Positions 1 to 53,342 of a stretch of DNA of 53,342 bases are shown here, in pieces. A program made the position numbers and the translations under genes. Positions within the stretch are counted from its first letter, which is position 1, and each line of letters begins with the position of its first letter. The notes beneath the pieces were generated by a model. That model saw only the letters and a program-made list of their open reading frames with translations, was not told the origin of the DNA and searched no databases. Origin of the DNA: a bacterium (GTDB lineage Bacteria; Bacillota_I; Bacilli_A; RF39; UBA660); contig JAUNSN010000004.1 in NCBI GenBank assembly GCA_030539175.1, forward strand, positions 1 through 53,342, written 5' to 3'.

Positions 1-120
1 CTAATGACTTATCCACAGTCTTTATTATTGAGTTAATCATATCACATAATTTATTATCAGGCAAGTATATTAGAAAATATTTTTATAAAACAAGAATAAA
101 AAATGTAAAAACAGAATCTT

Positions 121-927
121 TTATTTTTTTCTACAATTATTATACCCTTCAGCTCTATTAGAAAGTGCTAAACTATGAATACATTGTTTTAGTTTTTTTC
201 TTACAGTTTCTCGACTTACACCTAGTTCATTTGCCAATGACATTAAACTTCTTTCTTTAGAATCAATTAAGCCATATTTCTTTTCTACTAATTCTCTTTG
301 GTTAGGTGATAAAATATCTAATAACCATTTTATATCAACTCTTTTTTCAACAACTTCCTCAAAATCAAAATCATCTGATACACTACATAGTAATTGATCT
401 TCAATCATAGATTCCCAACTAATAGACATACAATACCAATTATTTAATTGACTAACTTTTTCTTCAGATATATTCAAACAAGATGATAATTCTTTAAATG
501 TTGGAACTCGATCTAATTTAGATGATAATTCATTGTAACATTTCCAATAACGATTCAATAACAAATACATATATTCAGGCATTCGTATATTACTTAATCT
601 TTTTAACATTTCTCTTATAATACCATTTTTTATACAAATACATGCATAAGTAGAAAATCTATTCCCTTTATCTACATCATAATATTCAATAGCTTTCATA
701 AGATAAATATTTCCATCTTCTATCATATCCAAACCATCTCTTTTATACATAGGAAAACGACTAGCAATTTTAATTACTAAACTTAGATTATTTAAAATAA
801 ACCAAGTCTTAGCATCAGAATCACCTTCTTTTATTCTAATTAATATTTCTTTTTCTTCTTCCTTACTTAACTTTACTCTTTTAGGAATTTGACTACTATA
901 AATATCATAAGCATTTAAATCATGCAT
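121..927 (-). CDS. RNA polymerase sigma factor, sigma-70 family (divergent, group-3-like)
   Basis: 268-aa ORF. Region-2-like 'DMIEDGNIYLMKAIEYYDVDKGNRFSTYACICIKNGIIREMLKR'. C-terminal region-4.2 HTH 'LSPNQRELVEKKYGL...LANELGVSRETVRKKLKQCIHSL'. GGAGG RBS upstream of the ATG. Confidence 0.75.
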   Translation of the reverse strand: MHDLNAYDIYSSQIPKRVKLSKEEEKEILIRIKEGDSDAKTWFILNNLSLVIKIASRFPMYKRDGLDMIEDGNIYLMKAIEYYDVDKGNRFSTYACICIKNGIIREMLKRLSNIRMPEYMYLLLNRYWKCYNELSSKLDRVPTFKELSSCLNISEEKVSQLNNWYCMSISWESMIEDQLLCSVSDDFDFEEVVEKRVDIKWLLDILSPNQRELVEKKYGLIDSKERSLMSLANELGVSRETVRKKLKQCIHSLALSNRAEGYNNCRKK

Positions 928-998
928 AATTATACCTCCAAAATCGGTTATTAATACTTTAATTCTAAAACTAAATTAAATAGAAACATATTTTCCTA

Positions 999-2174
999 TT
1001 ATAATTTATCATCACCATACTTTATAATATTATCACCAAACTTATCTTTAATATTATCAATAGTAGATTGTAAATTATCTTGTTTTAAAACACTTTCAAA
1101 GATAGATAGTTGAATAATTAAATTATCAGTAATTTCACCTAATCTAACACCAATAGATCTCACATCATTTCCATTCCATAGCTTTATAAATAACGAGGAT
1201 GCTACAGCATATATATCTATATCACTATTTATATTAGTACTAACTTTTTGTTGTTTACTTATAACAGTAAAGTCAGCATATTTTATGTTTACACCAACTA
1301 GACCACAATACATTTTTTGATGTCTTAAACGCATAGCTACATCATTTGATAACTCTCTTAATTTAGAAAGCAATTTTTCTTTATTATTATAGTCATAAGG
1401 TAATACAACAGAATTACTAATACTTTTTGGTTTGTCTCTTTGAGATTCAACTTCGCTATTATCAATTCCATTAGCATATTCCCACATCATCTGGCCTTGT
1501 TTCTTAAATATTTTAATTAAGTAGTTTACATCTTTATTAGCTAAATCATATATTTTATTAATACCAAGTTCTTTTAATTTAACACTAGTCCTTTTACCTA
1601 CCATAAATAAATCTTCAATATCTAAATTCCATAACTTCTCTTTTATTTCATAATCAAATAAAGTATGTACTTTGTCTGGTTTTAGAAAATCAGAAGCCAT
1701 TTTAGCACACAATTTATTGTTACCAATACCAACATTAACTGTAAATCCCATTGTATTTTTTATATAATTCTTTAACCGATAAGCAAATTTAACAACATCA
1801 CCATATAAATTAACAAAACCACTATAATCTATAAAACATTCATCTATTGAATATCTTTCTACTAAGTCAAAATGTTGACAAAAAAAGTTATATAACATAT
1901 CAGAATATTTTTTATATACAGCATAATTAGGTGGATAAACTTCTAAACAACGACATTTTTTCCGCGCTACAAACAAGCTATCAGCAGTTTTTATCCCCAA
2001 TTTTTTACATTTATCACTTTTAGCTAGAACAATACCTCTTCTTTCTTTTTCTTCTCCTGCTATTACTGAATAAGTATTTCTAATATCCTTTTTAAAGCCA
2101 TTATTCAACATTTCTGTAGCACTCCAAGATAAAAAGGCATTATTTACATCAACATGCAATATCAATCTTTCCAT
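999..2174 (-). CDS. Y-family (translesion) DNA polymerase, DinB/UmuC-like
   Basis: 391-aa ORF. N-terminal 'ILHVDVNNAFLSWSA' and 'SIDECFIDYSG' match the catalytic acidic motifs of Y-family polymerases. GGAGG RBS before the ATG. Confidence 0.85.
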   Translation of the reverse strand: MERLILHVDVNNAFLSWSATEMLNNGFKKDIRNTYSVIAGEEKERRGIVLAKSDKCKKLGIKTADSLFVARKKCRCLEVYPPNYAVYKKYSDMLYNFFCQHFDLVERYSIDECFIDYSGFVNLYGDVVKFAYRLKNYIKNTMGFTVNVGIGNNKLCAKMASDFLKPDKVHTLFDYEIKEKLWNLDIEDLFMVGKRTSVKLKELGINKIYDLANKDVNYLIKIFKKQGQMMWEYANGIDNSEVESQRDKPKSISNSVVLPYDYNNKEKLLSKLRELSNDVAMRLRHQKMYCGLVGVNIKYADFTVISKQQKVSTNINSDIDIYAVASSLFIKLWNGNDVRSIGVRLGEITDNLIIQLSIFESVLKQDNLQSTIDNIKDKFGDNIIKYGDDKL

Positions 2175-2186
2175 TTAACCTCCTTG

Positions 2187-2200
2187 CAAACTATAGTTCG
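2187..2200 (-). promoter_or_regulatory. Candidate LexA (Cheo/SOS) box CGAACTATAGTTTG upstream of the Y-family polymerase
   Basis: The minus strand reads CGAAC-TATA-GTTTG about 12 nt upstream of the polymerase RBS. The Bacillus consensus is CGAAC-N4-GTTCG, so there is one mismatch. Confidence 0.55.
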
Positions 2201-2213
2201 CATGTTTTGTTTT

Positions 2214-2244
2214 AAAAATATCATAATTAAATTATGATATTTTT
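2214..2244. repeat. 31-bp perfect palindrome (15-bp arms AAAAATATCATAATT / AATTATGATATTTTT, 1-nt centre)
   Basis: Read directly. It lies between the stop of the 86-aa ORF and the LexA-like box. It is entirely A/T apart from one C/G pair per arm. Confidence 0.6.
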
Positions 2245-2249
2245 ATATT

Positions 2250-2510
2250 CTATAACAAAGCATCTTTAAATAATTGAAGTACGGCAGTATATTCAGCTTG
2301 ATCTTCTATATCTAAAAGATAAACATCTCCATCAACTATAATTTCTTTAGCAATTAAATAAGTATCTTTAACATTTTCTTCAGCATCCACTTCAATTAAA
2401 TAACAATATCTACTATTATTATAATTAACTATTTCCGTAATAACATAAGATTTATTATCATTTAAATCAACTATTTGTCCAACAGCTATTACTATAGCAT
2501 CTTTTTCCAC
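2250..2510 (-). CDS. Small acidic protein, DUF1292-like (tentative)
   Basis: 86-aa ORF. The GTG start overlaps the upstream TAG stop (TAGTG), which suggests translational coupling. The pattern 'Y.V.E...N..YCYLIEVD....D.YL......DG.V.L..IED..E...V..LF' resembles the DUF1292 family by eye. Confidence 0.5.
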   Translation of the reverse strand: MEKDAIVIAVGQIVDLNDNKSYVITEIVNYNNSRYCYLIEVDAEENVKDTYLIAKEIIVDGDVYLLDIEDQAEYTAVLQLFKDALL

Positions 2511-4192
2511 TAACGTCCCCTTCTTTCACTCTTGCTTTGACTATCATTAGAACTTTTTCTGCCCTTACTATTACCCAGCAAATGCAATACACCTGCTTTA
2601 ATAGCCTTTGCAACAGTAGTTAGTTTCTTAGGTTTTTTTGACTTCAATACTTGCTTAACTTTTTTATCTATAATTTTATCATCTTTTGGTTTTTCTGAAG
2701 AAAAACTTGCTGATTCATTAGATTGAAAATGCGAATTTTTTTCTTTTTCTTCTATATTTTTTGAAAAGTTTCTAAAACGCAACTTATAGCCACATTTTTT
2801 AGCTCCATTCCATAAATAAGAAGGCAAGGAAGATAATACCTCGGAAAAATTATTTTGAGGTGTTTTAATACGAGTACCTATCTTTACATCAGGTAAATAA
2901 AAGTGGTCATTGGTAAGTTTTTCAAATTTTTCTTGCCATTTAACAAACTTTTCTGCTTCTTCACGAGAATTAATACTAATTTTATTATTTTCCGTTACAA
3001 ATTGTATCTCATTAAATTCCTTAATAACATTTTCAATCGTAACAACATTTTCAACATCTTTTAAATAATCAAAGATAATCCACTTCATATCTTCAGATGG
3101 CAAAGGAAAATCAATTATTGTTAATTCTGATATTTTCTTATCTTCTTTAAATTTCTTTGAAGTAAGCGAAAATTGATTTTTAACAACATCATCTAACAAA
3201 CTTACATAATTTATTTTTTCAATTGCTGCTTTTTCTTCATCTGTAGATTTCTCACTATTAGCATAATTAGCAATAGCTTGAGAAACAGTCACCTTTGAAA
3301 GATCTTTTTCATCAACAGATTTTAACTGATAACTTAAAATATTTTCAACTAAATTCGCCGTTGGATTAACTACTTCATCACCAAAAGATAATTTACCATA
3401 GGCAGACATAAAATCCATAATACTATGGAGCCAATCTAAAACACTTTCAACCTCAGCTTTATTTATGTTTTCTTTTCCATCTTTTACCGATTCAACACGA
3501 TTATAAAAATCTAAAAATTCTTCATAAATAGAATCTTTTGTAAAGTTTAGTTCTTTACAACACACTTGATTAATATTTGAATACCACTTACGTTCATCAG
3601 GTGTAATTTCTAACATTGAACTATCTTCACCTTTAGTAGAACTTTCATGCAAAAGTTTAAAAGCCTTATTAAAATCTCCAAGTTCAACCAACAATTTGTC
3701 AGCTTCACTCTGTGACAACATCTGACCATCCATATTTACTGGAGCATCATCAGACAAACTAGTTTCAGAATTAACTTCAGCTTTTATCTGATAAATCGAC
3801 TGTTTAGCATCATCTATTTTATAAATAGTAGAATCCAATAAGTCACGTATATATTCTTTATTTTTTTTACTAATACCAGTTCCTAATTGATTAATGTTTT
3901 CATAATACACATTTAACTCATTTTCTAATTTTTTTAAAAAAGCATCAACTTGTTTTCCTATCCTTTTAATATTACTATTATCATAATTTGAATTTTTTAA
4001 ATCAGAAATAAACTTATCATAATTAGTAATAGAACCTCGCATTTGCTCGGCAAATTCTTTAACTGATGGATCATTACTTTCTAGCAATACTTCTATATTG
4101 TCCATATCTATATTAGATAAAATTTCCAACATAGAATTTACAAAATAAGTAAAATTTGCAACTTCTATGTCTTTTTTCGAATCATACATCAC
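2510..4192 (-). CDS. Hypothetical 560-aa protein, predicted helical, with a K/R/S-rich basic C-terminal tail
   Basis: Long ORF with an RBS (AAAGGAGGAATTGTG-ATG). It is N/K/E-rich and I recognise no catalytic motif. The C-terminus is 'KKPKKLTTVAKAIKAG...GRKSSNDSQSKSERRGR'. Confidence 0.6.
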   Translation of the reverse strand: MMYDSKKDIEVANFTYFVNSMLEILSNIDMDNIEVLLESNDPSVKEFAEQMRGSITNYDKFISDLKNSNYDNSNIKRIGKQVDAFLKKLENELNVYYENINQLGTGISKKNKEYIRDLLDSTIYKIDDAKQSIYQIKAEVNSETSLSDDAPVNMDGQMLSQSEADKLLVELGDFNKAFKLLHESSTKGEDSSMLEITPDERKWYSNINQVCCKELNFTKDSIYEEFLDFYNRVESVKDGKENINKAEVESVLDWLHSIMDFMSAYGKLSFGDEVVNPTANLVENILSYQLKSVDEKDLSKVTVSQAIANYANSEKSTDEEKAAIEKINYVSLLDDVVKNQFSLTSKKFKEDKKISELTIIDFPLPSEDMKWIIFDYLKDVENVVTIENVIKEFNEIQFVTENNKISINSREEAEKFVKWQEKFEKLTNDHFYLPDVKIGTRIKTPQNNFSEVLSSLPSYLWNGAKKCGYKLRFRNFSKNIEEKEKNSHFQSNESASFSSEKPKDDKIIDKKVKQVLKSKKPKKLTTVAKAIKAGVLHLLGNSKGRKSSNDSQSKSERRGR

Positions 4193-4321
4193 AATTCCTC
4201 CTTTAAATGACTACATTATACAACAAAAACGGCTAAAATGCAAATTTTATATGACAATCGCATACAAAATAAACTATTTAACTTACATTTCAAGAAAAGA
4301 AAAAAGAAGTAGAATCACTTC

Positions 4322-5008
4322 CTAATTTCTATCACGTGCCATCAAAAACAAACGTAATAATTCTAATAACGTTGAAGCAAGAGATGCAACATAAGTAGAT
4401 GCGGCAGCATTTAACATACTTTTACAACCTAATGATTCACTTTCATCAAGTATCTTTAAACTATCTAAGTTTTCTTTTGCTTTATTAGAAGCATTAAATT
4501 CAACTGGTAATGTAATAAGTTGAAACACTAACATAGCAACTAACAAACCAATACCAACATAAACTAAATCTAACATACTAAAAATAAAGCCAATTACTAC
4601 AACAATATAACCTATTTTAGAACAAAAGTTAACAACTGGAACAATTAAAGAACGTATTTTCATAAAGCCATAACCTTCTTTATCTTGTATAGCATGCCCA
4701 ACTTCATGAGCTGCAACAGCATTAGATGCTATAGTAGTTCCATTAAATATCTCAGTAGATAATTTAATAACTTTTCTCGTTGGATCATAATGATCAGTTA
4801 AGTTACCTTTTGTTTCTACAACATGTACATCTTTTAAACCGTTTTTATCTAATATCATTCTCGCTACTTCAAAGCCTGTTAAACCTTTTTTTGTTTTAAT
4901 AGTTTTATATTTTTTATAACTAGACATTACATATAACTGAGCTATCATAGTTATAAAAAAGGCCAATAATGATAATATTATACTAGTCCATGACATATAT
5001 CCATACAT
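4322..5008 (-). CDS. Membrane zinc metallopeptidase (Zn_peptidase_2 / YugP-like)
   Basis: 228 aa. N-terminal TM segment, 'LTDHYDP', an HExxH motif 'AAHEVGHAIQ', and C-terminal TM segments. Confidence 0.85.
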   Translation of the reverse strand: MYGYMSWTSIILSLLAFFITMIAQLYVMSSYKKYKTIKTKKGLTGFEVARMILDKNGLKDVHVVETKGNLTDHYDPTRKVIKLSTEIFNGTTIASNAVAAHEVGHAIQDKEGYGFMKIRSLIVPVVNFCSKIGYIVVVIGFIFSMLDLVYVGIGLLVAMLVFQLITLPVEFNASNKAKENLDSLKILDESESLGCKSMLNAAASTYVASLASTLLELLRLFLMARDRN

Positions 5009-5011
5009 TTG

Positions 5012-6451
5012 TTATACCTCCTTTAAATAATCTTTTAATCGATCAATAACTTTATCTTTACCAAGTAAATACAAAGTTTCAACCAATTCTGGTCCATGCA
5101 TTAAACCACTAGCAACTACTCTAATAGGCATATAAAGCATTTTACCTTTTATACCATTATTTATTTTTATATCATTTATCATTTTATTAATACTTTCAAT
5201 AGAAAAATCAGACATATCAATAATATAATTATAATAAACACTTAATACTTTTTTTACTTCATTATCTTGTAAAAATTTTAAACATTCATCATTATATACT
5301 ACATTCTTTTCAAAAAACAAAGATGAAAGTTTAACAATTTCTTTACCATACTTTAATTCTAGTTGATATAACTTAATTAATCTATCGAGCCATATTTCAT
5401 CTATATTAGAAATATCATAAGCATTAGATAAATGTTTTATAGTTAAATCTCTTAATTCATTTATTTGTAATTTTTTTATATAATGAGCATTAACCCATTG
5501 TAACTTCTTTACATCATATGTTGCTGGGGCTTTGCTTATTCTTTTAACATCAAATACATCTATAAGCTCATCCATAGTAAATATTTCTTTATTATCAGCA
5601 CTAGACCATCCTAATAGCGCCAAATAATTAACTATTGCCTCTGATAAGTAGCCCTCATTATATAAATCCATAAAAGAAGCATCACCATTTCTTTTGCTTA
5701 ATTTTTGACCATCTTCTCCTAATACCAATGGTAAATGAATATATTTCGGGCGAGGAAAGCCAAAGGCATCATACAATAAATTATATTTTGCTGTAGACAT
5801 TAAATATTCATTACCTCTAACCACTGTCGTAATACCCATTAAATGATCATCAATTACATTAGCAAAATTATAAGTAGGATAACCATCAGACTTTAACAAA
5901 ATTTGATCTTCTAAGACTCTATTTTCTACTTCTATCTTACCATATACTAAATCTTCATATACAGATATACCATCTTTTTTAATTTTTTGCCTAATAACAT
6001 ATTTATCACCTCTAGCAAGACGCATCTTTATCTCTTCTTCGCTTAACTTAAAACATCTACCATCATAAATAAAAGCTGAAGAATTATTACGCGAAGCCTC
6101 TCTTTGTTCCTCTAATTCAGCTTCACTACAAAAGCAATAATACGCCTCTTTTTTAGCAACTAAATCAATCGCATACTTTCGATATATATCAAGTCTTTCA
6201 CTTTGAATATAAGGGCCGACCACTCCTGGTTGTTTAAAAGATTCATCAACAGTCATTGAACACAAATCTAATGTTTTAAAAATTAAATCTACTGCCTTTT
6301 CAACTTTTCTTGCAACATCTGTATCTTCAATTCTAACAATAAAATCTCCCTTATTATGTTTACAATATAAATAACCAAAAATAGCAGTTCGTAAATTACC
6401 TATATGCATAAATCCAGTCGGACTTGGTGCAAATCGCATTCTTTCTTTCAT
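5012..6451 (-). CDS. gltX: Glutamate--tRNA ligase
   Basis: 479 aa. Class-I HIGH region 'RFAPSPTGFMHIGNLRTA' and KMSKS-type 'KLSKR'. Confidence 0.95.
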   Translation of the reverse strand: MKERMRFAPSPTGFMHIGNLRTAIFGYLYCKHNKGDFIVRIEDTDVARKVEKAVDLIFKTLDLCSMTVDESFKQPGVVGPYIQSERLDIYRKYAIDLVAKKEAYYCFCSEAELEEQREASRNNSSAFIYDGRCFKLSEEEIKMRLARGDKYVIRQKIKKDGISVYEDLVYGKIEVENRVLEDQILLKSDGYPTYNFANVIDDHLMGITTVVRGNEYLMSTAKYNLLYDAFGFPRPKYIHLPLVLGEDGQKLSKRNGDASFMDLYNEGYLSEAIVNYLALLGWSSADNKEIFTMDELIDVFDVKRISKAPATYDVKKLQWVNAHYIKKLQINELRDLTIKHLSNAYDISNIDEIWLDRLIKLYQLELKYGKEIVKLSSLFFEKNVVYNDECLKFLQDNEVKKVLSVYYNYIIDMSDFSIESINKMINDIKINNGIKGKMLYMPIRVVASGLMHGPELVETLYLLGKDKVIDRLKDYLKEV

Positions 6452-6533
6452 TTATAACCATCTCCTCATGTACTTGGTTAATAACATTCTACCACAAAAT
6501 TATAAAAAAAAAAAGGAAAATATCTTTCCAATT

Positions 6534-6752
6534 TTACTTACTACTAGCAACTACTGCAGTAGCTTTTACGTTGACAGCTTGTAAACCTTTAGGAGTTTCA
6601 ATCAAATCAAAACTTACTAATTGTCCTTCAGACAAAGTTTTATAACCATCTTGACGTATTGCTGAATAATGAACAAAAATATCTTCACCTGTTGAATAAT
6701 CGATAAAGCCATAACCTTTTTCATTATTAAACCATTTTACTTTACCATTCAT
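6534..6752 (-). CDS. Cold-shock protein (CspA family)
   Basis: '[17 protein letters not shown]' RNP-1 motif and 'VHYS' RNP-2-like motif. The start was moved to the internal ATG, which is preceded by a GGTGAGGTG RBS. The ORF-track start at 6764 has no RBS. Confidence 0.9.
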
Positions 6753-6940
6753 TTCACACCTCACCTTCCTATACTTCCTACAATTAAATTATAGTAAAAA
6801 ATAGTAGATAACACAAGATTAAACAAATAGACAAAATACTACAATAATTCCCACAACAAGATACATTTTACTAAAAAGAATAATAAAAGATTTTAAAAAA
6901 ATATAAAAGTAATAAAAAATGCTATTAAAGAAAAACAGGT

Positions 6941-7816
6941 TTAATAACCCATTTTCATAATATCTAATATTCTATTTAAATCAGCATTATTTTCAAAATA
7001 TATTAACATCTTTTTATTATTAATTCTAACTTTAGTACCAAGTGTTTCTGATAACGAATTTTCTAAATAGCTATACTCATTACTTTTTTCTTTTCTTGGC
7101 ATAGGAATCTTTTTCTTAACATCCTCAGATGTAGATATCCTTTCTAATTCTCTAACACTTAAGTTATTATCAATAACTAACTTAGCCATTTCTTCAATCT
7201 TTTTATCTTCATCAATCTTACTCAATACTCGCGCATGTCCCATAGATAATTCGTTGCCTAAAACCATATTTTGAACCTTATCAGGCAATCTAAGCAAACC
7301 TAAAGTATTAGTAACATGACTTCTACTTTTACCTAATTTAACAGCCAAATCCTCTTGTCTTATATGTAAGCTATCAATTATTCCCTTATAAGCCCAAGCA
7401 AGTTCAATAGATGACAAATTCTCTCTTTGAATATTTTCCAACAAAGCAATTTCACGCATTTCATCATCAGTAAAATCTCTTACTATGGCTGGAATAGTCG
7501 TTAAACCAGCTAATTTAGAAGCTTTAACACGTCTTTCACCAGCAACTATATAATAACCCTTTACATTCTTTTTAACAATAATAGGTTGAAAAACACCATA
7601 ACTCTTAATAGATTCAGCTAATTCATTTAAAGCATCCATATCAAAGTTTTTTCGTGGTTGATAAGGATTACTCATAACCTCAGATAATTTTATTTCTTTA
7701 ATATCTTTTTCAGTAGCAGATTCAACAATATTAGTTTCAAAAGCATCAAAATCTAAACCATCATTACCAAATAATTGCTCTAACCCTCTACCTAACGCTT
7801 TCTTTTTTTGTTCCAT
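6941..7816 (-). CDS. parB: Chromosome partitioning protein ParB/Spo0J
   Basis: 291 aa. 'ALGRGLEQLF', 'NPYQPR', the 'IVAGERRVKAS' arginine patch, and the HTH 'GKSRSHVTNTLGLLRLP'. Confidence 0.92.
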   Translation of the reverse strand: MEQKKKALGRGLEQLFGNDGLDFDAFETNIVESATEKDIKEIKLSEVMSNPYQPRKNFDMDALNELAESIKSYGVFQPIIVKKNVKGYYIVAGERRVKASKLAGLTTIPAIVRDFTDDEMREIALLENIQRENLSSIELAWAYKGIIDSLHIRQEDLAVKLGKSRSHVTNTLGLLRLPDKVQNMVLGNELSMGHARVLSKIDEDKKIEEMAKLVIDNNLSVRELERISTSEDVKKKIPMPRKEKSNEYSYLENSLSETLGTKVRINNKKMLIYFENNADLNRILDIMKMGY

Positions 7817-8603
7817 TTCTCTTAATAACCTCCTTAGCTAAATTAAAGTATGCCAAAGTTCCCTTACATGTTGGATCATAAGCAATAATAGGCTTTCCGT
7901 GAGAAGGAGCCTCAGATAATCTCACCATTCTCGGGATAATAGTATCGTATACTCTTTCTTTAAAAAAACTTCTAATATTCTCTACAACTTCAAATCCTAA
8001 ATTAGTTCTTGAATCAAGCATTGTTAATAAAACACCTTCAATATCTAATTCTGGATTCAACTTCTTTTGAGCTAACATTATAGAGTTTATTAGTTGCATT
8101 ATTCCCTCTAAAGCAAAAAATTCACATTGTACTGGTATTATAACAGAATCACTAGCAGTTAAAGCATTAGTAGTCAAAATACCTAAAGACGGAGGACAAT
8201 CAATTATTATAAAGTCATAATTATCCTTAATAGAAGATAACGCTACCTTTAGTTGAATAGTTTTATCAAACTTTTCACCATTAGTTTTAGCTTCTCTTTC
8301 TTTATCTAACAATTCAATATCTAAACCAGCTAAATTAATATATGCAGGTATTACATCTAAATTATTAAACTTAGTTTTCATTATTGACTTATTAATTACC
8401 TCTTTACCAGCTAACACTTCATATATACTTATCTTTATATCTCCTTTATTAATACCCACTCCAGTAGTCGCATTACCTTGAGGATCTAAGTCAATTAGCA
8501 ATACTTTCTTCTTTAAAACACCTAATGAAGCAGCTAAATTAATACTAGTAGTTGTCTTACCTACACCACCTTTTTGATTAACCATTGCTATAACTTTTCC
8601 CAT
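7788..8603 (-). CDS. parA: Chromosome partitioning ATPase ParA/Soj
   Basis: 271 aa. Deviant Walker A 'NQKGGVGKTTTSINLA' and 'IIIDCPPSLG'. It overlaps the parB start. Confidence 0.93.
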   Translation of the reverse strand: MGKVIAMVNQKGGVGKTTTSINLAASLGVLKKKVLLIDLDPQGNATTGVGINKGDIKISIYEVLAGKEVINKSIMKTKFNNLDVIPAYINLAGLDIELLDKEREAKTNGEKFDKTIQLKVALSSIKDNYDFIIIDCPPSLGILTTNALTASDSVIIPVQCEFFALEGIMQLINSIMLAQKKLNPELDIEGVLLTMLDSRTNLGFEVVENIRSFFKERVYDTIIPRMVRLSEAPSHGKPIIAYDPTCKGTLAYFNLAKEVIKRNGTKKESVR

Positions 8604-8877
8604 TTATACCACCTCTATCACAATAACAATTGTAACAAACATTTATCAATTAAGCAATAGCAATTTTATTATTTATTTTAAAATAAAAAGAGTAATATTT
8701 CCCCATTAATAAATGATGTATTTCTCTTCTTTTATATTATCATTACTTAAAAAAAGTAAACTTTTTTATTTATATAAATAACAACTAAATAATAACTTAT
8801 TAATACAATGGATATCTTTTATTTATTATTGATAATATTAAATAACTTTGATAAAATAGGTAAACAAGGAGGGCATA

Positions 8878-9747
8878 ATGAATAAAAAAATAGCAATATT
8901 TACTGACCCACATGCATTATATGAACCAACTTTAGCAGTTTTAAATGACATGGAAGCAAAACATATTAAGGAAATATATTGTTTAGGAGATACTATAACT
9001 GTTGGGCCATCACCAAAAGAAACAATAGAATTGTTACAAGAATATAATGTTATATTAATTGCTGGGAATTCTGAAGAATATTATAAAATAGGTTTAAAAC
9101 CATATAGTTTATATTTTAATGAAGATAAAATAAGAAGTTATTTATGGAGTATAAGTCAATTAGATAGAAGAAATTTACAATACATTGAAGATACAGAATC
9201 ATCTATCGATGTAGCACTTGGTAATAAAGCAATTGGCTTGTGTCATTTTGCCAATGATATAAGATTTGATTTTGGGAAAGACCGATCTGTATTTGAATAT
9301 ATTCGTAAACAAATACTTGGTATGCCTAACTCATATCAACAATTTTTACAAACTAATAGTAAAGAACAATTAAAAAAAATGAGGAAAATACTAAAATTGT
9401 ATCAATGTGATAAATATTTAAGAGGATATAGTAGCGCTTTAGCTAAACCACTATTTGCTGGAAAACAAATATATGAATATGATACAATTATTCAAGGTCA
9501 TACACATTTTAAGTTTTATGATAAAACTCCAACTACTAATATTTATACAATAAGAGCAGTTGGTATGGGATATGGGCAAGATAATATAAATAAAGCCTCC
9601 TATATAATTTTAACAGAATTATCTAACGGATTTAACTATGAAGAAATATTAGTTGAATACGACCGAGAACAAATGATATATAACATATTAAATAGTTCTA
9701 TTCCAAGCAATAAACCAGCTAAAATATTTACTAGAACAAAAATATAA
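8878..9747 (+). CDS. Metallophosphoesterase (calcineurin-like)
   Basis: 289 aa. 'FTDPHA', 'CLGD', 'AGNSE' and 'QGHTH' metal-ligand motifs. AAGGAGGG RBS. Confidence 0.7.
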   Translation: MNKKIAIFTDPHALYEPTLAVLNDMEAKHIKEIYCLGDTITVGPSPKETIELLQEYNVILIAGNSEEYYKIGLKPYSLYFNEDKIRSYLWSISQLDRRNLQYIEDTESSIDVALGNKAIGLCHFANDIRFDFGKDRSVFEYIRKQILGMPNSYQQFLQTNSKEQLKKMRKILKLYQCDKYLRGYSSALAKPLFAGKQIYEYDTIIQGHTHFKFYDKTPTTNIYTIRAVGMGYGQDNINKASYIILTELSNGFNYEEILVEYDREQMIYNILNSSIPSNKPAKIFTRTKI

Positions 9748-9785
9748 ACAATAGTATAATACGTACTATTAGAAAGGAAAAAGTA

Positions 9786-11114
9786 ATGAATATACCAAAG
9801 AATATTAATCAATACTACAACATCAACAAGAAAGAAGCAATTGTTGTCGGTGTAAGTTCTGGACCAGATTCCATGGCTTTGTTGCACTACCTACAAAATA
9901 ATATATCAAATACACTAATATGTTGTCATATTAACCATAATAAAAGAAAAGAAAGTGTAAAAGAAGAAAATTATTTAAAACAATATTGTAAAAAACATAA
10001 TATTATTTTTGAAACAACCACTATTACATCATATACAAAAGATAATTTTCAAAATCAAGCAAGAAACAAAAGATATAAGTTTTATCAAGAAACTTTAAAT
10101 AAATACAAATCAACTTCTTTATTTTTAGCCCACCATTCCGATGATTTAATGGAAACAATTATTATTAAAATACTTAGAGGTTCAAATATACAAGGATATG
10201 CTGGATTTAAAGAAATAACTAATATGTATAATAAATATAATATATATCGACCATTTATTAATATTACCAAAGAAGATATTATTAAATACAATAAAAAACA
10301 TAATATAACTTACTTTAACGATAATAGTAATAACGAAGATATATATATAAGAAATAAAATAAGACATAATATAATTACCTTACTAAAAGAAGAAAATAAA
10401 AACATTCACAAAAAGTTTATACAATTTTCTAATTTATTAATTGAATATGATCAATACATAACTAAAGAAGTAGAAAATATTATACCAAGTGTTTATATAA
10501 ATAATAAATTAGATTTAAAAGAATTTAATAAATTACCTAAATTAATACAAACTAATATTTTATACTATATACTATATAGTCACTTTCAAAATATTAGTTT
10601 TAACCAAAAACATATCAACAATATATTTTCTATAATTAATAACAATAAACCTAACTTAGTTATAAATTTACCCAATAAAATAATTATTAAAAAAGAATAT
10701 AATAATTTAATAATTACACAAAATACAAAAAAGAATCTAAATAACAGTTATAAAATAGAATTTAAAAATAATATCAAAATCAATAATCATTATATAGAAA
10801 AGATTAAAGAAATAGACAAAAATGATAATAGCATTTGTAAGTTAAATTCAAATAATATAAAGCTTCCACTTTATATAAGAAACAAAAATAGTAAAGATTA
10901 TATAGAGTTGAGAAATACAAATGGAAAAAGTAAAATTAAAAATATTTTTATAGATAGTAAAGTACCATTAGAAAAAAGAGATAATTATCCTTTATTAGTA
11001 GATGCAACAGATAAAATATTATGGATACCAAAGCTTAAAAAATCTAAATTTTGTTCTAAAAATAATGAATTTTATGATATAATACTTAAGTACTGTGAAA
11101 AGGAGGAAATATAG
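9786..11114 (+). CDS. tilS: tRNA(Ile)-lysidine synthase
   Basis: 442 aa. PP-loop 'VGVSSGPDSMALLH'. It sits directly upstream of ftsH, as in other Firmicutes. Confidence 0.85.
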   Translation: MNIPKNINQYYNINKKEAIVVGVSSGPDSMALLHYLQNNISNTLICCHINHNKRKESVKEENYLKQYCKKHNIIFETTTITSYTKDNFQNQARNKRYKFYQETLNKYKSTSLFLAHHSDDLMETIIIKILRGSNIQGYAGFKEITNMYNKYNIYRPFINITKEDIIKYNKKHNITYFNDNSNNEDIYIRNKIRHNIITLLKEENKNIHKKFIQFSNLLIEYDQYITKEVENIIPSVYINNKLDLKEFNKLPKLIQTNILYYILYSHFQNISFNQKHINNIFSIINNNKPNLVINLPNKIIIKKEYNNLIITQNTKKNLNNSYKIEFKNNIKINNHYIEKIKEIDKNDNSICKLNSNNIKLPLYIRNKNSKDYIELRNTNGKSKIKNIFIDSKVPLEKRDNYPLLVDATDKILWIPKLKKSKFCSKNNEFYDIILKYCEKEEI

Positions 11115-12973
11115 TGAAAAGAAAAACAGTAAAAAAAGGAATATTACCATATACAATTTTACTAGTTTTTATAATAGTATGTCTTATCGTTGTTAATACT
11201 TTAAATACTAAAGTTAACAATTTAACATATGAAGAGTTTAAGTCAAGTTTAGAAAATAATGAAATTGAAGAATTGACATTAACACCTAAAACTAGAACTA
11301 ATGTATATGAAGTCATAGGTAAATTAAATAGTTATGAAGAAAATGAGAGCTTTATTATTAATTTGCCTACATCAGATACTATGATTAATGAAATATTTAC
11401 ATCACAAGACACTAATAATTTTAAATTAACTATTAAGACAGACCCAGAAGCATCTTCTTGGTTATCAATAGTATCTAATGTATTACCACTTGTCATTTTA
11501 GTAGGGGCAACATTTTACCTATTTACAAGACAAATGAGTGGCTCATCGAAGTCTATGGATTTTGGAAAAAGCAAAGCCAAATTACTCGATGAAGGACCTA
11601 AGACAACATTTGCGGATGTTGCAGGATTAACTGAAGAAAAAGAAGAGGTTCAAGAATTAATCGATTTTTTAAAGAATCCTAAAAAATTTCAAAGTATGGG
11701 AGCCCGAATTCCTAAAGGTGTTCTTCTAGTTGGACCACCAGGAACTGGGAAAACATTACTTGCAAGAGCAGTAGCTGGTGAAGCAAAAGTACCATTTTAT
11801 TATATAAGTGGTTCCGATTTTGTTGAGTTATTTGTTGGTATAGGTGCATCACGTGTAAGAGATATGTTTAAGCAAGCCAAATACAATGCACCATGTTTAA
11901 TATTTATTGATGAAATAGACGCTGTAGGGCGACAAAGAGGTACTGGCTTAGGTGGCGGACATGATGAAAGAGAACAAACGTTAAATCAGTTATTAACAGA
12001 AATGGATGGTTTTGGCGCTAATGAGGGAATAATTATTATAGCCGCAACTAATCGACCTGATGTCCTTGATCCAGCATTATTAAGACCTGGTAGATTTGAT
12101 AGACAAGTTACAGTAAATTTACCTGACAAAAAAGGTAGAGAAGAAATATTAAAAGTACACGCTAAAAATAAAATTTTATCAAAAGGAGTTACACTTAAAA
12201 ACTTAGCTCAAAGAACACCAGGATTTAGTGGCGCTGATTTAGAAAATTTACTTAATGAAGCAGCACTACTAACTGTTAGAAGAAACAAAAAAGCTATTAC
12301 TATGAGTGAAATTGATGAAGCAACTGACAGAGTATTAATGGGACCAGCAAAAATTACTAAGAAATATACTGATAAAGAAAAGAAAATGGTCGCATTTCAC
12401 GAAGCTGGACATGTCGTTTTAGGTTTAAAATTAGATGATGCTAATGACGTTCAAAAAGTAACCATTATTCCTAGAAGTAATGCTGGTGGATATGCCATGA
12501 TGATCCCACGTGAAGAAACATTTACATCAACTCAAAAAGAGCTTGAAGAAAGAATATCTGGACTACTTGGCGGACGAGTTGCTGAAGAGTTAATATTCAA
12601 TGAAATAACAACTGGCGCACAAAACGATATTGAAAAAGCAACAAAAATTGCAAGAAGTATGGTTACAGAATACGGAATGAGTTCGCTTGGACCAATACAA
12701 CTAGAAGAAAAAACAGGGGGAATATTCTTGGGAAGAGACTACAATAAAAATAGAAATATTTCTGATATAGTTGCACATGAAATAGACGAAGAAATGAGAA
12801 AAATAATCAATAACTGCTATGAAAAAACAAGGAAAATCATTAAAGATAATAAATCATTATTAGAATTAATTGCCAACAATTTACTTGAACACGAAACATT
12901 AACTAAAGAACAAATTGATTATTTAGTTGAACATAAAAAAATGCCTATCGAAGAAGAAGACCTAAAAATTTAG
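11114..12973 (+). CDS. ftsH: ATP-dependent zinc metalloprotease FtsH
   Basis: 619 aa. GTG start after AAGGAGG. Walker A 'GPPGTGKT', SRH '[18 protein letters not shown]', and zinc site 'HEAGH'. Confidence 0.97.
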
Positions 12974-12986
12974 GCCTTCTTTTTTA
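12955..12986 (+). terminator. Candidate intrinsic terminator after ftsH (may be bidirectional with the divIC-like gene)
   Basis: GAAGACCTAAA-AAT-TTTAGGCCTTC stem with one mismatch, followed by TTTTTT. Confidence 0.4.
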
Positions 12987-13331
12987 TTCAACATTTTCTT
13001 CATCCTCAGGAATTCTAATAATTAGTTCCCCGTCCTTCGAATATAAATACTTTTCTCTTGCATATTTAGCAACATAAGAGGGATCTTCTAACTTTTGAAT
13101 ATCTGTTTTCAATATTTCTTCCTCTTTTTCCAACTGAACAATTTTCGAATTTAAGCTTTCTTTTTCTTTGATCAACGATTTAATCGAACTCAAATAACCA
13201 AACAAGTTATAAAGTAAAGTTAAAGATATAGCACCAAATACAAATAAAAACATAAAAATACGAACACCTGACTTAACCTTACGTTTTTTCTTTTTAGCCA
13301 CTATCATCACCTCACAATTATCGTCAAACAA
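12984..13331 (-). CDS. divIC: Septum formation initiator, FtsB/DivIC family
   Basis: Basic N-terminus, one TM segment, and a coiled coil 'LNSKIVQLEKEEEILKTDIQKLEDPSYVAKYAREKY'. It is syntenic with yabP-yabQ-divIC. The true start is probably the GTG at 13301, which follows a GAGGTG RBS. Confidence 0.7.
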   Translation of the reverse strand: MFDDNCEVMIVAKKKKRKVKSGVRIFMFLFVFGAISLTLLYNLFGYLSSIKSLIKEKESLNSKIVQLEKEEEILKTDIQKLEDPSYVAKYAREKYLYSKDGELIIRIPEDEENVE

Positions 13332-13384
13332 TTATAGCATTATCATGAAAAAATGTAAATAAAAAAACAAAAATAGACAAAACT

Positions 13385-13719
13385 TTACTTCTTCTTTACA
13401 TATTTTTTTAAAAATTTATTCCATATTTTTTTACTAAGAATATAACCTAATATCACATTTAAAAAGAAGTAATTATGAATAATACCATCATTGATATTAA
13501 TTAATATTAAAAAATTTAAAATAAAAATCATGTGATATTAATTAATATTAAAAAATATAGTAAAGATAAGTCAAGTACAAATAAAAATGAAACAATAACT
13601 TTTACGAAAAGTCTAATATCATAAATAAATTTATAATTTAATTCAACCAATATATTTATAAATACTCCATATATAAAAGCAAATATTAAAGCATTAATTT
13701 GCTCACTCAGTTGCATCAT
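13385..13719 (-). pseudogene. yabQ: yabQ (spore cortex biosynthesis protein), split by an imperfect 41-bp tandem duplication into two overlapping ORFs
   Basis: The first ORF is 13528-13719 (63 aa, hydrophobic) and ends ...LYFLILINIT*. The second ORF is 13385-13531 (48 aa, ATG overlapping the TGA as ATGA) and reads MIFILNFLILININDGIIHNYFFLNVILGYILSKKIW... An exact 23-nt repeat occurs at 13493-13515 and 13534-13556. Removing 41 nt fuses the two frames. Confidence 0.55.
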
Positions 13720-14009
13720 TTAAATAATCTCGTAAATAAAGAATTATCTTTATTCTTTTTACCATCATTATCCATATAACATACATCGTCTATTTTTCCT
13801 TTTATAGAAACATTACCTTGATAGGTATCTAACTTAATTATTTCTAAACTCTCTCCCTTAATAATTAAAAAGCCTAAAGTTGTATCCATTAAAAACTCAG
13901 TTTCATCAAAACTTTCAATTTTTTTAACACCTGATACAATAACACTCTTTCTTTCAGTTAAAGTAATACCATGATTAAAACCATTATCAATTTCTACTAT
14001 TTTATCCAC
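13716..14009 (-). CDS. yabP: Sporulation protein YabP
   Basis: 'LTERKSVIVSGVKKIESFDETEFLMDTTLGFLIIKGESLEIIKLD' matches the YabP/YqfC family. The start is set at the GTG preceded by AAAGGAGGAGG. The upstream extension to 14096 in the ORF track is hydrophobic junk. Confidence 0.8.
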   Translation of the reverse strand: MDKIVEIDNGFNHGITLTERKSVIVSGVKKIESFDETEFLMDTTLGFLIIKGESLEIIKLDTYQGNVSIKGKIDDVCYMDNDGKKNKDNSLFTRLFK

Positions 14010-14107
14010 AATACCTCCTCCTTTTAACACATAATATGCATAAAACATCAGAAATATAAAAATATAAACAAAACAAAATTCTACAAAAAAAAACACTAAT
14101 TAGTGTT

Positions 14108-14365
14108 TTATTCAGCAGTTTCGTAAGCTTCCAATATTTCTTTTTCAAACATTTGGCGAACTTCAGAATTAATAGGATGAGCTATATCTCTATAACCACC
14201 TGTAGATGTTTGTCTACTTGGCATAGCAATAAATAAGCCTTTATCTCCCCCGATAATACGAATATCGTGAACGGCAAAACAATCATCTAGCAATACAGAC
14301 GCAATACCTTTCAAACGAGAGTTTTCCTTTTCAATTTTTTTGACTGTTACTGAAGTAATTTTCAT
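14108..14365 (-). CDS. spoVG: Septation/sporulation regulator SpoVG
   Basis: 85 aa. 'KGIASVLLDDCFAVHDIRIIGGDKGLFIAMPSR' is the canonical SpoVG core. Confidence 0.93.
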   Translation of the reverse strand: MKITSVTVKKIEKENSRLKGIASVLLDDCFAVHDIRIIGGDKGLFIAMPSRQTSTGGYRDIAHPINSEVRQMFEKEILEAYETAE

Positions 14366-14455
14366 CCTTCTTCAACTCCTTCTGGAAAATAGTAAATTCT
14401 CCAATATAATTGTATATTAAATATTGATAAAAATCAACATTTTTTAATTATTTTA

Positions 14456-14686
14456 TTAACTTTTCTTTTTATGTGAAAAATTTAATTGAACCGTATTAGT
14501 TAAAATGTCAGAATAACAAAAACTCTTAACTTCGCTATTTCCCACTTTTACTATAAAAATAGCATTATACATTTCTGTTATTTTACCCTCAAATTCTTCT
14601 TTCTTATTTCTACTTCCCTTACATGTTACTTTTACATCATCACCTATTTTTTTCTTTATTTCCGTTTTTATTTTTTCAATAGTCAT
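14456..14686 (-). CDS. veg: Veg protein (biofilm formation stimulator)
   Basis: 76 aa. 'FEGKITEMYNAIFIVKV...FCYSDILTNTVQLNF' parallels B. subtilis Veg. It sits in yabG-veg synteny. Confidence 0.85.
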   Translation of the reverse strand: MTIEKIKTEIKKKIGDDVKVTCKGSRNKKEEFEGKITEMYNAIFIVKVGNSEVKSFCYSDILTNTVQLNFSHKKKS

Positions 14687-14694
14687 TTTATCTC

Positions 14695-15456
14695 CTATCT
14701 AGGAAAACCTACATACATAGTTCCCTTAGTTATTATCCCTCCCATCCCAGATACTCCATATTTAGTACGTTCTAAAATATTAAGTAAATCAATATTGTCA
14801 TTTCTATCAGCAAAAGCTAATGATGCGGCAATAATAGCTGGATCTAACGCATGAATATTTATTCTTTTTGGACTAGAAGCAAAGTTAGCACCTGCTTTAA
14901 TTAAATCTTCGTAATTAGACTGACAGGCACCAGCAACAATAATTAATTTCTCATGCGATTTTTCATACCTCCTTGCTTCTCGTACAGCTTCAACAAAATT
15001 AGAGGTATTTTTATAATTATCACCTCTTTTACGATAAAAAGCATCATGACCAGTAATTACCAAAATATCAGGGTTATACTTTTTTAAATAATCTAATATA
15101 TTACTACTCATATCTTCTTCTTCTAAATAAAAACCATAACTTTTAACTTTATTTTTATTATAATAATTAATACATCTCTCTAAATATTCGTTGTCACCGT
15201 CTAAATGCAAAATACGCCCAGGTAGATAAAAATAATCATTTCTATCTAATGTACCAATTTCATTAACTACAGGAATATCTTCATCATTTTCTTTATCAGA
15301 TGAAACAAATTTAACTAAGTCATCTAATGGACTATCAGCAACTAATCTAACATCAATCCCCTTTAATAAAACTACATTATTATCAATATTAACAATTCTA
15401 AACACAACATCATTATTATAAGAATTTCTAGTTACTAAATCACCTATCTCTAACAT
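14695..15456 (-). CDS. yabG: Sporulation-specific peptidase YabG
   Basis: 'IGDLVTRNSYNNDVVFRIV', 'ILHLDGD', 'PDILVITGHDA' and 'GACQSNYEDLIKAGANFASSPKRINIHALDP'. The start is set at the ATG after a GGGTGAT RBS. Confidence 0.87.
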   Translation of the reverse strand: MLEIGDLVTRNSYNNDVVFRIVNIDNNVVLLKGIDVRLVADSPLDDLVKFVSSDKENDEDIPVVNEIGTLDRNDYFYLPGRILHLDGDNEYLERCINYYNKNKVKSYGFYLEEEDMSSNILDYLKKYNPDILVITGHDAFYRKRGDNYKNTSNFVEAVREARRYEKSHEKLIIVAGACQSNYEDLIKAGANFASSPKRINIHALDPAIIAASLAFADRNDNIDLLNILERTKYGVSGMGGIITKGTMYVGFPR

Positions 15457-15586
15457 ATCTATCACCCATTTCAAGTATATGAATAAAATAAAAAGAATAA
15501 TACTATTTTTATATCAACATATAGTAACTATAAAAAGAATCTTTTATTTTATAAAAGATTCTTCTTCTTTAATATAACAATTTTTA

Positions 15587-16396
15587 CTAATGATTAAATA
15601 AAAATTTACTTATTTCAACAAAATCATCAATAGTTAAATTTTCTGCCCTAACGCTTAAATCTTTACCAAGTTTATTTAATATAATTGCCATTAAATTTAA
15701 GTCATAACTATCTAAATTATTCTTTAAAGTCTTTCTTTTTTGTCTAAAACTATCACGTACTAATTTTAAAAATATTGCTTCTTCGTCTTTCGATAATTTT
15801 CTAATTTTTTTATTCATAGATATAACAACACTATCAACGTTAGGTATAGGTTTAAAACAAGTTCTTTTTACAACAAATAGTTTATTAATATTATAATAAT
15901 AATTTAGGCACACAGTTAAAGAATTGTAATTTTTTGTTCCAACATTGGCAGTAATTCTATTTCCTACTTCCAGTTGCATCATTAAAAGAAATTTGTCAGG
16001 AAAAATATTATTTTCAATAAATTTATTAATAATAGCTGTAGTTATATAATAAGGTAAATTAGATACAACAACTAATTTTGACAAATTACAATTTTCTATT
16101 ATTGTAGAAATATCTGCTTTTAAAAAGTCTTGCATTATCAAATTCACATTACTATAACAAGCTAATCTTTTTTTTAAAGTACTTTCTAATCTTCCATCTA
16201 TTTCAAAACATATTAATTTTTTACAAATACTAGCAAGATTACAAGTTAAATTACCGCTACCAGCACCTATTTCAATAACTAATGTATCTTCATCTACTAC
16301 AATATTACTCATTATTTTATCAATAATATTATTATCAATTAAAAAATTTTGGCCCAAAGATTTTTTAAATTTAAATCCATCCATAACATCACCCAC
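15587..16396 (-). CDS. rsmA: 16S rRNA (adenine1518/1519-N6)-dimethyltransferase
   Basis: 'KKSLGQNFL' and the SAM motif 'EIGAGSGNLT'. The start may be the ATG at 16384. Confidence 0.92.
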   Translation of the reverse strand: MGDVMDGFKFKKSLGQNFLIDNNIIDKIMSNIVVDEDTLVIEIGAGSGNLTCNLASICKKLICFEIDGRLESTLKKRLACYSNVNLIMQDFLKADISTIIENCNLSKLVVVSNLPYYITTAIINKFIENNIFPDKFLLMMQLEVGNRITANVGTKNYNSLTVCLNYYYNINKLFVVKRTCFKPIPNVDSVVISMNKKIRKLSKDEEAIFLKLVRDSFRQKRKTLKNNLDSYDLNLMAIILNKLGKDLSVRAENLTIDDFVEISKFLFNH

Positions 16397-16430
16397 ATAT
16401 AAAACATTTAAAAAGAGTTATTACTAACTC

Positions 16431-17156
16431 TTAATAGCCACTTCTTTTTAATACAAAAGTAGTATTCTTACTTGTTGCACCACCTACCCTTGCAGCACTC
16501 TCACTAGCAAAGGCTAAATCTACCCAAACATTACCATTATTCCAAGCATTAATCATACTACCACCTGTATCTAATACAATACCATAAAAAGGTTCTAGTA
16601 TTCCATTATCAACATAAACTATTGAACCACATGGAAATAAGCTTCTTGCTGCTGATAAAATTCTTACACTACCATAAGTCGCATCATTATAATAAATACC
16701 ATTAGTATGAAGATTATGACCTCCACATGCCAATCCACCAGTATTACCACAACCTGCACAATCAGGACCATAACCAGTTAATTTACCAGTATAAGTTCCT
16801 AAACTATCACTTGTCGTTGCAGCAGGAACATTATCGTTTTGTTTAATAACAGCAGCACTTTCTTGTTGTTTTCTTATTTCTTCTTGTTTCTTTAGTTCTT
16901 CTTGTCTTTTTCTTTCCTCTTCTGCTAATCTTGCCTTTTCTTCCTCTTCAGCTTTTAAGCGTGCTTCTTCAGCAAGCATAGCAGCTTCCATTTCTTTTAT
17001 TGTTTCAGCTAACTCAGATGTTTGCCGATAGTCAGTATTACTAACTACAGCAACTTCGTTCATATCTAAATTCTTTGGAAGAGTAACAACAACAAATATT
17101 GCAACAAACAACATTTGAATACCAATTACTCCTACCTTAGAAATTCTTTTTAACAT
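16431..17156 (-). CDS. Secreted or membrane-anchored 3D-domain (RlpA/MltA-like double-psi barrel) protein, YabE-like position
   Basis: N-terminal TM segment, an E/K/R-rich coiled segment, and a Cys/Gly-rich C-terminal domain 'GYGPDCAGCGNTGGLACGGHNL...VLDTGG'. It lies between tatD and rsmA, like B. subtilis yabE. The start is set at the ATG after GAGGTG. Confidence 0.6.
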   Translation of the reverse strand: MLKRISKVGVIGIQMLFVAIFVVVTLPKNLDMNEVAVVSNTDYRQTSELAETIKEMEAAMLAEEARLKAEEEEKARLAEEERKRQEELKKQEEIRKQQESAAVIKQNDNVPAATTSDSLGTYTGKLTGYGPDCAGCGNTGGLACGGHNLHTNGIYYNDATYGSVRILSAARSLFPCGSIVYVDNGILEPFYGIVLDTGGSMINAWNNGNVWVDLAFASESAARVGGATSKNTTFVLKRSGY

Positions 17157-17209
17157 TCTTTCACCTCTAATTTTTTTCCCTGAGTAAATAAATTTTACCA
17201 CAATAAAAA

Positions 17210-17959
17210 CTAAAAGTCAAATAGCTGATAAACATTACTAGTAGTAATATTTTCCACCTCTTTTGAAGATACACCCTTAATTTCAGCTATCTTATTACAT
17301 ATTTCTCTTATATAACAAGGTTCATTTTTTTTATTTCTAAAAGGATCTGGTGTTAAATAAGGACTATCAGTTTCTAATACTATCCACTTTAAATCTACAT
17401 TTTTAACTACCTCACATAATTTTTTGGCATTTCTAAATGTTATTATACCCCCTACACCCAAATATATTCCTAATTGATTAAATTTATGTGCCATCTCTAC
17501 ACTACCACTATAACAATGTAAAATACCCTTATTACCTTTCTCTTTTAATATATCATATGTATCTTTAATCGCATCTCTACTATGAATAATAACAGGTTTA
17601 TTATATTTTAAAGCAATATCTAATTGTTTTTTAAAAAGATTTATTTGTTTTTGTTTATCCTTAATATCATAATAATAATCTAAACCAATTTCACCTATTC
17701 CTAATATTTTTTTACAATTAATATTATCTTCTAACCATTTTAAATCTTCATTCAAAGCATCAGAGATATAATTAGGATAAAAACCTAAAGTCCCGTGAAC
17801 ATTATCATATTTTGTAACTAATTCCAACACCTCTTTATTACTAATCATATCATAACCATTTACAATTATTATATTCACATCTTTTTTTAATGACCGTTTT
17901 ATAACATCAGAAATATCATTATAATACTCTTTAAATAAATGACAATGTGTATCTACCAT
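17210..17959 (-). CDS. tatD: TatD-family metal-dependent DNase/hydrolase
   Basis: 'VDTHCHL', 'GEIGLDYYY' and 'IHSRDA' motifs. The ATG follows a GGAGGAAGTT RBS. Confidence 0.92.
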   Translation of the reverse strand: MVDTHCHLFKEYYNDISDVIKRSLKKDVNIIIVNGYDMISNKEVLELVTKYDNVHGTLGFYPNYISDALNEDLKWLEDNINCKKILGIGEIGLDYYYDIKDKQKQINLFKKQLDIALKYNKPVIIHSRDAIKDTYDILKEKGNKGILHCYSGSVEMAHKFNQLGIYLGVGGIITFRNAKKLCEVVKNVDLKWIVLETDSPYLTPDPFRNKKNEPCYIREICNKIAEIKGVSSKEVENITTSNVYQLFDF

Positions 17960-17998
17960 AACTTCCTCCAAAATAAAATTATACTAATAATAGTATAA

Positions 17999-18160
17999 TT
18001 AAGATTTAATATTTAATAATTTAATATATATAAGTAACACTATACAAAAATAAATTAAATCTATAAAACTAAAATTTACTACTAAAGAAATACTTAAAAC
18101 TACCAACAGCATTAATACAAAACAAAACTTACGTATTGCTCCAATTAATGTAATAAGCAA
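17999..18160 (-). CDS. Candidate small hydrophobic protein (53 aa, TTG start)
   Basis: An AAAGGAGG RBS lies 9 nt before the TTG. The product is LITLIGAIRKFCFVLMLLVVLSISLVVNFSFIDLIYFCIVLLIYIKLLNIKS. It is below the ORF-track length cut-off and I recognise no homology. Confidence 0.25.
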   Translation of the reverse strand: MLITLIGAIRKFCFVLMLLVVLSISLVVNFSFIDLIYFCIVLLIYIKLLNIKS

Positions 18161-18201
18161 TTTTATCTGCCTCCTTTAAATACAAATATAGATTAACATA
18201 T

Positions 18202-18249
18202 AAAAAAAAGAATGTAAATTATTTTACAAACTTTCACAAAAGTTTACAT
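18202..18249 (-). terminator. Intrinsic terminator after spoVT
   Basis: Nested stem on the minus strand (ATGTAAA...AAACTTT-TGTG-AAAGTTT...TTTACAT), followed by T8. Confidence 0.55.
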
Positions 18250-18780
18250 CTATTCGACAAAATATTTAGACAATAAATTAGCTAAAACTACAGCCATTTT
18301 TTCTTCATACTCCAATAATTGACCTTCCGTACAAATAATTATAACTCCACCAATACAATCACTATTTGAAATAATTGAAGAAAAAGAATATACACAAAAT
18401 TCATCTACATCATCGACAAAATTCATTGTCTTTTTTTGTCTTTCAACAAAACTATCACGTCTTTCAATCGAACGTTCGACAAATTCGGTTATAGTCTTAT
18501 CAATATATTTAGTTTTAAGACTACCACTAGCTGCAATCACCTTATCTCTATCAGTAACGATAACATTGTGTTTAATTGTTTTCTGGATGGCATCTGCATA
18601 TTTTGTAGCAATAGTTTCCATACTTTCAATAGCAGAATATTTTTTTAATATCAAATTTTCCTCATCAACCATTATTTCTAAACTATCGCCATTTTTTATT
18701 CGTAAATTTTTTCTAATTTCTTTAGGAATTACAATTCTTCCTAAATCATCAATTCTTCTAATAACTCCAGTAGTTTTCAT
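18250..18780 (-). CDS. spoVT: Stage V sporulation transcriptional regulator SpoVT (AbrB family)
   Basis: 176 aa. 'TGVIRRIDDLGRIVIPKEIRKNLRIKNGDSLEI' is a SpoVT/AbrB swapped-hairpin domain, followed by a GAF-like C-terminal domain. It lies downstream of mfd, as in Bacillus. Confidence 0.93.
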   Translation of the reverse strand: MKTTGVIRRIDDLGRIVIPKEIRKNLRIKNGDSLEIMVDEENLILKKYSAIESMETIATKYADAIQKTIKHNVIVTDRDKVIAASGSLKTKYIDKTITEFVERSIERRDSFVERQKKTMNFVDDVDEFCVYSFSSIISNSDCIGGVIIICTEGQLLEYEEKMAVVLANLLSKYFVE

Positions 18781-18851
18781 TATTCATATTACCTCTTTCT
18801 AACATTATTGTGAGAAAATTAGGTATTTTTATACAAAAAGTTACTCTTTTT

Positions 18852-21800
18852 TTAACTATTTACCAATTCTTTAACCAACTCTAATAATTTAGTTAAATAT
18901 ATTAAAAAATGTTCTTCTAAACCTTTCAATTTTAAATTAATAACTATTTCTTCGTCATGATAACTAAAGTTAAACTTTTTACAAATATCATAGGCACTGT
19001 TAAACAACTTATTCACTTCTATTTTTGAACTAATTTCTTTTGGTAAATAAATATCAATAATATCTTTAGTTTGTTTTACTTTTTTTATTTTTAATAACCT
19101 AGCAATTTTTTCAAACCATTCTTCATATAAATAAATTTCTAAATTATTATTTATTTTACCAAATCTATCTTCAAATTTAAGTTTAACCTCTTTTAATTTT
19201 TCATAACTATCTATTTCATTAATCATCTTATTAACTTCTATTTTTAAATCATCATCTAATAAATATTCCTCACCTATATGTGTATCTACAGTAATTAAAG
19301 CCGTATTGTCAGTATCCACTTCTTTTTCTTTTTCACCCTTTAATTTCAAAACTGCATCATTTACCATTTTTAAATATAATTCCATACCAACGGTATTGAT
19401 AAATCCTGATTGCTCACTTCCTATTATGTCTCCAGCCCCTCTAATAGATAAATCACGCATTGCAATACGAAAACCGCTACCAAGTTCAGTAAATTCTTTA
19501 ATAGTATTTAACCTCTTCACTGCTAAATCATTTAATACTTTATGTTTATCATACATTAAATAAGCATAACCTATTCTTTCACTTCTTCCAATTCTTCCTC
19601 TAATTTGATACAACTGACTAAGACCAAATCTATCCGCATCTATAATAATTAAAGTATTAACATTAGGTATATCAATTCCTGTTTCAATAATAGTCGTACA
19701 TACTAAAACATTAAACTTATTATTTATAAAATTCATCATCTTATCTTCTAACATAATTTTAGTCATACGACCATGAGCAAAATCAATCTTAGCATCTGGT
19801 ACTAATTTCATTATTTCGTCAACTTTTTCCTCAATATTCTCTACCCTATTGTATAAAACAAAACATTGCCCACCTCTAGCTAATTCTTTATAAATAGCAT
19901 CCTTAATAACTTTTTCGTTAAACGGTAATACATACGTTTGAATTGGATATCTATTTACTGGAGGTGTTTCAATTAAAGCAAGTTCCCTAATTCCTGTAAC
20001 TGACATCTGCAAAGTTCTTGGTATTGGTGTTGCACTTAAAGTAAGTACATCTACATTACTTTTATACTCTTTTATTCTTTCCTTATGAGTAACACCAAAA
20101 CGTTGTTCTTCATCAATTACTAATAAACCTAAATCCTTAAAAACTATATCTTTGCTCAATATCCGATGAGTTCCAAATAAAATATCTACTTTTCCTTCTT
20201 TTAATTTACTTATAATAACTTTTTGGTCTTTAGGAGCAACAAAACGATTTAACAATCCAATTTCAATACCATAATTAGCAAATCTCTTTAATGCTGATTT
20301 ATATTGTTGACTTGCCAAAATAGTCGTTGGACACAAATAAGCAACTTGTTTGCCATCATTAACTGCTTTAAATATTGCCCGAAAAGCCACCTCTGTTTTT
20401 CCATAACCAACATCACCACACAAAAGCATATCCATAGGTCGTTGTTTTTCCATCGATCTCTTTATCTTTTCAATTGCTAAGGCTTGATCTTTGGTATCAG
20501 TAAATTCAAATTCATTTTCAAATATCAATTGGGTTTCATCATCTTTACTAAAAGCAAAGCCATTTAAAGCCTCTCTTTGGGCAGAAATTTCTAATATTTT
20601 CGTAGCAATATCATTAATCTTATTTCTCACTTTTTCTTTTTTCTTTTTCCAGCTATCACTACCCAATTTATCAATTCTTGGAACTATTCCTTCTTTAGAA
20701 GCATACTTACTAATTGAATCAATTTTTTCAACTGGTATATATAAACAATCATTTTCCAAGTATAATAACTTTATATAATCTTTTTTACAGCCATCCTTAA
20801 CTAAAGTAACAATACCATCATATATTCCAATTCCATTAGTAGAGTGAACTATATAATCACCTTTTTCAATATTTTTTACATCTTTAATTCTTGAACCAGA
20901 CTTAAACTTAGAAACATATCTATGTTTTTGTTTAGTATAAAATAAATCATTATTACTAATAACAACTAAATTATCTATAATATATCCATTACTAATTTTT
21001 TTTATAACTATGTTAATTTCATTATCTACAATTTTGTCTAAAGTAGTAAATATTAAATCATTACGTTCTAAATAATTAGTTATTCGTTGACTAACACTAC
21101 TATTATCAAAACATAAAATAACCGTCTTACCTTGTTTTTTATATAAATCAAGCTTTGTATTTAATTCACTTAAATTACCATGAAAATTTTCTATAGATTT
21201 ACTTTGATAAGTTTCATAAACTATTTCATTATCTTTTAAACATATATTATCAACCCCCATTAAATAAAATTCTTTAGTAAAATTAATTTTATCTAATTCA
21301 AACATATAATTAGTATTATATTTATCCTTATTTTTACTTTTATATTCCAATATTTCATCACATAAAAAACTATAACCATTTAATATTTGATTATAATCAA
21401 CATAAAAACATACAGAAGAATCTATATAATTAAATATACCATTTACATTATCAGAAAAAACTGGTAAATACTTCTGTTTCATATCCTCTTCTTCTACTAT
21501 TTTATCAATTATAAATTCTGTTACTGGTAAAATATCAATATTATCTATTTCACTAATAGATAATTGATCTTCAATATTAAAATATCTAATACTATCAATT
21601 TCATCATCAAAAAACTCAATTCTAAATGGATTATCATAACCAATAGCATAAATATCTAAAACAAACCCTCTAACAGCAATATCACCAGTATCACTTACCA
21701 TAGATTTTTTAGAATAACCTATTTTATACAATTTATCTATAATTACATCACGATTAATTATATCGCCTTTTTTTAAAGTTAATTTGCTCTTTTTCCATAT

Positions 21801-22163
21801 TTCTTTAACAGGTAAATACCTTAAGAATCCCATCAAATTAGTTACTACTATATAATAATCATCAATTAAATGATTAATTGTATTAACCCTCTCTAACATT
21901 AACTCTGGACTTATAACTAATGCTTCACTAGTTATAAAATCATCCATAGGAAAAAACAATACCTTAGAAGTATAGTTACTTAATATTTCATACATTTTTG
22001 TTGCTTCATATAAGTTATTAACAACAACCATCGTACTTTTTTTCAATTTCAAAAAAGCATTATAAATATATATACAAGACAATTCAGTATTTAAACCACT
22101 TACTTCTATATATTTATCATTCTTAATATTAAATATATTATCAAATTTATTCATTAGAAACAC
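18852..22163 (-). CDS. mfd: Transcription-repair coupling factor
   Basis: 1103 aa. 'LCGDVGYGKTEVA' Walker A, 'VIDEEQRFGV', and 'IRGRIGRS' helicase motif VI. Confidence 0.97.
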   Translation of the reverse strand: MFLMNKFDNIFNIKNDKYIEVSGLNTELSCIYIYNAFLKLKKSTMVVVNNLYEATKMYEILSNYTSKVLFFPMDDFITSEALVISPELMLERVNTINHLIDDYYIVVTNLMGFLRYLPVKEIWKKSKLTLKKGDIINRDVIIDKLYKIGYSKKSMVSDTGDIAVRGFVLDIYAIGYDNPFRIEFFDDEIDSIRYFNIEDQLSISEIDNIDILPVTEFIIDKIVEEEDMKQKYLPVFSDNVNGIFNYIDSSVCFYVDYNQILNGYSFLCDEILEYKSKNKDKYNTNYMFELDKINFTKEFYLMGVDNICLKDNEIVYETYQSKSIENFHGNLSELNTKLDLYKKQGKTVILCFDNSSVSQRITNYLERNDLIFTTLDKIVDNEINIVIKKISNGYIIDNLVVISNNDLFYTKQKHRYVSKFKSGSRIKDVKNIEKGDYIVHSTNGIGIYDGIVTLVKDGCKKDYIKLLYLENDCLYIPVEKIDSISKYASKEGIVPRIDKLGSDSWKKKKEKVRNKINDIATKILEISAQREALNGFAFSKDDETQLIFENEFEFTDTKDQALAIEKIKRSMEKQRPMDMLLCGDVGYGKTEVAFRAIFKAVNDGKQVAYLCPTTILASQQYKSALKRFANYGIEIGLLNRFVAPKDQKVIISKLKEGKVDILFGTHRILSKDIVFKDLGLLVIDEEQRFGVTHKERIKEYKSNVDVLTLSATPIPRTLQMSVTGIRELALIETPPVNRYPIQTYVLPFNEKVIKDAIYKELARGGQCFVLYNRVENIEEKVDEIMKLVPDAKIDFAHGRMTKIMLEDKMMNFINNKFNVLVCTTIIETGIDIPNVNTLIIIDADRFGLSQLYQIRGRIGRSERIGYAYLMYDKHKVLNDLAVKRLNTIKEFTELGSGFRIAMRDLSIRGAGDIIGSEQSGFINTVGMELYLKMVNDAVLKLKGEKEKEVDTDNTALITVDTHIGEEYLLDDDLKIEVNKMINEIDSYEKLKEVKLKFEDRFGKINNNLEIYLYEEWFEKIARLLKIKKVKQTKDIIDIYLPKEISSKIEVNKLFNSAYDICKKFNFSYHDEEIVINLKLKGLEEHFLIYLTKLLELVKELVNS

Positions 22164-22707
22164 CCCTATTATTATATTTATGTTGTAATTGTTCTAACGA
22201 CATATTAGCAAAATCAATAAGCAAATCAGAAAGAAGTGAAAATGTATTGATAATTTTCTCTTTTTCCATTTTAGTAAAATGACCTAATACATATGATGTC
22301 GTATCTATTTCACCATTACCAATACCAATTTTTATTCTCTTTATATCATTTGTTTTTAAATGATGGATTATATTAGTAATTCCGTTGTGTCCACCACTTG
22401 TACTATTAGTTACTATTTTAATTTTTCCTAATTCCATATCTTTATCATCCTGAATTATTAAAATATCAGATATCTTTATATTATAATAATTAGCAACCTT
22501 TTTTACCACTTCACCAGATAAGTTCATAAATTTTAAAGGCTTTAATACAATTAAATCTACATCATTACTTTTAACTCGCCACAACGAATAATCTTCTTTT
22601 TTAACATCTTCTTTAAACCCTAAATAATCAAGCAATTCAAATCCAACATTATGACGCGTATTATTATATTTTTTGCCTACATTACCAAGACCAACTATCA
22701 ATTTCAT
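22147..22707 (-). CDS. pth: Peptidyl-tRNA hydrolase
   Basis: 186 aa. 'LIVGLGNVGKKYNNTRHNVGF' and 'GGHNG'. Confidence 0.94.
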   Translation of the reverse strand: MKLIVGLGNVGKKYNNTRHNVGFELLDYLGFKEDVKKEDYSLWRVKSNDVDLIVLKPLKFMNLSGEVVKKVANYYNIKISDILIIQDDKDMELGKIKIVTNSTSGGHNGITNIIHHLKTNDIKRIKIGIGNGEIDTTSYVLGHFTKMEKEKIINTFSLLSDLLIDFANMSLEQLQHKYNNRGVSNE

Positions 22708-23549
22708 TACTGCTTCCTCCTATGATATTCATTATAGACATCGCTTTTAGGCATAGATCTATCTTTTGCGACCTTTTTTATTGCTTCCATTAAAGTTAAA
22801 CCATTTTTTACATAAATATCAACATTTAGTACTAAGTCCATATCTATTTCATAATTATTTTTATTACCTTCAACTACTATCACTATTTCCCCACAAATAC
22901 TTTCTAATTTAATCGCATCTTTTAAATATCCTCGATATATACTTTCATGTAATTTCGTTATTTCTCGTGATATAGAAACTCTTCTATCACCAAATATCTT
23001 ATACATTAATTTCAAAGTACTAATAACACGATGAGGACTTTCATAAAATATAAGAGTATGTTCTTCATCTACTAAAGAAGTTAACTTTTTTTGAATATTT
23101 TTTTTATTTAAAAAACCAAGAAATAAAAAAGATTCACTTTCTAACCCAGAAGTAATTAATGCAGGTATTAAAGCACAAGCCCCAGGAATACTAACAACAT
23201 TATAACCCGCTTTTTGAACAAGTTGAACAACTTTATAACCTGGATCGCTAATAATAGGTGTCCCCCTATCACTTACCAAAGCAACATTTAATCCTTTAGA
23301 TAAACTTAAAACTATTTTTTTTGCAACAGTTAGTTCATTAATATCATTACAAGTAATCAAACGATTTTCTATACCAAAATTAGCAAACAAAAACTTCGTT
23401 TGCCTCGTATCTTCAGAATAAACAACATCTACTTTTTTTAATGTATCAATTGCCCTAAAAGTCATATCTTGCATATTACCAATAGGGGTCGCAACTAAAT
23501 ACAAAGTTGGCTTATCATCATAACTAATCTGCCACATATTATCACCCAT
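22707..23549 (-). CDS. rsmI: 16S rRNA (cytidine1402-2'-O)-methyltransferase
   Basis: 'LYLVATPIGNMQDMTFRAIDTLKKVDVVYSEDTR'. The start is set at the ATG after an AGGAG RBS. The ORF-track extension to 23603 overlaps the upstream gene. Confidence 0.9.
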   Translation of the reverse strand: MGDNMWQISYDDKPTLYLVATPIGNMQDMTFRAIDTLKKVDVVYSEDTRQTKFLFANFGIENRLITCNDINELTVAKKIVLSLSKGLNVALVSDRGTPIISDPGYKVVQLVQKAGYNVVSIPGACALIPALITSGLESESFLFLGFLNKKNIQKKLTSLVDEEHTLIFYESPHRVISTLKLMYKIFGDRRVSISREITKLHESIYRGYLKDAIKLESICGEIVIVVEGNKNNYEIDMDLVLNVDIYVKNGLTLMEAIKKVAKDRSMPKSDVYNEYHRRKQ

Positions 23550-24249
23550 ACATTCTCCTAATTTCATCACAATAACTTCCATCTTCATTATGAACCACCA
23601 CAAAAGAAGATACCTTCATCCCAGGCTTACCACTTTTTATTCCTTTTATTAAAACTATTTCACTATCACTATTAACTTTCGAATATACAAACTTTAATTC
23701 TTTTGGCTCAAGATTATAAATTCGCATTTTATCTAATATTTCTAAAAGACGAGAAACTCGATGAACCATATAAAACTTACCACCATTTTTTAATATTTTT
23801 TTAGTAATTTTAAATATATCATCTAACGATACTTTAATTTCATGACGAGCAATAGATTTAATAGTATTAGCATTTAATTTTACTTCATTTTTAAAATATG
23901 GCGGATTTACAGTTACAATATCAAACGTATCAGAGTTATAATTCAATTTATTAATATCTTCATTTATTATTTTTATTTGTTTCTCTAAATTATTTTCTTT
24001 AATTGACTTATTAGCTAAATCACATATTTCTTTTTGTATTTCAACAGATACAATATTAGCATTAGTCCTTTTACTCAGCAGCATACCAATTGGAGCATTA
24101 CCACAGCATAAATCAATTATATTTTTCTCAGTATTAGTTAATACAACAAAATCAGCAAGTAAAACAGAATCAAGGGAAAAAGCAAACCATTCATTATTTT
24201 GATAAATGACCATATCTGAATAATTGAGCAATTTATTTTTTACAATCAT
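23542..24249 (-). CDS. SAM-dependent methyltransferase, YabB/TrmN6-like (tRNA m6A37 family)
   Basis: 235 aa. 'IIDLCCGNAPIG' SAM-binding loop and the 'VNPPYF' amino-methyltransferase motif. It is syntenic with B. subtilis yabB. Confidence 0.75.
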   Translation of the reverse strand: MIVKNKLLNYSDMVIYQNNEWFAFSLDSVLLADFVVLTNTEKNIIDLCCGNAPIGMLLSKRTNANIVSVEIQKEICDLANKSIKENNLEKQIKIINEDINKLNYNSDTFDIVTVNPPYFKNEVKLNANTIKSIARHEIKVSLDDIFKITKKILKNGGKFYMVHRVSRLLEILDKMRIYNLEPKELKFVYSKVNSDSEIVLIKGIKSGKPGMKVSSFVVVHNEDGSYCDEIRRMYG

Positions 24250-25009
24250 CTTTTACTTCCTCATCATAAATTGTATCGTCTATTAATACTTTATATTTAC
24301 CAGTAAATATATCAATAGATACTACACGTCCCATACCATTATTTGTAGTAACTAGAGAACCAACAGCAGGCATTTTACTCTTTAAATAAGAATAGCTTTC
24401 ATCCTCATAATTTAAACAACAAAGCAACCTACCACAAACACCATTAATTTTACTAGGATTCAAAGATAACATTTGATTTTTAGCCATATTAATAGAAACA
24501 CTATCAAAATTGTTTAGATATGTACTACAACATAAAAAACGTCCACATGGACCAATACCACCTAATATTTTTGCTTTATCTCTAATACCTACCTGTCTAA
24601 GTTCAATTCTTGTTTTAAAATAAGCACCTAAATCTCGAGCAAGTTGACGAAAATCAACACGACCATCAGACACAAACTTAAATATTAATTGACACCTATC
24701 AAAAGTATAATTAGCATTAATAATACGCATTTCTAATTTATTCTTTTCAATAAAATTTCGACATACACCTATCGCCTTAATAGAATCCGTTTCATTTTTT
24801 AGTTGAATTTTTTTATCTTGCTCAGTTGCAATACGTTGAACTACATAATCAAATTTATCACAACTCTCAACAAAAGAAACAACTTTACCATACAATAAGC
24901 ATTTATCATTAGAAACAATGACATCACTTCCAACAGGAAGTTCAATAATATTATTATTACAATATATCACTCGACCATTGGTTTCAAATTTAACACCAAC
25001 TACATTCAT
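24233..25009 (-). CDS. ricT: PSP1-domain regulatory iron-sulfur protein RicT/YaaT
   Basis: 'VVGVKFETNGRVIYC', 'GPCGRFLCCSTYL' and 'CGRLLCCLNYE' cysteine motifs. It lies downstream of holB. Confidence 0.87.
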   Translation of the reverse strand: MNVVGVKFETNGRVIYCNNNIIELPVGSDVIVSNDKCLLYGKVVSFVESCDKFDYVVQRIATEQDKKIQLKNETDSIKAIGVCRNFIEKNKLEMRIINANYTFDRCQLIFKFVSDGRVDFRQLARDLGAYFKTRIELRQVGIRDKAKILGGIGPCGRFLCCSTYLNNFDSVSINMAKNQMLSLNPSKINGVCGRLLCCLNYEDESYSYLKSKMPAVGSLVTTNNGMGRVVSIDIFTGKYKVLIDDTIYDEEVKDDCKK

Positions 25010-25847
25010 AAACATCACCGACCATCTTTATAATTACACTTTCCATTAGCATTACTAAATTTACATTATATTTTACAACACCTAAAGCAGACATAATAAC
25101 ATTAACCCTTTTAATTATATCATTTATTTCCAAATTAATAAATTCATTTATCGCTAATTTAGAAGAATAATTATTATTTACTTTTCCTTTAAGTACATTA
25201 ACATATATATCAAGAAACACTTCCATAGCAGCAATAAATGTTTGTTTATCATTAAAATAATTATGCCACAAACTATCCATATAAACAATAGAATGCAGTT
25301 TTTTTTCTTCAATACATAATGCAGTTTTTAATACTTTATTGTATAGTTCACTATCCACTAAAGTATTTACTTCCTCATCTTTTACCCTTATTATTTGACA
25401 TCGAGAAACAATTGTTGGAAGAATAGAATTTAAATTATTAGTAACTAAAAAAGCAACTACATCAGTAGATGGTTCTTCTAAAAATTTTAATAAACTATTA
25501 GCTGAATGTTTATTCATTTTATCACATTCATGAATAATATAAACTTGTTTATTACCACTTACTGATTCTTTAGAAAAGTTACTTTGTAATTCAATCAATT
25601 GCTCTTTTTTTATCCACATACCATCTGGTTTAATAATTTTTAAACCAAAATAATTTCCCTTATCAATTAAAGATGATATATTAGAAATATCTTCTTCTGT
25701 TTTATTAACAAGTAATATCTTCTTAACTATATCAAACAATAATTTTTCTTTATCTTTTATTCCCATATCAACAATTAAATAAGCATGCGATAAGCAATTA
25801 TTTAAAGCATATTTTGCAAACTTATTTATTGTATCTTTAGCATTCAT
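24990..25847 (-). CDS. holB: DNA polymerase III subunit delta'
   Basis: 285 aa. 'LSHAYL', 'NSLLKFLEEP' and 'ILPTIVSRCQ' clamp-loader motifs, with the degenerate Walker A typical of delta'. Confidence 0.82.
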   Translation of the reverse strand: MNAKDTINKFAKYALNNCLSHAYLIVDMGIKDKEKLLFDIVKKILLVNKTEEDISNISSLIDKGNYFGLKIIKPDGMWIKKEQLIELQSNFSKESVSGNKQVYIIHECDKMNKHSANSLLKFLEEPSTDVVAFLVTNNLNSILPTIVSRCQIIRVKDEEVNTLVDSELYNKVLKTALCIEEKKLHSIVYMDSLWHNYFNDKQTFIAAMEVFLDIYVNVLKGKVNNNYSSKLAINEFINLEINDIIKRVNVIMSALGVVKYNVNLVMLMESVIIKMVGDVYECSWC

Positions 25848-25858
25848 AAAATTACCTC

Positions 25859-26044
25859 CTAAAACAAAGATAAAGACATTATAACTAATCCAATTATAGA
25901 GGGAACACCTAATACCGTTACTAACATAACTGTAATTATATTAATAGGAATAGTAGCATTAAAAGATACTGCAACAACATTATAACCATACAACAATACA
26001 CAAGCAAATATTACTTTTTTTAATACTTTAAATATTTTTTCCAT
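25859..26044 (-). CDS. bofA: Pro-sigma-K processing inhibitor BofA family
   Basis: 61 aa with 2 TM segments. 'IPINIITVMLVTVLGVPSIIGLVIM' parallels B. subtilis BofA 'VPINLVTTAISGILGIPGIAALVVI'. Position next to recR is conserved. Confidence 0.72.
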   Translation of the reverse strand: MEKIFKVLKKVIFACVLLYGYNVVAVSFNATIPINIITVMLVTVLGVPSIIGLVIMSLSLF

Positions 26045-26083
26045 TTAGTATCACCAGTAGAATATATGAAAACAATAACAATA

Positions 26084-26686
26084 TTATGAAATATTTTTTC
26101 TTTCTTCCAAAGCTAATTCTAACGTTAAAGCATCAATATATTCCATATCTGCTCCAACTGGTATTCCACTAGCAATACGTGATATTTTAACAGAACAATT
26201 ATGTAATAATTTGTTAATATATTGCATAGTAGTTTCCCCTTCAATAGATGGTTTTAAAGCAAGTATTACTTCAGTAATATTATTGTTTTTTAAACGAACA
26301 ATCAACTCTTTTATAGTAACATCCTCGGGATTTATTCCATCAATTGGCGAAATCAAACCACCTAAAACATGATAAGTACCACTATAAACACCAAGTTTTT
26401 CAAAAGAAACAACATCTTTAGCAGTTTCCACAACCATAATTTGCGATTTATCACGTTTATTATCACTACAAATTATACATTTATCACCATCGCTAATATT
26501 AAAGCAATTACTACATTTACAAATTTTATCACGCAATTCTAAAATAGCATCAGAAAAATTAGTTAAATTATCTTTATCAAAGTTAAGCATTGAAAAAGCA
26601 AGTCGTTCCGCACTTTTTTCCCCAATACCAGGTAACAATTTTAAATTATCAATTATTTTTTTTACACTAACGGGATAAAACATCAC
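26084..26686 (-). CDS. recR: Recombination protein RecR
   Basis: 200 aa. 'LPGIGEKSAERLAF' HhH motif, a C4 zinc finger 'CSNCFNISDGDKCIIC', and a Toprim domain. Confidence 0.96.
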   Translation of the reverse strand: MMFYPVSVKKIIDNLKLLPGIGEKSAERLAFSMLNFDKDNLTNFSDAILELRDKICKCSNCFNISDGDKCIICSDNKRDKSQIMVVETAKDVVSFEKLGVYSGTYHVLGGLISPIDGINPEDVTIKELIVRLKNNNITEVILALKPSIEGETTMQYINKLLHNCSVKISRIASGIPVGADMEYIDALTLELALEERKNIS

Positions 26687-26982
26687 ATCAACCCAGAAAA
26701 ACCTTGACCATATTTACTCATTTTTTGTTCTTTATCTTCATCAATCTTTCTCATAGCATCATTGACAGCTACAATTATCATATCCTCTAACAATTCTATA
26801 TCATCATTTTCTATAGTATCTTTATCTTTTATCTCAACTTTAATTAATTCTTTCTTCCCATTTACAACAACACTAACTAAAGAACTAACGCCTTCATAAA
26901 CAGTTTCATTTAATTTTTCTTGTACCTCTAATATTTCTTTTTGCATTTTTTGTGCTTCTTTCATTAATTTTTGCATATTCAT
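26683..26982 (-). CDS. Nucleoid-associated protein YbaB/EbfC
   Basis: 99 aa. 'MQKLMKEAQKMQKEILEVQEKL...VVVNGKKELIKVEI'. It sits in dnaX-ybaB-recR synteny. Confidence 0.92.
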   Translation of the reverse strand: MNMQKLMKEAQKMQKEILEVQEKLNETVYEGVSSLVSVVVNGKKELIKVEIKDKDTIENDDIELLEDMIIVAVNDAMRKIDEDKEQKMSKYGQGFSGLM

Positions 26983-26995
26983 TATCTCAATCTCC

Positions 26996-28651
26996 TTATC
27001 TAATTTCTATTATATCATCACCAAAGACTTCAATCAAGGATTTTAAGTTGGAATCTTCTATATCTTCACTAATAAGTTCCTCTTCTTCTTCAATTAAAAC
27101 ATATTGATAATTATTATTTAGATTATCGATATATTTTCTTCTTTCAATTTCCCACTCTTTTTCATTCAAACAAACAATATTTATTGTTTTATTAAATAAC
27201 TCCTTTAACAAAAGACTTACTTGTTTTTCTAATGTATTGACCCGATCACGTACCGCAAGGGATTTTGCAAGCAATATCAAATTATTATCACCAGCAACTA
27301 ATACAGAAGTATCACGTAACAAACCCGCTACTATTTTGTATTTATCAACAATTAAAAAATCGTCCAACTGATTCCACTTATTTTTAGCATCAACCAATTT
27401 ATTCTTAGCGGCTGAACAAAAAGTATTATTAATTCTTAAATCTCTTTTAGGAAATAAATAATCAGTTAACTTTACTTCTCTTTTTTGGTTTTGAATATTA
27501 TTCAATTCTTTTTTATTTGGCACTTCCAGTAAGTTTTCCACAGGCTTATTTACACTTACTGGAATTATTGTTCCAGAGTTTTCCACAGGAGTGTCTATAG
27601 TCAACGAAACTAAATAAACTTCAAGTAAAACAAAAGGATATGAAGATATTTTTAATTCAGCCAACAGTTTATTCATCGCACCAAAACAAACATTTGCTTT
27701 TTCGAAGTTATATATAGATGCAAGATCACTTAACATTTTCACAGTACTATCTTCTTCAAAAACAACACCACTCTTATATAATAAAATATCTTTTATAAAA
27801 ATCATAAATTCTTCAACAAATTTTAAAATATTTTTACCTTCTTTATTCATTTTATCCACAATATTTAAAACATCAACTGTTGACTTTTCCCCAATAAATT
27901 TCAATAATTTATACATTTCTTCTAAACTAACAGTACCCGTAACTTCATGCACTGCTTCAACTGTTAATTTACCATCACAAAATGATATCAATTGATCAAG
28001 CAAACTAATTGAATCACGCATTCCACCATCTGATAAGCGCGCTATTTCTTTTAATACATCATCTGATACGTCTATTTTCTCTTTTCCACATATATATTTT
28101 AATCTAGCAACAATATTATCAACAGAAATTTTATTAAAGACAAATTTTTGACAACGAGATAACACGGTAACAGGAACTTTATGCAACTCAGTTGTTGCTA
28201 AAATGAAAATAACGTGACTAGGTGGTTCTTCAAGTGTCTTTAATAAAGCATTAAAGGCACTAGTTGTAAGCATGTGTACCTCATCAATTATATAAACCTT
28301 ATATTTAGCATTTGCTGGCACTAAATTAGCTTTTTCCCGCAAATCTCTTATCTCTTCCACCCCGTTATTTGACGCAGCGTCTATCTCTACAATATCTTCA
28401 TTAACCCCCAATAAACAAGTCGCACACTTTCCACAGGCCTCTCCTTTACTATTAGCTTCGCAATTAACCACATTTGCCAGTATTTTTGCCAAAGTTGTTT
28501 TACCTGTACCACGTTGACCCGCAAATAAATAAGCATGTGAAACACGATTATTAATTACTGAATTCTTTAAAACTCGTACTATATTATCTTGTCCAACAAC
28601 ATCAAAAAAAGTTTTAGGACGATACTTACGATACAATGCTAAATACCCCAT
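26996..28651 (-). CDS. dnaX: DNA polymerase III subunits gamma/tau
   Basis: 551 aa. 'GQRGTGKTT' Walker A, a zinc module 'CEANSKGEACGKCATC', 'IIDEVHML' and 'VLSRCQKF'. Confidence 0.96.
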   Translation of the reverse strand: MGYLALYRKYRPKTFFDVVGQDNIVRVLKNSVINNRVSHAYLFAGQRGTGKTTLAKILANVVNCEANSKGEACGKCATCLLGVNEDIVEIDAASNNGVEEIRDLREKANLVPANAKYKVYIIDEVHMLTTSAFNALLKTLEEPPSHVIFILATTELHKVPVTVLSRCQKFVFNKISVDNIVARLKYICGKEKIDVSDDVLKEIARLSDGGMRDSISLLDQLISFCDGKLTVEAVHEVTGTVSLEEMYKLLKFIGEKSTVDVLNIVDKMNKEGKNILKFVEEFMIFIKDILLYKSGVVFEEDSTVKMLSDLASIYNFEKANVCFGAMNKLLAELKISSYPFVLLEVYLVSLTIDTPVENSGTIIPVSVNKPVENLLEVPNKKELNNIQNQKREVKLTDYLFPKRDLRINNTFCSAAKNKLVDAKNKWNQLDDFLIVDKYKIVAGLLRDTSVLVAGDNNLILLAKSLAVRDRVNTLEKQVSLLLKELFNKTINIVCLNEKEWEIERRKYIDNLNNNYQYVLIEEEEELISEDIEDSNLKSLIEVFGDDIIEIR

Positions 28652-28705
28652 ACAATCACTCCCTCACATAATTGTAACACAATATTTTATCCACACCAAG
28701 CCCCA

Positions 28706-29116
28706 TTATCGTTTATTGATAAAAAAAGATTTCAAAATTTGTCCACATGCTGCAGTATCATCATCTGATTTTTCCACAAGTAATTTATGTTCAAGATTAT
28801 AGTTGCTCATTTTTTCCACACCATATACAACACGAGAAATTCTAGCAGCTTTAATAGCAGCCATACACATATCACAAGGCATTAAAGTCACATACATAGT
28901 TGTATCATCTAATCTCCAATCTTTTATTTTTCGCGATGCAGAAATAATTGCGATTATTTCTGCATGCATAATAGCACATCCCTTATTCTCCTTTTGATTA
29001 TATCCCCTACCAATTATTTTATCATTTTTAACAATAACAGCACCAACTGGCACTTCATCATTGTTAAAAGCTTTACAAGCTAATTTATAAGCTTCTTTCA
29101 TATATTTATTAACCAC
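28706..29116 (-). CDS. tadA: tRNA-specific adenosine deaminase
   Basis: 'EVPVGAVIV', 'HAEIIAI' and 'PCDMCMAA' deaminase zinc motifs. The start is uncertain: GTG 29116 lies 9 nt after GGAG, with ATG 29125 and ATG 29101 as alternatives. The ORF-track extension to 29206 runs through the SRP RNA. Confidence 0.88.
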   Translation of the reverse strand: MVNKYMKEAYKLACKAFNNDEVPVGAVIVKNDKIIGRGYNQKENKGCAIMHAEIIAIISASRKIKDWRLDDTTMYVTLMPCDMCMAAIKAARISRVVYGVEKMSNYNLEHKLLVEKSDDDTAACGQILKSFFINKR

Positions 29117-29140
29117 AACAATCATCTCCAATATTATTAC

Positions 29141-29221
29141 AAATAAAAGATGCACACAATAATTAAGTGTTAAAGCTGCTACCTTCCGGTCCTGACTTGG
29201 TTCCACTATTATTGTTGCATC
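29141..29221 (-). ncRNA. ffs: Signal recognition particle RNA, small (4.5S-like) type
   Basis: The minus strand reads GAUGCAACAAUAAUAGUGGAACCAAGUCAGGACCGGAAGGUAGCAGCUUUAACACUUAAUUAUUGUGUGCAUC-UUUUAUUU. It contains the conserved domain-IV core GUCAGG-NCC-GGAA-GGN-AGCAGC. Relative to E. coli UCC..GGA it has the compensatory pair ACC..GGU. It closes with long terminal helices (GAUGCA/UGCAUC, CAAUAAU/AUUAUUG). A promoter lies at the right distance. Confidence 0.82.
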
Positions 29222-29227
29222 AACTAC

Positions 29228-29256
29228 ACTATAACACTTTATTTTATTTTAATCAA
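29228..29256 (-). promoter_or_regulatory. Sigma-A-type promoter for the SRP RNA (TTGATT-17-TATAGT)
   Basis: -35 TTGATT at 29251-29256 and -10 TATAGT at 29228-29233 on the minus strand, with a 17-nt spacer. The predicted start site coincides with the 5' end of the SRP terminal helix. Confidence 0.55.
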
Positions 29257-29447
29257 GTATTTAACATGAGTTTTCCACATATTTATTCATCACCAACCGC
29301 AACTACTTCAATTTTACACAAACATATTGCAATTTTGAATTTTTTGTTCATATATATAATACAATTATTAATTTTCTGACATATATAACCTTGCAGTTAT
29401 TAAAAAACTGCAGTAAATTTCAACGAACATTGCTCCAAAAAAGTCCA

Positions 29448-29463
29448 TGTTTCACGTGGAACA
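29448..29463. promoter_or_regulatory. parS site 1 (TGTTTCACGTGGAACA)
   Basis: Exact reverse complement of the B. subtilis-type parS TGTTCCACGTGAAACA. Flanked by A..T to give an 18-bp element. Confidence 0.85.
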
Positions 29464-29501
29464 TGAAACCATTATAATTAATACCCCCTATCTCTTTCAT
29501 T

Positions 29502-29552
29502 ATGTTACACCTCTAACATTGTTTTAACTATTTCATGTTAGAGGTGTAACAT
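29502..29552. repeat. Inverted repeat 1: ATGTTACACCTCTAACAT - 15 nt - ATGTTAGAGGTGTAACAT
   Basis: Perfect 18-bp arms. The loop is TGTTTTAACTATTTC. On the plus strand it is followed by G-T8. Each arm is a parS-like 16-mer whose central CACGTG is replaced by CACCTC. Confidence 0.9.
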
Positions 29553-29597
29553 GTTTTTTTTGAATACATCATAAATTTTTTATAAAAACTTGATTTA

Positions 29598-29613
29598 TGT
29601 TCCACGTGAAACA
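29598..29613. promoter_or_regulatory. parS site 2 (TGTTCCACGTGAAACA)
   Basis: Exact match to the parS consensus TGTTNCACGTGAAACA. Confidence 0.85.
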
Positions 29614-29737
29614 TAACGCAGAAATTTATTTTCTGCAACATTGTTATTGTAATTTTTAAATTTCTACAGCAAAAATATTACAAAACAAACAAAAATGCTA
29701 CCATATTATATAACTAAAGTTCCTATTTCATATTTCA

Positions 29738-29753
29738 TGTTTCACGTGGAACA
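29738..29753. promoter_or_regulatory. parS site 3 (TGTTTCACGTGGAACA)
   Basis: Identical to site 1, 290 bp downstream of it. Confidence 0.85.
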
Positions 29754-29791
29754 TGAAACCATTATAATTAATACCCCCTATCTTTTTCATT

Positions 29792-29842
29792 ATGTTACAC
29801 CTCTAACATTGTTTTAACTTTGTTATGTTAGAGGTGTAACAT
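29792..29842. repeat. Inverted repeat 2 (same 18-bp arms, loop TGTTTTAACTTTGTT)
   Basis: Perfect arms, 290 bp from repeat 1. Followed by GAATTTTTTT on the plus strand. Confidence 0.9.
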
Positions 29843-29888
29843 GAATTTTTTTGAATACATCATAATTTTTTTATAAAAACTTGATTTA

Positions 29889-29904
29889 TGTTCCACGTGA
29901 AACA
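29889..29904. promoter_or_regulatory. parS site 4 (TGTTCCACGTGAAACA)
   Basis: Identical to site 2, 291 bp downstream of it. Confidence 0.85.
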
Positions 29905-30028
29905 TAGCGTAGAATTTTATTTTCTGCAACCTTGTTATTGTAATTTTTATATTTCTGACATATATACCTTGCAGTTATTAAAAAATTGCAATAAATTTTA
30001 ACAAACATCACTGCAAAAAAAGAGTCTA

Positions 30029-30044
30029 TGTTCCACGTGGAACA
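30029..30044. promoter_or_regulatory. parS site 5 (TGTTCCACGTGGAACA, perfect palindrome)
   Basis: Fully symmetric parS variant, 291 bp from site 3. Confidence 0.85.
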
Positions 30045-30081
30045 TGAGAACACAGAATTTAATAGCTTCCATTTTTTCGTC

Positions 30082-30132
30082 ATGTTACACCTCTAACATT
30101 ACTTTAACTTTTTCATGTTAGAGGTGTAACAT
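30082..30132. repeat. Inverted repeat 3 (same 18-bp arms, loop TACTTTAACTTTTTC)
   Basis: Perfect arms, 290 bp from repeat 2. The flanks are diverged, but the arms and the loop core TTTAACT are conserved. Confidence 0.9.
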
Positions 30133-30179
30133 AAAGTTTTCTTAATACTTCATGAATTTTGAACAAAATACCTAATCTA

Positions 30180-30195
30180 TGTTCCACGTGGAACA
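30180..30195. promoter_or_regulatory. parS site 6 (TGTTCCACGTGGAACA, perfect palindrome)
   Basis: Fully symmetric parS variant, 291 bp from site 4. Confidence 0.85.
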
Positions 30196-30330
30196 TGATG
30201 TAAAAAATCATTTTTAGCACTAATTTAAATGCAGTTATTGTTTTTCTGCTACTGTTAATACACAGTATTTAAAAAGTTGCAACATTTATTCAATAACAAA
30301 TTATAATTAACAAAAATATCCACAGTATTA

Positions 30331-30368
30331 CAAAAAAATGTAGGTTATATTACCAAATACAACCTACA
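30331..30368 (-). terminator. Intrinsic terminator after gyrA
   Basis: The minus strand reads TGTAGGTT-(14 nt)-AACCTACA followed by TTTTTTT, 15 nt after the gyrA stop. Confidence 0.7.
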
Positions 30369-30382
30369 CATACATTTGTTTG

Positions 30383-32845
30383 TTAAATATCGTGTGCATT
30401 CAAATCATTTTCCACAACTTCATCTTCAGCGTCTGTTTTATCGATTAGGGATGCGGATGAAACGAATTGATTATCACGTAAATTAATTAATTTTACTCCT
30501 TGAGTAACTCGGTTTAATACAGATATTTGATTAACATCCAATCTTATAACAATTCCTTCATTGGTAATAATCATCAAATCTTCATCCCCATTAACTGTTT
30601 TAAATGAAATTATATCTCCATTTTTTTCAGTAATATTTAAAGTTTTTACTCCTTTACCACCACGATTAGTTATTCGATATTCACCTATTGGAGTTCTTTT
30701 TCCATAACCACGAGTTGTAAGAACCAACACATCTTGATTTTCATTAACTACTTCTAAGCCCACTAAGTTACAAGAATCACCCAATGTAATACCTTTAACA
30801 CCAGCTGCGACTCTTCCCATTACTCTAATAGAATCCTCGTTAAATCTAACCATTCGACCGTTTGAACCAGCCATCAAAATATCACAATTACCTGTAGTTT
30901 TCTTAACAGCAATTAATTCATCATCGTCACGTAAAGTTATAAATTTCTTACCAGTAGTTCTAATGTTTTCAAATTCTGATATATCTGTACGTTTAACATA
31001 ACCTAACTTAGTTCCAAAAATTAAATATTTTTCCACATCATTATGCGATATTCGCAATATAGCCATTATTTTTTCGTTATTATCCAAAGATAATAAATTA
31101 ATAATAGGTAATCCTTTCGATTGTCTAGAAAACTCAGGTATTTCATATCCTTTAATTCGATAAACTTTTCCACAACTACTAAAGAATAATATATAATCAT
31201 GAGTAGTAGCATTAGTCATTAACTCAACATAATCTTCATCATTTGTACTCATACCTTTAATTCCTACACCACCACGATTTTGAGTTTTATAAGTATTTAA
31301 AGGCAACCGCTTTATATACCCTTTATCAGTTAAAGTTAAAACAATATTTGCAACAGGTATCAAAGACTCATCTTCTATATAATCAATAGCAGTCATATCT
31401 ATAATTGTTTTTCTATCATCACCATACTTATTTTTTATTTCTAATAATTCTTCTTTTATAATCGTTAATACCCTCTCATCACTTGACAATATATCTTTTA
31501 AATCTTTTATTAACAATTCTAATTCTTTTAATTCACCAAGTATTTTATCACGTTCTAAACCAGTTAATCGCCTCATTCTCATATCTAATATCGCTTTTGC
31601 TTGAATCTCTGTCAAAGAAAATCTATTAATCATTTCATTCATTGCATCTACATCAGTCTTTGAACTTTTTAATATTTGTACTATTTCATCAATATTATCA
31701 AGAGCTATCTTTAACCCCTCTAATATATGGGCACGATTTAAAGCCTTTTCTAAATCATACTTAGTTCTTCTAACAATAACTATTCTTTGATGCTCTAAAT
31801 ACTTCTCAAGTATTTCCTTAATATTTAAAATACGTGGCTGTCCATCAACTAAAGCTAACATATTAATCCCATACGATGTTTGCAATGATGTATGTTTATA
31901 TAAATTATTTAATACCACATTAGCATTAGCATCTCTTTTAACATCTATAACTACTTTCATACCATTACGATTAGATTCATCAACTATTGTTGCTATACCA
32001 TCAATAGTTTTTTCTTTTACCAAATCAGCAATACGACTAATTAAATTAGCTTTATTCACTTGATAGGGAATCTCAGTGATAATTATTTTATCTTTATTTC
32101 CAGTAGTATCAATATTTACTTTAGATCTTATAGTAATAGTACCCTTACCTGTAGTATATGCTTTAACAATTCCAGCATTACCCAAAATAGAAGCACCTGT
32201 TGGAAAGTCCGGACCTTTTATAACTGATATAATATCCATAATATCTACATCGGGATTATCAATTAACATAACTATTCCATCAATAACTTCTCGTAAGTTA
32301 TGTGGGGGAATATTAGTCGCCATTCCAACGGCAATACCAGTCGAACCGTTAACTAATAAATTAGGAAATCTTGCTGGTAATACGACTGGTTCTTTTTCAC
32401 TTGCATCAAAATTATCCATAAAATCAACAGTATTCTTACCTATATCACGAATCAATTCTGAAGTTATTTTTGCCATTCTTGCTTCCGTATAACGCATTGC
32501 CGCCGCGCCATCTCCATCAACACTTCCAAAATTTCCATGACCATCAACAAGTAAATACCTAATTGAAAAATCTTGAGCTAATCTTACTAATGCATCATAA
32601 ACCGAAGAATCTCCATGAGGATGATACTTACCTAAAACATCACCAACTATTCTTGCACATTTTCGATGAGGTTTGTCGGCTGTTAAACCAAGCTCGTGCA
32701 TAGAGTAAATAATTCTTCTATGTACTGGCTTAAACCCATCTCTTACATCTGGTAAAGCACGTGCGACTATAACACTCATTGCATAGTTCAAAAAAGAAGT
32801 TTGTACTTCATTTGATAAATTAATATCAATTAATTTTTCTGCCAT
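30383..32845 (-). CDS. gyrA: DNA gyrase subunit A
   Basis: 820 aa. 'DGFKPVHRR', '[17 protein letters not shown]', and the catalytic '[10 protein letters not shown]'. Confidence 0.98.
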
Positions 32846-32857
32846 TTTATCATCCTC

Positions 32858-35868
<3,011 letters not shown>

Positions 35869-36012
35869 ATTATTTACAACTCAATCATTGTCATCACCTA
35901 TCACATTTCTTTAATTAATATGCATAATAATTATAACACAAAATCATTAAATAAACATAAAAAAAACAATATTTCTCTTTTATTTTACGGGATTTAATAA
36001 AAAAAGAAAAGA

Positions 36013-36483
36013 TTATTTATCTTTCCCAAAAGAAATGTTTCTTCGCTTTGATAATTCATTAATAAGCTTCATAATCCTAGTAATTTGATTATCAATAATA
36101 CGATAAGATACATCTAATTTTAAACTAACGTTATTAACAAATACAATAACCGTCCCACCATCATCACTATAATACTTCAAAATATTATTATAAGATATCC
36201 ACTTACAACCAAGATAATTTCTTGAAGATGCTGTTGGAAAAAATATAATATTGTTAGTTTCCTCAATAATAATTGGTGGTTTTACATTGGAAGATATAAT
36301 TGATGTAATACCTTCTTTTCTTCCCTCTAAAGAACTACCATAAAATTTACAACTATGATTAATTATAGACTTAGCTGTTGCATTGATTAAAATTTTATCA
36401 TTTCCTTCATACACATAGCTAGAATTATTATCAATGGGAAATATTGCTAAAGTATCTCGACCAATTTCATATTCCTTTATCAT
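36013..36483 (-). CDS. comK: Competence transcription factor ComK family protein
   Basis: 156 aa. 'YEIGRDTLAIFP', 'INHSCKFYGSSLEGRKEGITSIISSNVKPPIIIEETNNIIFFPTASSRNYLGCKWISYNNI' and 'VSYRIIDNQITR' align closely with B. subtilis ComK (CRFFGSSYAGRKAGT...HKPPIMVDPSNQIFLFPTLS...CGWIS). Confidence 0.9.
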   Translation of the reverse strand: MIKEYEIGRDTLAIFPIDNNSSYVYEGNDKILINATAKSIINHSCKFYGSSLEGRKEGITSIISSNVKPPIIIEETNNIIFFPTASSRNYLGCKWISYNNILKYYSDDGGTVIVFVNNVSLKLDVSYRIIDNQITRIMKLINELSKRRNISFGKDK

Positions 36484-36549
36484 AACACACCCCCTTCACA
36501 AAAAATTTGTATAAAAAATATACATGCTCCTTATTAAAGCACATATATT

Positions 36550-36576
36550 TGTCGATATATGTCGAATATTGTCGTT
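36550..36576 (+). promoter_or_regulatory. Three phased Spo0A-box-like direct repeats (TGTCGAT / TGTCGAA / TGTCGTT, exact 10-bp period)
   Basis: Read directly as TGTCGATATATGTCGAATATTGTCGTT. The 0A-box consensus is TGTCGAA. The repeats lie 67-93 bp upstream of the comK-like start, and the last one overlaps the dnaN stop codon. Confidence 0.45.
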
Positions 36577-37687
36577 AATATGTTTTTATTGGTAAGATTA
36601 ATTGAGTTAAACTAGAATCTTGCTCAGACTTTAGTATTATTGGTGTTACGTCTGTATTCATTAATAATAATATTTTTTCCGTTCCAAAACTTTTAATCGC
36701 ATCCAGCATATATTTAGAACTAAAACTAATATTTATAGAATTATCATTATCCACATCTAATTTTTCTAATGCTCGACCAATTTCAGGTGAATTAGAAGAA
36801 ATATTTAACTCACCATTATTTAATTTCATATTGATAATATTTTTATCCTTTTCTGAAGTTAATAATGATACTCTATCTATCATTTCATAAAGTTTTGTAT
36901 AACTTACCTCTAAAGAAATAGCAAAATCATTAGGAATAATATCGCTAGTTGCAGGATACTTCCCACTTAATAGCCTAGATTGAAATAAAATATTTTCCCA
37001 ATGAAACAATATTTTATTATTAAACAAATGTAATTCCAAATTTTCTTCATCCCCAATAATTTTACACAATTCTAATAAATTACGAGCTGGAATAACAATA
37101 TTAATATTCACACTACTGTCAATATCTATATTTATTTCTTTTTTAGCTAAACGATAAGAGTCAGTCGCAATCGCATCTATCACACCGTTACTAATCTTTA
37201 AATTTAAACCTGTTAAAATCGGACGTGATTCATCAACAGAAGAAGCAAATAAAGTTTGATTTATTATCTCTTTTAATGTATTACAAGATAAAACCAAAGG
37301 TTCTTTAGTCTTTTCCATATATAAATCAGGAAATTCATTAGGATTCATCCCATGTAAATTAAAATTAGAATCTTCTGCACTAATAACTAAATTATAATTA
37401 TCCACAACCTCTAATTCAATTAAGGTATTAGGCATCTTCTTTATAATCTCAACAATGTATTTTCCCTGTATAACAATACTACCAGCATTATTAATACTAG
37501 CAATATCCTTTTTATCAATAAATGCTTGAATAGAAATATCTGTATCACTAGCAAGCAAAGTTAAACCCTTCTCATTTAATTCAAACTTTATTCCCATTAA
37601 AACAGGAATCAAAGTTTTACTAGATAAAGCTTTAGAAACATAATTTAAATTATCTAATAACTTATTTTTTAAAATAACAAATTTCAT
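36575..37687 (-). CDS. dnaN: DNA polymerase III beta sliding clamp
   Basis: 'MKFVILKNKLLDNLNYVSKALS' is a typical DnaN N-terminus, and the length of about 370 aa fits. The start is set at the internal ATG. The ORF-track TTG start at 37717 adds 10 atypical residues. Confidence 0.95.
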   Translation of the reverse strand: MKFVILKNKLLDNLNYVSKALSSKTLIPVLMGIKFELNEKGLTLLASDTDISIQAFIDKKDIASINNAGSIVIQGKYIVEIIKKMPNTLIELEVVDNYNLVISAEDSNFNLHGMNPNEFPDLYMEKTKEPLVLSCNTLKEIINQTLFASSVDESRPILTGLNLKISNGVIDAIATDSYRLAKKEINIDIDSSVNINIVIPARNLLELCKIIGDEENLELHLFNNKILFHWENILFQSRLLSGKYPATSDIIPNDFAISLEVSYTKLYEMIDRVSLLTSEKDKNIINMKLNNGELNISSNSPEIGRALEKLDVDNDNSINISFSSKYMLDAIKSFGTEKILLLMNTDVTPIILKSEQDSSLTQLILPIKTY

Positions 37688-37717
37688 ATTAAGTATCATT
37701 CCTTTCACTTTGTTCAA

Positions 37718-37884
37718 AGCTCATATAGCCATAAACAATATAAATATTTTTTTTATTATATTCTTTCTTTATATTAATAATAATAACATTGTGGAAACTG
37801 TGGATAACTATTATAAACACTTTTAAAATAAGGTGAAAATTACATTTTTCACATGTGGATAAATTGTTGAAAAGTGTTTATTTA
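37718..37884. other. oriC sub-region in the dnaA-dnaN spacer: DnaA boxes plus an AT-rich unwinding candidate
   Basis: Perfect TGTGGATAA boxes at 37799-37807 and 37854-37862. A near-box TTGTGGAAA lies at 37789-37797. An almost pure A/T stretch at 37731-37788 lies on the dnaN side. Confidence 0.8.
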
Positions 37885-39237
37885 TCAACAACCTAGATTT
37901 TTCTTTAAATCTTTTAAAATAAATTTTATCTGTTCATTAGTTTTGCTTTCTTTTTTAATCTTTTCATAGGAATGCATAATAGTTGAATGATCTCTTCCAC
38001 CAAAATTAGAAGCAATTCGAGGAAAAGATTCATTAGTTAATATCCGACAATAATAAATAGCCACCTGCCTAGGAACAGTAATAGTCTTGTTTCTTTTTTT
38101 TCCTTTTAAATCATCCACAGAAACATGAAAATATTCCGCGACTACCTTTTGAATTCTAGCAATATCGTTTTTAAACATTACTTTACTAGTTAATTGATCT
38201 TTTAATGCATCAACTGCTACATCTAATGTCATTTTTCCACTATTCATCATTAAGGCAAAAGCAAATACCCTAGTAATAGCTCCCTCTAATTGTCTAATAT
38301 CACTATCAAAATTATTAGCGATATATTCAATAACCTCTTGTGGAACATCATCAGCGCCCTCTTGATGAATAATCTTTCTATTTATAATACTCACCCGTAA
38401 ATCAAAATCAGGTGGAAACAAATTAGCGGTTAATCCCCAAGAAAACCTAGTTCTAAGACGTTCCTCTAAAAGTTTTAAATCATCCACAGATCTATCAGAT
38501 GCAATAATAATTTGCTTATTAGATGTATATAATTCATTAAAAGTATGAAAGAACTCTTGTTGAGATTGAATAGCCCCTTCCAAAAACTGAATATCATCAA
38601 TTAACAAAACATCAACATTACGATATTTTTTTTTAAAACTTTCAATTAATTCATAATTATCTTTTTCTTTACTCCTAACTGTGGAAATAAAATCTGTAAC
38701 AAACATATCACTAGTAACATATAAAACTTTTTGATTAGAATTTTCAATAATATAATTACCTATTGCATGCATTAAGTGAGTTTTCCCCAGCCCACTTTTC
38801 CCATATAAAAACAGTGGATTATAAGCTTTACCTGGTTTTTCAGCAACTGACATAGCTGCCGTATAAGCAAACTTATTACTTGTACCAACCATAAAAGAAG
38901 CAAAGGTATAATTAGCACTTAAATTAGCATCACTACTACTTACATGAGGAACACCAATATCAACTTCTTTAACAACAACTTCCTGTTTTACTTCGTCCTC
39001 AGACAAATAAGTAAAATTAAAATTAGTTCCAGTTAAATTATTAAAAGTAGTAGAAATAACATTATCATAATTCTCCTGTAAATGTTTTTTATGCAAATTA
39101 AGAGGTACAACAATAGTAGCATTATTCTTTTCTAATTTAGCCAATTTCGTATCTTTAAACCAAGTCTCATAAGCTAAAGAAGAAATCTGTTCTTTAATTT
39201 GATTTAAAAAATTTCCCCATAATGCGTCTGTATTCAT
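37885..39237 (-). CDS. dnaA: Chromosomal replication initiator protein DnaA
   Basis: 'LFLYGKSGLGKTHLMHAIGN' Walker A, 'LLIDDIQFL', and the C-terminal DNA-binding 'GGRDHSTIMHSYEKI'. The start is set at the ATG after an AGGGAGGT RBS (MNTDALWGNFL...). Confidence 0.97.
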   Translation of the reverse strand: MNTDALWGNFLNQIKEQISSLAYETWFKDTKLAKLEKNNATIVVPLNLHKKHLQENYDNVISTTFNNLTGTNFNFTYLSEDEVKQEVVVKEVDIGVPHVSSSDANLSANYTFASFMVGTSNKFAYTAAMSVAEKPGKAYNPLFLYGKSGLGKTHLMHAIGNYIIENSNQKVLYVTSDMFVTDFISTVRSKEKDNYELIESFKKKYRNVDVLLIDDIQFLEGAIQSQQEFFHTFNELYTSNKQIIIASDRSVDDLKLLEERLRTRFSWGLTANLFPPDFDLRVSIINRKIIHQEGADDVPQEVIEYIANNFDSDIRQLEGAITRVFAFALMMNSGKMTLDVAVDALKDQLTSKVMFKNDIARIQKVVAEYFHVSVDDLKGKKRNKTITVPRQVAIYYCRILTNESFPRIASNFGGRDHSTIMHSYEKIKKESKTNEQIKFILKDLKKNLGC

Positions 39238-39259
39238 TATATACCTCCCTATACCCATG

Positions 39260-39446
39260 TTATCCACAACTACATTTTACCTTACTTTTTCCAAGTTGTG
39301 AAGTACTTTTTTTAATTTCCCCAGCATTTCCACAAATTATCCACAGTTTTTCCACAACGAAAACTACCATTAACAAACAGAAATCGACATTTATCCCCAA
39401 AAATCAACAAATTTCTTTTCCCCAATGTGTAAAACTGTTATCCACA
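39260..39446 (+). other. oriC sub-region upstream of dnaA: cluster of six same-orientation DnaA boxes
   Basis: Perfect TTATCCACA boxes at 39260-39268, 39337-39345 and 39438-39446. Near-boxes are ATTTCCACA at 39326-39334, TTTTCCACA at 39348-39356, and TTATCCCCA at 39391-39399. Confidence 0.85.
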
Positions 39447-39483
39447 ACCTGTTAATATCTGTGTAAAACTCAATTTTCTCTTT

Positions 39484-39515
39484 AAAAACAAGAAAAAGAC
39501 GCTCAACGCGTCTTT
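39484..39515 (-). terminator. Intrinsic terminator of the HerA-like gene
   Basis: The minus strand reads AAAGACGC-GTTGA-GCGTCTTT followed by TTCTTGTTTTT. The stem overlaps the stop codon. Confidence 0.7.
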
Positions 39516-41295
39516 ATGTATTATTTTGCTGTGGTAATTCAACCATCCATCTAGCATAAACATCTGGATTAGCACTATGAGGTTCTGGATTAGGTAAATC
39601 CATTTTAACTATCATAGGTATTTTCATCATTTTTCCAAAAGCAACACAAGTACCAGCTTGTAGTGTTTTTTGTTTTTCCACAATCTCTTCACTAATATTA
39701 GGAACCATTTTTCGAACATATTCTAAATCGGTTGGATGATTTAGTTTAAAAATCATAAAATTAGAACATTGAGAAATAACGGTTTCTGATAATTCAGTTG
39801 GTCGTTGAGTAATTAAATCAAGTACTAGTCCAAACTTTCTCCCTTCTTTAGCGATTCGCTCGAAAATATTATAACCAAGTATTTCTAAATCAATATCTTT
39901 TTGCACAAACCTATGGGCTTCTTCAATCATAATATTAATAGGCATAACACCTCGCTCTGGCATTTCTTTAGTGAATTTAAATAAAATTCTCGAATAAATT
40001 TTAACAATCGCTTTAGCAAATCTATCATCAACATCTTCTAAAGTAAAATTAATTATTTGCGCTCGTCTTTGAGAATCAACCATAATTAAATTAGTAATAT
40101 ATTGATTTAAAGTAACGAAAGTATCATATTGAAAATATTTACCGTAATTTCCATTAATAATAGAATTAAGTTTAACTTTTAATGCAGTAGCTTCCCCGTA
40201 ACTCTTATCATTTAATAAAAGGCCTTCTGATATTAAAGTAAAATTCAAAGCAACAGCTAAATCTTCTAATGTAAAATAAACAGGTACATAATCTGATTTC
40301 CACTTTTTGTCTTTAATAATAAATTGTTCAATATATTTAGTAACTAATATTTGCTCAACAAAGTATCCTTCGCTATCAATATCAAAACACTTTCTTAATT
40401 GTCTTGTATAACCAATACCAGGTATTTCAACATTAAAATTTAATTCATTAGTATTACAAGTAGTTAAAATAGAAAATATTTGATCTCTAATTCTAGCAGT
40501 AACTTGATTACTATACATTACTGATAAAATAGCTGAAGCAATTAAATGATTCTGATAAATATTAGATTCTTCATCTTTTTTAGCAAAAATTGAAACATAA
40601 CTAAGAGTTTGTTCAATAACGCTAAGTTGAAAATAAGAAGTAACATCAAACATATTAGCAAAATCATCTACTGACATTAACCAAAGAGGGATTCTAAGTA
40701 TTTCAGAATTAGCTTCTAATTGTTCGATATTAGTTGAATATAATTTATAATTAAAATTAGGATTAATCTTATTTATATCTTTAAAAGAATTATGATATTC
40801 ACTAGTAGAATTAAAGATAAATAGATTACTATTAAAAGGAATAATATTTCCCATAGAAAATAAGTTTTGTACTACTCTAGCAACTCCATAAGTTTTCCCA
40901 CTACCAGTATTGCCAAAAAAAGCTGAATGATTACTAAAAAATTCGTTAATATCAACCTTAATAGGAAAGTCATTATAAAGTGGTGCCTTTCCCAGTAGCA
41001 TATTTCCATGCTTTTCGTTACCAACTAAAATAGATAACTCGTTATCATTAATAATTCGTATTGTCGCACTTAAACTAGGTTTGCGAATAATTCCACTTAA
41101 AAACTTATCATCAACAAATTCGCCTAAAAAACTAATAACTATTTGATTATTATTAACCTCTTTTATCTCACCTAATATTCTCTTAGTCCCATCTTCAAAT
41201 ATCACATTGTAATTTAATAAATCATCTGCAACAGCATTATTACCTAAAGAAACTAAAGCAAAATTTTTACTAATTGCTATGATTTTACCAAACAT
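39514..41295 (-). CDS. HerA/DUF87-type P-loop ATPase (putative hexameric translocase)
   Basis: About 593 aa. N-terminal barrel-like 'GKIIAISKNFALVSL...LGEIKEV', Walker A 'FFGNTGSGKTYGV', Walker B 'INIMIEEAHRFV', and 'EGRKFGLVLDLITQRPTELSETVISQCSNFMIFKL', which is typical of HerA-like ATPases. The start is set at the ATG after GAGGTG-N6. Confidence 0.8.
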   Translation of the reverse strand: MFGKIIAISKNFALVSLGNNAVADDLLNYNVIFEDGTKRILGEIKEVNNNQIVISFLGEFVDDKFLSGIIRKPSLSATIRIINDNELSILVGNEKHGNMLLGKAPLYNDFPIKVDINEFFSNHSAFFGNTGSGKTYGVARVVQNLFSMGNIIPFNSNLFIFNSTSEYHNSFKDINKINPNFNYKLYSTNIEQLEANSEILRIPLWLMSVDDFANMFDVTSYFQLSVIEQTLSYVSIFAKKDEESNIYQNHLIASAILSVMYSNQVTARIRDQIFSILTTCNTNELNFNVEIPGIGYTRQLRKCFDIDSEGYFVEQILVTKYIEQFIIKDKKWKSDYVPVYFTLEDLAVALNFTLISEGLLLNDKSYGEATALKVKLNSIINGNYGKYFQYDTFVTLNQYITNLIMVDSQRRAQIINFTLEDVDDRFAKAIVKIYSRILFKFTKEMPERGVMPINIMIEEAHRFVQKDIDLEILGYNIFERIAKEGRKFGLVLDLITQRPTELSETVISQCSNFMIFKLNHPTDLEYVRKMVPNISEEIVEKQKTLQAGTCVAFGKMMKIPMIVKMDLPNPEPHSANPDVYARWMVELPQQNNT

Positions 41296-41502
41296 AAAAA
41301 ACACCTCTCTATTCATAAAAACATTATAACAAAAAAAATAAATAAAAGAAACATTTTTTTTAAGGAAATTAAAAATAGTAATAATTAACTAAATATAAAG
41401 TTTTATTATCAAAAAATTTTAGTAGCCACTATATTTTGCCAATCTAACTTAAGACATTATTACAAATTAGTCAATCTTTTTTAACTTTACCACTTAAGAA
41501 TG

Positions 41503-41531
41503 TTGACATTTTCCAACTAAACTTATATAAT
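41503..41531 (+). promoter_or_regulatory. Consensus sigma-A promoter of rpmH (TTGACA-17-TATAAT)
   Basis: TTGACA at 41503-41508, an exact 17-nt spacer, and TATAAT at 41526-41531, about 40 nt upstream of rpmH. Confidence 0.75.
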
Positions 41532-41573
41532 TAAGGAGCATTTATTAATTATTTACTTTTGGAGGTGAAAACA

Positions 41574-41702
41574 ATGAAAAGAACATTTCAACCAAATAAT
41601 CGCAAGAAAAAGAAAAAACATGGTTTTTTTGCACGTAAAAATGGAAAAGGCAATATTCTAAATAAAAGAAGAAGTAAAAAAAGAAAACAATTATCTAAAT
41701 AA
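41574..41702 (+). CDS. rpmH: 50S ribosomal protein L34
   Basis: Hand translation gives [53 protein letters not shown] precedes it. It is not in the ORF track because it is too short. Confidence 0.93.
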
Positions 41703-41724
41703 TTATCCACTATAATGTGGTTTT

Positions 41725-42090
41725 TTGCTAATAAGGATGGTGTTTAGTATAAAAAAGATTAATATAGTTCGCAAGAAACAAGAATTTACTTATATAATAT
41801 ATCAAAAACAATTTATTAAAAATAAGTATTTCACTATTTTTTACCAGCCATCTGAACAAATACATTTTGGAGTATCTGTTCCTAAAAAGGTAACAAATGC
41901 AGTTAATAGAAACAAAATAAGACGGCAAATAAAAGATATAATTGATAAAAATATGATATTGATTCCTGATAAAAAAGATTATATAATAATTGCCAGAAAA
42001 GAGATATTAAATAAAAAATATCAAGAAATAAAAATAGAATTATTAAATGCTTTTAAAAAAATCAAAGGAGAATGTTATGAAAAAAAATAA
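41725..42090 (+). CDS. rnpA: Ribonuclease P protein component
   Basis: 'FGVSVPKKVTNAVNRNKIRRQIKDII' is the RNR motif region. It lies immediately after rpmH. The start is uncertain between TTG 41725 and ATG 41737. Confidence 0.88.
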   Translation: MLIRMVFSIKKINIVRKKQEFTYIIYQKQFIKNKYFTIFYQPSEQIHFGVSVPKKVTNAVNRNKIRRQIKDIIDKNMILIPDKKDYIIIARKEILNKKYQEIKIELLNAFKKIKGECYEKK

Positions 42091-43006
42091 GTTTATAATT
42101 ATTGTAGTCTTATTAGCTTTTACTTTAACAGGATGCACAACAATATTAAAAGATGAAAATAACAAAACTGTAGTAAATCCTGAAACAGGTCAATCGATAA
42201 CTAAAAACATTTTATGTCAACCAGAAAATGATACAGTAAGAAATATTTATACAGAAAATCAAGTTGATATAGATAAATTACCTAAATGTGCATCTTTCAA
42301 AGTAACAAGTGGAGGTTATGAAGGTATATGGACTAATATATTTGTAAAACCTTTAGCATGGCTTATTATTCAAATTGGTGAAGTAATTAATAGTTATGGT
42401 TTATCAATAATTATTACTACATTATTAATTAGATTATTAGTAATGCCAATAACTAAAAAAACAGCAGTTCAATCTGAAAATATAAAACTCGCTAAACCAG
42501 AATTAGATAAATTAGAAAAGAAATATAAAGATAAAACAAATCAAGAAGAACAAATGAAAAAAACTCAAGAAATGATGGTTATATATAAAAAATATAATAT
42601 AAATCCTTTAGCTGGATGTTTCCTTGCGTTAATTCAATTACCACTATTTTTTGCTTTTTTAGAAGCTATTAATCGTGTACCAGCAATATTTGAAAATACT
42701 TTTGTAACATTTCAAATGGGAACAACCCCATTAGTAGGTATGCAAAATGGTAATTATCAATACATTATTCTTATTATTCTTATTGTAATTACTACTTATT
42801 TCTCATTTCAAAATACTTTAAAAGATCAAGCTAGTACAAATGGAAAACAAATGAAATTTACTATGTATTTCATGATGATATTTATTCTTATTGCTTCTTT
42901 ATCATTTCCAGCCGCAACGGCAATATATTGGGTAACGTCTTCAGTATTTACAATATTCCAAAATGAATTAGTAAAAAGGAAGAAAAAGAAACATGAAGTC
43001 TTATAG
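42077..43006 (+). CDS. yidC: Membrane protein insertase YidC/SpoIIIJ (lipoprotein type)
   Basis: Lipobox 'LLAFTLTGC' and the conserved 'GCFLALIQLPLFFAF' and 'YWVTSSVFTIFQ' regions. The ATG follows an AAAGGAG RBS. Confidence 0.93.
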   Translation: MKKNKFIIIVVLLAFTLTGCTTILKDENNKTVVNPETGQSITKNILCQPENDTVRNIYTENQVDIDKLPKCASFKVTSGGYEGIWTNIFVKPLAWLIIQIGEVINSYGLSIIITTLLIRLLVMPITKKTAVQSENIKLAKPELDKLEKKYKDKTNQEEQMKKTQEMMVIYKKYNINPLAGCFLALIQLPLFFAFLEAINRVPAIFENTFVTFQMGTTPLVGMQNGNYQYIILIILIVITTYFSFQNTLKDQASTNGKQMKFTMYFMMIFILIASLSFPAATAIYWVTSSVFTIFQNELVKRKKKKHEVL

Positions 43007-43598
43007 ATTTGAAGCCAAAACCAAAGAAGAAGCGATAGAATTAGCAATAAAAGAACTTAAAGTTAATGAATCAGATTTAATAATAAAAGTAGTTGAAGAA
43101 AAGACAGGATTATTTAAAAAAATAACAATTGAAGTATATGATATTAACGAAATAGTAAATTATATTAAAGAATCTTTAGAAGAAATAATTACCTTAATGA
43201 ATATAACTTTAAAACAAGAAGTAAGACGACGTGGATATAATATAAATATCCATATCTTCTCTTCTAACAATTCTATTTTAATTGGTAAAAATGGTCGAAC
43301 TATAACTGCTTTACAAAATATAATGAAAAAAATTATAACTAATAATATAACTGATATGATTAATATTAATATTGATATAGAAAATTACAAAGAAAAACGC
43401 CAAAGGTCAATAGAATCATTGGCGAAAAGAACTGCTCGAGAAGTTGGCCGTACTAAAATAGAAACAAAATTATATAGTATGAACTCATATGAAAGAAGAA
43501 TTGTCCACAATATTTTAAGCAATAATAAGTATGTAACCACTTCAAGTGAGGGAGAAGAACCAAATCGTTATGTAGTTATAAAACCAAAAGAAGTGTAA
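42993..43598 (+). CDS. jag: RNA-binding protein Jag/KhpB (KH + R3H domains)
   Basis: 201 aa. KH-like 'ILIGKNGRTITALQNI' and R3H 'MNSYERRIVHNIL'. It lies downstream of yidC. Confidence 0.88.
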   Translation: MKSYRFEAKTKEEAIELAIKELKVNESDLIIKVVEEKTGLFKKITIEVYDINEIVNYIKESLEEIITLMNITLKQEVRRRGYNINIHIFSSNNSILIGKNGRTITALQNIMKKIITNNITDMININIDIENYKEKRQRSIESLAKRTAREVGRTKIETKLYSMNSYERRIVHNILSNNKYVTTSSEGEEPNRYVVIKPKEV

Positions 43599-43626
43599 AC
43601 TTCTTTTTCTTAAAGGAGATGTTAAA

Positions 43627-44973
43627 ATGAATGATACAATTGCTGGTATAGCAACCTCAAAAGGAGTTGGTGCGATAAGCATAATAAGAGTAAGTGGAGA
43701 AGAAGCCATTAGCATCACTAACAAAATATTTAATAAGGACTTAAATAAAGTTAATACTCATACTATTCATTATGGTTATATAAAAGATAATGAAAAAATA
43801 ATTGATGAAGTTCTAGTAACTGTTATGAGAAAACCAAAGAGTTATACAACAGAAGATATAGTAGAAATAAATTGTCATGGTTCAATTTCAACTTGTGAAA
43901 GTATCCTACAATTATTAATAAAAAACGGGACCAGACTAGCTGAACCAGGAGAGTTTACGAAACGAGCATTTTTAAATGGTAGAATAGATTTAGTAGAAGC
44001 TGAAAGTATTATGTCTTTAATATCCTCAACAACTAATAAAGCCAGGGATATATCGATTAGTCAATTATCAGGAACAGCATCTGCTAATATAAAGTTGTTG
44101 CGCCAAGAAATTCTCGATATAATATCTCTTATAGAAGTTAATATTGATTATCCAGAATATGAAGATATTAGTGTATTAACAAATGAAGAACTTTTACCAC
44201 AAATAAATAACATAATCAAAAAATTAGATGATATTTTAAAAATTTCTCATACAGCAAGAATATATACAAATGGAATAAAAGTTGGAATAGTTGGAAAACC
44301 CAATGTTGGAAAATCTAGTTTATTAAACGCTTTGTTAAACGAAGATAAAGCTATAGTGACTAGTATTCCTGGAACTACTACTGATATAGTAGAGGGGAAT
44401 ATTAAAATAAATGATTTACTATTACAAATAACAGATACGGCAGGTATAAGAGAAAGTACTAATAAGATAGAAGAATTAGGGGTAGAAAAAAGCAAACAAA
44501 TAATCCATTCAAGTGAATTAATATTATTAGTTTTAAACAACAATGAAGAATTTACCAAAGAAGATGAATTATTAATAGAAAGTATAAAAGATAAACCGCA
44601 TATTATCATTATTAATAAGATAGATTTAGAACAAAAATTAATATTGCCATCTATATATAAAGCAATATATATAAGTATAGAAAATAAACAAGGGTTAGAA
44701 GAACTAAAACAAACAATAAATAATATGTTTAATAGTGATAATATTAAAACAGAAAATCCAACATATTTAACAACATCAAGAACACTTGGTTTAATAGAAA
44801 AAGCAAAAAATTTATTGTTAAAAAGTAAACACGCAATCAAAGAAGCAACTCCAATAGATATAGTAGAAATAGATATAAAAGAAGCATGGCAAGTATTAGG
44901 AGAGATAACAGGAGAATACTATACAACAGAAATGATAGATAATATATTTGCAAATTTTTGTTTAGGAAAATAA
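43627..44973 (+). CDS. mnmE: tRNA modification GTPase MnmE
   Basis: 448 aa. 'DTIAGIATS', G1 'GKPNVGKSSLLNAL', 'DTAGIR', and the C-terminal 'FCLGK'. Confidence 0.96.
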   Translation: MNDTIAGIATSKGVGAISIIRVSGEEAISITNKIFNKDLNKVNTHTIHYGYIKDNEKIIDEVLVTVMRKPKSYTTEDIVEINCHGSISTCESILQLLIKNGTRLAEPGEFTKRAFLNGRIDLVEAESIMSLISSTTNKARDISISQLSGTASANIKLLRQEILDIISLIEVNIDYPEYEDISVLTNEELLPQINNIIKKLDDILKISHTARIYTNGIKVGIVGKPNVGKSSLLNALLNEDKAIVTSIPGTTTDIVEGNIKINDLLLQITDTAGIRESTNKIEELGVEKSKQIIHSSELILLVLNNNEEFTKEDELLIESIKDKPHIIIINKIDLEQKLILPSIYKAIYISIENKQGLEELKQTINNMFNSDNIKTENPTYLTTSRTLGLIEKAKNLLLKSKHAIKEATPIDIVEIDIKEAWQVLGEITGEYYTTEMIDNIFANFCLGK

Positions 44974-45077
44974 AAAATTCTTTACTTATTTATTCACATT
45001 TGCTATAATACAGTAATGAGCGAAAAGCTCCTTGCTTACTATATAAAGTAAGCCTTAGTCCAAAGGGAGGTGTAAAA

Positions 45078-45365
45078 ATGAAACAATATGAAATAATGTT
45101 CATATTAAATCCTAATTTAGATAATGACAATTTAAAGAAGATTGTTAAAGTATTAGAAAAGTCTCTAACAGATAATAAAGCAACTATTACTTTATCAAAA
45201 GAATTAGGACAAAAAGAATTTGCTTACGAAATTAACAAACATAAGACAGGTTATTATTATTTATACAACATAGAAACAAAAACTAATGATGCTGTTAAAG
45301 AATTTGATCGTATTGCAAGAATTAATGAAAATGTAATAAGACATTTAATCATTAAAGAAAATTAA
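45078..45365 (+). CDS. rpsF: 30S ribosomal protein S6
   Basis: 95 aa. 'YEIMFILNPNL' and 'GYYYLYNIE'. AAGGGAGGTG RBS. Confidence 0.95.
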   Translation: MKQYEIMFILNPNLDNDNLKKIVKVLEKSLTDNKATITLSKELGQKEFAYEINKHKTGYYYLYNIETKTNDAVKEFDRIARINENVIRHLIIKEN

Positions 45366-45375
45366 GGAGTAAATA

Positions 45376-45861
45376 ATGAATAGAGTAATTTTAATTGGAA
45401 GATTAACGAGAGATCCAGAATTAAGATATAGTCAAAGTAACATGGCTTTGACAACTATTACAGTTGCGGTTGATCGTTATTCGCGTCAACAACAAGAAAA
45501 TACAGCTGATTTTATCAATTGTGTAGTATTCGATAAACAAGCAGAAAACGTATGTAAGTATTTATCAAAAGGAAGATTAGTTGCCGTAGAGGGAAGGATT
45601 CAAACTAGAAATTATGATGGACAAGATGGTAAAAAAGTATATGTAACAGAAGTTGTTGCTAATAATGTTAAGTTTTTAGAAAGTAGAAGTCAAGTATCAC
45701 AAGCTACTTCTAACCAACAACCCAACGAGCAAGTAAGCCCTTATAACTTTCAAAAACCATCTAATGAAGCACCAGCAACTTTAGATATTGCACCAGAAGT
45801 TGATCCATTCGAAAGTTTTGGTAAACAAACTGAAGTAAGTGATTCTGACTTACCATTTTAA
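45376..45861 (+). CDS. ssb: Single-stranded DNA-binding protein
   Basis: 'MNRVILIGRLTRDPELRY' OB fold and the acidic C-terminal tip 'DSDLPF'. Confidence 0.96.
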   Translation: MNRVILIGRLTRDPELRYSQSNMALTTITVAVDRYSRQQQENTADFINCVVFDKQAENVCKYLSKGRLVAVEGRIQTRNYDGQDGKKVYVTEVVANNVKFLESRSQVSQATSNQQPNEQVSPYNFQKPSNEAPATLDIAPEVDPFESFGKQTEVSDSDLPF

Positions 45862-45876
45862 AAGGAGGGAAATATT

Positions 45877-46092
45877 ATGAACGATTATAAGAAACCTAAA
45901 AGAAAAAAAATCTGTCACATGTGTGCTGGAAAATCAGTTAATTATAAAGATGTTAATATCATAAAAAAATATATTGGTGATAATGGAAAAATATTACCAA
46001 GAAGATTTACTGGAACATGTGCTAAACACCAAAGACAAGTAGCGCTTCAAATAAAACGAGCAAGATTCATGGGACTTATTCCCTATTGTTAA
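45877..46092 (+). CDS. rpsR: 30S ribosomal protein S18
   Basis: 71 aa. '[32 protein letters not shown]'. Confidence 0.95.
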
Positions 46093-46120
46093 ACGTTATT
46101 TTGATAACGTTTTTTCTTTT
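46091..46120 (+). terminator. Intrinsic terminator after rpsR
   Basis: AAACGTTAT-TTTG-ATAACGTTT stem followed by TTTCTTTTTT. Confidence 0.7.
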
Positions 46121-46340
46121 TTAAATAAAAAATAATTACTAATAGCAAGATATATTTATATTACCAATTAATATCTCTATAACAGTCAATTATCACACCA
46201 ATGGATAAACCAAATCATAATATTTATTTATCTTTTTGAGGGAACAGAAACAAAAAATATTGTAAATATAAACAAATTAATTGAATTAATTTTTATAATA
46301 TGATATTATAAAAGCATAAAAATAAGAAAGAGGTGTTGCC

Positions 46341-46961
46341 ATGAGTAAAAAAACTAAAACAACATTATTTTTACAAATAAGTATTGTAGTTTTGGCAACA
46401 ATTGGAATAACTTATGCAGTTTTAACAACCTTAGGAACAGTATCTGTTGGTAATCTTACTGTTGCACCACTGGATGTCACCTATACAGGAACCTCAACTT
46501 TAACAATCAATAGTCTAACACCGATATTATCTAGTGACATAGCAACAAAAGCCCAAAAATTTGATTTCACCGTAAAGGCAAAAGCAACTAATACTGTAAC
46601 AGGGATATATGAAGTAGTTTTAAGAGATTTAGTTATAAGTACTAATTTAAAAGGTTCAACATATGGGCAATATGTAAAATGGCGATTATACAAATCTGAC
46701 AGTTTAATTAATTCAGGTACTTTCGCTTCTATTACATCAGATCAAGCAATTGCGAGCAATCCATTAAGATTGGTAATTAGTCCAAGTAGATTAACATTAC
46801 CAGCCTCAAGTGGGACGGCTGATTCATATTCCCTTTGGATATGGATAGAAGATTCTTGTAGCGATTATGATGTTTGTTCTAATGCTTCAGCATACAATCA
46901 AAATGCCATGATGAATCAAACAATTACTGGTGAATTAGGTGTAGATTTGTATAAGTCATAA
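46341..46961 (+). CDS. Hypothetical secreted or membrane-anchored T/S-rich protein
   Basis: 206 aa. N-terminal 'KKTKTTLFLQISIVVLATIGITYAVL' looks like a signal anchor. The rest is Thr/Ser/Asn-rich and appears beta-rich. AAGAAAGAGGTG RBS. I recognise no family. Confidence 0.6.
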   Translation: MSKKTKTTLFLQISIVVLATIGITYAVLTTLGTVSVGNLTVAPLDVTYTGTSTLTINSLTPILSSDIATKAQKFDFTVKAKATNTVTGIYEVVLRDLVISTNLKGSTYGQYVKWRLYKSDSLINSGTFASITSDQAIASNPLRLVISPSRLTLPASSGTADSYSLWIWIEDSCSDYDVCSNASAYNQNAMMNQTITGELGVDLYKS

Positions 46962-47155
46962 ACGATTGAAATAATGCTCTTAAAGGCTGAACGGAAAGTC
47001 GGACTAATGACTAAGATGTTATCACGAATTAATTATAAAAAGAAAACTAAAACAACAAATATTAATGACAACTTCTTTTTTTTTTAGTATAATAAACATG
47101 GACGTGATAATATGAATGAAAAAATAATTAAACAATCTATTCGAGGAGTGATATA

Positions 47156-48118
47156 ATGATAAAAGTATCAAAATTAAAAGAAATAATAACCAATCATAAA
47201 CAAATAATTATCATGCCTCATAAAGATACAGATTTAGATGCTTTTGGAGCAGCTCTAGGACTTTATTTTTTTTCTAAAACAATTAATAAAAAAACATTAA
47301 TCATTTTTGAAGAAAAAGAGCCAGAACATCCAATAACAAAGTCATTAGAAAATTTACAAAAAGAAAATATTGCTATTTCATATATAACAAAAGAAGAAGC
47401 AATATCATTAACATATAATAATGCTCTACTTATATTAGTTGATTTTCACTTACAAAAATTATCTCCTATACCAGAAATAATAGACCAAATAAAAGATAAA
47501 GTAATAATAGATCATCATATTATATCTGATGATATAGTTTTAGCCGAACAAACATATATAGATGAAAATGCTTCATCGACTTGTGAAATGATAACTTTAT
47601 TATTACAAAAAGAAAATATTGAAATTCCTAGATATGTAGCAACTATCATTTTAGGGGGAATATCAATAGATACAAATAATTTTACAATGAAAACAACATA
47701 TAAAACATATTCAGTAGCATCTTATCTTACTAAATTAGGAGCTTCTTCAACAGAAATTAAATATTTATTAAAAGAAGACTTAAGTGAATATTTTACTCTT
47801 CAAGAGATATTGCAAAATATCATAATCATAAATAAAAATTATGCTATATGTACATGTGATAATAAAATATATACTAAAGAATTTTTAGCTAAAATAGCAT
47901 CAATAGCTATAACATTTGAAAATATCGAAGTCGCATTTGGAATCGGTAAAATAACAGAAGAAATTATCGGAATAAGTACACGAAGTATTGGTAATATACC
48001 TGCCTCAACTCTTATGGAAAAATTTGGTGGAGGTGGACATAAAACAGATGCGGCCAGCCAAGTAAGAGATAAGACTATAGAAGAAGTAAAGGAACAAATT
48101 ATAAATTTAGTACAATAA
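47156..48118 (+). CDS. Stand-alone DHH/DHHA1 phosphoesterase (GdpP catalytic-domain-like)
   Basis: 320 aa. 'MPHKDTDLDAFGAA', 'IIDHH' and 'GGGHKTDAASQ'. It occupies the gdpP (yybT) position upstream of rplI-dnaB but lacks the TM/PAS/GGDEF N-terminal half. Confidence 0.8.
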   Translation: MIKVSKLKEIITNHKQIIIMPHKDTDLDAFGAALGLYFFSKTINKKTLIIFEEKEPEHPITKSLENLQKENIAISYITKEEAISLTYNNALLILVDFHLQKLSPIPEIIDQIKDKVIIDHHIISDDIVLAEQTYIDENASSTCEMITLLLQKENIEIPRYVATIILGGISIDTNNFTMKTTYKTYSVASYLTKLGASSTEIKYLLKEDLSEYFTLQEILQNIIIINKNYAICTCDNKIYTKEFLAKIASIAITFENIEVAFGIGKITEEIIGISTRSIGNIPASTLMEKFGGGGHKTDAASQVRDKTIEEVKEQIINLVQ

Positions 48119-48128
48119 GGAGGATTTG

Positions 48129-48590
48129 ATGAAAGTAATATTTATTAGAGATGTAAAAGGGCAAGGGAAAAAAGATGAAATAAAAGAAGTAAGTGACGGA
48201 TATGCAAATAATTATCTGATAAAGAACAAATACGCGGTAAAATATACAAAAACATCTTTAGATGTTTTAGAACATCAAAAAACAATTAGTAAAATAGAGG
48301 AAGAAAATAAAATAACGGAAGCAACAAAAATAAAGGAAAAACTAGAAAAAGAAAGAATAATAATTAAAGTTAAAGCTGGAAAAAATGATAAAATATTTGG
48401 AACTATTTCTACTAAACAAATTATTGATATTTTAAAAGAAAAAAAATATAACGTGGATAAAAAAAATATCAATATTGCTACTCCAATCAATTGTTTAGGT
48501 AATCATAAAATAGATATTATAATATATAAAAAAGTCATTGCTTCCTTAACAATAACCTTAATAAAAGATAGTGACAAACATGATAGATAA
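48129..48590 (+). CDS. rplI: 50S ribosomal protein L9
   Basis: 'MKVIFIRDVKGQGKKDEIKEVSDGYANNYLI'. The ATG follows an AGGAGGA RBS. Confidence 0.95.
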   Translation: MKVIFIRDVKGQGKKDEIKEVSDGYANNYLIKNKYAVKYTKTSLDVLEHQKTISKIEEENKITEATKIKEKLEKERIIIKVKAGKNDKIFGTISTKQIIDILKEKKYNVDKKNINIATPINCLGNHKIDIIIYKKVIASLTITLIKDSDKHDR

Positions 48591-49911
48591 ACAAATAAAA
48601 ACAAATTTAGAAGCAGAAAAAGCATTACTAGGATCAATATTTATGTCTTCAGATGCTTTAGAACTCGCATGCGAAGAATTAGAAAAAGAAGTTTTTTCGC
48701 ATCCTAGTAATGCGACAATATTTGAAGTATTACAATATCTCCACAATATAAAACAACCTGTTTCTAATCAGACAGTCGTAACAGAATTAGTGAAAAGAGA
48801 AGTATATGATAAAATTGGTGGAGCAATGTATATTAAAGAAGTTACAGATTCAGTTGCCACTTCTGCCAATATTAATTATTATATCAAAGAAGTAGTTGAG
48901 CAATACACAAGAAGAAAATTAATAGAAGTATCTACTAGTATTGTTAGCAAATCACAAGATAATAAAAATGATATAACAAGTGTTATCGAATATGCAGAAA
49001 ATAGTGTTTTAGCAATTTCAAAAATTCGTAAAACAAGTTCCTTTAGAGAAATAAGTGAAGTATTAACAAAAGTTCAACACGATTTAGAATCATTAACTAA
49101 AACTAAAGGAAATGTAACTGGTTTAACATCTGGACTATATGATTTAGATAAATTAACAACTGGATTTCATCCTAACCAATTAATTATTATAGCTGCTCGC
49201 CCAGCTGTTGGGAAAACAGCACTTGCTTTAAATTTTGCCGTAAATGCAGCTAAAGCTACTAAAAAATCAATAGTAATATTTTCGTTAGAAATGCCTGCCG
49301 AACAACTTCTTTCCAGAATGATAAGTTCATTAGGACAAATCAACGGAAGAACATTACAAACAGGAAATTTGGAAAACGATGACTGGAGACGAGTTAATGA
49401 AGCTATTAGTCAATTAGCAGATACAAATATTTACTTTCACGATGCTGGAGGTATAACTGTTAGTGAAATAAAGGCAAAATGTCGGCGACTTTCTACTAAA
49501 AACGATGGTTTAGGCTTAGTAATTATTGATTATTTACAATTAGTAGATGGTTCAAATAAAAGTAATCGTCAACAAGAAGTATCAGAAATATCAAGGGGAC
49601 TAAAAACTATGGCAATGGAATTAAATGTCCCTGTTATAGCTTTATCACAATTATCGAGAAATGTTGAAAAAAGAGAAGACAAAAAACCAGTTTTAAGCGA
49701 CTTAAGAGAATCGGGATCTATTGAGCAAGATGCAGACTTAGTCGCTGCCCTTCACTCTGCTGAAACAGAAGTAAAACAAGATGAATCACCTAATTTAACC
49801 CAATTAATTATATTAAAACATAGAAATGGTCCGACGAAGACAATTGACTTGTTATTTAAAAAAAACACATCAACATTTTTATCATTTAAGAAAGAAGATG
49901 AAAAAATATGA
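48571..49911 (+). CDS. dnaB: Replicative DNA helicase (DnaB family; DnaC in Bacillus nomenclature)
   Basis: 446 aa. 'NLEAEKALLGSIF', Walker A 'ARPAVGKTALALNFA', and 'VIIDYLQL'. The start could be the ATG at 48580. Confidence 0.95.
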   Translation: MTNMIDKQIKTNLEAEKALLGSIFMSSDALELACEELEKEVFSHPSNATIFEVLQYLHNIKQPVSNQTVVTELVKREVYDKIGGAMYIKEVTDSVATSANINYYIKEVVEQYTRRKLIEVSTSIVSKSQDNKNDITSVIEYAENSVLAISKIRKTSSFREISEVLTKVQHDLESLTKTKGNVTGLTSGLYDLDKLTTGFHPNQLIIIAARPAVGKTALALNFAVNAAKATKKSIVIFSLEMPAEQLLSRMISSLGQINGRTLQTGNLENDDWRRVNEAISQLADTNIYFHDAGGITVSEIKAKCRRLSTKNDGLGLVIIDYLQLVDGSNKSNRQQEVSEISRGLKTMAMELNVPVIALSQLSRNVEKREDKKPVLSDLRESGSIEQDADLVAALHSAETEVKQDESPNLTQLIILKHRNGPTKTIDLLFKKNTSTFLSFKKEDEKI

Positions 49912-51407
49912 AAAATAAAGTTTCGATATCTATTATATTTACCGTCATTCTATTATCCGCATCAATATTCTTACTAGGATTTAACAATGCAAGTGCAACA
50001 TATCCAGAAGAAGTATATCAAGTATATTTAGACGGAGAAGTTATTGGAACAATTAAGTCTAAAGAAAAATTTGAAAACTATATTAATAATGAGCAAGCAA
50101 CCCTAAAAGAAAAATATCAAGTAGATGCTATATATGCTCCTAAGGGAGTTGAAATAAAAAAATTAGTCACTTATAATCCTAAGTTAATAGATGAAATAAC
50201 TTTATATCAACAATTAAAACAAAAAAAACCATTTACTGTTAAGGGAACTGTAATTACTATAAAAAAGCCTAAAACTGAAGATGATAGTCAAGTTGAAGAA
50301 CAATACATTAATGTATTAGATAAAGAAATATTTGATGATGCATTAACCAAAACAATCAAAGGATTTGTGGGAGCGGAAAATTACGAAAAGTTCCTATCTG
50401 CAACTCAGGAAGAAATAAAAGATGTTGGATCAATAATAGAAAATATTTACATGCAAGAAACAGTAACATATAAAGAAGATTTAATATCAACAGATTCAAC
50501 AATATTTACTCAAGAAGATGAACTTGCTAAGTACCTGCTTTTTGGTACTACTGAAGAACAAAGTAAATATATCATTGAAGAAGGAGATACTATAGAAACA
50601 GTCGCAAATAAAAATAAATTAAGTGTTGAAGAGTTTTTAATTGCTAATCCTAAATTTAATAGTGTTAATAACCTACTCTACACTTCGCAAGAAGTTGTAG
50701 TAGGATTAATAAATCCTATTATTAATATAGTTTCTGAGGAACACGTTATCGAAACAAAAGTTAAAAATTACACGACTGAAGTGCAATACGATAGTAATCT
50801 GGCAGTTGGAATAGAAAATGAAATCCGAGCTGGAGAAGATGGATTATATAAAGTTACAGAAAAAGTTCAATATATAAACGGTCAATTAGTTCAAGTTTAT
50901 ATTGTTAACTCCACAGAATTAAAACCAGCAGTAAATAAAATAATTGTCAAAGGAGAAAAAATTATTCCTCATATTGCTGATGAAAGTTTCTGGGCTTGGC
51001 CAACTATAACCCCATACCAAATAACTAGTGGATATGCATATCGTTGGGGAAGTTTTCATGATGCTATAGATATTGCTGGTGTTGGATATGGTTCACCAGC
51101 ATATGCGGCCAATAATGCTACAGTATATAAAACTGAATATGGCCATTCAAGTATGGGCAATTACATAATATTAAATCACAATACTGGAAAATACACAATC
51201 TACATGCATTTGAAAGATATATATGTAAAAACAGGGCAAATAGTATCACGAGGACAAGTAATTGGTAGTGTTGGTAATACTGGTAATGTTTCTCCTAGAC
51301 CATCCGCATCAAATCCTTATGCTGGAACTCATCTTCACTTTGGAGTATACGTTGGTGGCCCACCATATGGAGGGGGATATTCTATTAATCCTTTAAGTAT
51401 ATACTAA
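49908..51407 (+). CDS. Membrane-anchored M23 family metallopeptidase with LysM- and G5-like modules
   Basis: N-terminal TM segment. LysM-like 'YIIEEGDTIETVANKNKLSVEEFLIANP'. G5-like 'TEVQYDSNLAVGIENEIRAGEDGLYKV'. M23 motifs 'HDAIDIAG', 'YMHL' and 'GTHLHFGV'. Confidence 0.85.
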   Translation: MKNKVSISIIFTVILLSASIFLLGFNNASATYPEEVYQVYLDGEVIGTIKSKEKFENYINNEQATLKEKYQVDAIYAPKGVEIKKLVTYNPKLIDEITLYQQLKQKKPFTVKGTVITIKKPKTEDDSQVEEQYINVLDKEIFDDALTKTIKGFVGAENYEKFLSATQEEIKDVGSIIENIYMQETVTYKEDLISTDSTIFTQEDELAKYLLFGTTEEQSKYIIEEGDTIETVANKNKLSVEEFLIANPKFNSVNNLLYTSQEVVVGLINPIINIVSEEHVIETKVKNYTTEVQYDSNLAVGIENEIRAGEDGLYKVTEKVQYINGQLVQVYIVNSTELKPAVNKIIVKGEKIIPHIADESFWAWPTITPYQITSGYAYRWGSFHDAIDIAGVGYGSPAYAANNATVYKTEYGHSSMGNYIILNHNTGKYTIYMHLKDIYVKTGQIVSRGQVIGSVGNTGNVSPRPSASNPYAGTHLHFGVYVGGPPYGGGYSINPLSIY

Positions 51408-52156
51408 TGAGAGTAGTAGTATTATCAAGTGGAAGTCGAGGGAATACAACTTATATTGAAATAAATAATATCAAGATACTTATTGATTTCGGAAATAGTA
51501 ATAAGTATGTATGTGATAAGCTAGCAAAGTTAGAAGTAAGTCCGAGTGAAATAGATTATGTATTTTTAACCCATACTCATAACGATCATATAAAAGGGTT
51601 AGAAGTTTTTCTTAAAAAAAACAATCCAACGGTATTTCTTACTAAAACTATGCATGAAAAACTTCCATATTTAAATAAGTATAAATATTTACCAACTAAT
51701 GTCTTAACAATTAACAATATTAATATAGATATCATCAATACATCTCATGATGTAGAGTCAAGAGGGTATATAATTTCATATGAAGAAAAGTCGTTAGTTT
51801 ATATTACTGATACAGGGTATATTAACCAAAAATATTTTCCTTTATTAAAAAATAAAACTATATATATAATGGAAAGTAATCATGATGTGGAAATGCTTAT
51901 GAATGGAAGATATCAATTTCCATTAAAACAAAGAATATTAGGAGATAAAGGACATTTATCCAATATAGATAGCGCAAAATACTTAGAACAGTTAATCGGG
52001 CTAAATACCAAATATATTATTCTAGCTCATCTATCTGAAGAAAATAATAACCCGCATTTAGCATATGAAACAATAAGTACTAGATTAATAAATAAAAACA
52101 TTAATAATATTTTTATAGCTACACAGAATAAAGAAACGGAAACGATAGAAATATGA
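51407..52156 (+). CDS. MBL-fold metallo-hydrolase (YycJ/WalJ-like)
   Basis: 249 aa. The 'THTHNDH' beta-lactamase-fold motif. It lies directly upstream of rlmH, as yycJ does in Bacillus. Confidence 0.82.
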   Translation: MRVVVLSSGSRGNTTYIEINNIKILIDFGNSNKYVCDKLAKLEVSPSEIDYVFLTHTHNDHIKGLEVFLKKNNPTVFLTKTMHEKLPYLNKYKYLPTNVLTINNINIDIINTSHDVESRGYIISYEEKSLVYITDTGYINQKYFPLLKNKTIYIMESNHDVEMLMNGRYQFPLKQRILGDKGHLSNIDSAKYLEQLIGLNTKYIILAHLSEENNNPHLAYETISTRLINKNINNIFIATQNKETETIEI

Positions 52157-52587
52157 TAAAATTAATAGCAGTAGGTAAAATAAAAGAGCGCTACATAAAA
52201 GATGGTATAGATGATTATCTACAACGAATTAAAAAATATACTAAAATAGAAATAATAGAAATAAAAGACACAAATATAGAAGAAGAAAAAGAAAGCATCC
52301 TGAAAGTTATAAATAAAAGGGATTACATTATTACGCTAGATATTGCGGGGAATAATTTAACTTCAATTGAATTAGCTAATAAAATGAATAAAATACTTCA
52401 ATATAATTCTAACATTACTTTTATAATTGGATCATCGCTTGGATTGCATCAAACTATAAAAGAGTTAGCTAATTTTTCACTATCTTTTTCAAAATTGACA
52501 TTTCCCCATCAATTATTTAGATTAATATTCCTAGAACAATTATATCGTAGTTATAAAATAAATAATAATGAGACTTATCATAAGTAA
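52153..52587 (+). CDS. rlmH: 23S rRNA (pseudouridine1915-N3)-methyltransferase
   Basis: 144 aa SPOUT fold. 'IKLIAVGKIKERYIKDGIDDY', 'FIIGSSLG' and 'SKLTFPHQLFRLIFLEQLYRS'. Confidence 0.92.
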   Translation: MIKLIAVGKIKERYIKDGIDDYLQRIKKYTKIEIIEIKDTNIEEEKESILKVINKRDYIITLDIAGNNLTSIELANKMNKILQYNSNITFIIGSSLGLHQTIKELANFSLSFSKLTFPHQLFRLIFLEQLYRSYKINNNETYHK

Positions 52588-52676
52588 AAAAACGATATGT
52601 AAAATGCCAAAAACAATGTAAAATAACTGGTAATATTAATTTTTTGTGATATACTGAAGAAAAGGAGGTCACTTTA

Positions 52677-52949
52677 ATGAAATTAGAAATTGAAGAAGTA
52701 ATATCAATAGCGGGCGAAAAGTATATTGTTTTAGAAACTGAAATTTATAATGAAAAAGAATATTATTTTATGAACAAATTAACGCAAGAAGAAGAGCCAA
52801 CAGAACAATATCACATATTTAGTCCTAAAGGGGAAAACGAATTAGAGGCAGTATCAAACAATGATACAGTAACAGTATTAATACCAATATTTCAAAATAA
52901 GTTAGCACAAAGAATAAAAGAGAATTTTAGAGGTGATATAATTGAATAA
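52677..52949 (+). CDS. Small acidic protein, DUF1292-like (tentative); resembles the 2250-2510 product
   Basis: 90 aa. AAGGAGGT RBS. 'GEKYIVLETEIYNEKEYYFMNKL...EEEP...Y.IF......ELEAV..ND....LIPIFQ' has the same layout as the 86-aa protein. Confidence 0.5.
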   Translation: MKLEIEEVISIAGEKYIVLETEIYNEKEYYFMNKLTQEEEPTEQYHIFSPKGENELEAVSNNDTVTVLIPIFQNKLAQRIKENFRGDIIE

Positions 52950-53342
52950 TGAAGAAATTAGATATTATTTAGATAATATCATCAACGAAATTAATAAAAA
53001 CTTTGAATATTATGAAAAGACATCGAAAAAAATTGATGAGTATGACCAAATTAGAAGTACGGAAAAAGAAATTTTTATAACTAACTATCAAACAAAAAGC
53101 AATCTTTTAAAAGATAGTTTAGAATCATTAAAAAAAGAGTGCCAACAAATTATCGAACAAATTAATCTTAATAATTACAATGGAGAAATTAGTAACGAAG
53201 TCATAAAATCGGCAAAAGAGTTCAAAGTAAAATACGATGATTTTGCAAAGTATAATTTAGGAGACATATATTTTAACTATGCTAAATCTACTTATGACAG
53301 AATAGAGCAATTAATAAAAGAATCCTATAATAATATAAATCA
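52942..53342 (+). CDS. Hypothetical N/K/E-rich helical protein (5' part only; runs off the window)
   Basis: Hand translation from the TTG at 52942 gives NNEEIRYYLDNIINEINKNFEYYEKTSKKIDEYDQIRSTEKEIF... An AGGTGA RBS precedes it, and it overlaps the upstream stop by 8 nt. The frame stays open to the window end. Confidence 0.5.
   Translation, partial: MNNEEIRYYLDNIINEINKNFEYYEKTSKKIDEYDQIRSTEKEIFITNYQTKSNLLKDSLESLKKECQQIIEQINLNNYNGEISNEVIKSAKEFKVKYDDFAKYNLGDIYFNYAKSTYDRIEQLIKESYNNIN

What the first reader, a model, noticed from the sequence alone, without database searches (positions are those of the whole stretch)
29448..30195. Six consensus parS sites packed into a 3 x 291-bp tandem array in a noncoding gap next to oriC
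Six 16-mers match the Firmicute parS consensus TGTTNCACGTGAAACA. Four are exact B. subtilis-type sites in alternating orientation, and two are the perfectly symmetric TGTTCCACGTGGAACA. They alternate at about 150 and 140 bp with an exact 290/291-bp period. They lie inside the 1.18-kb gene-free gap between gyrA and the SRP RNA/tadA, roughly 7.5-9 kb from the dnaA-flanking DnaA boxes.

Units 1 and 2 are near-identical. Unit 3 has diverged almost everywhere except at the palindromes, which argues for selection on the sites rather than a recent duplication artefact.

Established knowledge: ParB/Spo0J nucleates on parS, spreads or slides as a CTP-dependent clamp, and loads SMC. In B. subtilis the origin-proximal sites are single, dispersed over hundreds of kb, and mostly inside genes, including spo0J itself. 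By eye I saw no parS inside this window's parB or anywhere else here. A compact intergenic multi-parS centromere looks more like plasmid centromeres or the clustered sites of some Actinobacteria and Myxococcus. It would be an unusual architecture for a Firmicute chromosome.
Basis: partly seen in the sequence, partly recalled or inferred. Interest (0 to 1): 0.78.

Follow-up and report, generated by a model that had tools for sequence, protein, structure and literature searches.

The report
Tandem parS centromere array beside oriC
Six perfect ParB-binding (parS) sites in three 290-bp tandem repeats between gyrA and the SRP RNA gene are very probably this uncultured low-GC Bacilli bacterium's chromosomal centromere; relatives keep parS arrays at the same spot, so it is real but ordinary, apart from an unexplained conserved hairpin-forming repeat in each unit.

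Summary
Six perfect parS sites lie at exactly the stated coordinates, inside a 2.9-copy, 290-bp tandem array, 7.6-9.2 kb from the DnaA-box clusters. There are no others in the 53 kb.

The centromere reading is well supported. A canonical ParA/ParB pair is encoded in the window. Unit 3 has diverged to about 67% identity in its spacers yet keeps the sites. Ten relatives chosen by GyrA similarity alone all carry parS or near-parS sites in the same gyrA-to-SRP RNA gap. Their repeat periods range from 28 to about 455 bp, with no homology outside parS.

The claim that this is unusual for a Firmicute is not supported. A scan of species-representative genomes hit its 120-locus limit. Of those loci, 53 have at least 4 and 23 have at least 6 perfect sites per kb, including Lachnospiraceae, Christensenella and many low-GC Bacilli. 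Published work calls clustering the norm and B. subtilis scattering the exception.

Each unit holds a perfect 18-nt-arm inverted repeat whose arms are parS-like with a changed core. It is 100% conserved in all three units, absent elsewhere, and unexplained.

Verdict: a new member of a known kind, of modest interest.

The parts
29363..30240 (.). Tandem array of three ~290-bp units. Each unit runs spacer, parS-A, inverted repeat, parS-B, tail.
   Evidence: TRF gives period 290, 2.9 copies, score 1006. Direct-repeat families D1-D4. Three-unit alignment. No credible ORF and no Rfam family.
29448..29463 (.). parS-1, TGTTTCACGTGGAACA
   Evidence: 0 mismatches to TGTTNCACGTGAAACA on the minus strand.
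29598..29613 (.). parS-2, TGTTCCACGTGAAACA
29738..29753 (.). parS-3, TGTTTCACGTGGAACA
29889..29904 (.). parS-4, TGTTCCACGTGAAACA
30029..30044 (.). parS-5, the symmetric TGTTCCACGTGGAACA
   Evidence: It differs from parS-1 only at degenerate position 5.
30180..30195 (.). parS-6, the symmetric TGTTCCACGTGGAACA
   Evidence: It differs from parS-2 only at degenerate position 12.
29502..29552 (.). Inverted repeat 1: ATGTTACACCTCTAACAT, 15 nt, ATGTTAGAGGTGTAACAT. Each arm is a parS-like 16-mer with 2 core mismatches.
   Evidence: pair I22, 18/18 complementary.. As single-stranded DNA it folds at -16.6 kcal/mol, z = -7.7.
29792..29842 (.). Inverted repeat 2, arms identical to repeat 1
   Evidence: I24.: -17.4 kcal/mol, z = -8.7.
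30082..30132 (.). Inverted repeat 3, arms identical although unit 3 has diverged
   Evidence: I25; arms 36/36 identical, loop 12/15.: -16.9 kcal/mol, z = -9.2.
30338..30369 (-). Terminator-like hairpin of gyrA; right-hand boundary of the free gap
   Evidence: 14-bp stem followed by a T-run, just after the gyrA stop.
29134..29256 (-). SRP RNA gene (29134-29231) with a promoter-like site (29228-29256); left-hand boundary of the gap
   Evidence: RF00169, 62 bits. (TTGATT, 17 nt, TATAGT, with a TG extension).
30383..32845 (-). gyrA, the conserved flank on the origin side
   Evidence: NF004043, 1195 bits.
28706..29206 (-). tadA, the conserved flank on the other side, followed by dnaX, ybaB and recR
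6941..7816 (-). ParB (Spo0J-type), the presumed parS-binding CTP clamp
   Evidence: TIGR00180, 192 bits; 201 bits to B. subtilis Spo0J (6sdk), with the GERR motif; specificity residues R173/T179/R184/G201, the parS type according to PMC7383237.
7788..8603 (-). ParA (Soj-type ATPase). No noc gene lies beside it.
   Evidence: The upstream neighbour is a metallophosphoesterase on the other strand.
37799..39446 (.). oriC region: DnaA-box clusters on both sides of dnaA (37885-39267)
   Evidence: perfect boxes at 37799, 37854, 39260, 39337 and 39438. GC-skew switch near 41 kb.

Best explanation
The array is the origin-proximal chromosomal centromere, or its main part, of an uncultured, very AT-rich (26% GC) Bacilli/Mycoplasmatota-related gut-type bacterium.

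Mechanism, inferred from established ParABS biology:
- Dimers of the ParB encoded at 6941-7816 nucleate on each of the six 16-bp parS palindromes.
- They close into CTP-bound sliding clamps and spread over the neighbouring few kilobases (gyrBA, SRP RNA, tadA-dnaX).
- The resulting partition complex is moved by ParA (7788-8603) and serves as the loading point for SMC next to oriC.

The multi-site array arose by tandem duplication, unequal exchange and gene conversion of a segment carrying two parS sites. Selection holds the parS sequences while the spacers drift.

The locus, just downstream of gyrA and upstream of the SRP RNA gene, is the fixed home of parS in this whole clade. Site number, spacing and repeat period turn over quickly there.

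Each unit also carries a 51-bp perfect inverted repeat whose arms are parS-like: one perfect half-site TGTTACAC plus one altered half-site TGTTAGAG. My best guess is a derived pair of closely spaced parS copies, 33 bp centre to centre, within the 28-51 bp seen in relatives. It is now kept either as an auxiliary low-affinity ParB site or as the site of another dyad-symmetric protein. This part is conjecture.
For: Shown directly:
- Six perfect sites against 0.09 expected, and none elsewhere in 53 kb.
- Tandem structure.
- Selection: units 1 and 3 are 66/68 identical in the four elements but 67/100 in the core spacers (p = 5e-7). The only two parS changes fall on the consensus N position and its symmetric mate.
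- Origin proximity.
- ParB is closest to B. subtilis Spo0J (E = 1.7e-58) and keeps the GERR CTP-binding motif, the N-terminal LGRGL peptide, and parS-type specificity residues R173 and G201. ParA lies adjacent.

Comparative evidence:
- Ten GyrA homologue clusters were chosen only by similarity (66-71% identity). Every one has parS or near-parS sites in the same gyrA-to-SRP RNA gap, and almost none elsewhere in the 5-14 kb read.
- The patterns are 3 sites at 37 bp; 3 at 45-51 bp; at least 5 at 28 bp; 3 at 40 and 51 bp (the first inside the gyrA 3' end); 2 at 61 bp; 3 at 37-41 bp; 5 at 42 bp; 1 perfect plus 1 degenerate; and 7 in a ~455-bp unit holding two sites.
- About 15 further low-GC Bacilli genomes show gyrA-[4-10 parS]-tadA-dnaX-ybaB-recR.
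- The arrays share no sequence beyond parS.

Against a mobile origin: the repeat arm occurs six times in the window, all inside the array. Viral and metagenome scans gave only isolated single-arm hits, with no partner arm and no parS nearby. There is no plasmid or phage match.
Against: - There is no binding, spreading or segregation data. The organism is uncultured, and the contig is its only record.
- Only 53 kb of the genome is available, so other parS sites elsewhere cannot be excluded. Whether this array is the dominant centromere is unknown.
- One parS usually suffices for segregation in model species (PMC7333895). The six-fold multiplicity may therefore be neutral rather than selected.
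- Copy number in a short-read metagenome contig can be misassembled.
- The inverted repeat has no parallel in the 25 related loci, and its role is conjecture.
Confidence: 0.85

Rival explanations
1. Neutral repeat expansion. One or two parS sites are functional, and the 3 x 290-bp array is a recent, selectively irrelevant slippage or unequal-exchange product. Neither the number nor the architecture of the sites has meaning.
For: The cores of units 1 and 2 are 93-95% identical, which suggests recent copying. Relatives manage with 2-3 sites. Periods vary freely from 28 to 455 bp. A single parS is often sufficient in model species (PMC7333895).
Against: Unit 3 is old (67% spacer identity) yet keeps both parS sites and both repeat arms intact, so at least three units' worth of sites have been maintained (p = 5e-7). 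Multi-site arrays recur independently in most relatives, which suggests that multiplicity itself is favoured.
Confidence: 0.25
2. The array is mainly a ParB-dependent regulatory element, in the manner of KorB or VirB. It would control the adjacent SRP RNA/tadA-dnaX genes or gyrBA, rather than act as a segregation centromere.
For: The sites lie directly between a terminator and a promoter. parS-A overlaps a weak promoter-like match, TTCACG-16-TATAAT, in units 1 and 2. ParB-family CTP switches can regulate transcription (PMC10770331, listed).
Against: Promoter-like matches in the region are no more frequent than in shuffles (10 found against 12 expected). The match is lost in unit 3. In most other phyla the clusters sit beside parAB or dnaA instead, so the common denominator is origin proximity rather than these genes. 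ParB here is an ordinary Spo0J type with ParA.
Confidence: 0.07
3. The 290-bp unit is a mobile or dispersed repeat (MITE- or REP-like), or a remnant of a plasmid or phage partition site, that happens to carry parS-like palindromes.
For: It has tandem structure and a long perfect inverted repeat inside each unit.
Against: There is no other copy of the arm or of parS in 53 kb. Only chance-like single-arm hits appear in viral and metagenome contigs. There is no blastn match in 72,556 plasmid or 50,697 phage records. The syntenic position is conserved across the clade.
Confidence: 0.03
4. For the inverted repeat only: it is a plus-strand intrinsic terminator or small hairpin RNA rather than a protein-binding DNA site.
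For: The stable 18-bp stem is followed by T8 in unit 1 and T7 in unit 2. A promoter-like match lies about 25 nt upstream in units 1 and 2.
Against: Both the T-run and the promoter-like match decay in unit 3, while the 36 arm bases stay invariant. There are no compensatory changes, only absolute sequence conservation. The 15-nt loop and AT-rich stem are atypical, and the scan did not call it a terminator. It matches no Rfam family. No plus-strand gene needs terminating here.
Confidence: 0.15

Closest known systems
B. subtilis Spo0J/Soj-parS system (consensus TGTTNCACGTGAAACA)
   Same: The 16-bp sequence is identical. ParB is the closest solved homologue (201 bits to 6sdk). ParA is present, the location is origin-proximal, and the gene order of the region is B. 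subtilis-like (dnaA-dnaN-recF-gyrB-gyrA ... tadA-scr-dnaX-ybaB-recR).
   Different: B. subtilis has eight sites scattered over about 0.75 Mb. From my own knowledge, most lie inside genes, one of them in spo0J. Here six sites lie in 750 bp of non-coding tandem repeat, with none in parB. The parAB operon lies about 22 kb from the array and has no noc gene beside it.
Clustered chromosomal parS centromeres (Corynebacterium glutamicum, Pseudomonas aeruginosa, Caulobacter, Streptomyces, Myxococcus; gut Clostridia in Hi-C studies)
   Same: Several consensus sites are packed near oriC. They are presumed to nucleate one ParB complex and a single SMC entry zone (PMC7083940, PMC4368675, PMC7333895, PMC10197239).
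   Different: Published clusters are usually described on a scale of a few to tens of kilobases ('within 5-40 kb'). This one is denser, about one site per 145 bp, and is an explicit tandem repeat. My scan shows that such dense arrays are nevertheless common in uncultured genomes.
Plasmid tandem-repeat centromeres, e.g. F sopC (twelve 43-bp repeats, each with a SopB-binding inverted repeat; from my own knowledge)
   Same: It is an intergenic array of direct repeats, each carrying a ParB-family binding palindrome. The 28-, 37-, 42- and 44-bp arrays in relatives look very like sopC.
   Different: The site is the chromosomal parS consensus, not a plasmid-specific one. The locus is chromosomal and syntenic. 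The unit in this window is much longer (290 bp) and holds two sites plus an extra element. There is no similarity to any plasmid record.
Noc-NBS nucleoid occlusion sites (ATTTCCCGGGAAAT)
   Same: In sister lineages, exact NBS palindromes sit inside the same gyrA-tadA gap, interleaved with parS (L035 x3, L042 x3, L028, L066, L118). The window's inverted repeat occupies a comparable place between parS sites.
   Different: The window has no NBS at up to 2 mismatches in 53 kb and no noc next to parA. The repeat arms keep the parS-type bases at the specificity positions (G1, A6) and differ at positions 5 and 7, so they are not NBS (PMC7383237).

Membership tests
Chromosomal ParABS centromere (parS) | 16-bp palindrome matching the TGTTNCACGTGNAACA consensus | tested here: met
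   Six sites with 0 mismatches against 0.09 expected at up to 2 mismatches.
Chromosomal ParABS centromere (parS) | Origin-proximal position | tested here: met
   The array lies 7.6-9.2 kb from the DnaA-box clusters flanking dnaA. GC skew switches near 41 kb.
Chromosomal ParABS centromere (parS) | Cognate ParB with a parS-type helix-turn-helix and a CTP-binding motif, plus ParA, in the same genome | tested here: met
   ParB at 6941-7816 has GERR, R173/T179/R184/G201 and conserved Q162, G170-S172, N178 and R204. ParA is at 7788-8603.
Chromosomal ParABS centromere (parS) | Sites maintained by selection and conserved at the orthologous locus in relatives | tested here: met
   Conservation of the four elements versus spacers gives p = 5e-7. 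Ten of ten GyrA-selected relatives have parS or near-parS sites in the same gap.
Chromosomal ParABS centromere (parS) | ParB binding and spreading in vivo, ParA-driven segregation, SMC loading | not testable with these tools
   Needs ChIP-seq, in vitro binding assays or Hi-C. The organism is uncultured.
Dispersed or mobile repeat (MITE/REP-like) | Multiple copies at unrelated loci; presence in other genomes or mobile elements | tested here: not met
   Arm copies occur only inside the array. Viral and metagenome scans gave only single-arm hits with no partner arm and no parS. There are no plasmid or phage matches. The rest of the source genome could not be examined.
Noc binding site (NBS) | ATTTCCCGGGAAAT palindrome | tested here: not met
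   Zero matches at up to 2 mismatches in the window. NBS is present in 10 related loci.
Intrinsic terminator (for the inverted repeat) | G+C-rich short stem, small loop, and a U-tract conserved with the stem | tested here: inconclusive
   A stable stem is followed by a T-run in units 1 and 2, but the T-run decays in unit 3. The loop is 15 nt, the arms are 33% G+C, and the scan did not call it.
Known structured RNA (Rfam) | A match at or above a family's gathering score | tested here: not met
   Only sub-threshold generic hairpin matches to eukaryotic miRNA models were found.

The most novel reading that the evidence does not exclude
The gyrA-SRP RNA gap may be a composite 'centromere hub' in this clade. 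In that reading, parS arrays are deliberately interleaved with a second palindromic element. In several sister lineages that element is a Noc NBS. In this lineage, which shows no NBS and no noc beside parA, it would be a new 51-bp dyad built from half-parS arms (ATGTTACACCTCTAACAT, N15, reverse complement). The dyad would then be a functional, lineage-specific cis element. It could be a binding site for a diverged ParB/Noc-family or other dyad-symmetric protein, or a half-site that modulates ParB clamp loading or SMC entry. It would not be a decaying parS pair.
Probability: 0.2. Interest if true: 0.6.

Novelty: new member of a known kind. Interest (0 to 1): 0.33.

Why it matters
As a single locus it adds little. 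It is a textbook parS centromere in an uncultured bacterium.

The comparison is the useful result. In one clade the centromere stays at one fixed intergenic address while its repeat architecture is rebuilt again and again. Periods run from 28 to about 455 bp, sites number from 2 to 10, and no homology survives outside the 16-mer.

That is a natural data set for a question the field lists as open: why parS sites multiply and cluster, and what drives this over evolutionary time (PMC7333895).

The results also correct the B. subtilis-centred expectation that Firmicute parS sites are scattered and intragenic.

Two side observations could be worth a biochemist's afternoon:
- the invariant half-parS dyad in each unit;
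- the interleaving of Noc sites with parS in sister lineages.

Tried and rejected
- **Exact-protein look-up of the window's ParB.** It is not on record. GyrA and ParB are 100% identical only to this contig. No closer strain or rest-of-genome sequence could be obtained, so a whole-genome parS census was impossible.
- **Coding potential of the gap.** Only trivial short ORFs were found, such as MFHVEH, which is read straight from ATGTTCCACGTGGAACAT. Rejected.
- **Rfam at permissive threshold.** Only generic hairpin hits to eukaryotic miRNA models. Rejected.
- **Mobile, plasmid or phage origin.** Rejected.
- **NBS identity of the inverted repeat.** Rejected.
- **A changed ParB explaining the variant-core arms.** Rejected. 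The recognition helix GKSRSHVTNTLGLLRLP and the RTRG signature are shared with relatives that have only canonical parS (90 of 118 homologues).
- **Homology between the window's 290-bp unit and the similar two-site unit of the relative L178.** Only the parS sites match.
- **Extended dyad symmetry across the whole parS-A to parS-B segment.** By inspection of the sequence, the sites are 71.5 and 78.5 bp from the hairpin centre and the spacers are unrelated. Rejected.
- **Livny et al. 2007.** The paper could not be read, so I cite it only through reviews.
Full report

Yes. The six 16-mers are at 29448, 29598, 29738, 29889, 30029 and 30180, exactly as listed. Four are TGTTCCACGTGAAACA in alternating orientation, and two are the symmetric TGTTCCACGTGGAACA. 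At up to 2 mismatches the pattern matches nowhere else in the 53,342 bases. Shuffles give 0.09 matches on average, against 12 observed when both strands are counted.

Tandem Repeats Finder reports a single array at 29363-30196, with period 290, 2.9 copies and score 1006.

The gap is bounded on the left by the SRP RNA gene (29134-29231, minus strand, 62 bits) and its promoter-like site. On the right it is bounded by the gyrA terminator-like hairpin (30369-30338).

Perfect DnaA boxes cluster on both sides of dnaA, at 37799/37854 and at 39260-39446. GC skew changes sign near 41 kb. The array therefore lies 7.6-9.2 kb from oriC.

**2.

Each unit also contains a perfect inverted repeat: ATGTTACACCTCTAACAT, then 15 nt, then ATGTTAGAGGTGTAACAT. 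The three copies are at 29502-29552, 29792-29842 and 30082-30132.

Each arm is itself parS-like. TGTTACACCTCTAACA has 2 mismatches to the symmetric consensus, both in the central CACGTG. The six arms are the only other sites in the window at up to 2 mismatches. In half-site terms, each arm is one perfect half (TGTTACAC) plus one altered half (TGTTAGAG). The perfect halves face outward.

The units are also mosaic. The spacer ahead of parS-A is 87-88% identical between units 1 and 3 but unrelated in unit 2. The cores of units 1 and 2 are 93-95% identical. This pattern fits unequal exchange and gene conversion within an array.

**3. Selection on the sites**

Between unit 1 and the diverged unit 3, the 68 bases of the two parS sites and the two arms are 66/68 identical. 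The intervening spacers are 67/100 identical (Fisher p = 5e-7).

The only two differences fall on the consensus N position and its symmetric partner. The 36 arm bases are invariant, while the loop is 12/15 identical.

The gap has no credible ORF and matches no known RNA family.

**4. The protein partners**

ORF 6941-7816 is a ParB. Its best solved homologue is B. subtilis Spo0J (6sdk, 201 bits). It has the N-terminal LGRGL peptide and the GERR motif.

Using the numbering and conserved anchors of Jalal et al. 2020 (PMC7383237), it carries R173, T179, R184 and G201. R173 and G201 are the parS-type specificity residues. The same RTRG signature occurs in 90 of 118 close homologues.

ParA is adjacent at 7788-8603. 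No noc gene lies next to parA: the upstream neighbour is a metallophosphoesterase. The window has no Noc site at up to 2 mismatches.

**5. Whose genome is it?**

GyrA and ParB are 100% identical only to this contig. The best other matches are 70-71% (GyrA) and 74-75% (ParB) identical. Where named, they are called 'Bacilli bacterium', 'Erysipelotrichaceae bacterium' or 'Candidatus Pelethosoma'. NCBI places the last in Mycoplasmatota incertae sedis.

The window has B. subtilis-like origin-region synteny and carries sporulation genes (yabP, yabG, spoVT). I infer an uncultured low-GC Bacilli lineage of the RF39-like kind. The exact order was not determined.

**6. Comparative evidence**

*(a) Sample not biased by parS.* I took ten GyrA homologue clusters chosen only by similarity and contig length, and read the DNA downstream of gyrA. 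Every one has parS or near-parS sites in the gyrA-to-SRP RNA gap and essentially none elsewhere in the locus:

| Locus | Sites in the gap |
|---|---|
| L121 | 3 sites, 37 bp apart |
| L123 and L177 | 3 sites, 51 and 45 bp apart |
| L124 | at least 5 copies of a one-mismatch variant, in 28-bp repeats interrupted by an assembly gap |
| L172 | 3 sites, 40 and 51 bp apart, the first inside the last codons of gyrA |
| L173 | 2 sites, 61 bp apart |
| L174 | 3 sites, 41 and 37 bp apart |
| L175 | 5 sites, 42 bp apart (2 perfect, 3 with one mismatch) |
| L176 | 1 perfect site plus 1 degenerate |
| L178 | 7 perfect TGTTCCACGTGGAACA sites in a 1.46-kb gap, in a ~455-bp unit holding two sites |

L178 has the same style of array as the window.

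About 15 of these loci are low-GC Bacilli with the order gyrA-[4-10 parS]-tadA-dnaX-ybaB-recR. One of them, L119, has nine sites in a 332-bp two-site unit.

Most of the others, from many phyla including Lachnospiraceae, Oscillospiraceae and Christensenella, have the cluster just upstream of parA-parB or near dnaA. Of the 120 loci, 53 have at least 4 and 23 have at least 6 perfect sites within 1 kb.

The window's unit and L178's unit share nothing beyond parS. The arrays are therefore rebuilt repeatedly at a fixed address.

**7. Rival readings**

- *Mobile or dispersed repeat.* There are no further arm or parS copies in the window. The arm 18-mer occurs in 15 viral and 31 metagenome contigs, but always singly, without a partner arm (best partner 6-10 mismatches) and without parS. 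The whole gap has no blastn match among plasmid or phage records.
- *Regulatory operator.* Promoter-like matches are not enriched, and the one overlapping parS-A is lost in unit 3.
- *Terminator or small RNA for the dyad.* The stem is stable (-16.6 to -17.4 kcal/mol, z = -7.7 to -9.2) and is followed by T-runs in units 1 and 2. The T-run decays in unit 3 while the arms stay invariant. This remains possible but is not favoured.
- *Neutral multiplicity.* This cannot be excluded. However, the old unit 3 keeps all its sites, and arrays recur across the clade.

**8. Comparison with what is known**

Function and membership are those of a chromosomal parS centromere. Every computationally testable defining feature is met. 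Binding and segregation are untested.

The published view is that clustered parS is usual, and that the scattered B. subtilis arrangement is restricted to a few lineages (bioRxiv 10.1101/2020.12.04.411900). Gut Firmicutes examined by Hi-C have parS clusters, with several sites in one 5-kb bin (PMC10197239).

What is less well documented is the density, about one site per 145 bp, and the sopC-like tandem-repeat form. My scans show that this too is common in uncultured genomes. I found no paper describing the gyrA-adjacent arrays of this clade. That is only a statement about the library searched.

**9. Verdict**

This is a real, functional-looking centromere array, and a new member of a known kind. 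Modest extra interest comes from three things:
- the clade-wide pattern of a fixed locus with fast-changing architecture;
- the invariant half-parS dyad, which none of the 25 related loci shares;
- the interleaving of Noc sites with parS in sister lineages.

Interest score: 0.33.

Noticed in passing
L035:1273-1609, L042:2854-3012, L028:1454, L066:1756, L118:1363; one-mismatch copy in L123/L177: Exact Noc-binding palindromes (ATTTCCCGGGAAAT) sit inside the gyrA-tadA gap of sister lineages, interleaved with the parS array. In L035 there is one per repeat unit, about 24 bp from a parS. Nine of the 20 exact NBS copies listed are in this gap (a further one, in L172, lies outside it). The window itself has none in 53 kb and no noc beside parA.
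   Followed up: partly
window 36013-36483 (-): A ComK-family protein (PF06338, E = 4e-35) is encoded between dnaN and recF. B. subtilis has yaaA at that position. The gene is conserved there in all eight relatives whose locus extended that far.
   Followed up: partly
window 39514-41316 (-): A 600-aa HerA/DUF87-type ATPase lies immediately upstream of dnaA, between the DnaA-box cluster and rnpA. It has weak matches to anti-phage and repair HerA models, well below their cut-offs.
   Followed up: no
window 6941-8603 and 43627-45365: The parAB operon is not in the B. subtilis-type position after mnmE-mnmG-rsmG-noc. Here mnmE is followed directly by rpsF-ssb. parAB sits on the other replichore about 31 kb from dnaA, between a gltX/Zn-peptidase block and a metallophosphoesterase.
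   Followed up: no
L124:8588-8704, L035:1487-1586: Assembly gaps (runs of N) fall inside the parS tandem arrays of two relatives. Copy numbers of such arrays in short-read MAGs are therefore unreliable, and the same caution applies to the window's three units.
   Followed up: no
L042:2840-3110: The gap of this relative repeats ATTATGTAAAC three to four times next to the NBS copies. From memory this resembles the XerD arm of Firmicute dif sites. It may be chance in AT-rich DNA.
   Followed up: no
window 13716-18780: Sporulation-associated genes (yabP, yabG peptidase, spoVT, divIC) are present. This reduced, 26%-GC lineage may still sporulate, or has only recently stopped.
   Followed up: no

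Follow-up and report, generated by a model that had tools for sequence, protein, structure and literature searches.

Why would a bacterial centromere keep, between its true parS sites, altered copies that match parS in one half and depart from it in the other? We addressed this question in a 53,342-nt stretch of DNA (the window) belonging to an uncultured, spore-forming bacterium within the Bacilli (window GC 26%). ParB loads at parS through a clamp reaction that is symmetric and gated by CTP. The altered sites, which have no known counterpart, could therefore bear on the relation of ParB docking to clamp loading. Our tentative answer, to which we assign a probability of roughly 0.38, is that they may form a parS-derived element at which a ParB-family protein docks and clamps cannot be loaded.

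An origin-proximal parS array

On its minus strand, the window carries dnaA, dnaN, a comK-like gene, recF, gyrB, gyrA, ffs, tadA, dnaX, ybaB, and recR in this order, and the GC skew switches at ~41-42 kb. A tandem array lies in the gap between the gyrA terminator and the SRP RNA gene, with dnaA ~8 kb and the parA-parB pair 22 kb away. It is thus origin-proximal and accompanied by parAB, as canonical chromosomal parS requires. The gap and its borders contain the following features.

29134..29231, minus strand: SRP RNA gene (ffs), left limit of the silent intergenic region holding the array
29363-30196: tandem centromere array, 834 bp, period 290, 2.9 copies
29448..29463: parS-A of unit 1, TGTTTCACGTGGAACA, perfect consensus
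29502..29552: inverted repeat 1, arms 29502-29519 (+) and 29535-29552 (-), spacer TGTTTTAACTATTTC
29598..29613: parS-B of unit 1, TGTTCCACGTGAAACA, reverse complement of parS-A
29738..29753: parS-A of unit 2, consensus match
29792..29842: inverted repeat 2, arms 29792-29809 (+) and 29825-29842 (-), spacer TGTTTTAACTTTGTT
29889..29904: parS-B of unit 2, consensus match
30029..30044: parS-A of unit 3, TGTTCCACGTGGAACA
30082..30132: inverted repeat 3, in the diverged unit, arms 30082-30099 (+) and 30115-30132 (-), spacer TACTTTAACTTTTTC
30180..30195: parS-B of unit 3, consensus match
30338-30369, minus strand: intrinsic terminator of gyrA, right limit of the array region
30383-32845, minus strand: gyrA

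Each unit runs from a parS site over 54-55 bp (start to start) to an arm, 15 nt, a second arm and, 62-64 bp further (start to start), another parS site, which places one arm pair near the midpoint of each parS pair. The arms are flanked by six perfect TGTTNCACGTGNAACA sites (starts 29448, 29598, 29738, 29889, 30029, and 30180), and no further parS site or arm was found in the 53-kb window. Units 1 and 2 are ~95% identical and are recent copies; unit 3 is old, at ~62% identity. An independent assembly of the locus (L191, Logan SRR24915786) was 100% identical to window positions 24710-29475 and ended within unit 1. This break inside unit 1, the expected behaviour of an assembly at a repeat, confirms the left array edge. 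A search for nearer relatives through identical short proteins returned the same strain again and nothing else.

Anatomy of the arms

Each arm is the 18-nt sequence ATGTTACACCTCTAACAT, and its six identical copies form the three inverted repeats. By chance, 0.10 matches at ≤3 mismatches would be expected in the window, against six exact arms observed; scored as parS, the arms are two-mismatch sites (chance 0.08). The arm core TGTTACACCTCTAACA differs from TGTTNCACGTGNAACA by two G-to-C changes that fall in the same half. The outer half, TGTTACAC, is consensus and contains the heptamer GTTACAC, and the inner half, TGTTAGAG, is non-consensus. The consensus halves point outward and the altered halves face the spacer. 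The central CG dyad is destroyed in each arm (CACGTG to CACCTC).

With Bacillus/Spo0J-type chromosomal parS, the arms have in common the frame, 14/16 core positions, and the clade's A/T flanks, and they lie near the origin in a bona fide parS array of a chromosome that encodes a canonical parA-parB pair. Unlike such sites, they are asymmetric, having lost the dyad and one half-site, their 'N' positions are fixed as A/T, and they always occur as mirror-image pairs 33 bp apart. Against the canonical definition, a 16-bp palindrome with an intact CG dyad, they show two mismatches in one half. When the extra A/T flanks are included, an arm matches the local parS at 16/18 positions and the clade consensus at 14/18, with four differing positions, and the clade's extended parS frame (ATGTT...AACAT) is kept. 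The 'N' positions are A5 and T12, whereas C/T at 5 and G/A at 12 are found in 28/28 parS sites from the window and its relatives. The arms therefore contain a perfect outer palindrome, TGTTA...TAACA, which occurs in 0/28 clade parS sites. Since A and T at these positions are unused in the clade, this feature argues against docking.

The arm starts are 33 bp apart, with a 15-nt spacer, in 3/3 units. The distances from arms to parS shift by 1-2 bp among units, whereas the arm-to-arm spacing is fixed. A first-pass annotation, made from the sequence alone, had described six identical arms that persist even in unit 3, a TTTAACT core common to the three loops, a parS-like but asymmetric arm whose symmetry is restored only in the pair, and the 33-bp spacing. 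We recovered all six arms without a mismatch and found TTTAACT in all three spacers, the two G changes in one half of every arm, and the spacing in every unit.

Constraint on the arms

Between units 1 and 3, the arms were identical at 36/36 positions, whereas the spacer from parS-A to the repeat was 61% identical and that from the repeat to parS-B 70% identical (P≈4e-7). The arms are thus conserved beyond the neutral expectation set by their neighbouring spacers. The 15-nt loop differed at 3/15 positions both in units 1 vs 2 and in units 1 vs 3, and, even in the comparison of units 1 and 2 (~95% identical), it varied more than its own flanks. Because gene conversion would homogenise the loop along with the arms, conversion is disfavoured as the cause. 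Purifying selection on the arms is the simplest reading of this pattern.

The extent of the constraint is informative. The parS sites are conserved at their specified positions only, and their two free positions differ between units. In the arms, the inner halves and the 'N' positions are invariant as well (~P=1e-3 by hand calculation, for 16 inner positions and a 66% background). This argues against a ParB site of which only the outer half is read, as the inner halves and free positions would then have drifted.

Quasi-palindrome correction is a known mutational process, and it lends some weight to a non-functional origin of the repeats. A decayed parS pair might have been converted to a perfect palindrome by intrastrand template switching before the unit was amplified, and the copies then homogenised without selection. 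The restriction of the element to this lineage and the fast turnover of array architecture at the locus in relatives would fit such a relic. However, unit 3 has diverged by 30-39% right beside the arms, each unit has its own loop sequence between them, and the free positions of the nearby parS sites vary. Conversion tracts would also need to end exactly at the 18-nt arm limits while skipping the 15 nt between them. We consider this the least probable of the readings.

Possible folding of the inverted repeats

The repeats could also act by folding, as a cruciform or an RNA stem-loop, and this possibility appears nearly as likely as docking. A cruciform might extrude where supercoiled DNA adjoins gyrA and act, for instance, as a topological or single-stranded DNA feature of the centromere. 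Alternatively, an RNA stem-loop might serve as a plus-strand terminator or insulator shielding ParB-parS complexes and the gyrA 3' end, or belong to a ~75-nt sRNA started from a promoter-like site overlapping parS-A. The likeness to parS would then reflect ancestry only: two identical palindromic parS sites spaced by 33 bp are by themselves an 18-bp inverted repeat, and the central changes would prevent both self-folding of an arm and ParB binding to it. If functional, such a hairpin would be the first example of structured DNA or RNA forming part of a chromosomal centromere.

All three units form a perfect 18-bp stem with a 15-nt loop on either strand. The predicted free energy is -25 to -29 kcal/mol for RNA on either strand (z about -7) and about -16.7 kcal/mol for DNA (z about -8.5). 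All stem positions are invariant, including ones that ParB does not read, and in units 1 and 2 variation is greatest in the loop. Perfect complementarity with a variable loop is what a hairpin would predict, an equally good fit that counts against docking. On the plus strand, the stems are followed by T-runs (T8, T7, and T4CTT), and in units 1 and 2 TTCACG-16-TATAAT precedes the stem by ~24 nt.

Several observations weigh against these forms. Unit 3 does not conserve the promoter-like site, and such sites are as frequent as the shuffle expectation. A terminator scan (loop ≤8 nt) gave no call, the loop here being 15 nt, and by intrinsic-terminator criteria the elements also have only 6/18 GC pairs and a weak T-run in unit 3. 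Like terminators and REP-like hairpins, they are intergenic, stable stem-loops followed by a T-run on one strand. They differ in having an 18-bp stem that is not GC-rich and a 15-nt loop, in being confined to the array, and in the invariance of the sequence itself beyond conservation of structure. Terminator stems normally evolve fast, whereas the 108 stem nucleotides here are without change. A 15-nt spacer also disfavours cruciform extrusion.

All six arms are identical, and compensatory changes that would prove pairing are therefore lacking, which counts against the hairpin. At this divergence, a stem kept for pairing only should have acquired one or more mismatches, wobbles, or compensations over 54 bp, and none was seen, which favours docking. 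Full sequence invariance while a third of the neighbouring bases changed, together with the retained parS frame, likewise speaks against a hairpin that needs only to pair.

Searches for a known element

Rfam 15 identified the SRP RNA alone above the gathering threshold in the whole window. A permissive scan of the array gave sub-threshold eukaryotic miRNA-hairpin noise and no family, and a known RNA family was thus rejected, which also counts against the hairpin. No ORF is conserved across the three units; the short ORFs are in inconsistent frames, and a recurring MFHVEH peptide is parS read as codons. We considered a small ORF or leader with a sequestered Shine-Dalgarno sequence, as the arms contain GAGGTG followed by ATG, and rejected it because no ORF is conserved among units. 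These searches and those for operators described below agree with the earlier annotation, which had held that neither ordinary parS nor a gene nor a known operator explains the arms.

Across 185,579 species genomes, the exact arm occurred as eight isolated singles in unrelated taxa and never as a pair; by our own estimate, eight matches are about the chance rate for an 18-mer. The 16-mer core had 67 single matches in viral contigs, near our chance estimate, and plasmid and phage collections gave no match. A mobile-element centromere was therefore rejected. The arms were found in the array only, with no paired match in genomes or metagenomes to suggest a dispersed repeat or mobile element (REP, MITE, or IS end). 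Among mobile-element centromeres, F sopC consists of 43-bp tandem repeats and P1 parS of box A and box B motifs around a bend. In general terms, our array shares with them tandem units or mixed inverted motifs around an AT-rich centre. Here, however, the array is chromosomal, its unit is ~290 bp, it combines canonical parS with a variant, and it has no similarity to plasmids or phages.

The constraint on all 18 positions could instead reflect operators of an unrelated dimeric DNA-binding protein that reads TGTTA-N6-TAACA or the whole 18-mer, for example a sporulation-specific origin-anchoring or regulatory factor bound as two dimers about three helical turns apart. In favour of this, A5 and T12 complete a TGTTA...TAACA palindrome absent from all 28 clade parS sites, and the 33-bp start-to-start spacing is fixed while the distances to parS vary by 1-2 bp. 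However, no perfect TGTTA-N6-TAACA occurs outside the array in the 53 kb, one-mismatch matches are at chance level, and no candidate regulator gene lies nearby. A conserved, mirror-imaged asymmetric core would also be needless for a symmetric homodimer. No symmetric TGTTAGAGCTCTAACA site is present in the window either. An operator regulon was rejected, as TGTTA-N6-TAACA and TGTTAGAGCTCTAACA are missing from the rest of the window, and we regard operators as unlikely. As the site is a hybrid with no symmetric version in the window, a new symmetric specificity is also disfavoured.

Judged by its sequence, the element fits no definition of parS, Noc-binding site (NBS), terminator, known RNA, or mobile repeat. 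It is, on the same basis, a lineage-specific variant of the chromosomal parS centromere, found in one strain. We found no literature on parS-derived inverted repeats, cruciforms, or 'pseudo-parS' in chromosomal centromere arrays.

History of the locus in relatives

Few relatives of the organism have been sampled: the nearest GyrA sequences are 70-71% identical and the nearest ParB sequences 74-75% identical, all of them from uncultured Bacilli or Erysipelotrichaceae-like MAGs. We fetched eight relatives, all of which conserve synteny around gyrA. All eight carry a parS cluster in the gyrA-ffs gap, and its architecture varies:

L009: three parS sites, 37 bp apart
L013 and L122: three parS sites, 45-51 bp apart
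L123: parS sites 40 and 51 bp apart
L121: a canonical parS and a 2-mismatch site, 35 bp apart
L011: a 28-bp tandem parS array with an assembly gap within it
L120: a contig ending at a repeat unit like that of L011
L119: seven parS sites in ~460-bp units, two parS per unit

The gyrA-ffs gap is thus an ancestral parS hotspot, and comparison of these sequences indicates an architecture that turns over quickly. In this uncultured Bacilli clade, the gap harbours arrays that are atypical of model organisms, and long-unit tandem arrays are not confined to the window, as L119 illustrates. None of the eight relatives (~70% GyrA identity) carried the arms at the orthologous locus, where the best match was their own parS with four mismatches. 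The first-pass annotation had staked the element in part on its persistence beside parS in close relatives: parS persisted and the element was absent in 8/8, and these relatives are not close. The occurrence of the element in a single contig counts against docking.

Close parS pairs in the relatives are 28-51 bp apart. Because such pairs are kept at this locus and L119 has a long-unit array, a parS-pair ancestor of the arms is plausible, and the element probably derived from a closely spaced parS pair of the clade's gyrA-ffs gap.

ParB of the window

The docking reading depends on a protein able to recognise the arms. The partition genes of the window are as follows.

6941..7816, minus strand: parB, sole ParB-family gene in the window, with ParB_N, HTH_ParB, and ParB_C domains and a GERR CTP motif
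7788..8603, minus strand: parA (soj-type ATPase), sole ParA in the window

The best PDB match of this ParB was B. subtilis Spo0J (6sdk, E=1.7e-58). Its helix-turn-helix, GKSRSHVTNTLGLLRLP...SMGHARVL, has the parS-type R...G pattern, and our own motif alignment to Caulobacter numbering gave the specificity residues R173/T179/R184/G201. R173 and G201 are invariant in ParB orthologues, and Noc has Q-K-K-R (PMC7383237). The ParB of the window is thus of the canonical parS type, which favours docking.

The recognition helix was the same in 25 homologues from genomes with ordinary parS clusters and no arms, and the unusual residues of this ParB are confined to the N- and C-terminal domains, off the DNA-contact region. 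Co-evolution of ParB with the arms was rejected, as neither the recognition helix nor the GHAR motif differs from those of the 25 homologues. Nothing in the sequence suggests a changed ParB specificity. As the helix is unchanged relative to arm-less relatives, there is no protein-side mark of the arms as targets, and this counts against docking.

A second specificity class of ParB-family site, one of four possibilities raised at first reading along with a roadblock, a cruciform, and an RNA hairpin, found no support: the window holds no second ParB- or Noc-like gene, its lone ParB is of the R-T-R-G type with an unchanged helix, and the symmetric TGTTAGAGCTCTAACA site is absent. The NBS TATTTCCCGGGAAATA is a parS derivative read by the ParB paralogue Noc (PMC7383237). 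The arms share with it the concept of a parS-derived 16-mer that coexists with parS and has two changed positions per half-site. However, the NBS is symmetric and changed at half-site positions 1 and 6, whereas the arms are changed at 5 and 7 in one half only. Neither a Noc-like gene nor an NBS at ≤2 mismatches occurs in the window. Noc-binding sites are present in the relatives, with one inside the parS cluster of L013 and of L122. No noc gene lies beside parAB in the relatives, which have the same tilS/ftsH-parAB layout as the window, and a lost noc gene adjoining parAB was therefore rejected.

Proposed docking at paired, 'disabled' parS sites

We infer that the arms may be double-stranded, sequence-specific docking sites for a ParB-family protein. 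Docking is favoured because the arms resemble parS, sit only within the parS array, are constrained, and have a plausible parS ancestry. Each 51-bp element would represent a pair of 'disabled' parS sites, in which the two G-to-C changes abolish the central CG dyad and the inner half-site. The likeliest candidate to bind there would be the organism's own ParB, each arm taking up a single DNA-binding domain in the manner of 'half-parS' sites; a paralogue encoded outside the window is a less likely candidate. With the dyad broken, the protein might be held without symmetric dimer engagement or CTP-clamp loading. The outcome would be a ParB anchor, bridge, or boundary that stays in place halfway between the two genuine loading sites of the unit.

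To our knowledge, half-parS binding in Pseudomonas has no agreed function. Pseudomonas aeruginosa ParB occupies half-parS heptamers in vivo, and this binding requires neither spreading nor the CTP patch nor dimerisation; the preferred forms are GTTCCAC/GTTTCAC, with C or T at the variable position (PMC10419367). By analogy, this is the closest experimental precedent for docking at the arms, which is favoured because each arm keeps one parS half, the outer GTTACAC. The Pseudomonas sites are hundreds of isolated heptamers distributed genome-wide, whereas the arms number six and all lie in the centromere. The arms also have A at the variable position, occur as inverted pairs, and conserve the non-consensus half.

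The array can be viewed as a natural construct in which two half-competent mirror sites are placed exactly between two full loading sites, three times over. If ParB binds the arms, they would provide a ready-made substrate to separate docking from clamp loading and could show how centromere architecture tunes the distribution of ParB. That the arms actually are a natural device for this separation is unlikely, and such a device might take three forms. First, the arms might be non-loading anchors or boundaries that shape the accumulation of CTP clamps in a tandem centromere. Second, they might be hybrid sites read by ParB together with an undiscovered paralogue of TGTTAGAG specificity, as a heterodimer or a pair. 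Third, they might be a supercoil-gated cryptic parS, as the halves TGTTACAC and GTGTAACA make up a perfect parS interrupted by a 33-bp palindrome (CTCTAACAT-N15-ATGTTAGAG), the extrusion of which would join the outer halves.

Asymmetric parS variants in other bacteria

We scanned metagenomes for degenerate inverted pairs with the consensus half outside and a non-parS centre, which returned 105 loci, none with CACCTC. They were rejected as homologues, as ~90% were TGTTTCACATGAAACA, a one-mismatch parS beside parAB. Multi-substituted look-alikes (L049, L024/L073, L060, L085, L046, and L059) had no parS or parAB nearby, and L049, the only one inspected closely, was a hairpin between convergent genes.

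Over 115 loci, clustered cores in the parS frame were almost exclusively CACGTG or CACATG, and CACCTC occurred in none of these natural parS clusters, which argues against docking. Judged by these loci, parS does not commonly tolerate a double-transversion core such as CACCTC.

In scans unbiased for orientation, close pairs of asymmetric parS were convergent in 1 case, divergent in 3, and tandem in 8. As these counts fit random orientation, a general rule that altered halves point inward was rejected. An apparent inward excess among the fetched loci reflected selection bias. Pairs of TGTTTCACATGAAACA / TGTTTCATGTGAAACA adjoin parA and parB, usually without a canonical CACGTG site nearby. Because the canonical site is usually missing there, asymmetric CACATG probably serves as a working parS in many uncultured bacteria.

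parS sites between gyrA and the SRP RNA gene

The intergenic gap that separates gyrA from the SRP RNA gene (ffs) is conserved as a parS hotspot across this uncultured Bacilli clade. The architecture of the sites within it varies widely among relatives, from three parS sites 37 bp apart to tandem arrays with 28-bp or ~460-bp units. The parS sites in the gap of eight relatives (~70% GyrA identity) are as follows.

L009, 8469-8558: parS cluster
L013, 8464-8575: parS cluster
L011, 8560-8790: parS cluster, 28-bp tandem array at which the assembly broke
L119, 2692-3946: parS cluster, tandem array of ~460-bp units with 7 sites
L120, 4669-4684: parS site
L121, 6441-6491: parS cluster
L122, 6464-6575: parS cluster
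L123, 6457-6563: parS cluster

Sequences matching the Noc-binding site were present in four of these relatives, either between two parS sites of the cluster or downstream of it by no more than a few kb; none was found in the window at two or fewer mismatches.

L013, 8537-8552 and L122, 6537-6552: one-mismatch Noc-binding site (TATTGCCCGGGAAATA), with a parS site of the gyrA-ffs cluster on either side
L011, 10378-10393 and L123, 8310-8325: perfect Noc-binding sites, downstream of the gyrA-ffs cluster by no more than a few kb

Small elements around the parS sites of the array

Two small elements were observed overlapping or next to parS sites in the three-unit array of the window.

29451-29478 and 29741-29768, + strand: promoter-like TTCACG-16-TATAAT, overlapping parS-A
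29617-29637, with equivalents at ~29908-29928 and ~30199-30219, - strand: inverted repeat GCAGAAA-N-TTTCTGC

Units 1 and 2 carry the promoter-like sequence, whose -35 element falls within the ParB site; it is not kept in unit 3. Any promoter activity here would be repressed by ParB; such matches were no commoner than in shuffled sequence. The inverted repeat directly adjoins parS-B and is partly kept in all three units; on the minus strand it was flagged as a terminator-like element.

An asymmetric parS form in metagenome loci

In most of the metagenome loci recovered by a degenerate half-parS inverted-repeat scan (L014-L118), the parS beside parA/parB was an asymmetric one-mismatch form, TGTTTCACATGAAACA (for example L103, 5609-6098; L071, 5005-5437; and L016, 10-630), and the canonical CACGTG site was absent from most contigs carrying it there. 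The GC content of the contigs ranged from 31 to 65%. Some arrays consisted of seven asymmetric sites in the same orientation and one inverted, terminal site. Close pairs look randomly oriented in an unbiased test on viral contigs: 8 were tandem, 3 divergent and 1 convergent. Twelve further parS-frame sites among these loci, with the core CACGGG (TGTTNCACGGGNAACA), were isolated from other parS sites.

Gene order in the origin region

In Firmicutes, mnmE is usually followed by mnmG-rsmG-noc-soj-spo0J. This block is absent after mnmE in the window, where rpsF-ssb-rpsR follows directly (43627-46092). The parAB genes (6941-8603) lie ~30 kb from dnaA, on the side opposite mnmE, and adjoin tilS/ftsH, an adjacency common to the window and relatives L192 and L193. 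No Pfam match was obtained for a 560-aa ORF (2510-4192, - strand) or a 206-aa ORF (46341-46961, + strand).

Directly upstream of dnaA, between it and the rnpA/yidC genes, is a 600-aa HerA/DUF87-type ATPase gene (39514-41316, - strand), an unusual occupant of an origin region. The position between dnaN and recF, held by yaaA in B. subtilis, is occupied by a ComK-family gene (36013-36483, - strand), which is kept there in all relatives examined (e.g. L009, 2368-2817).
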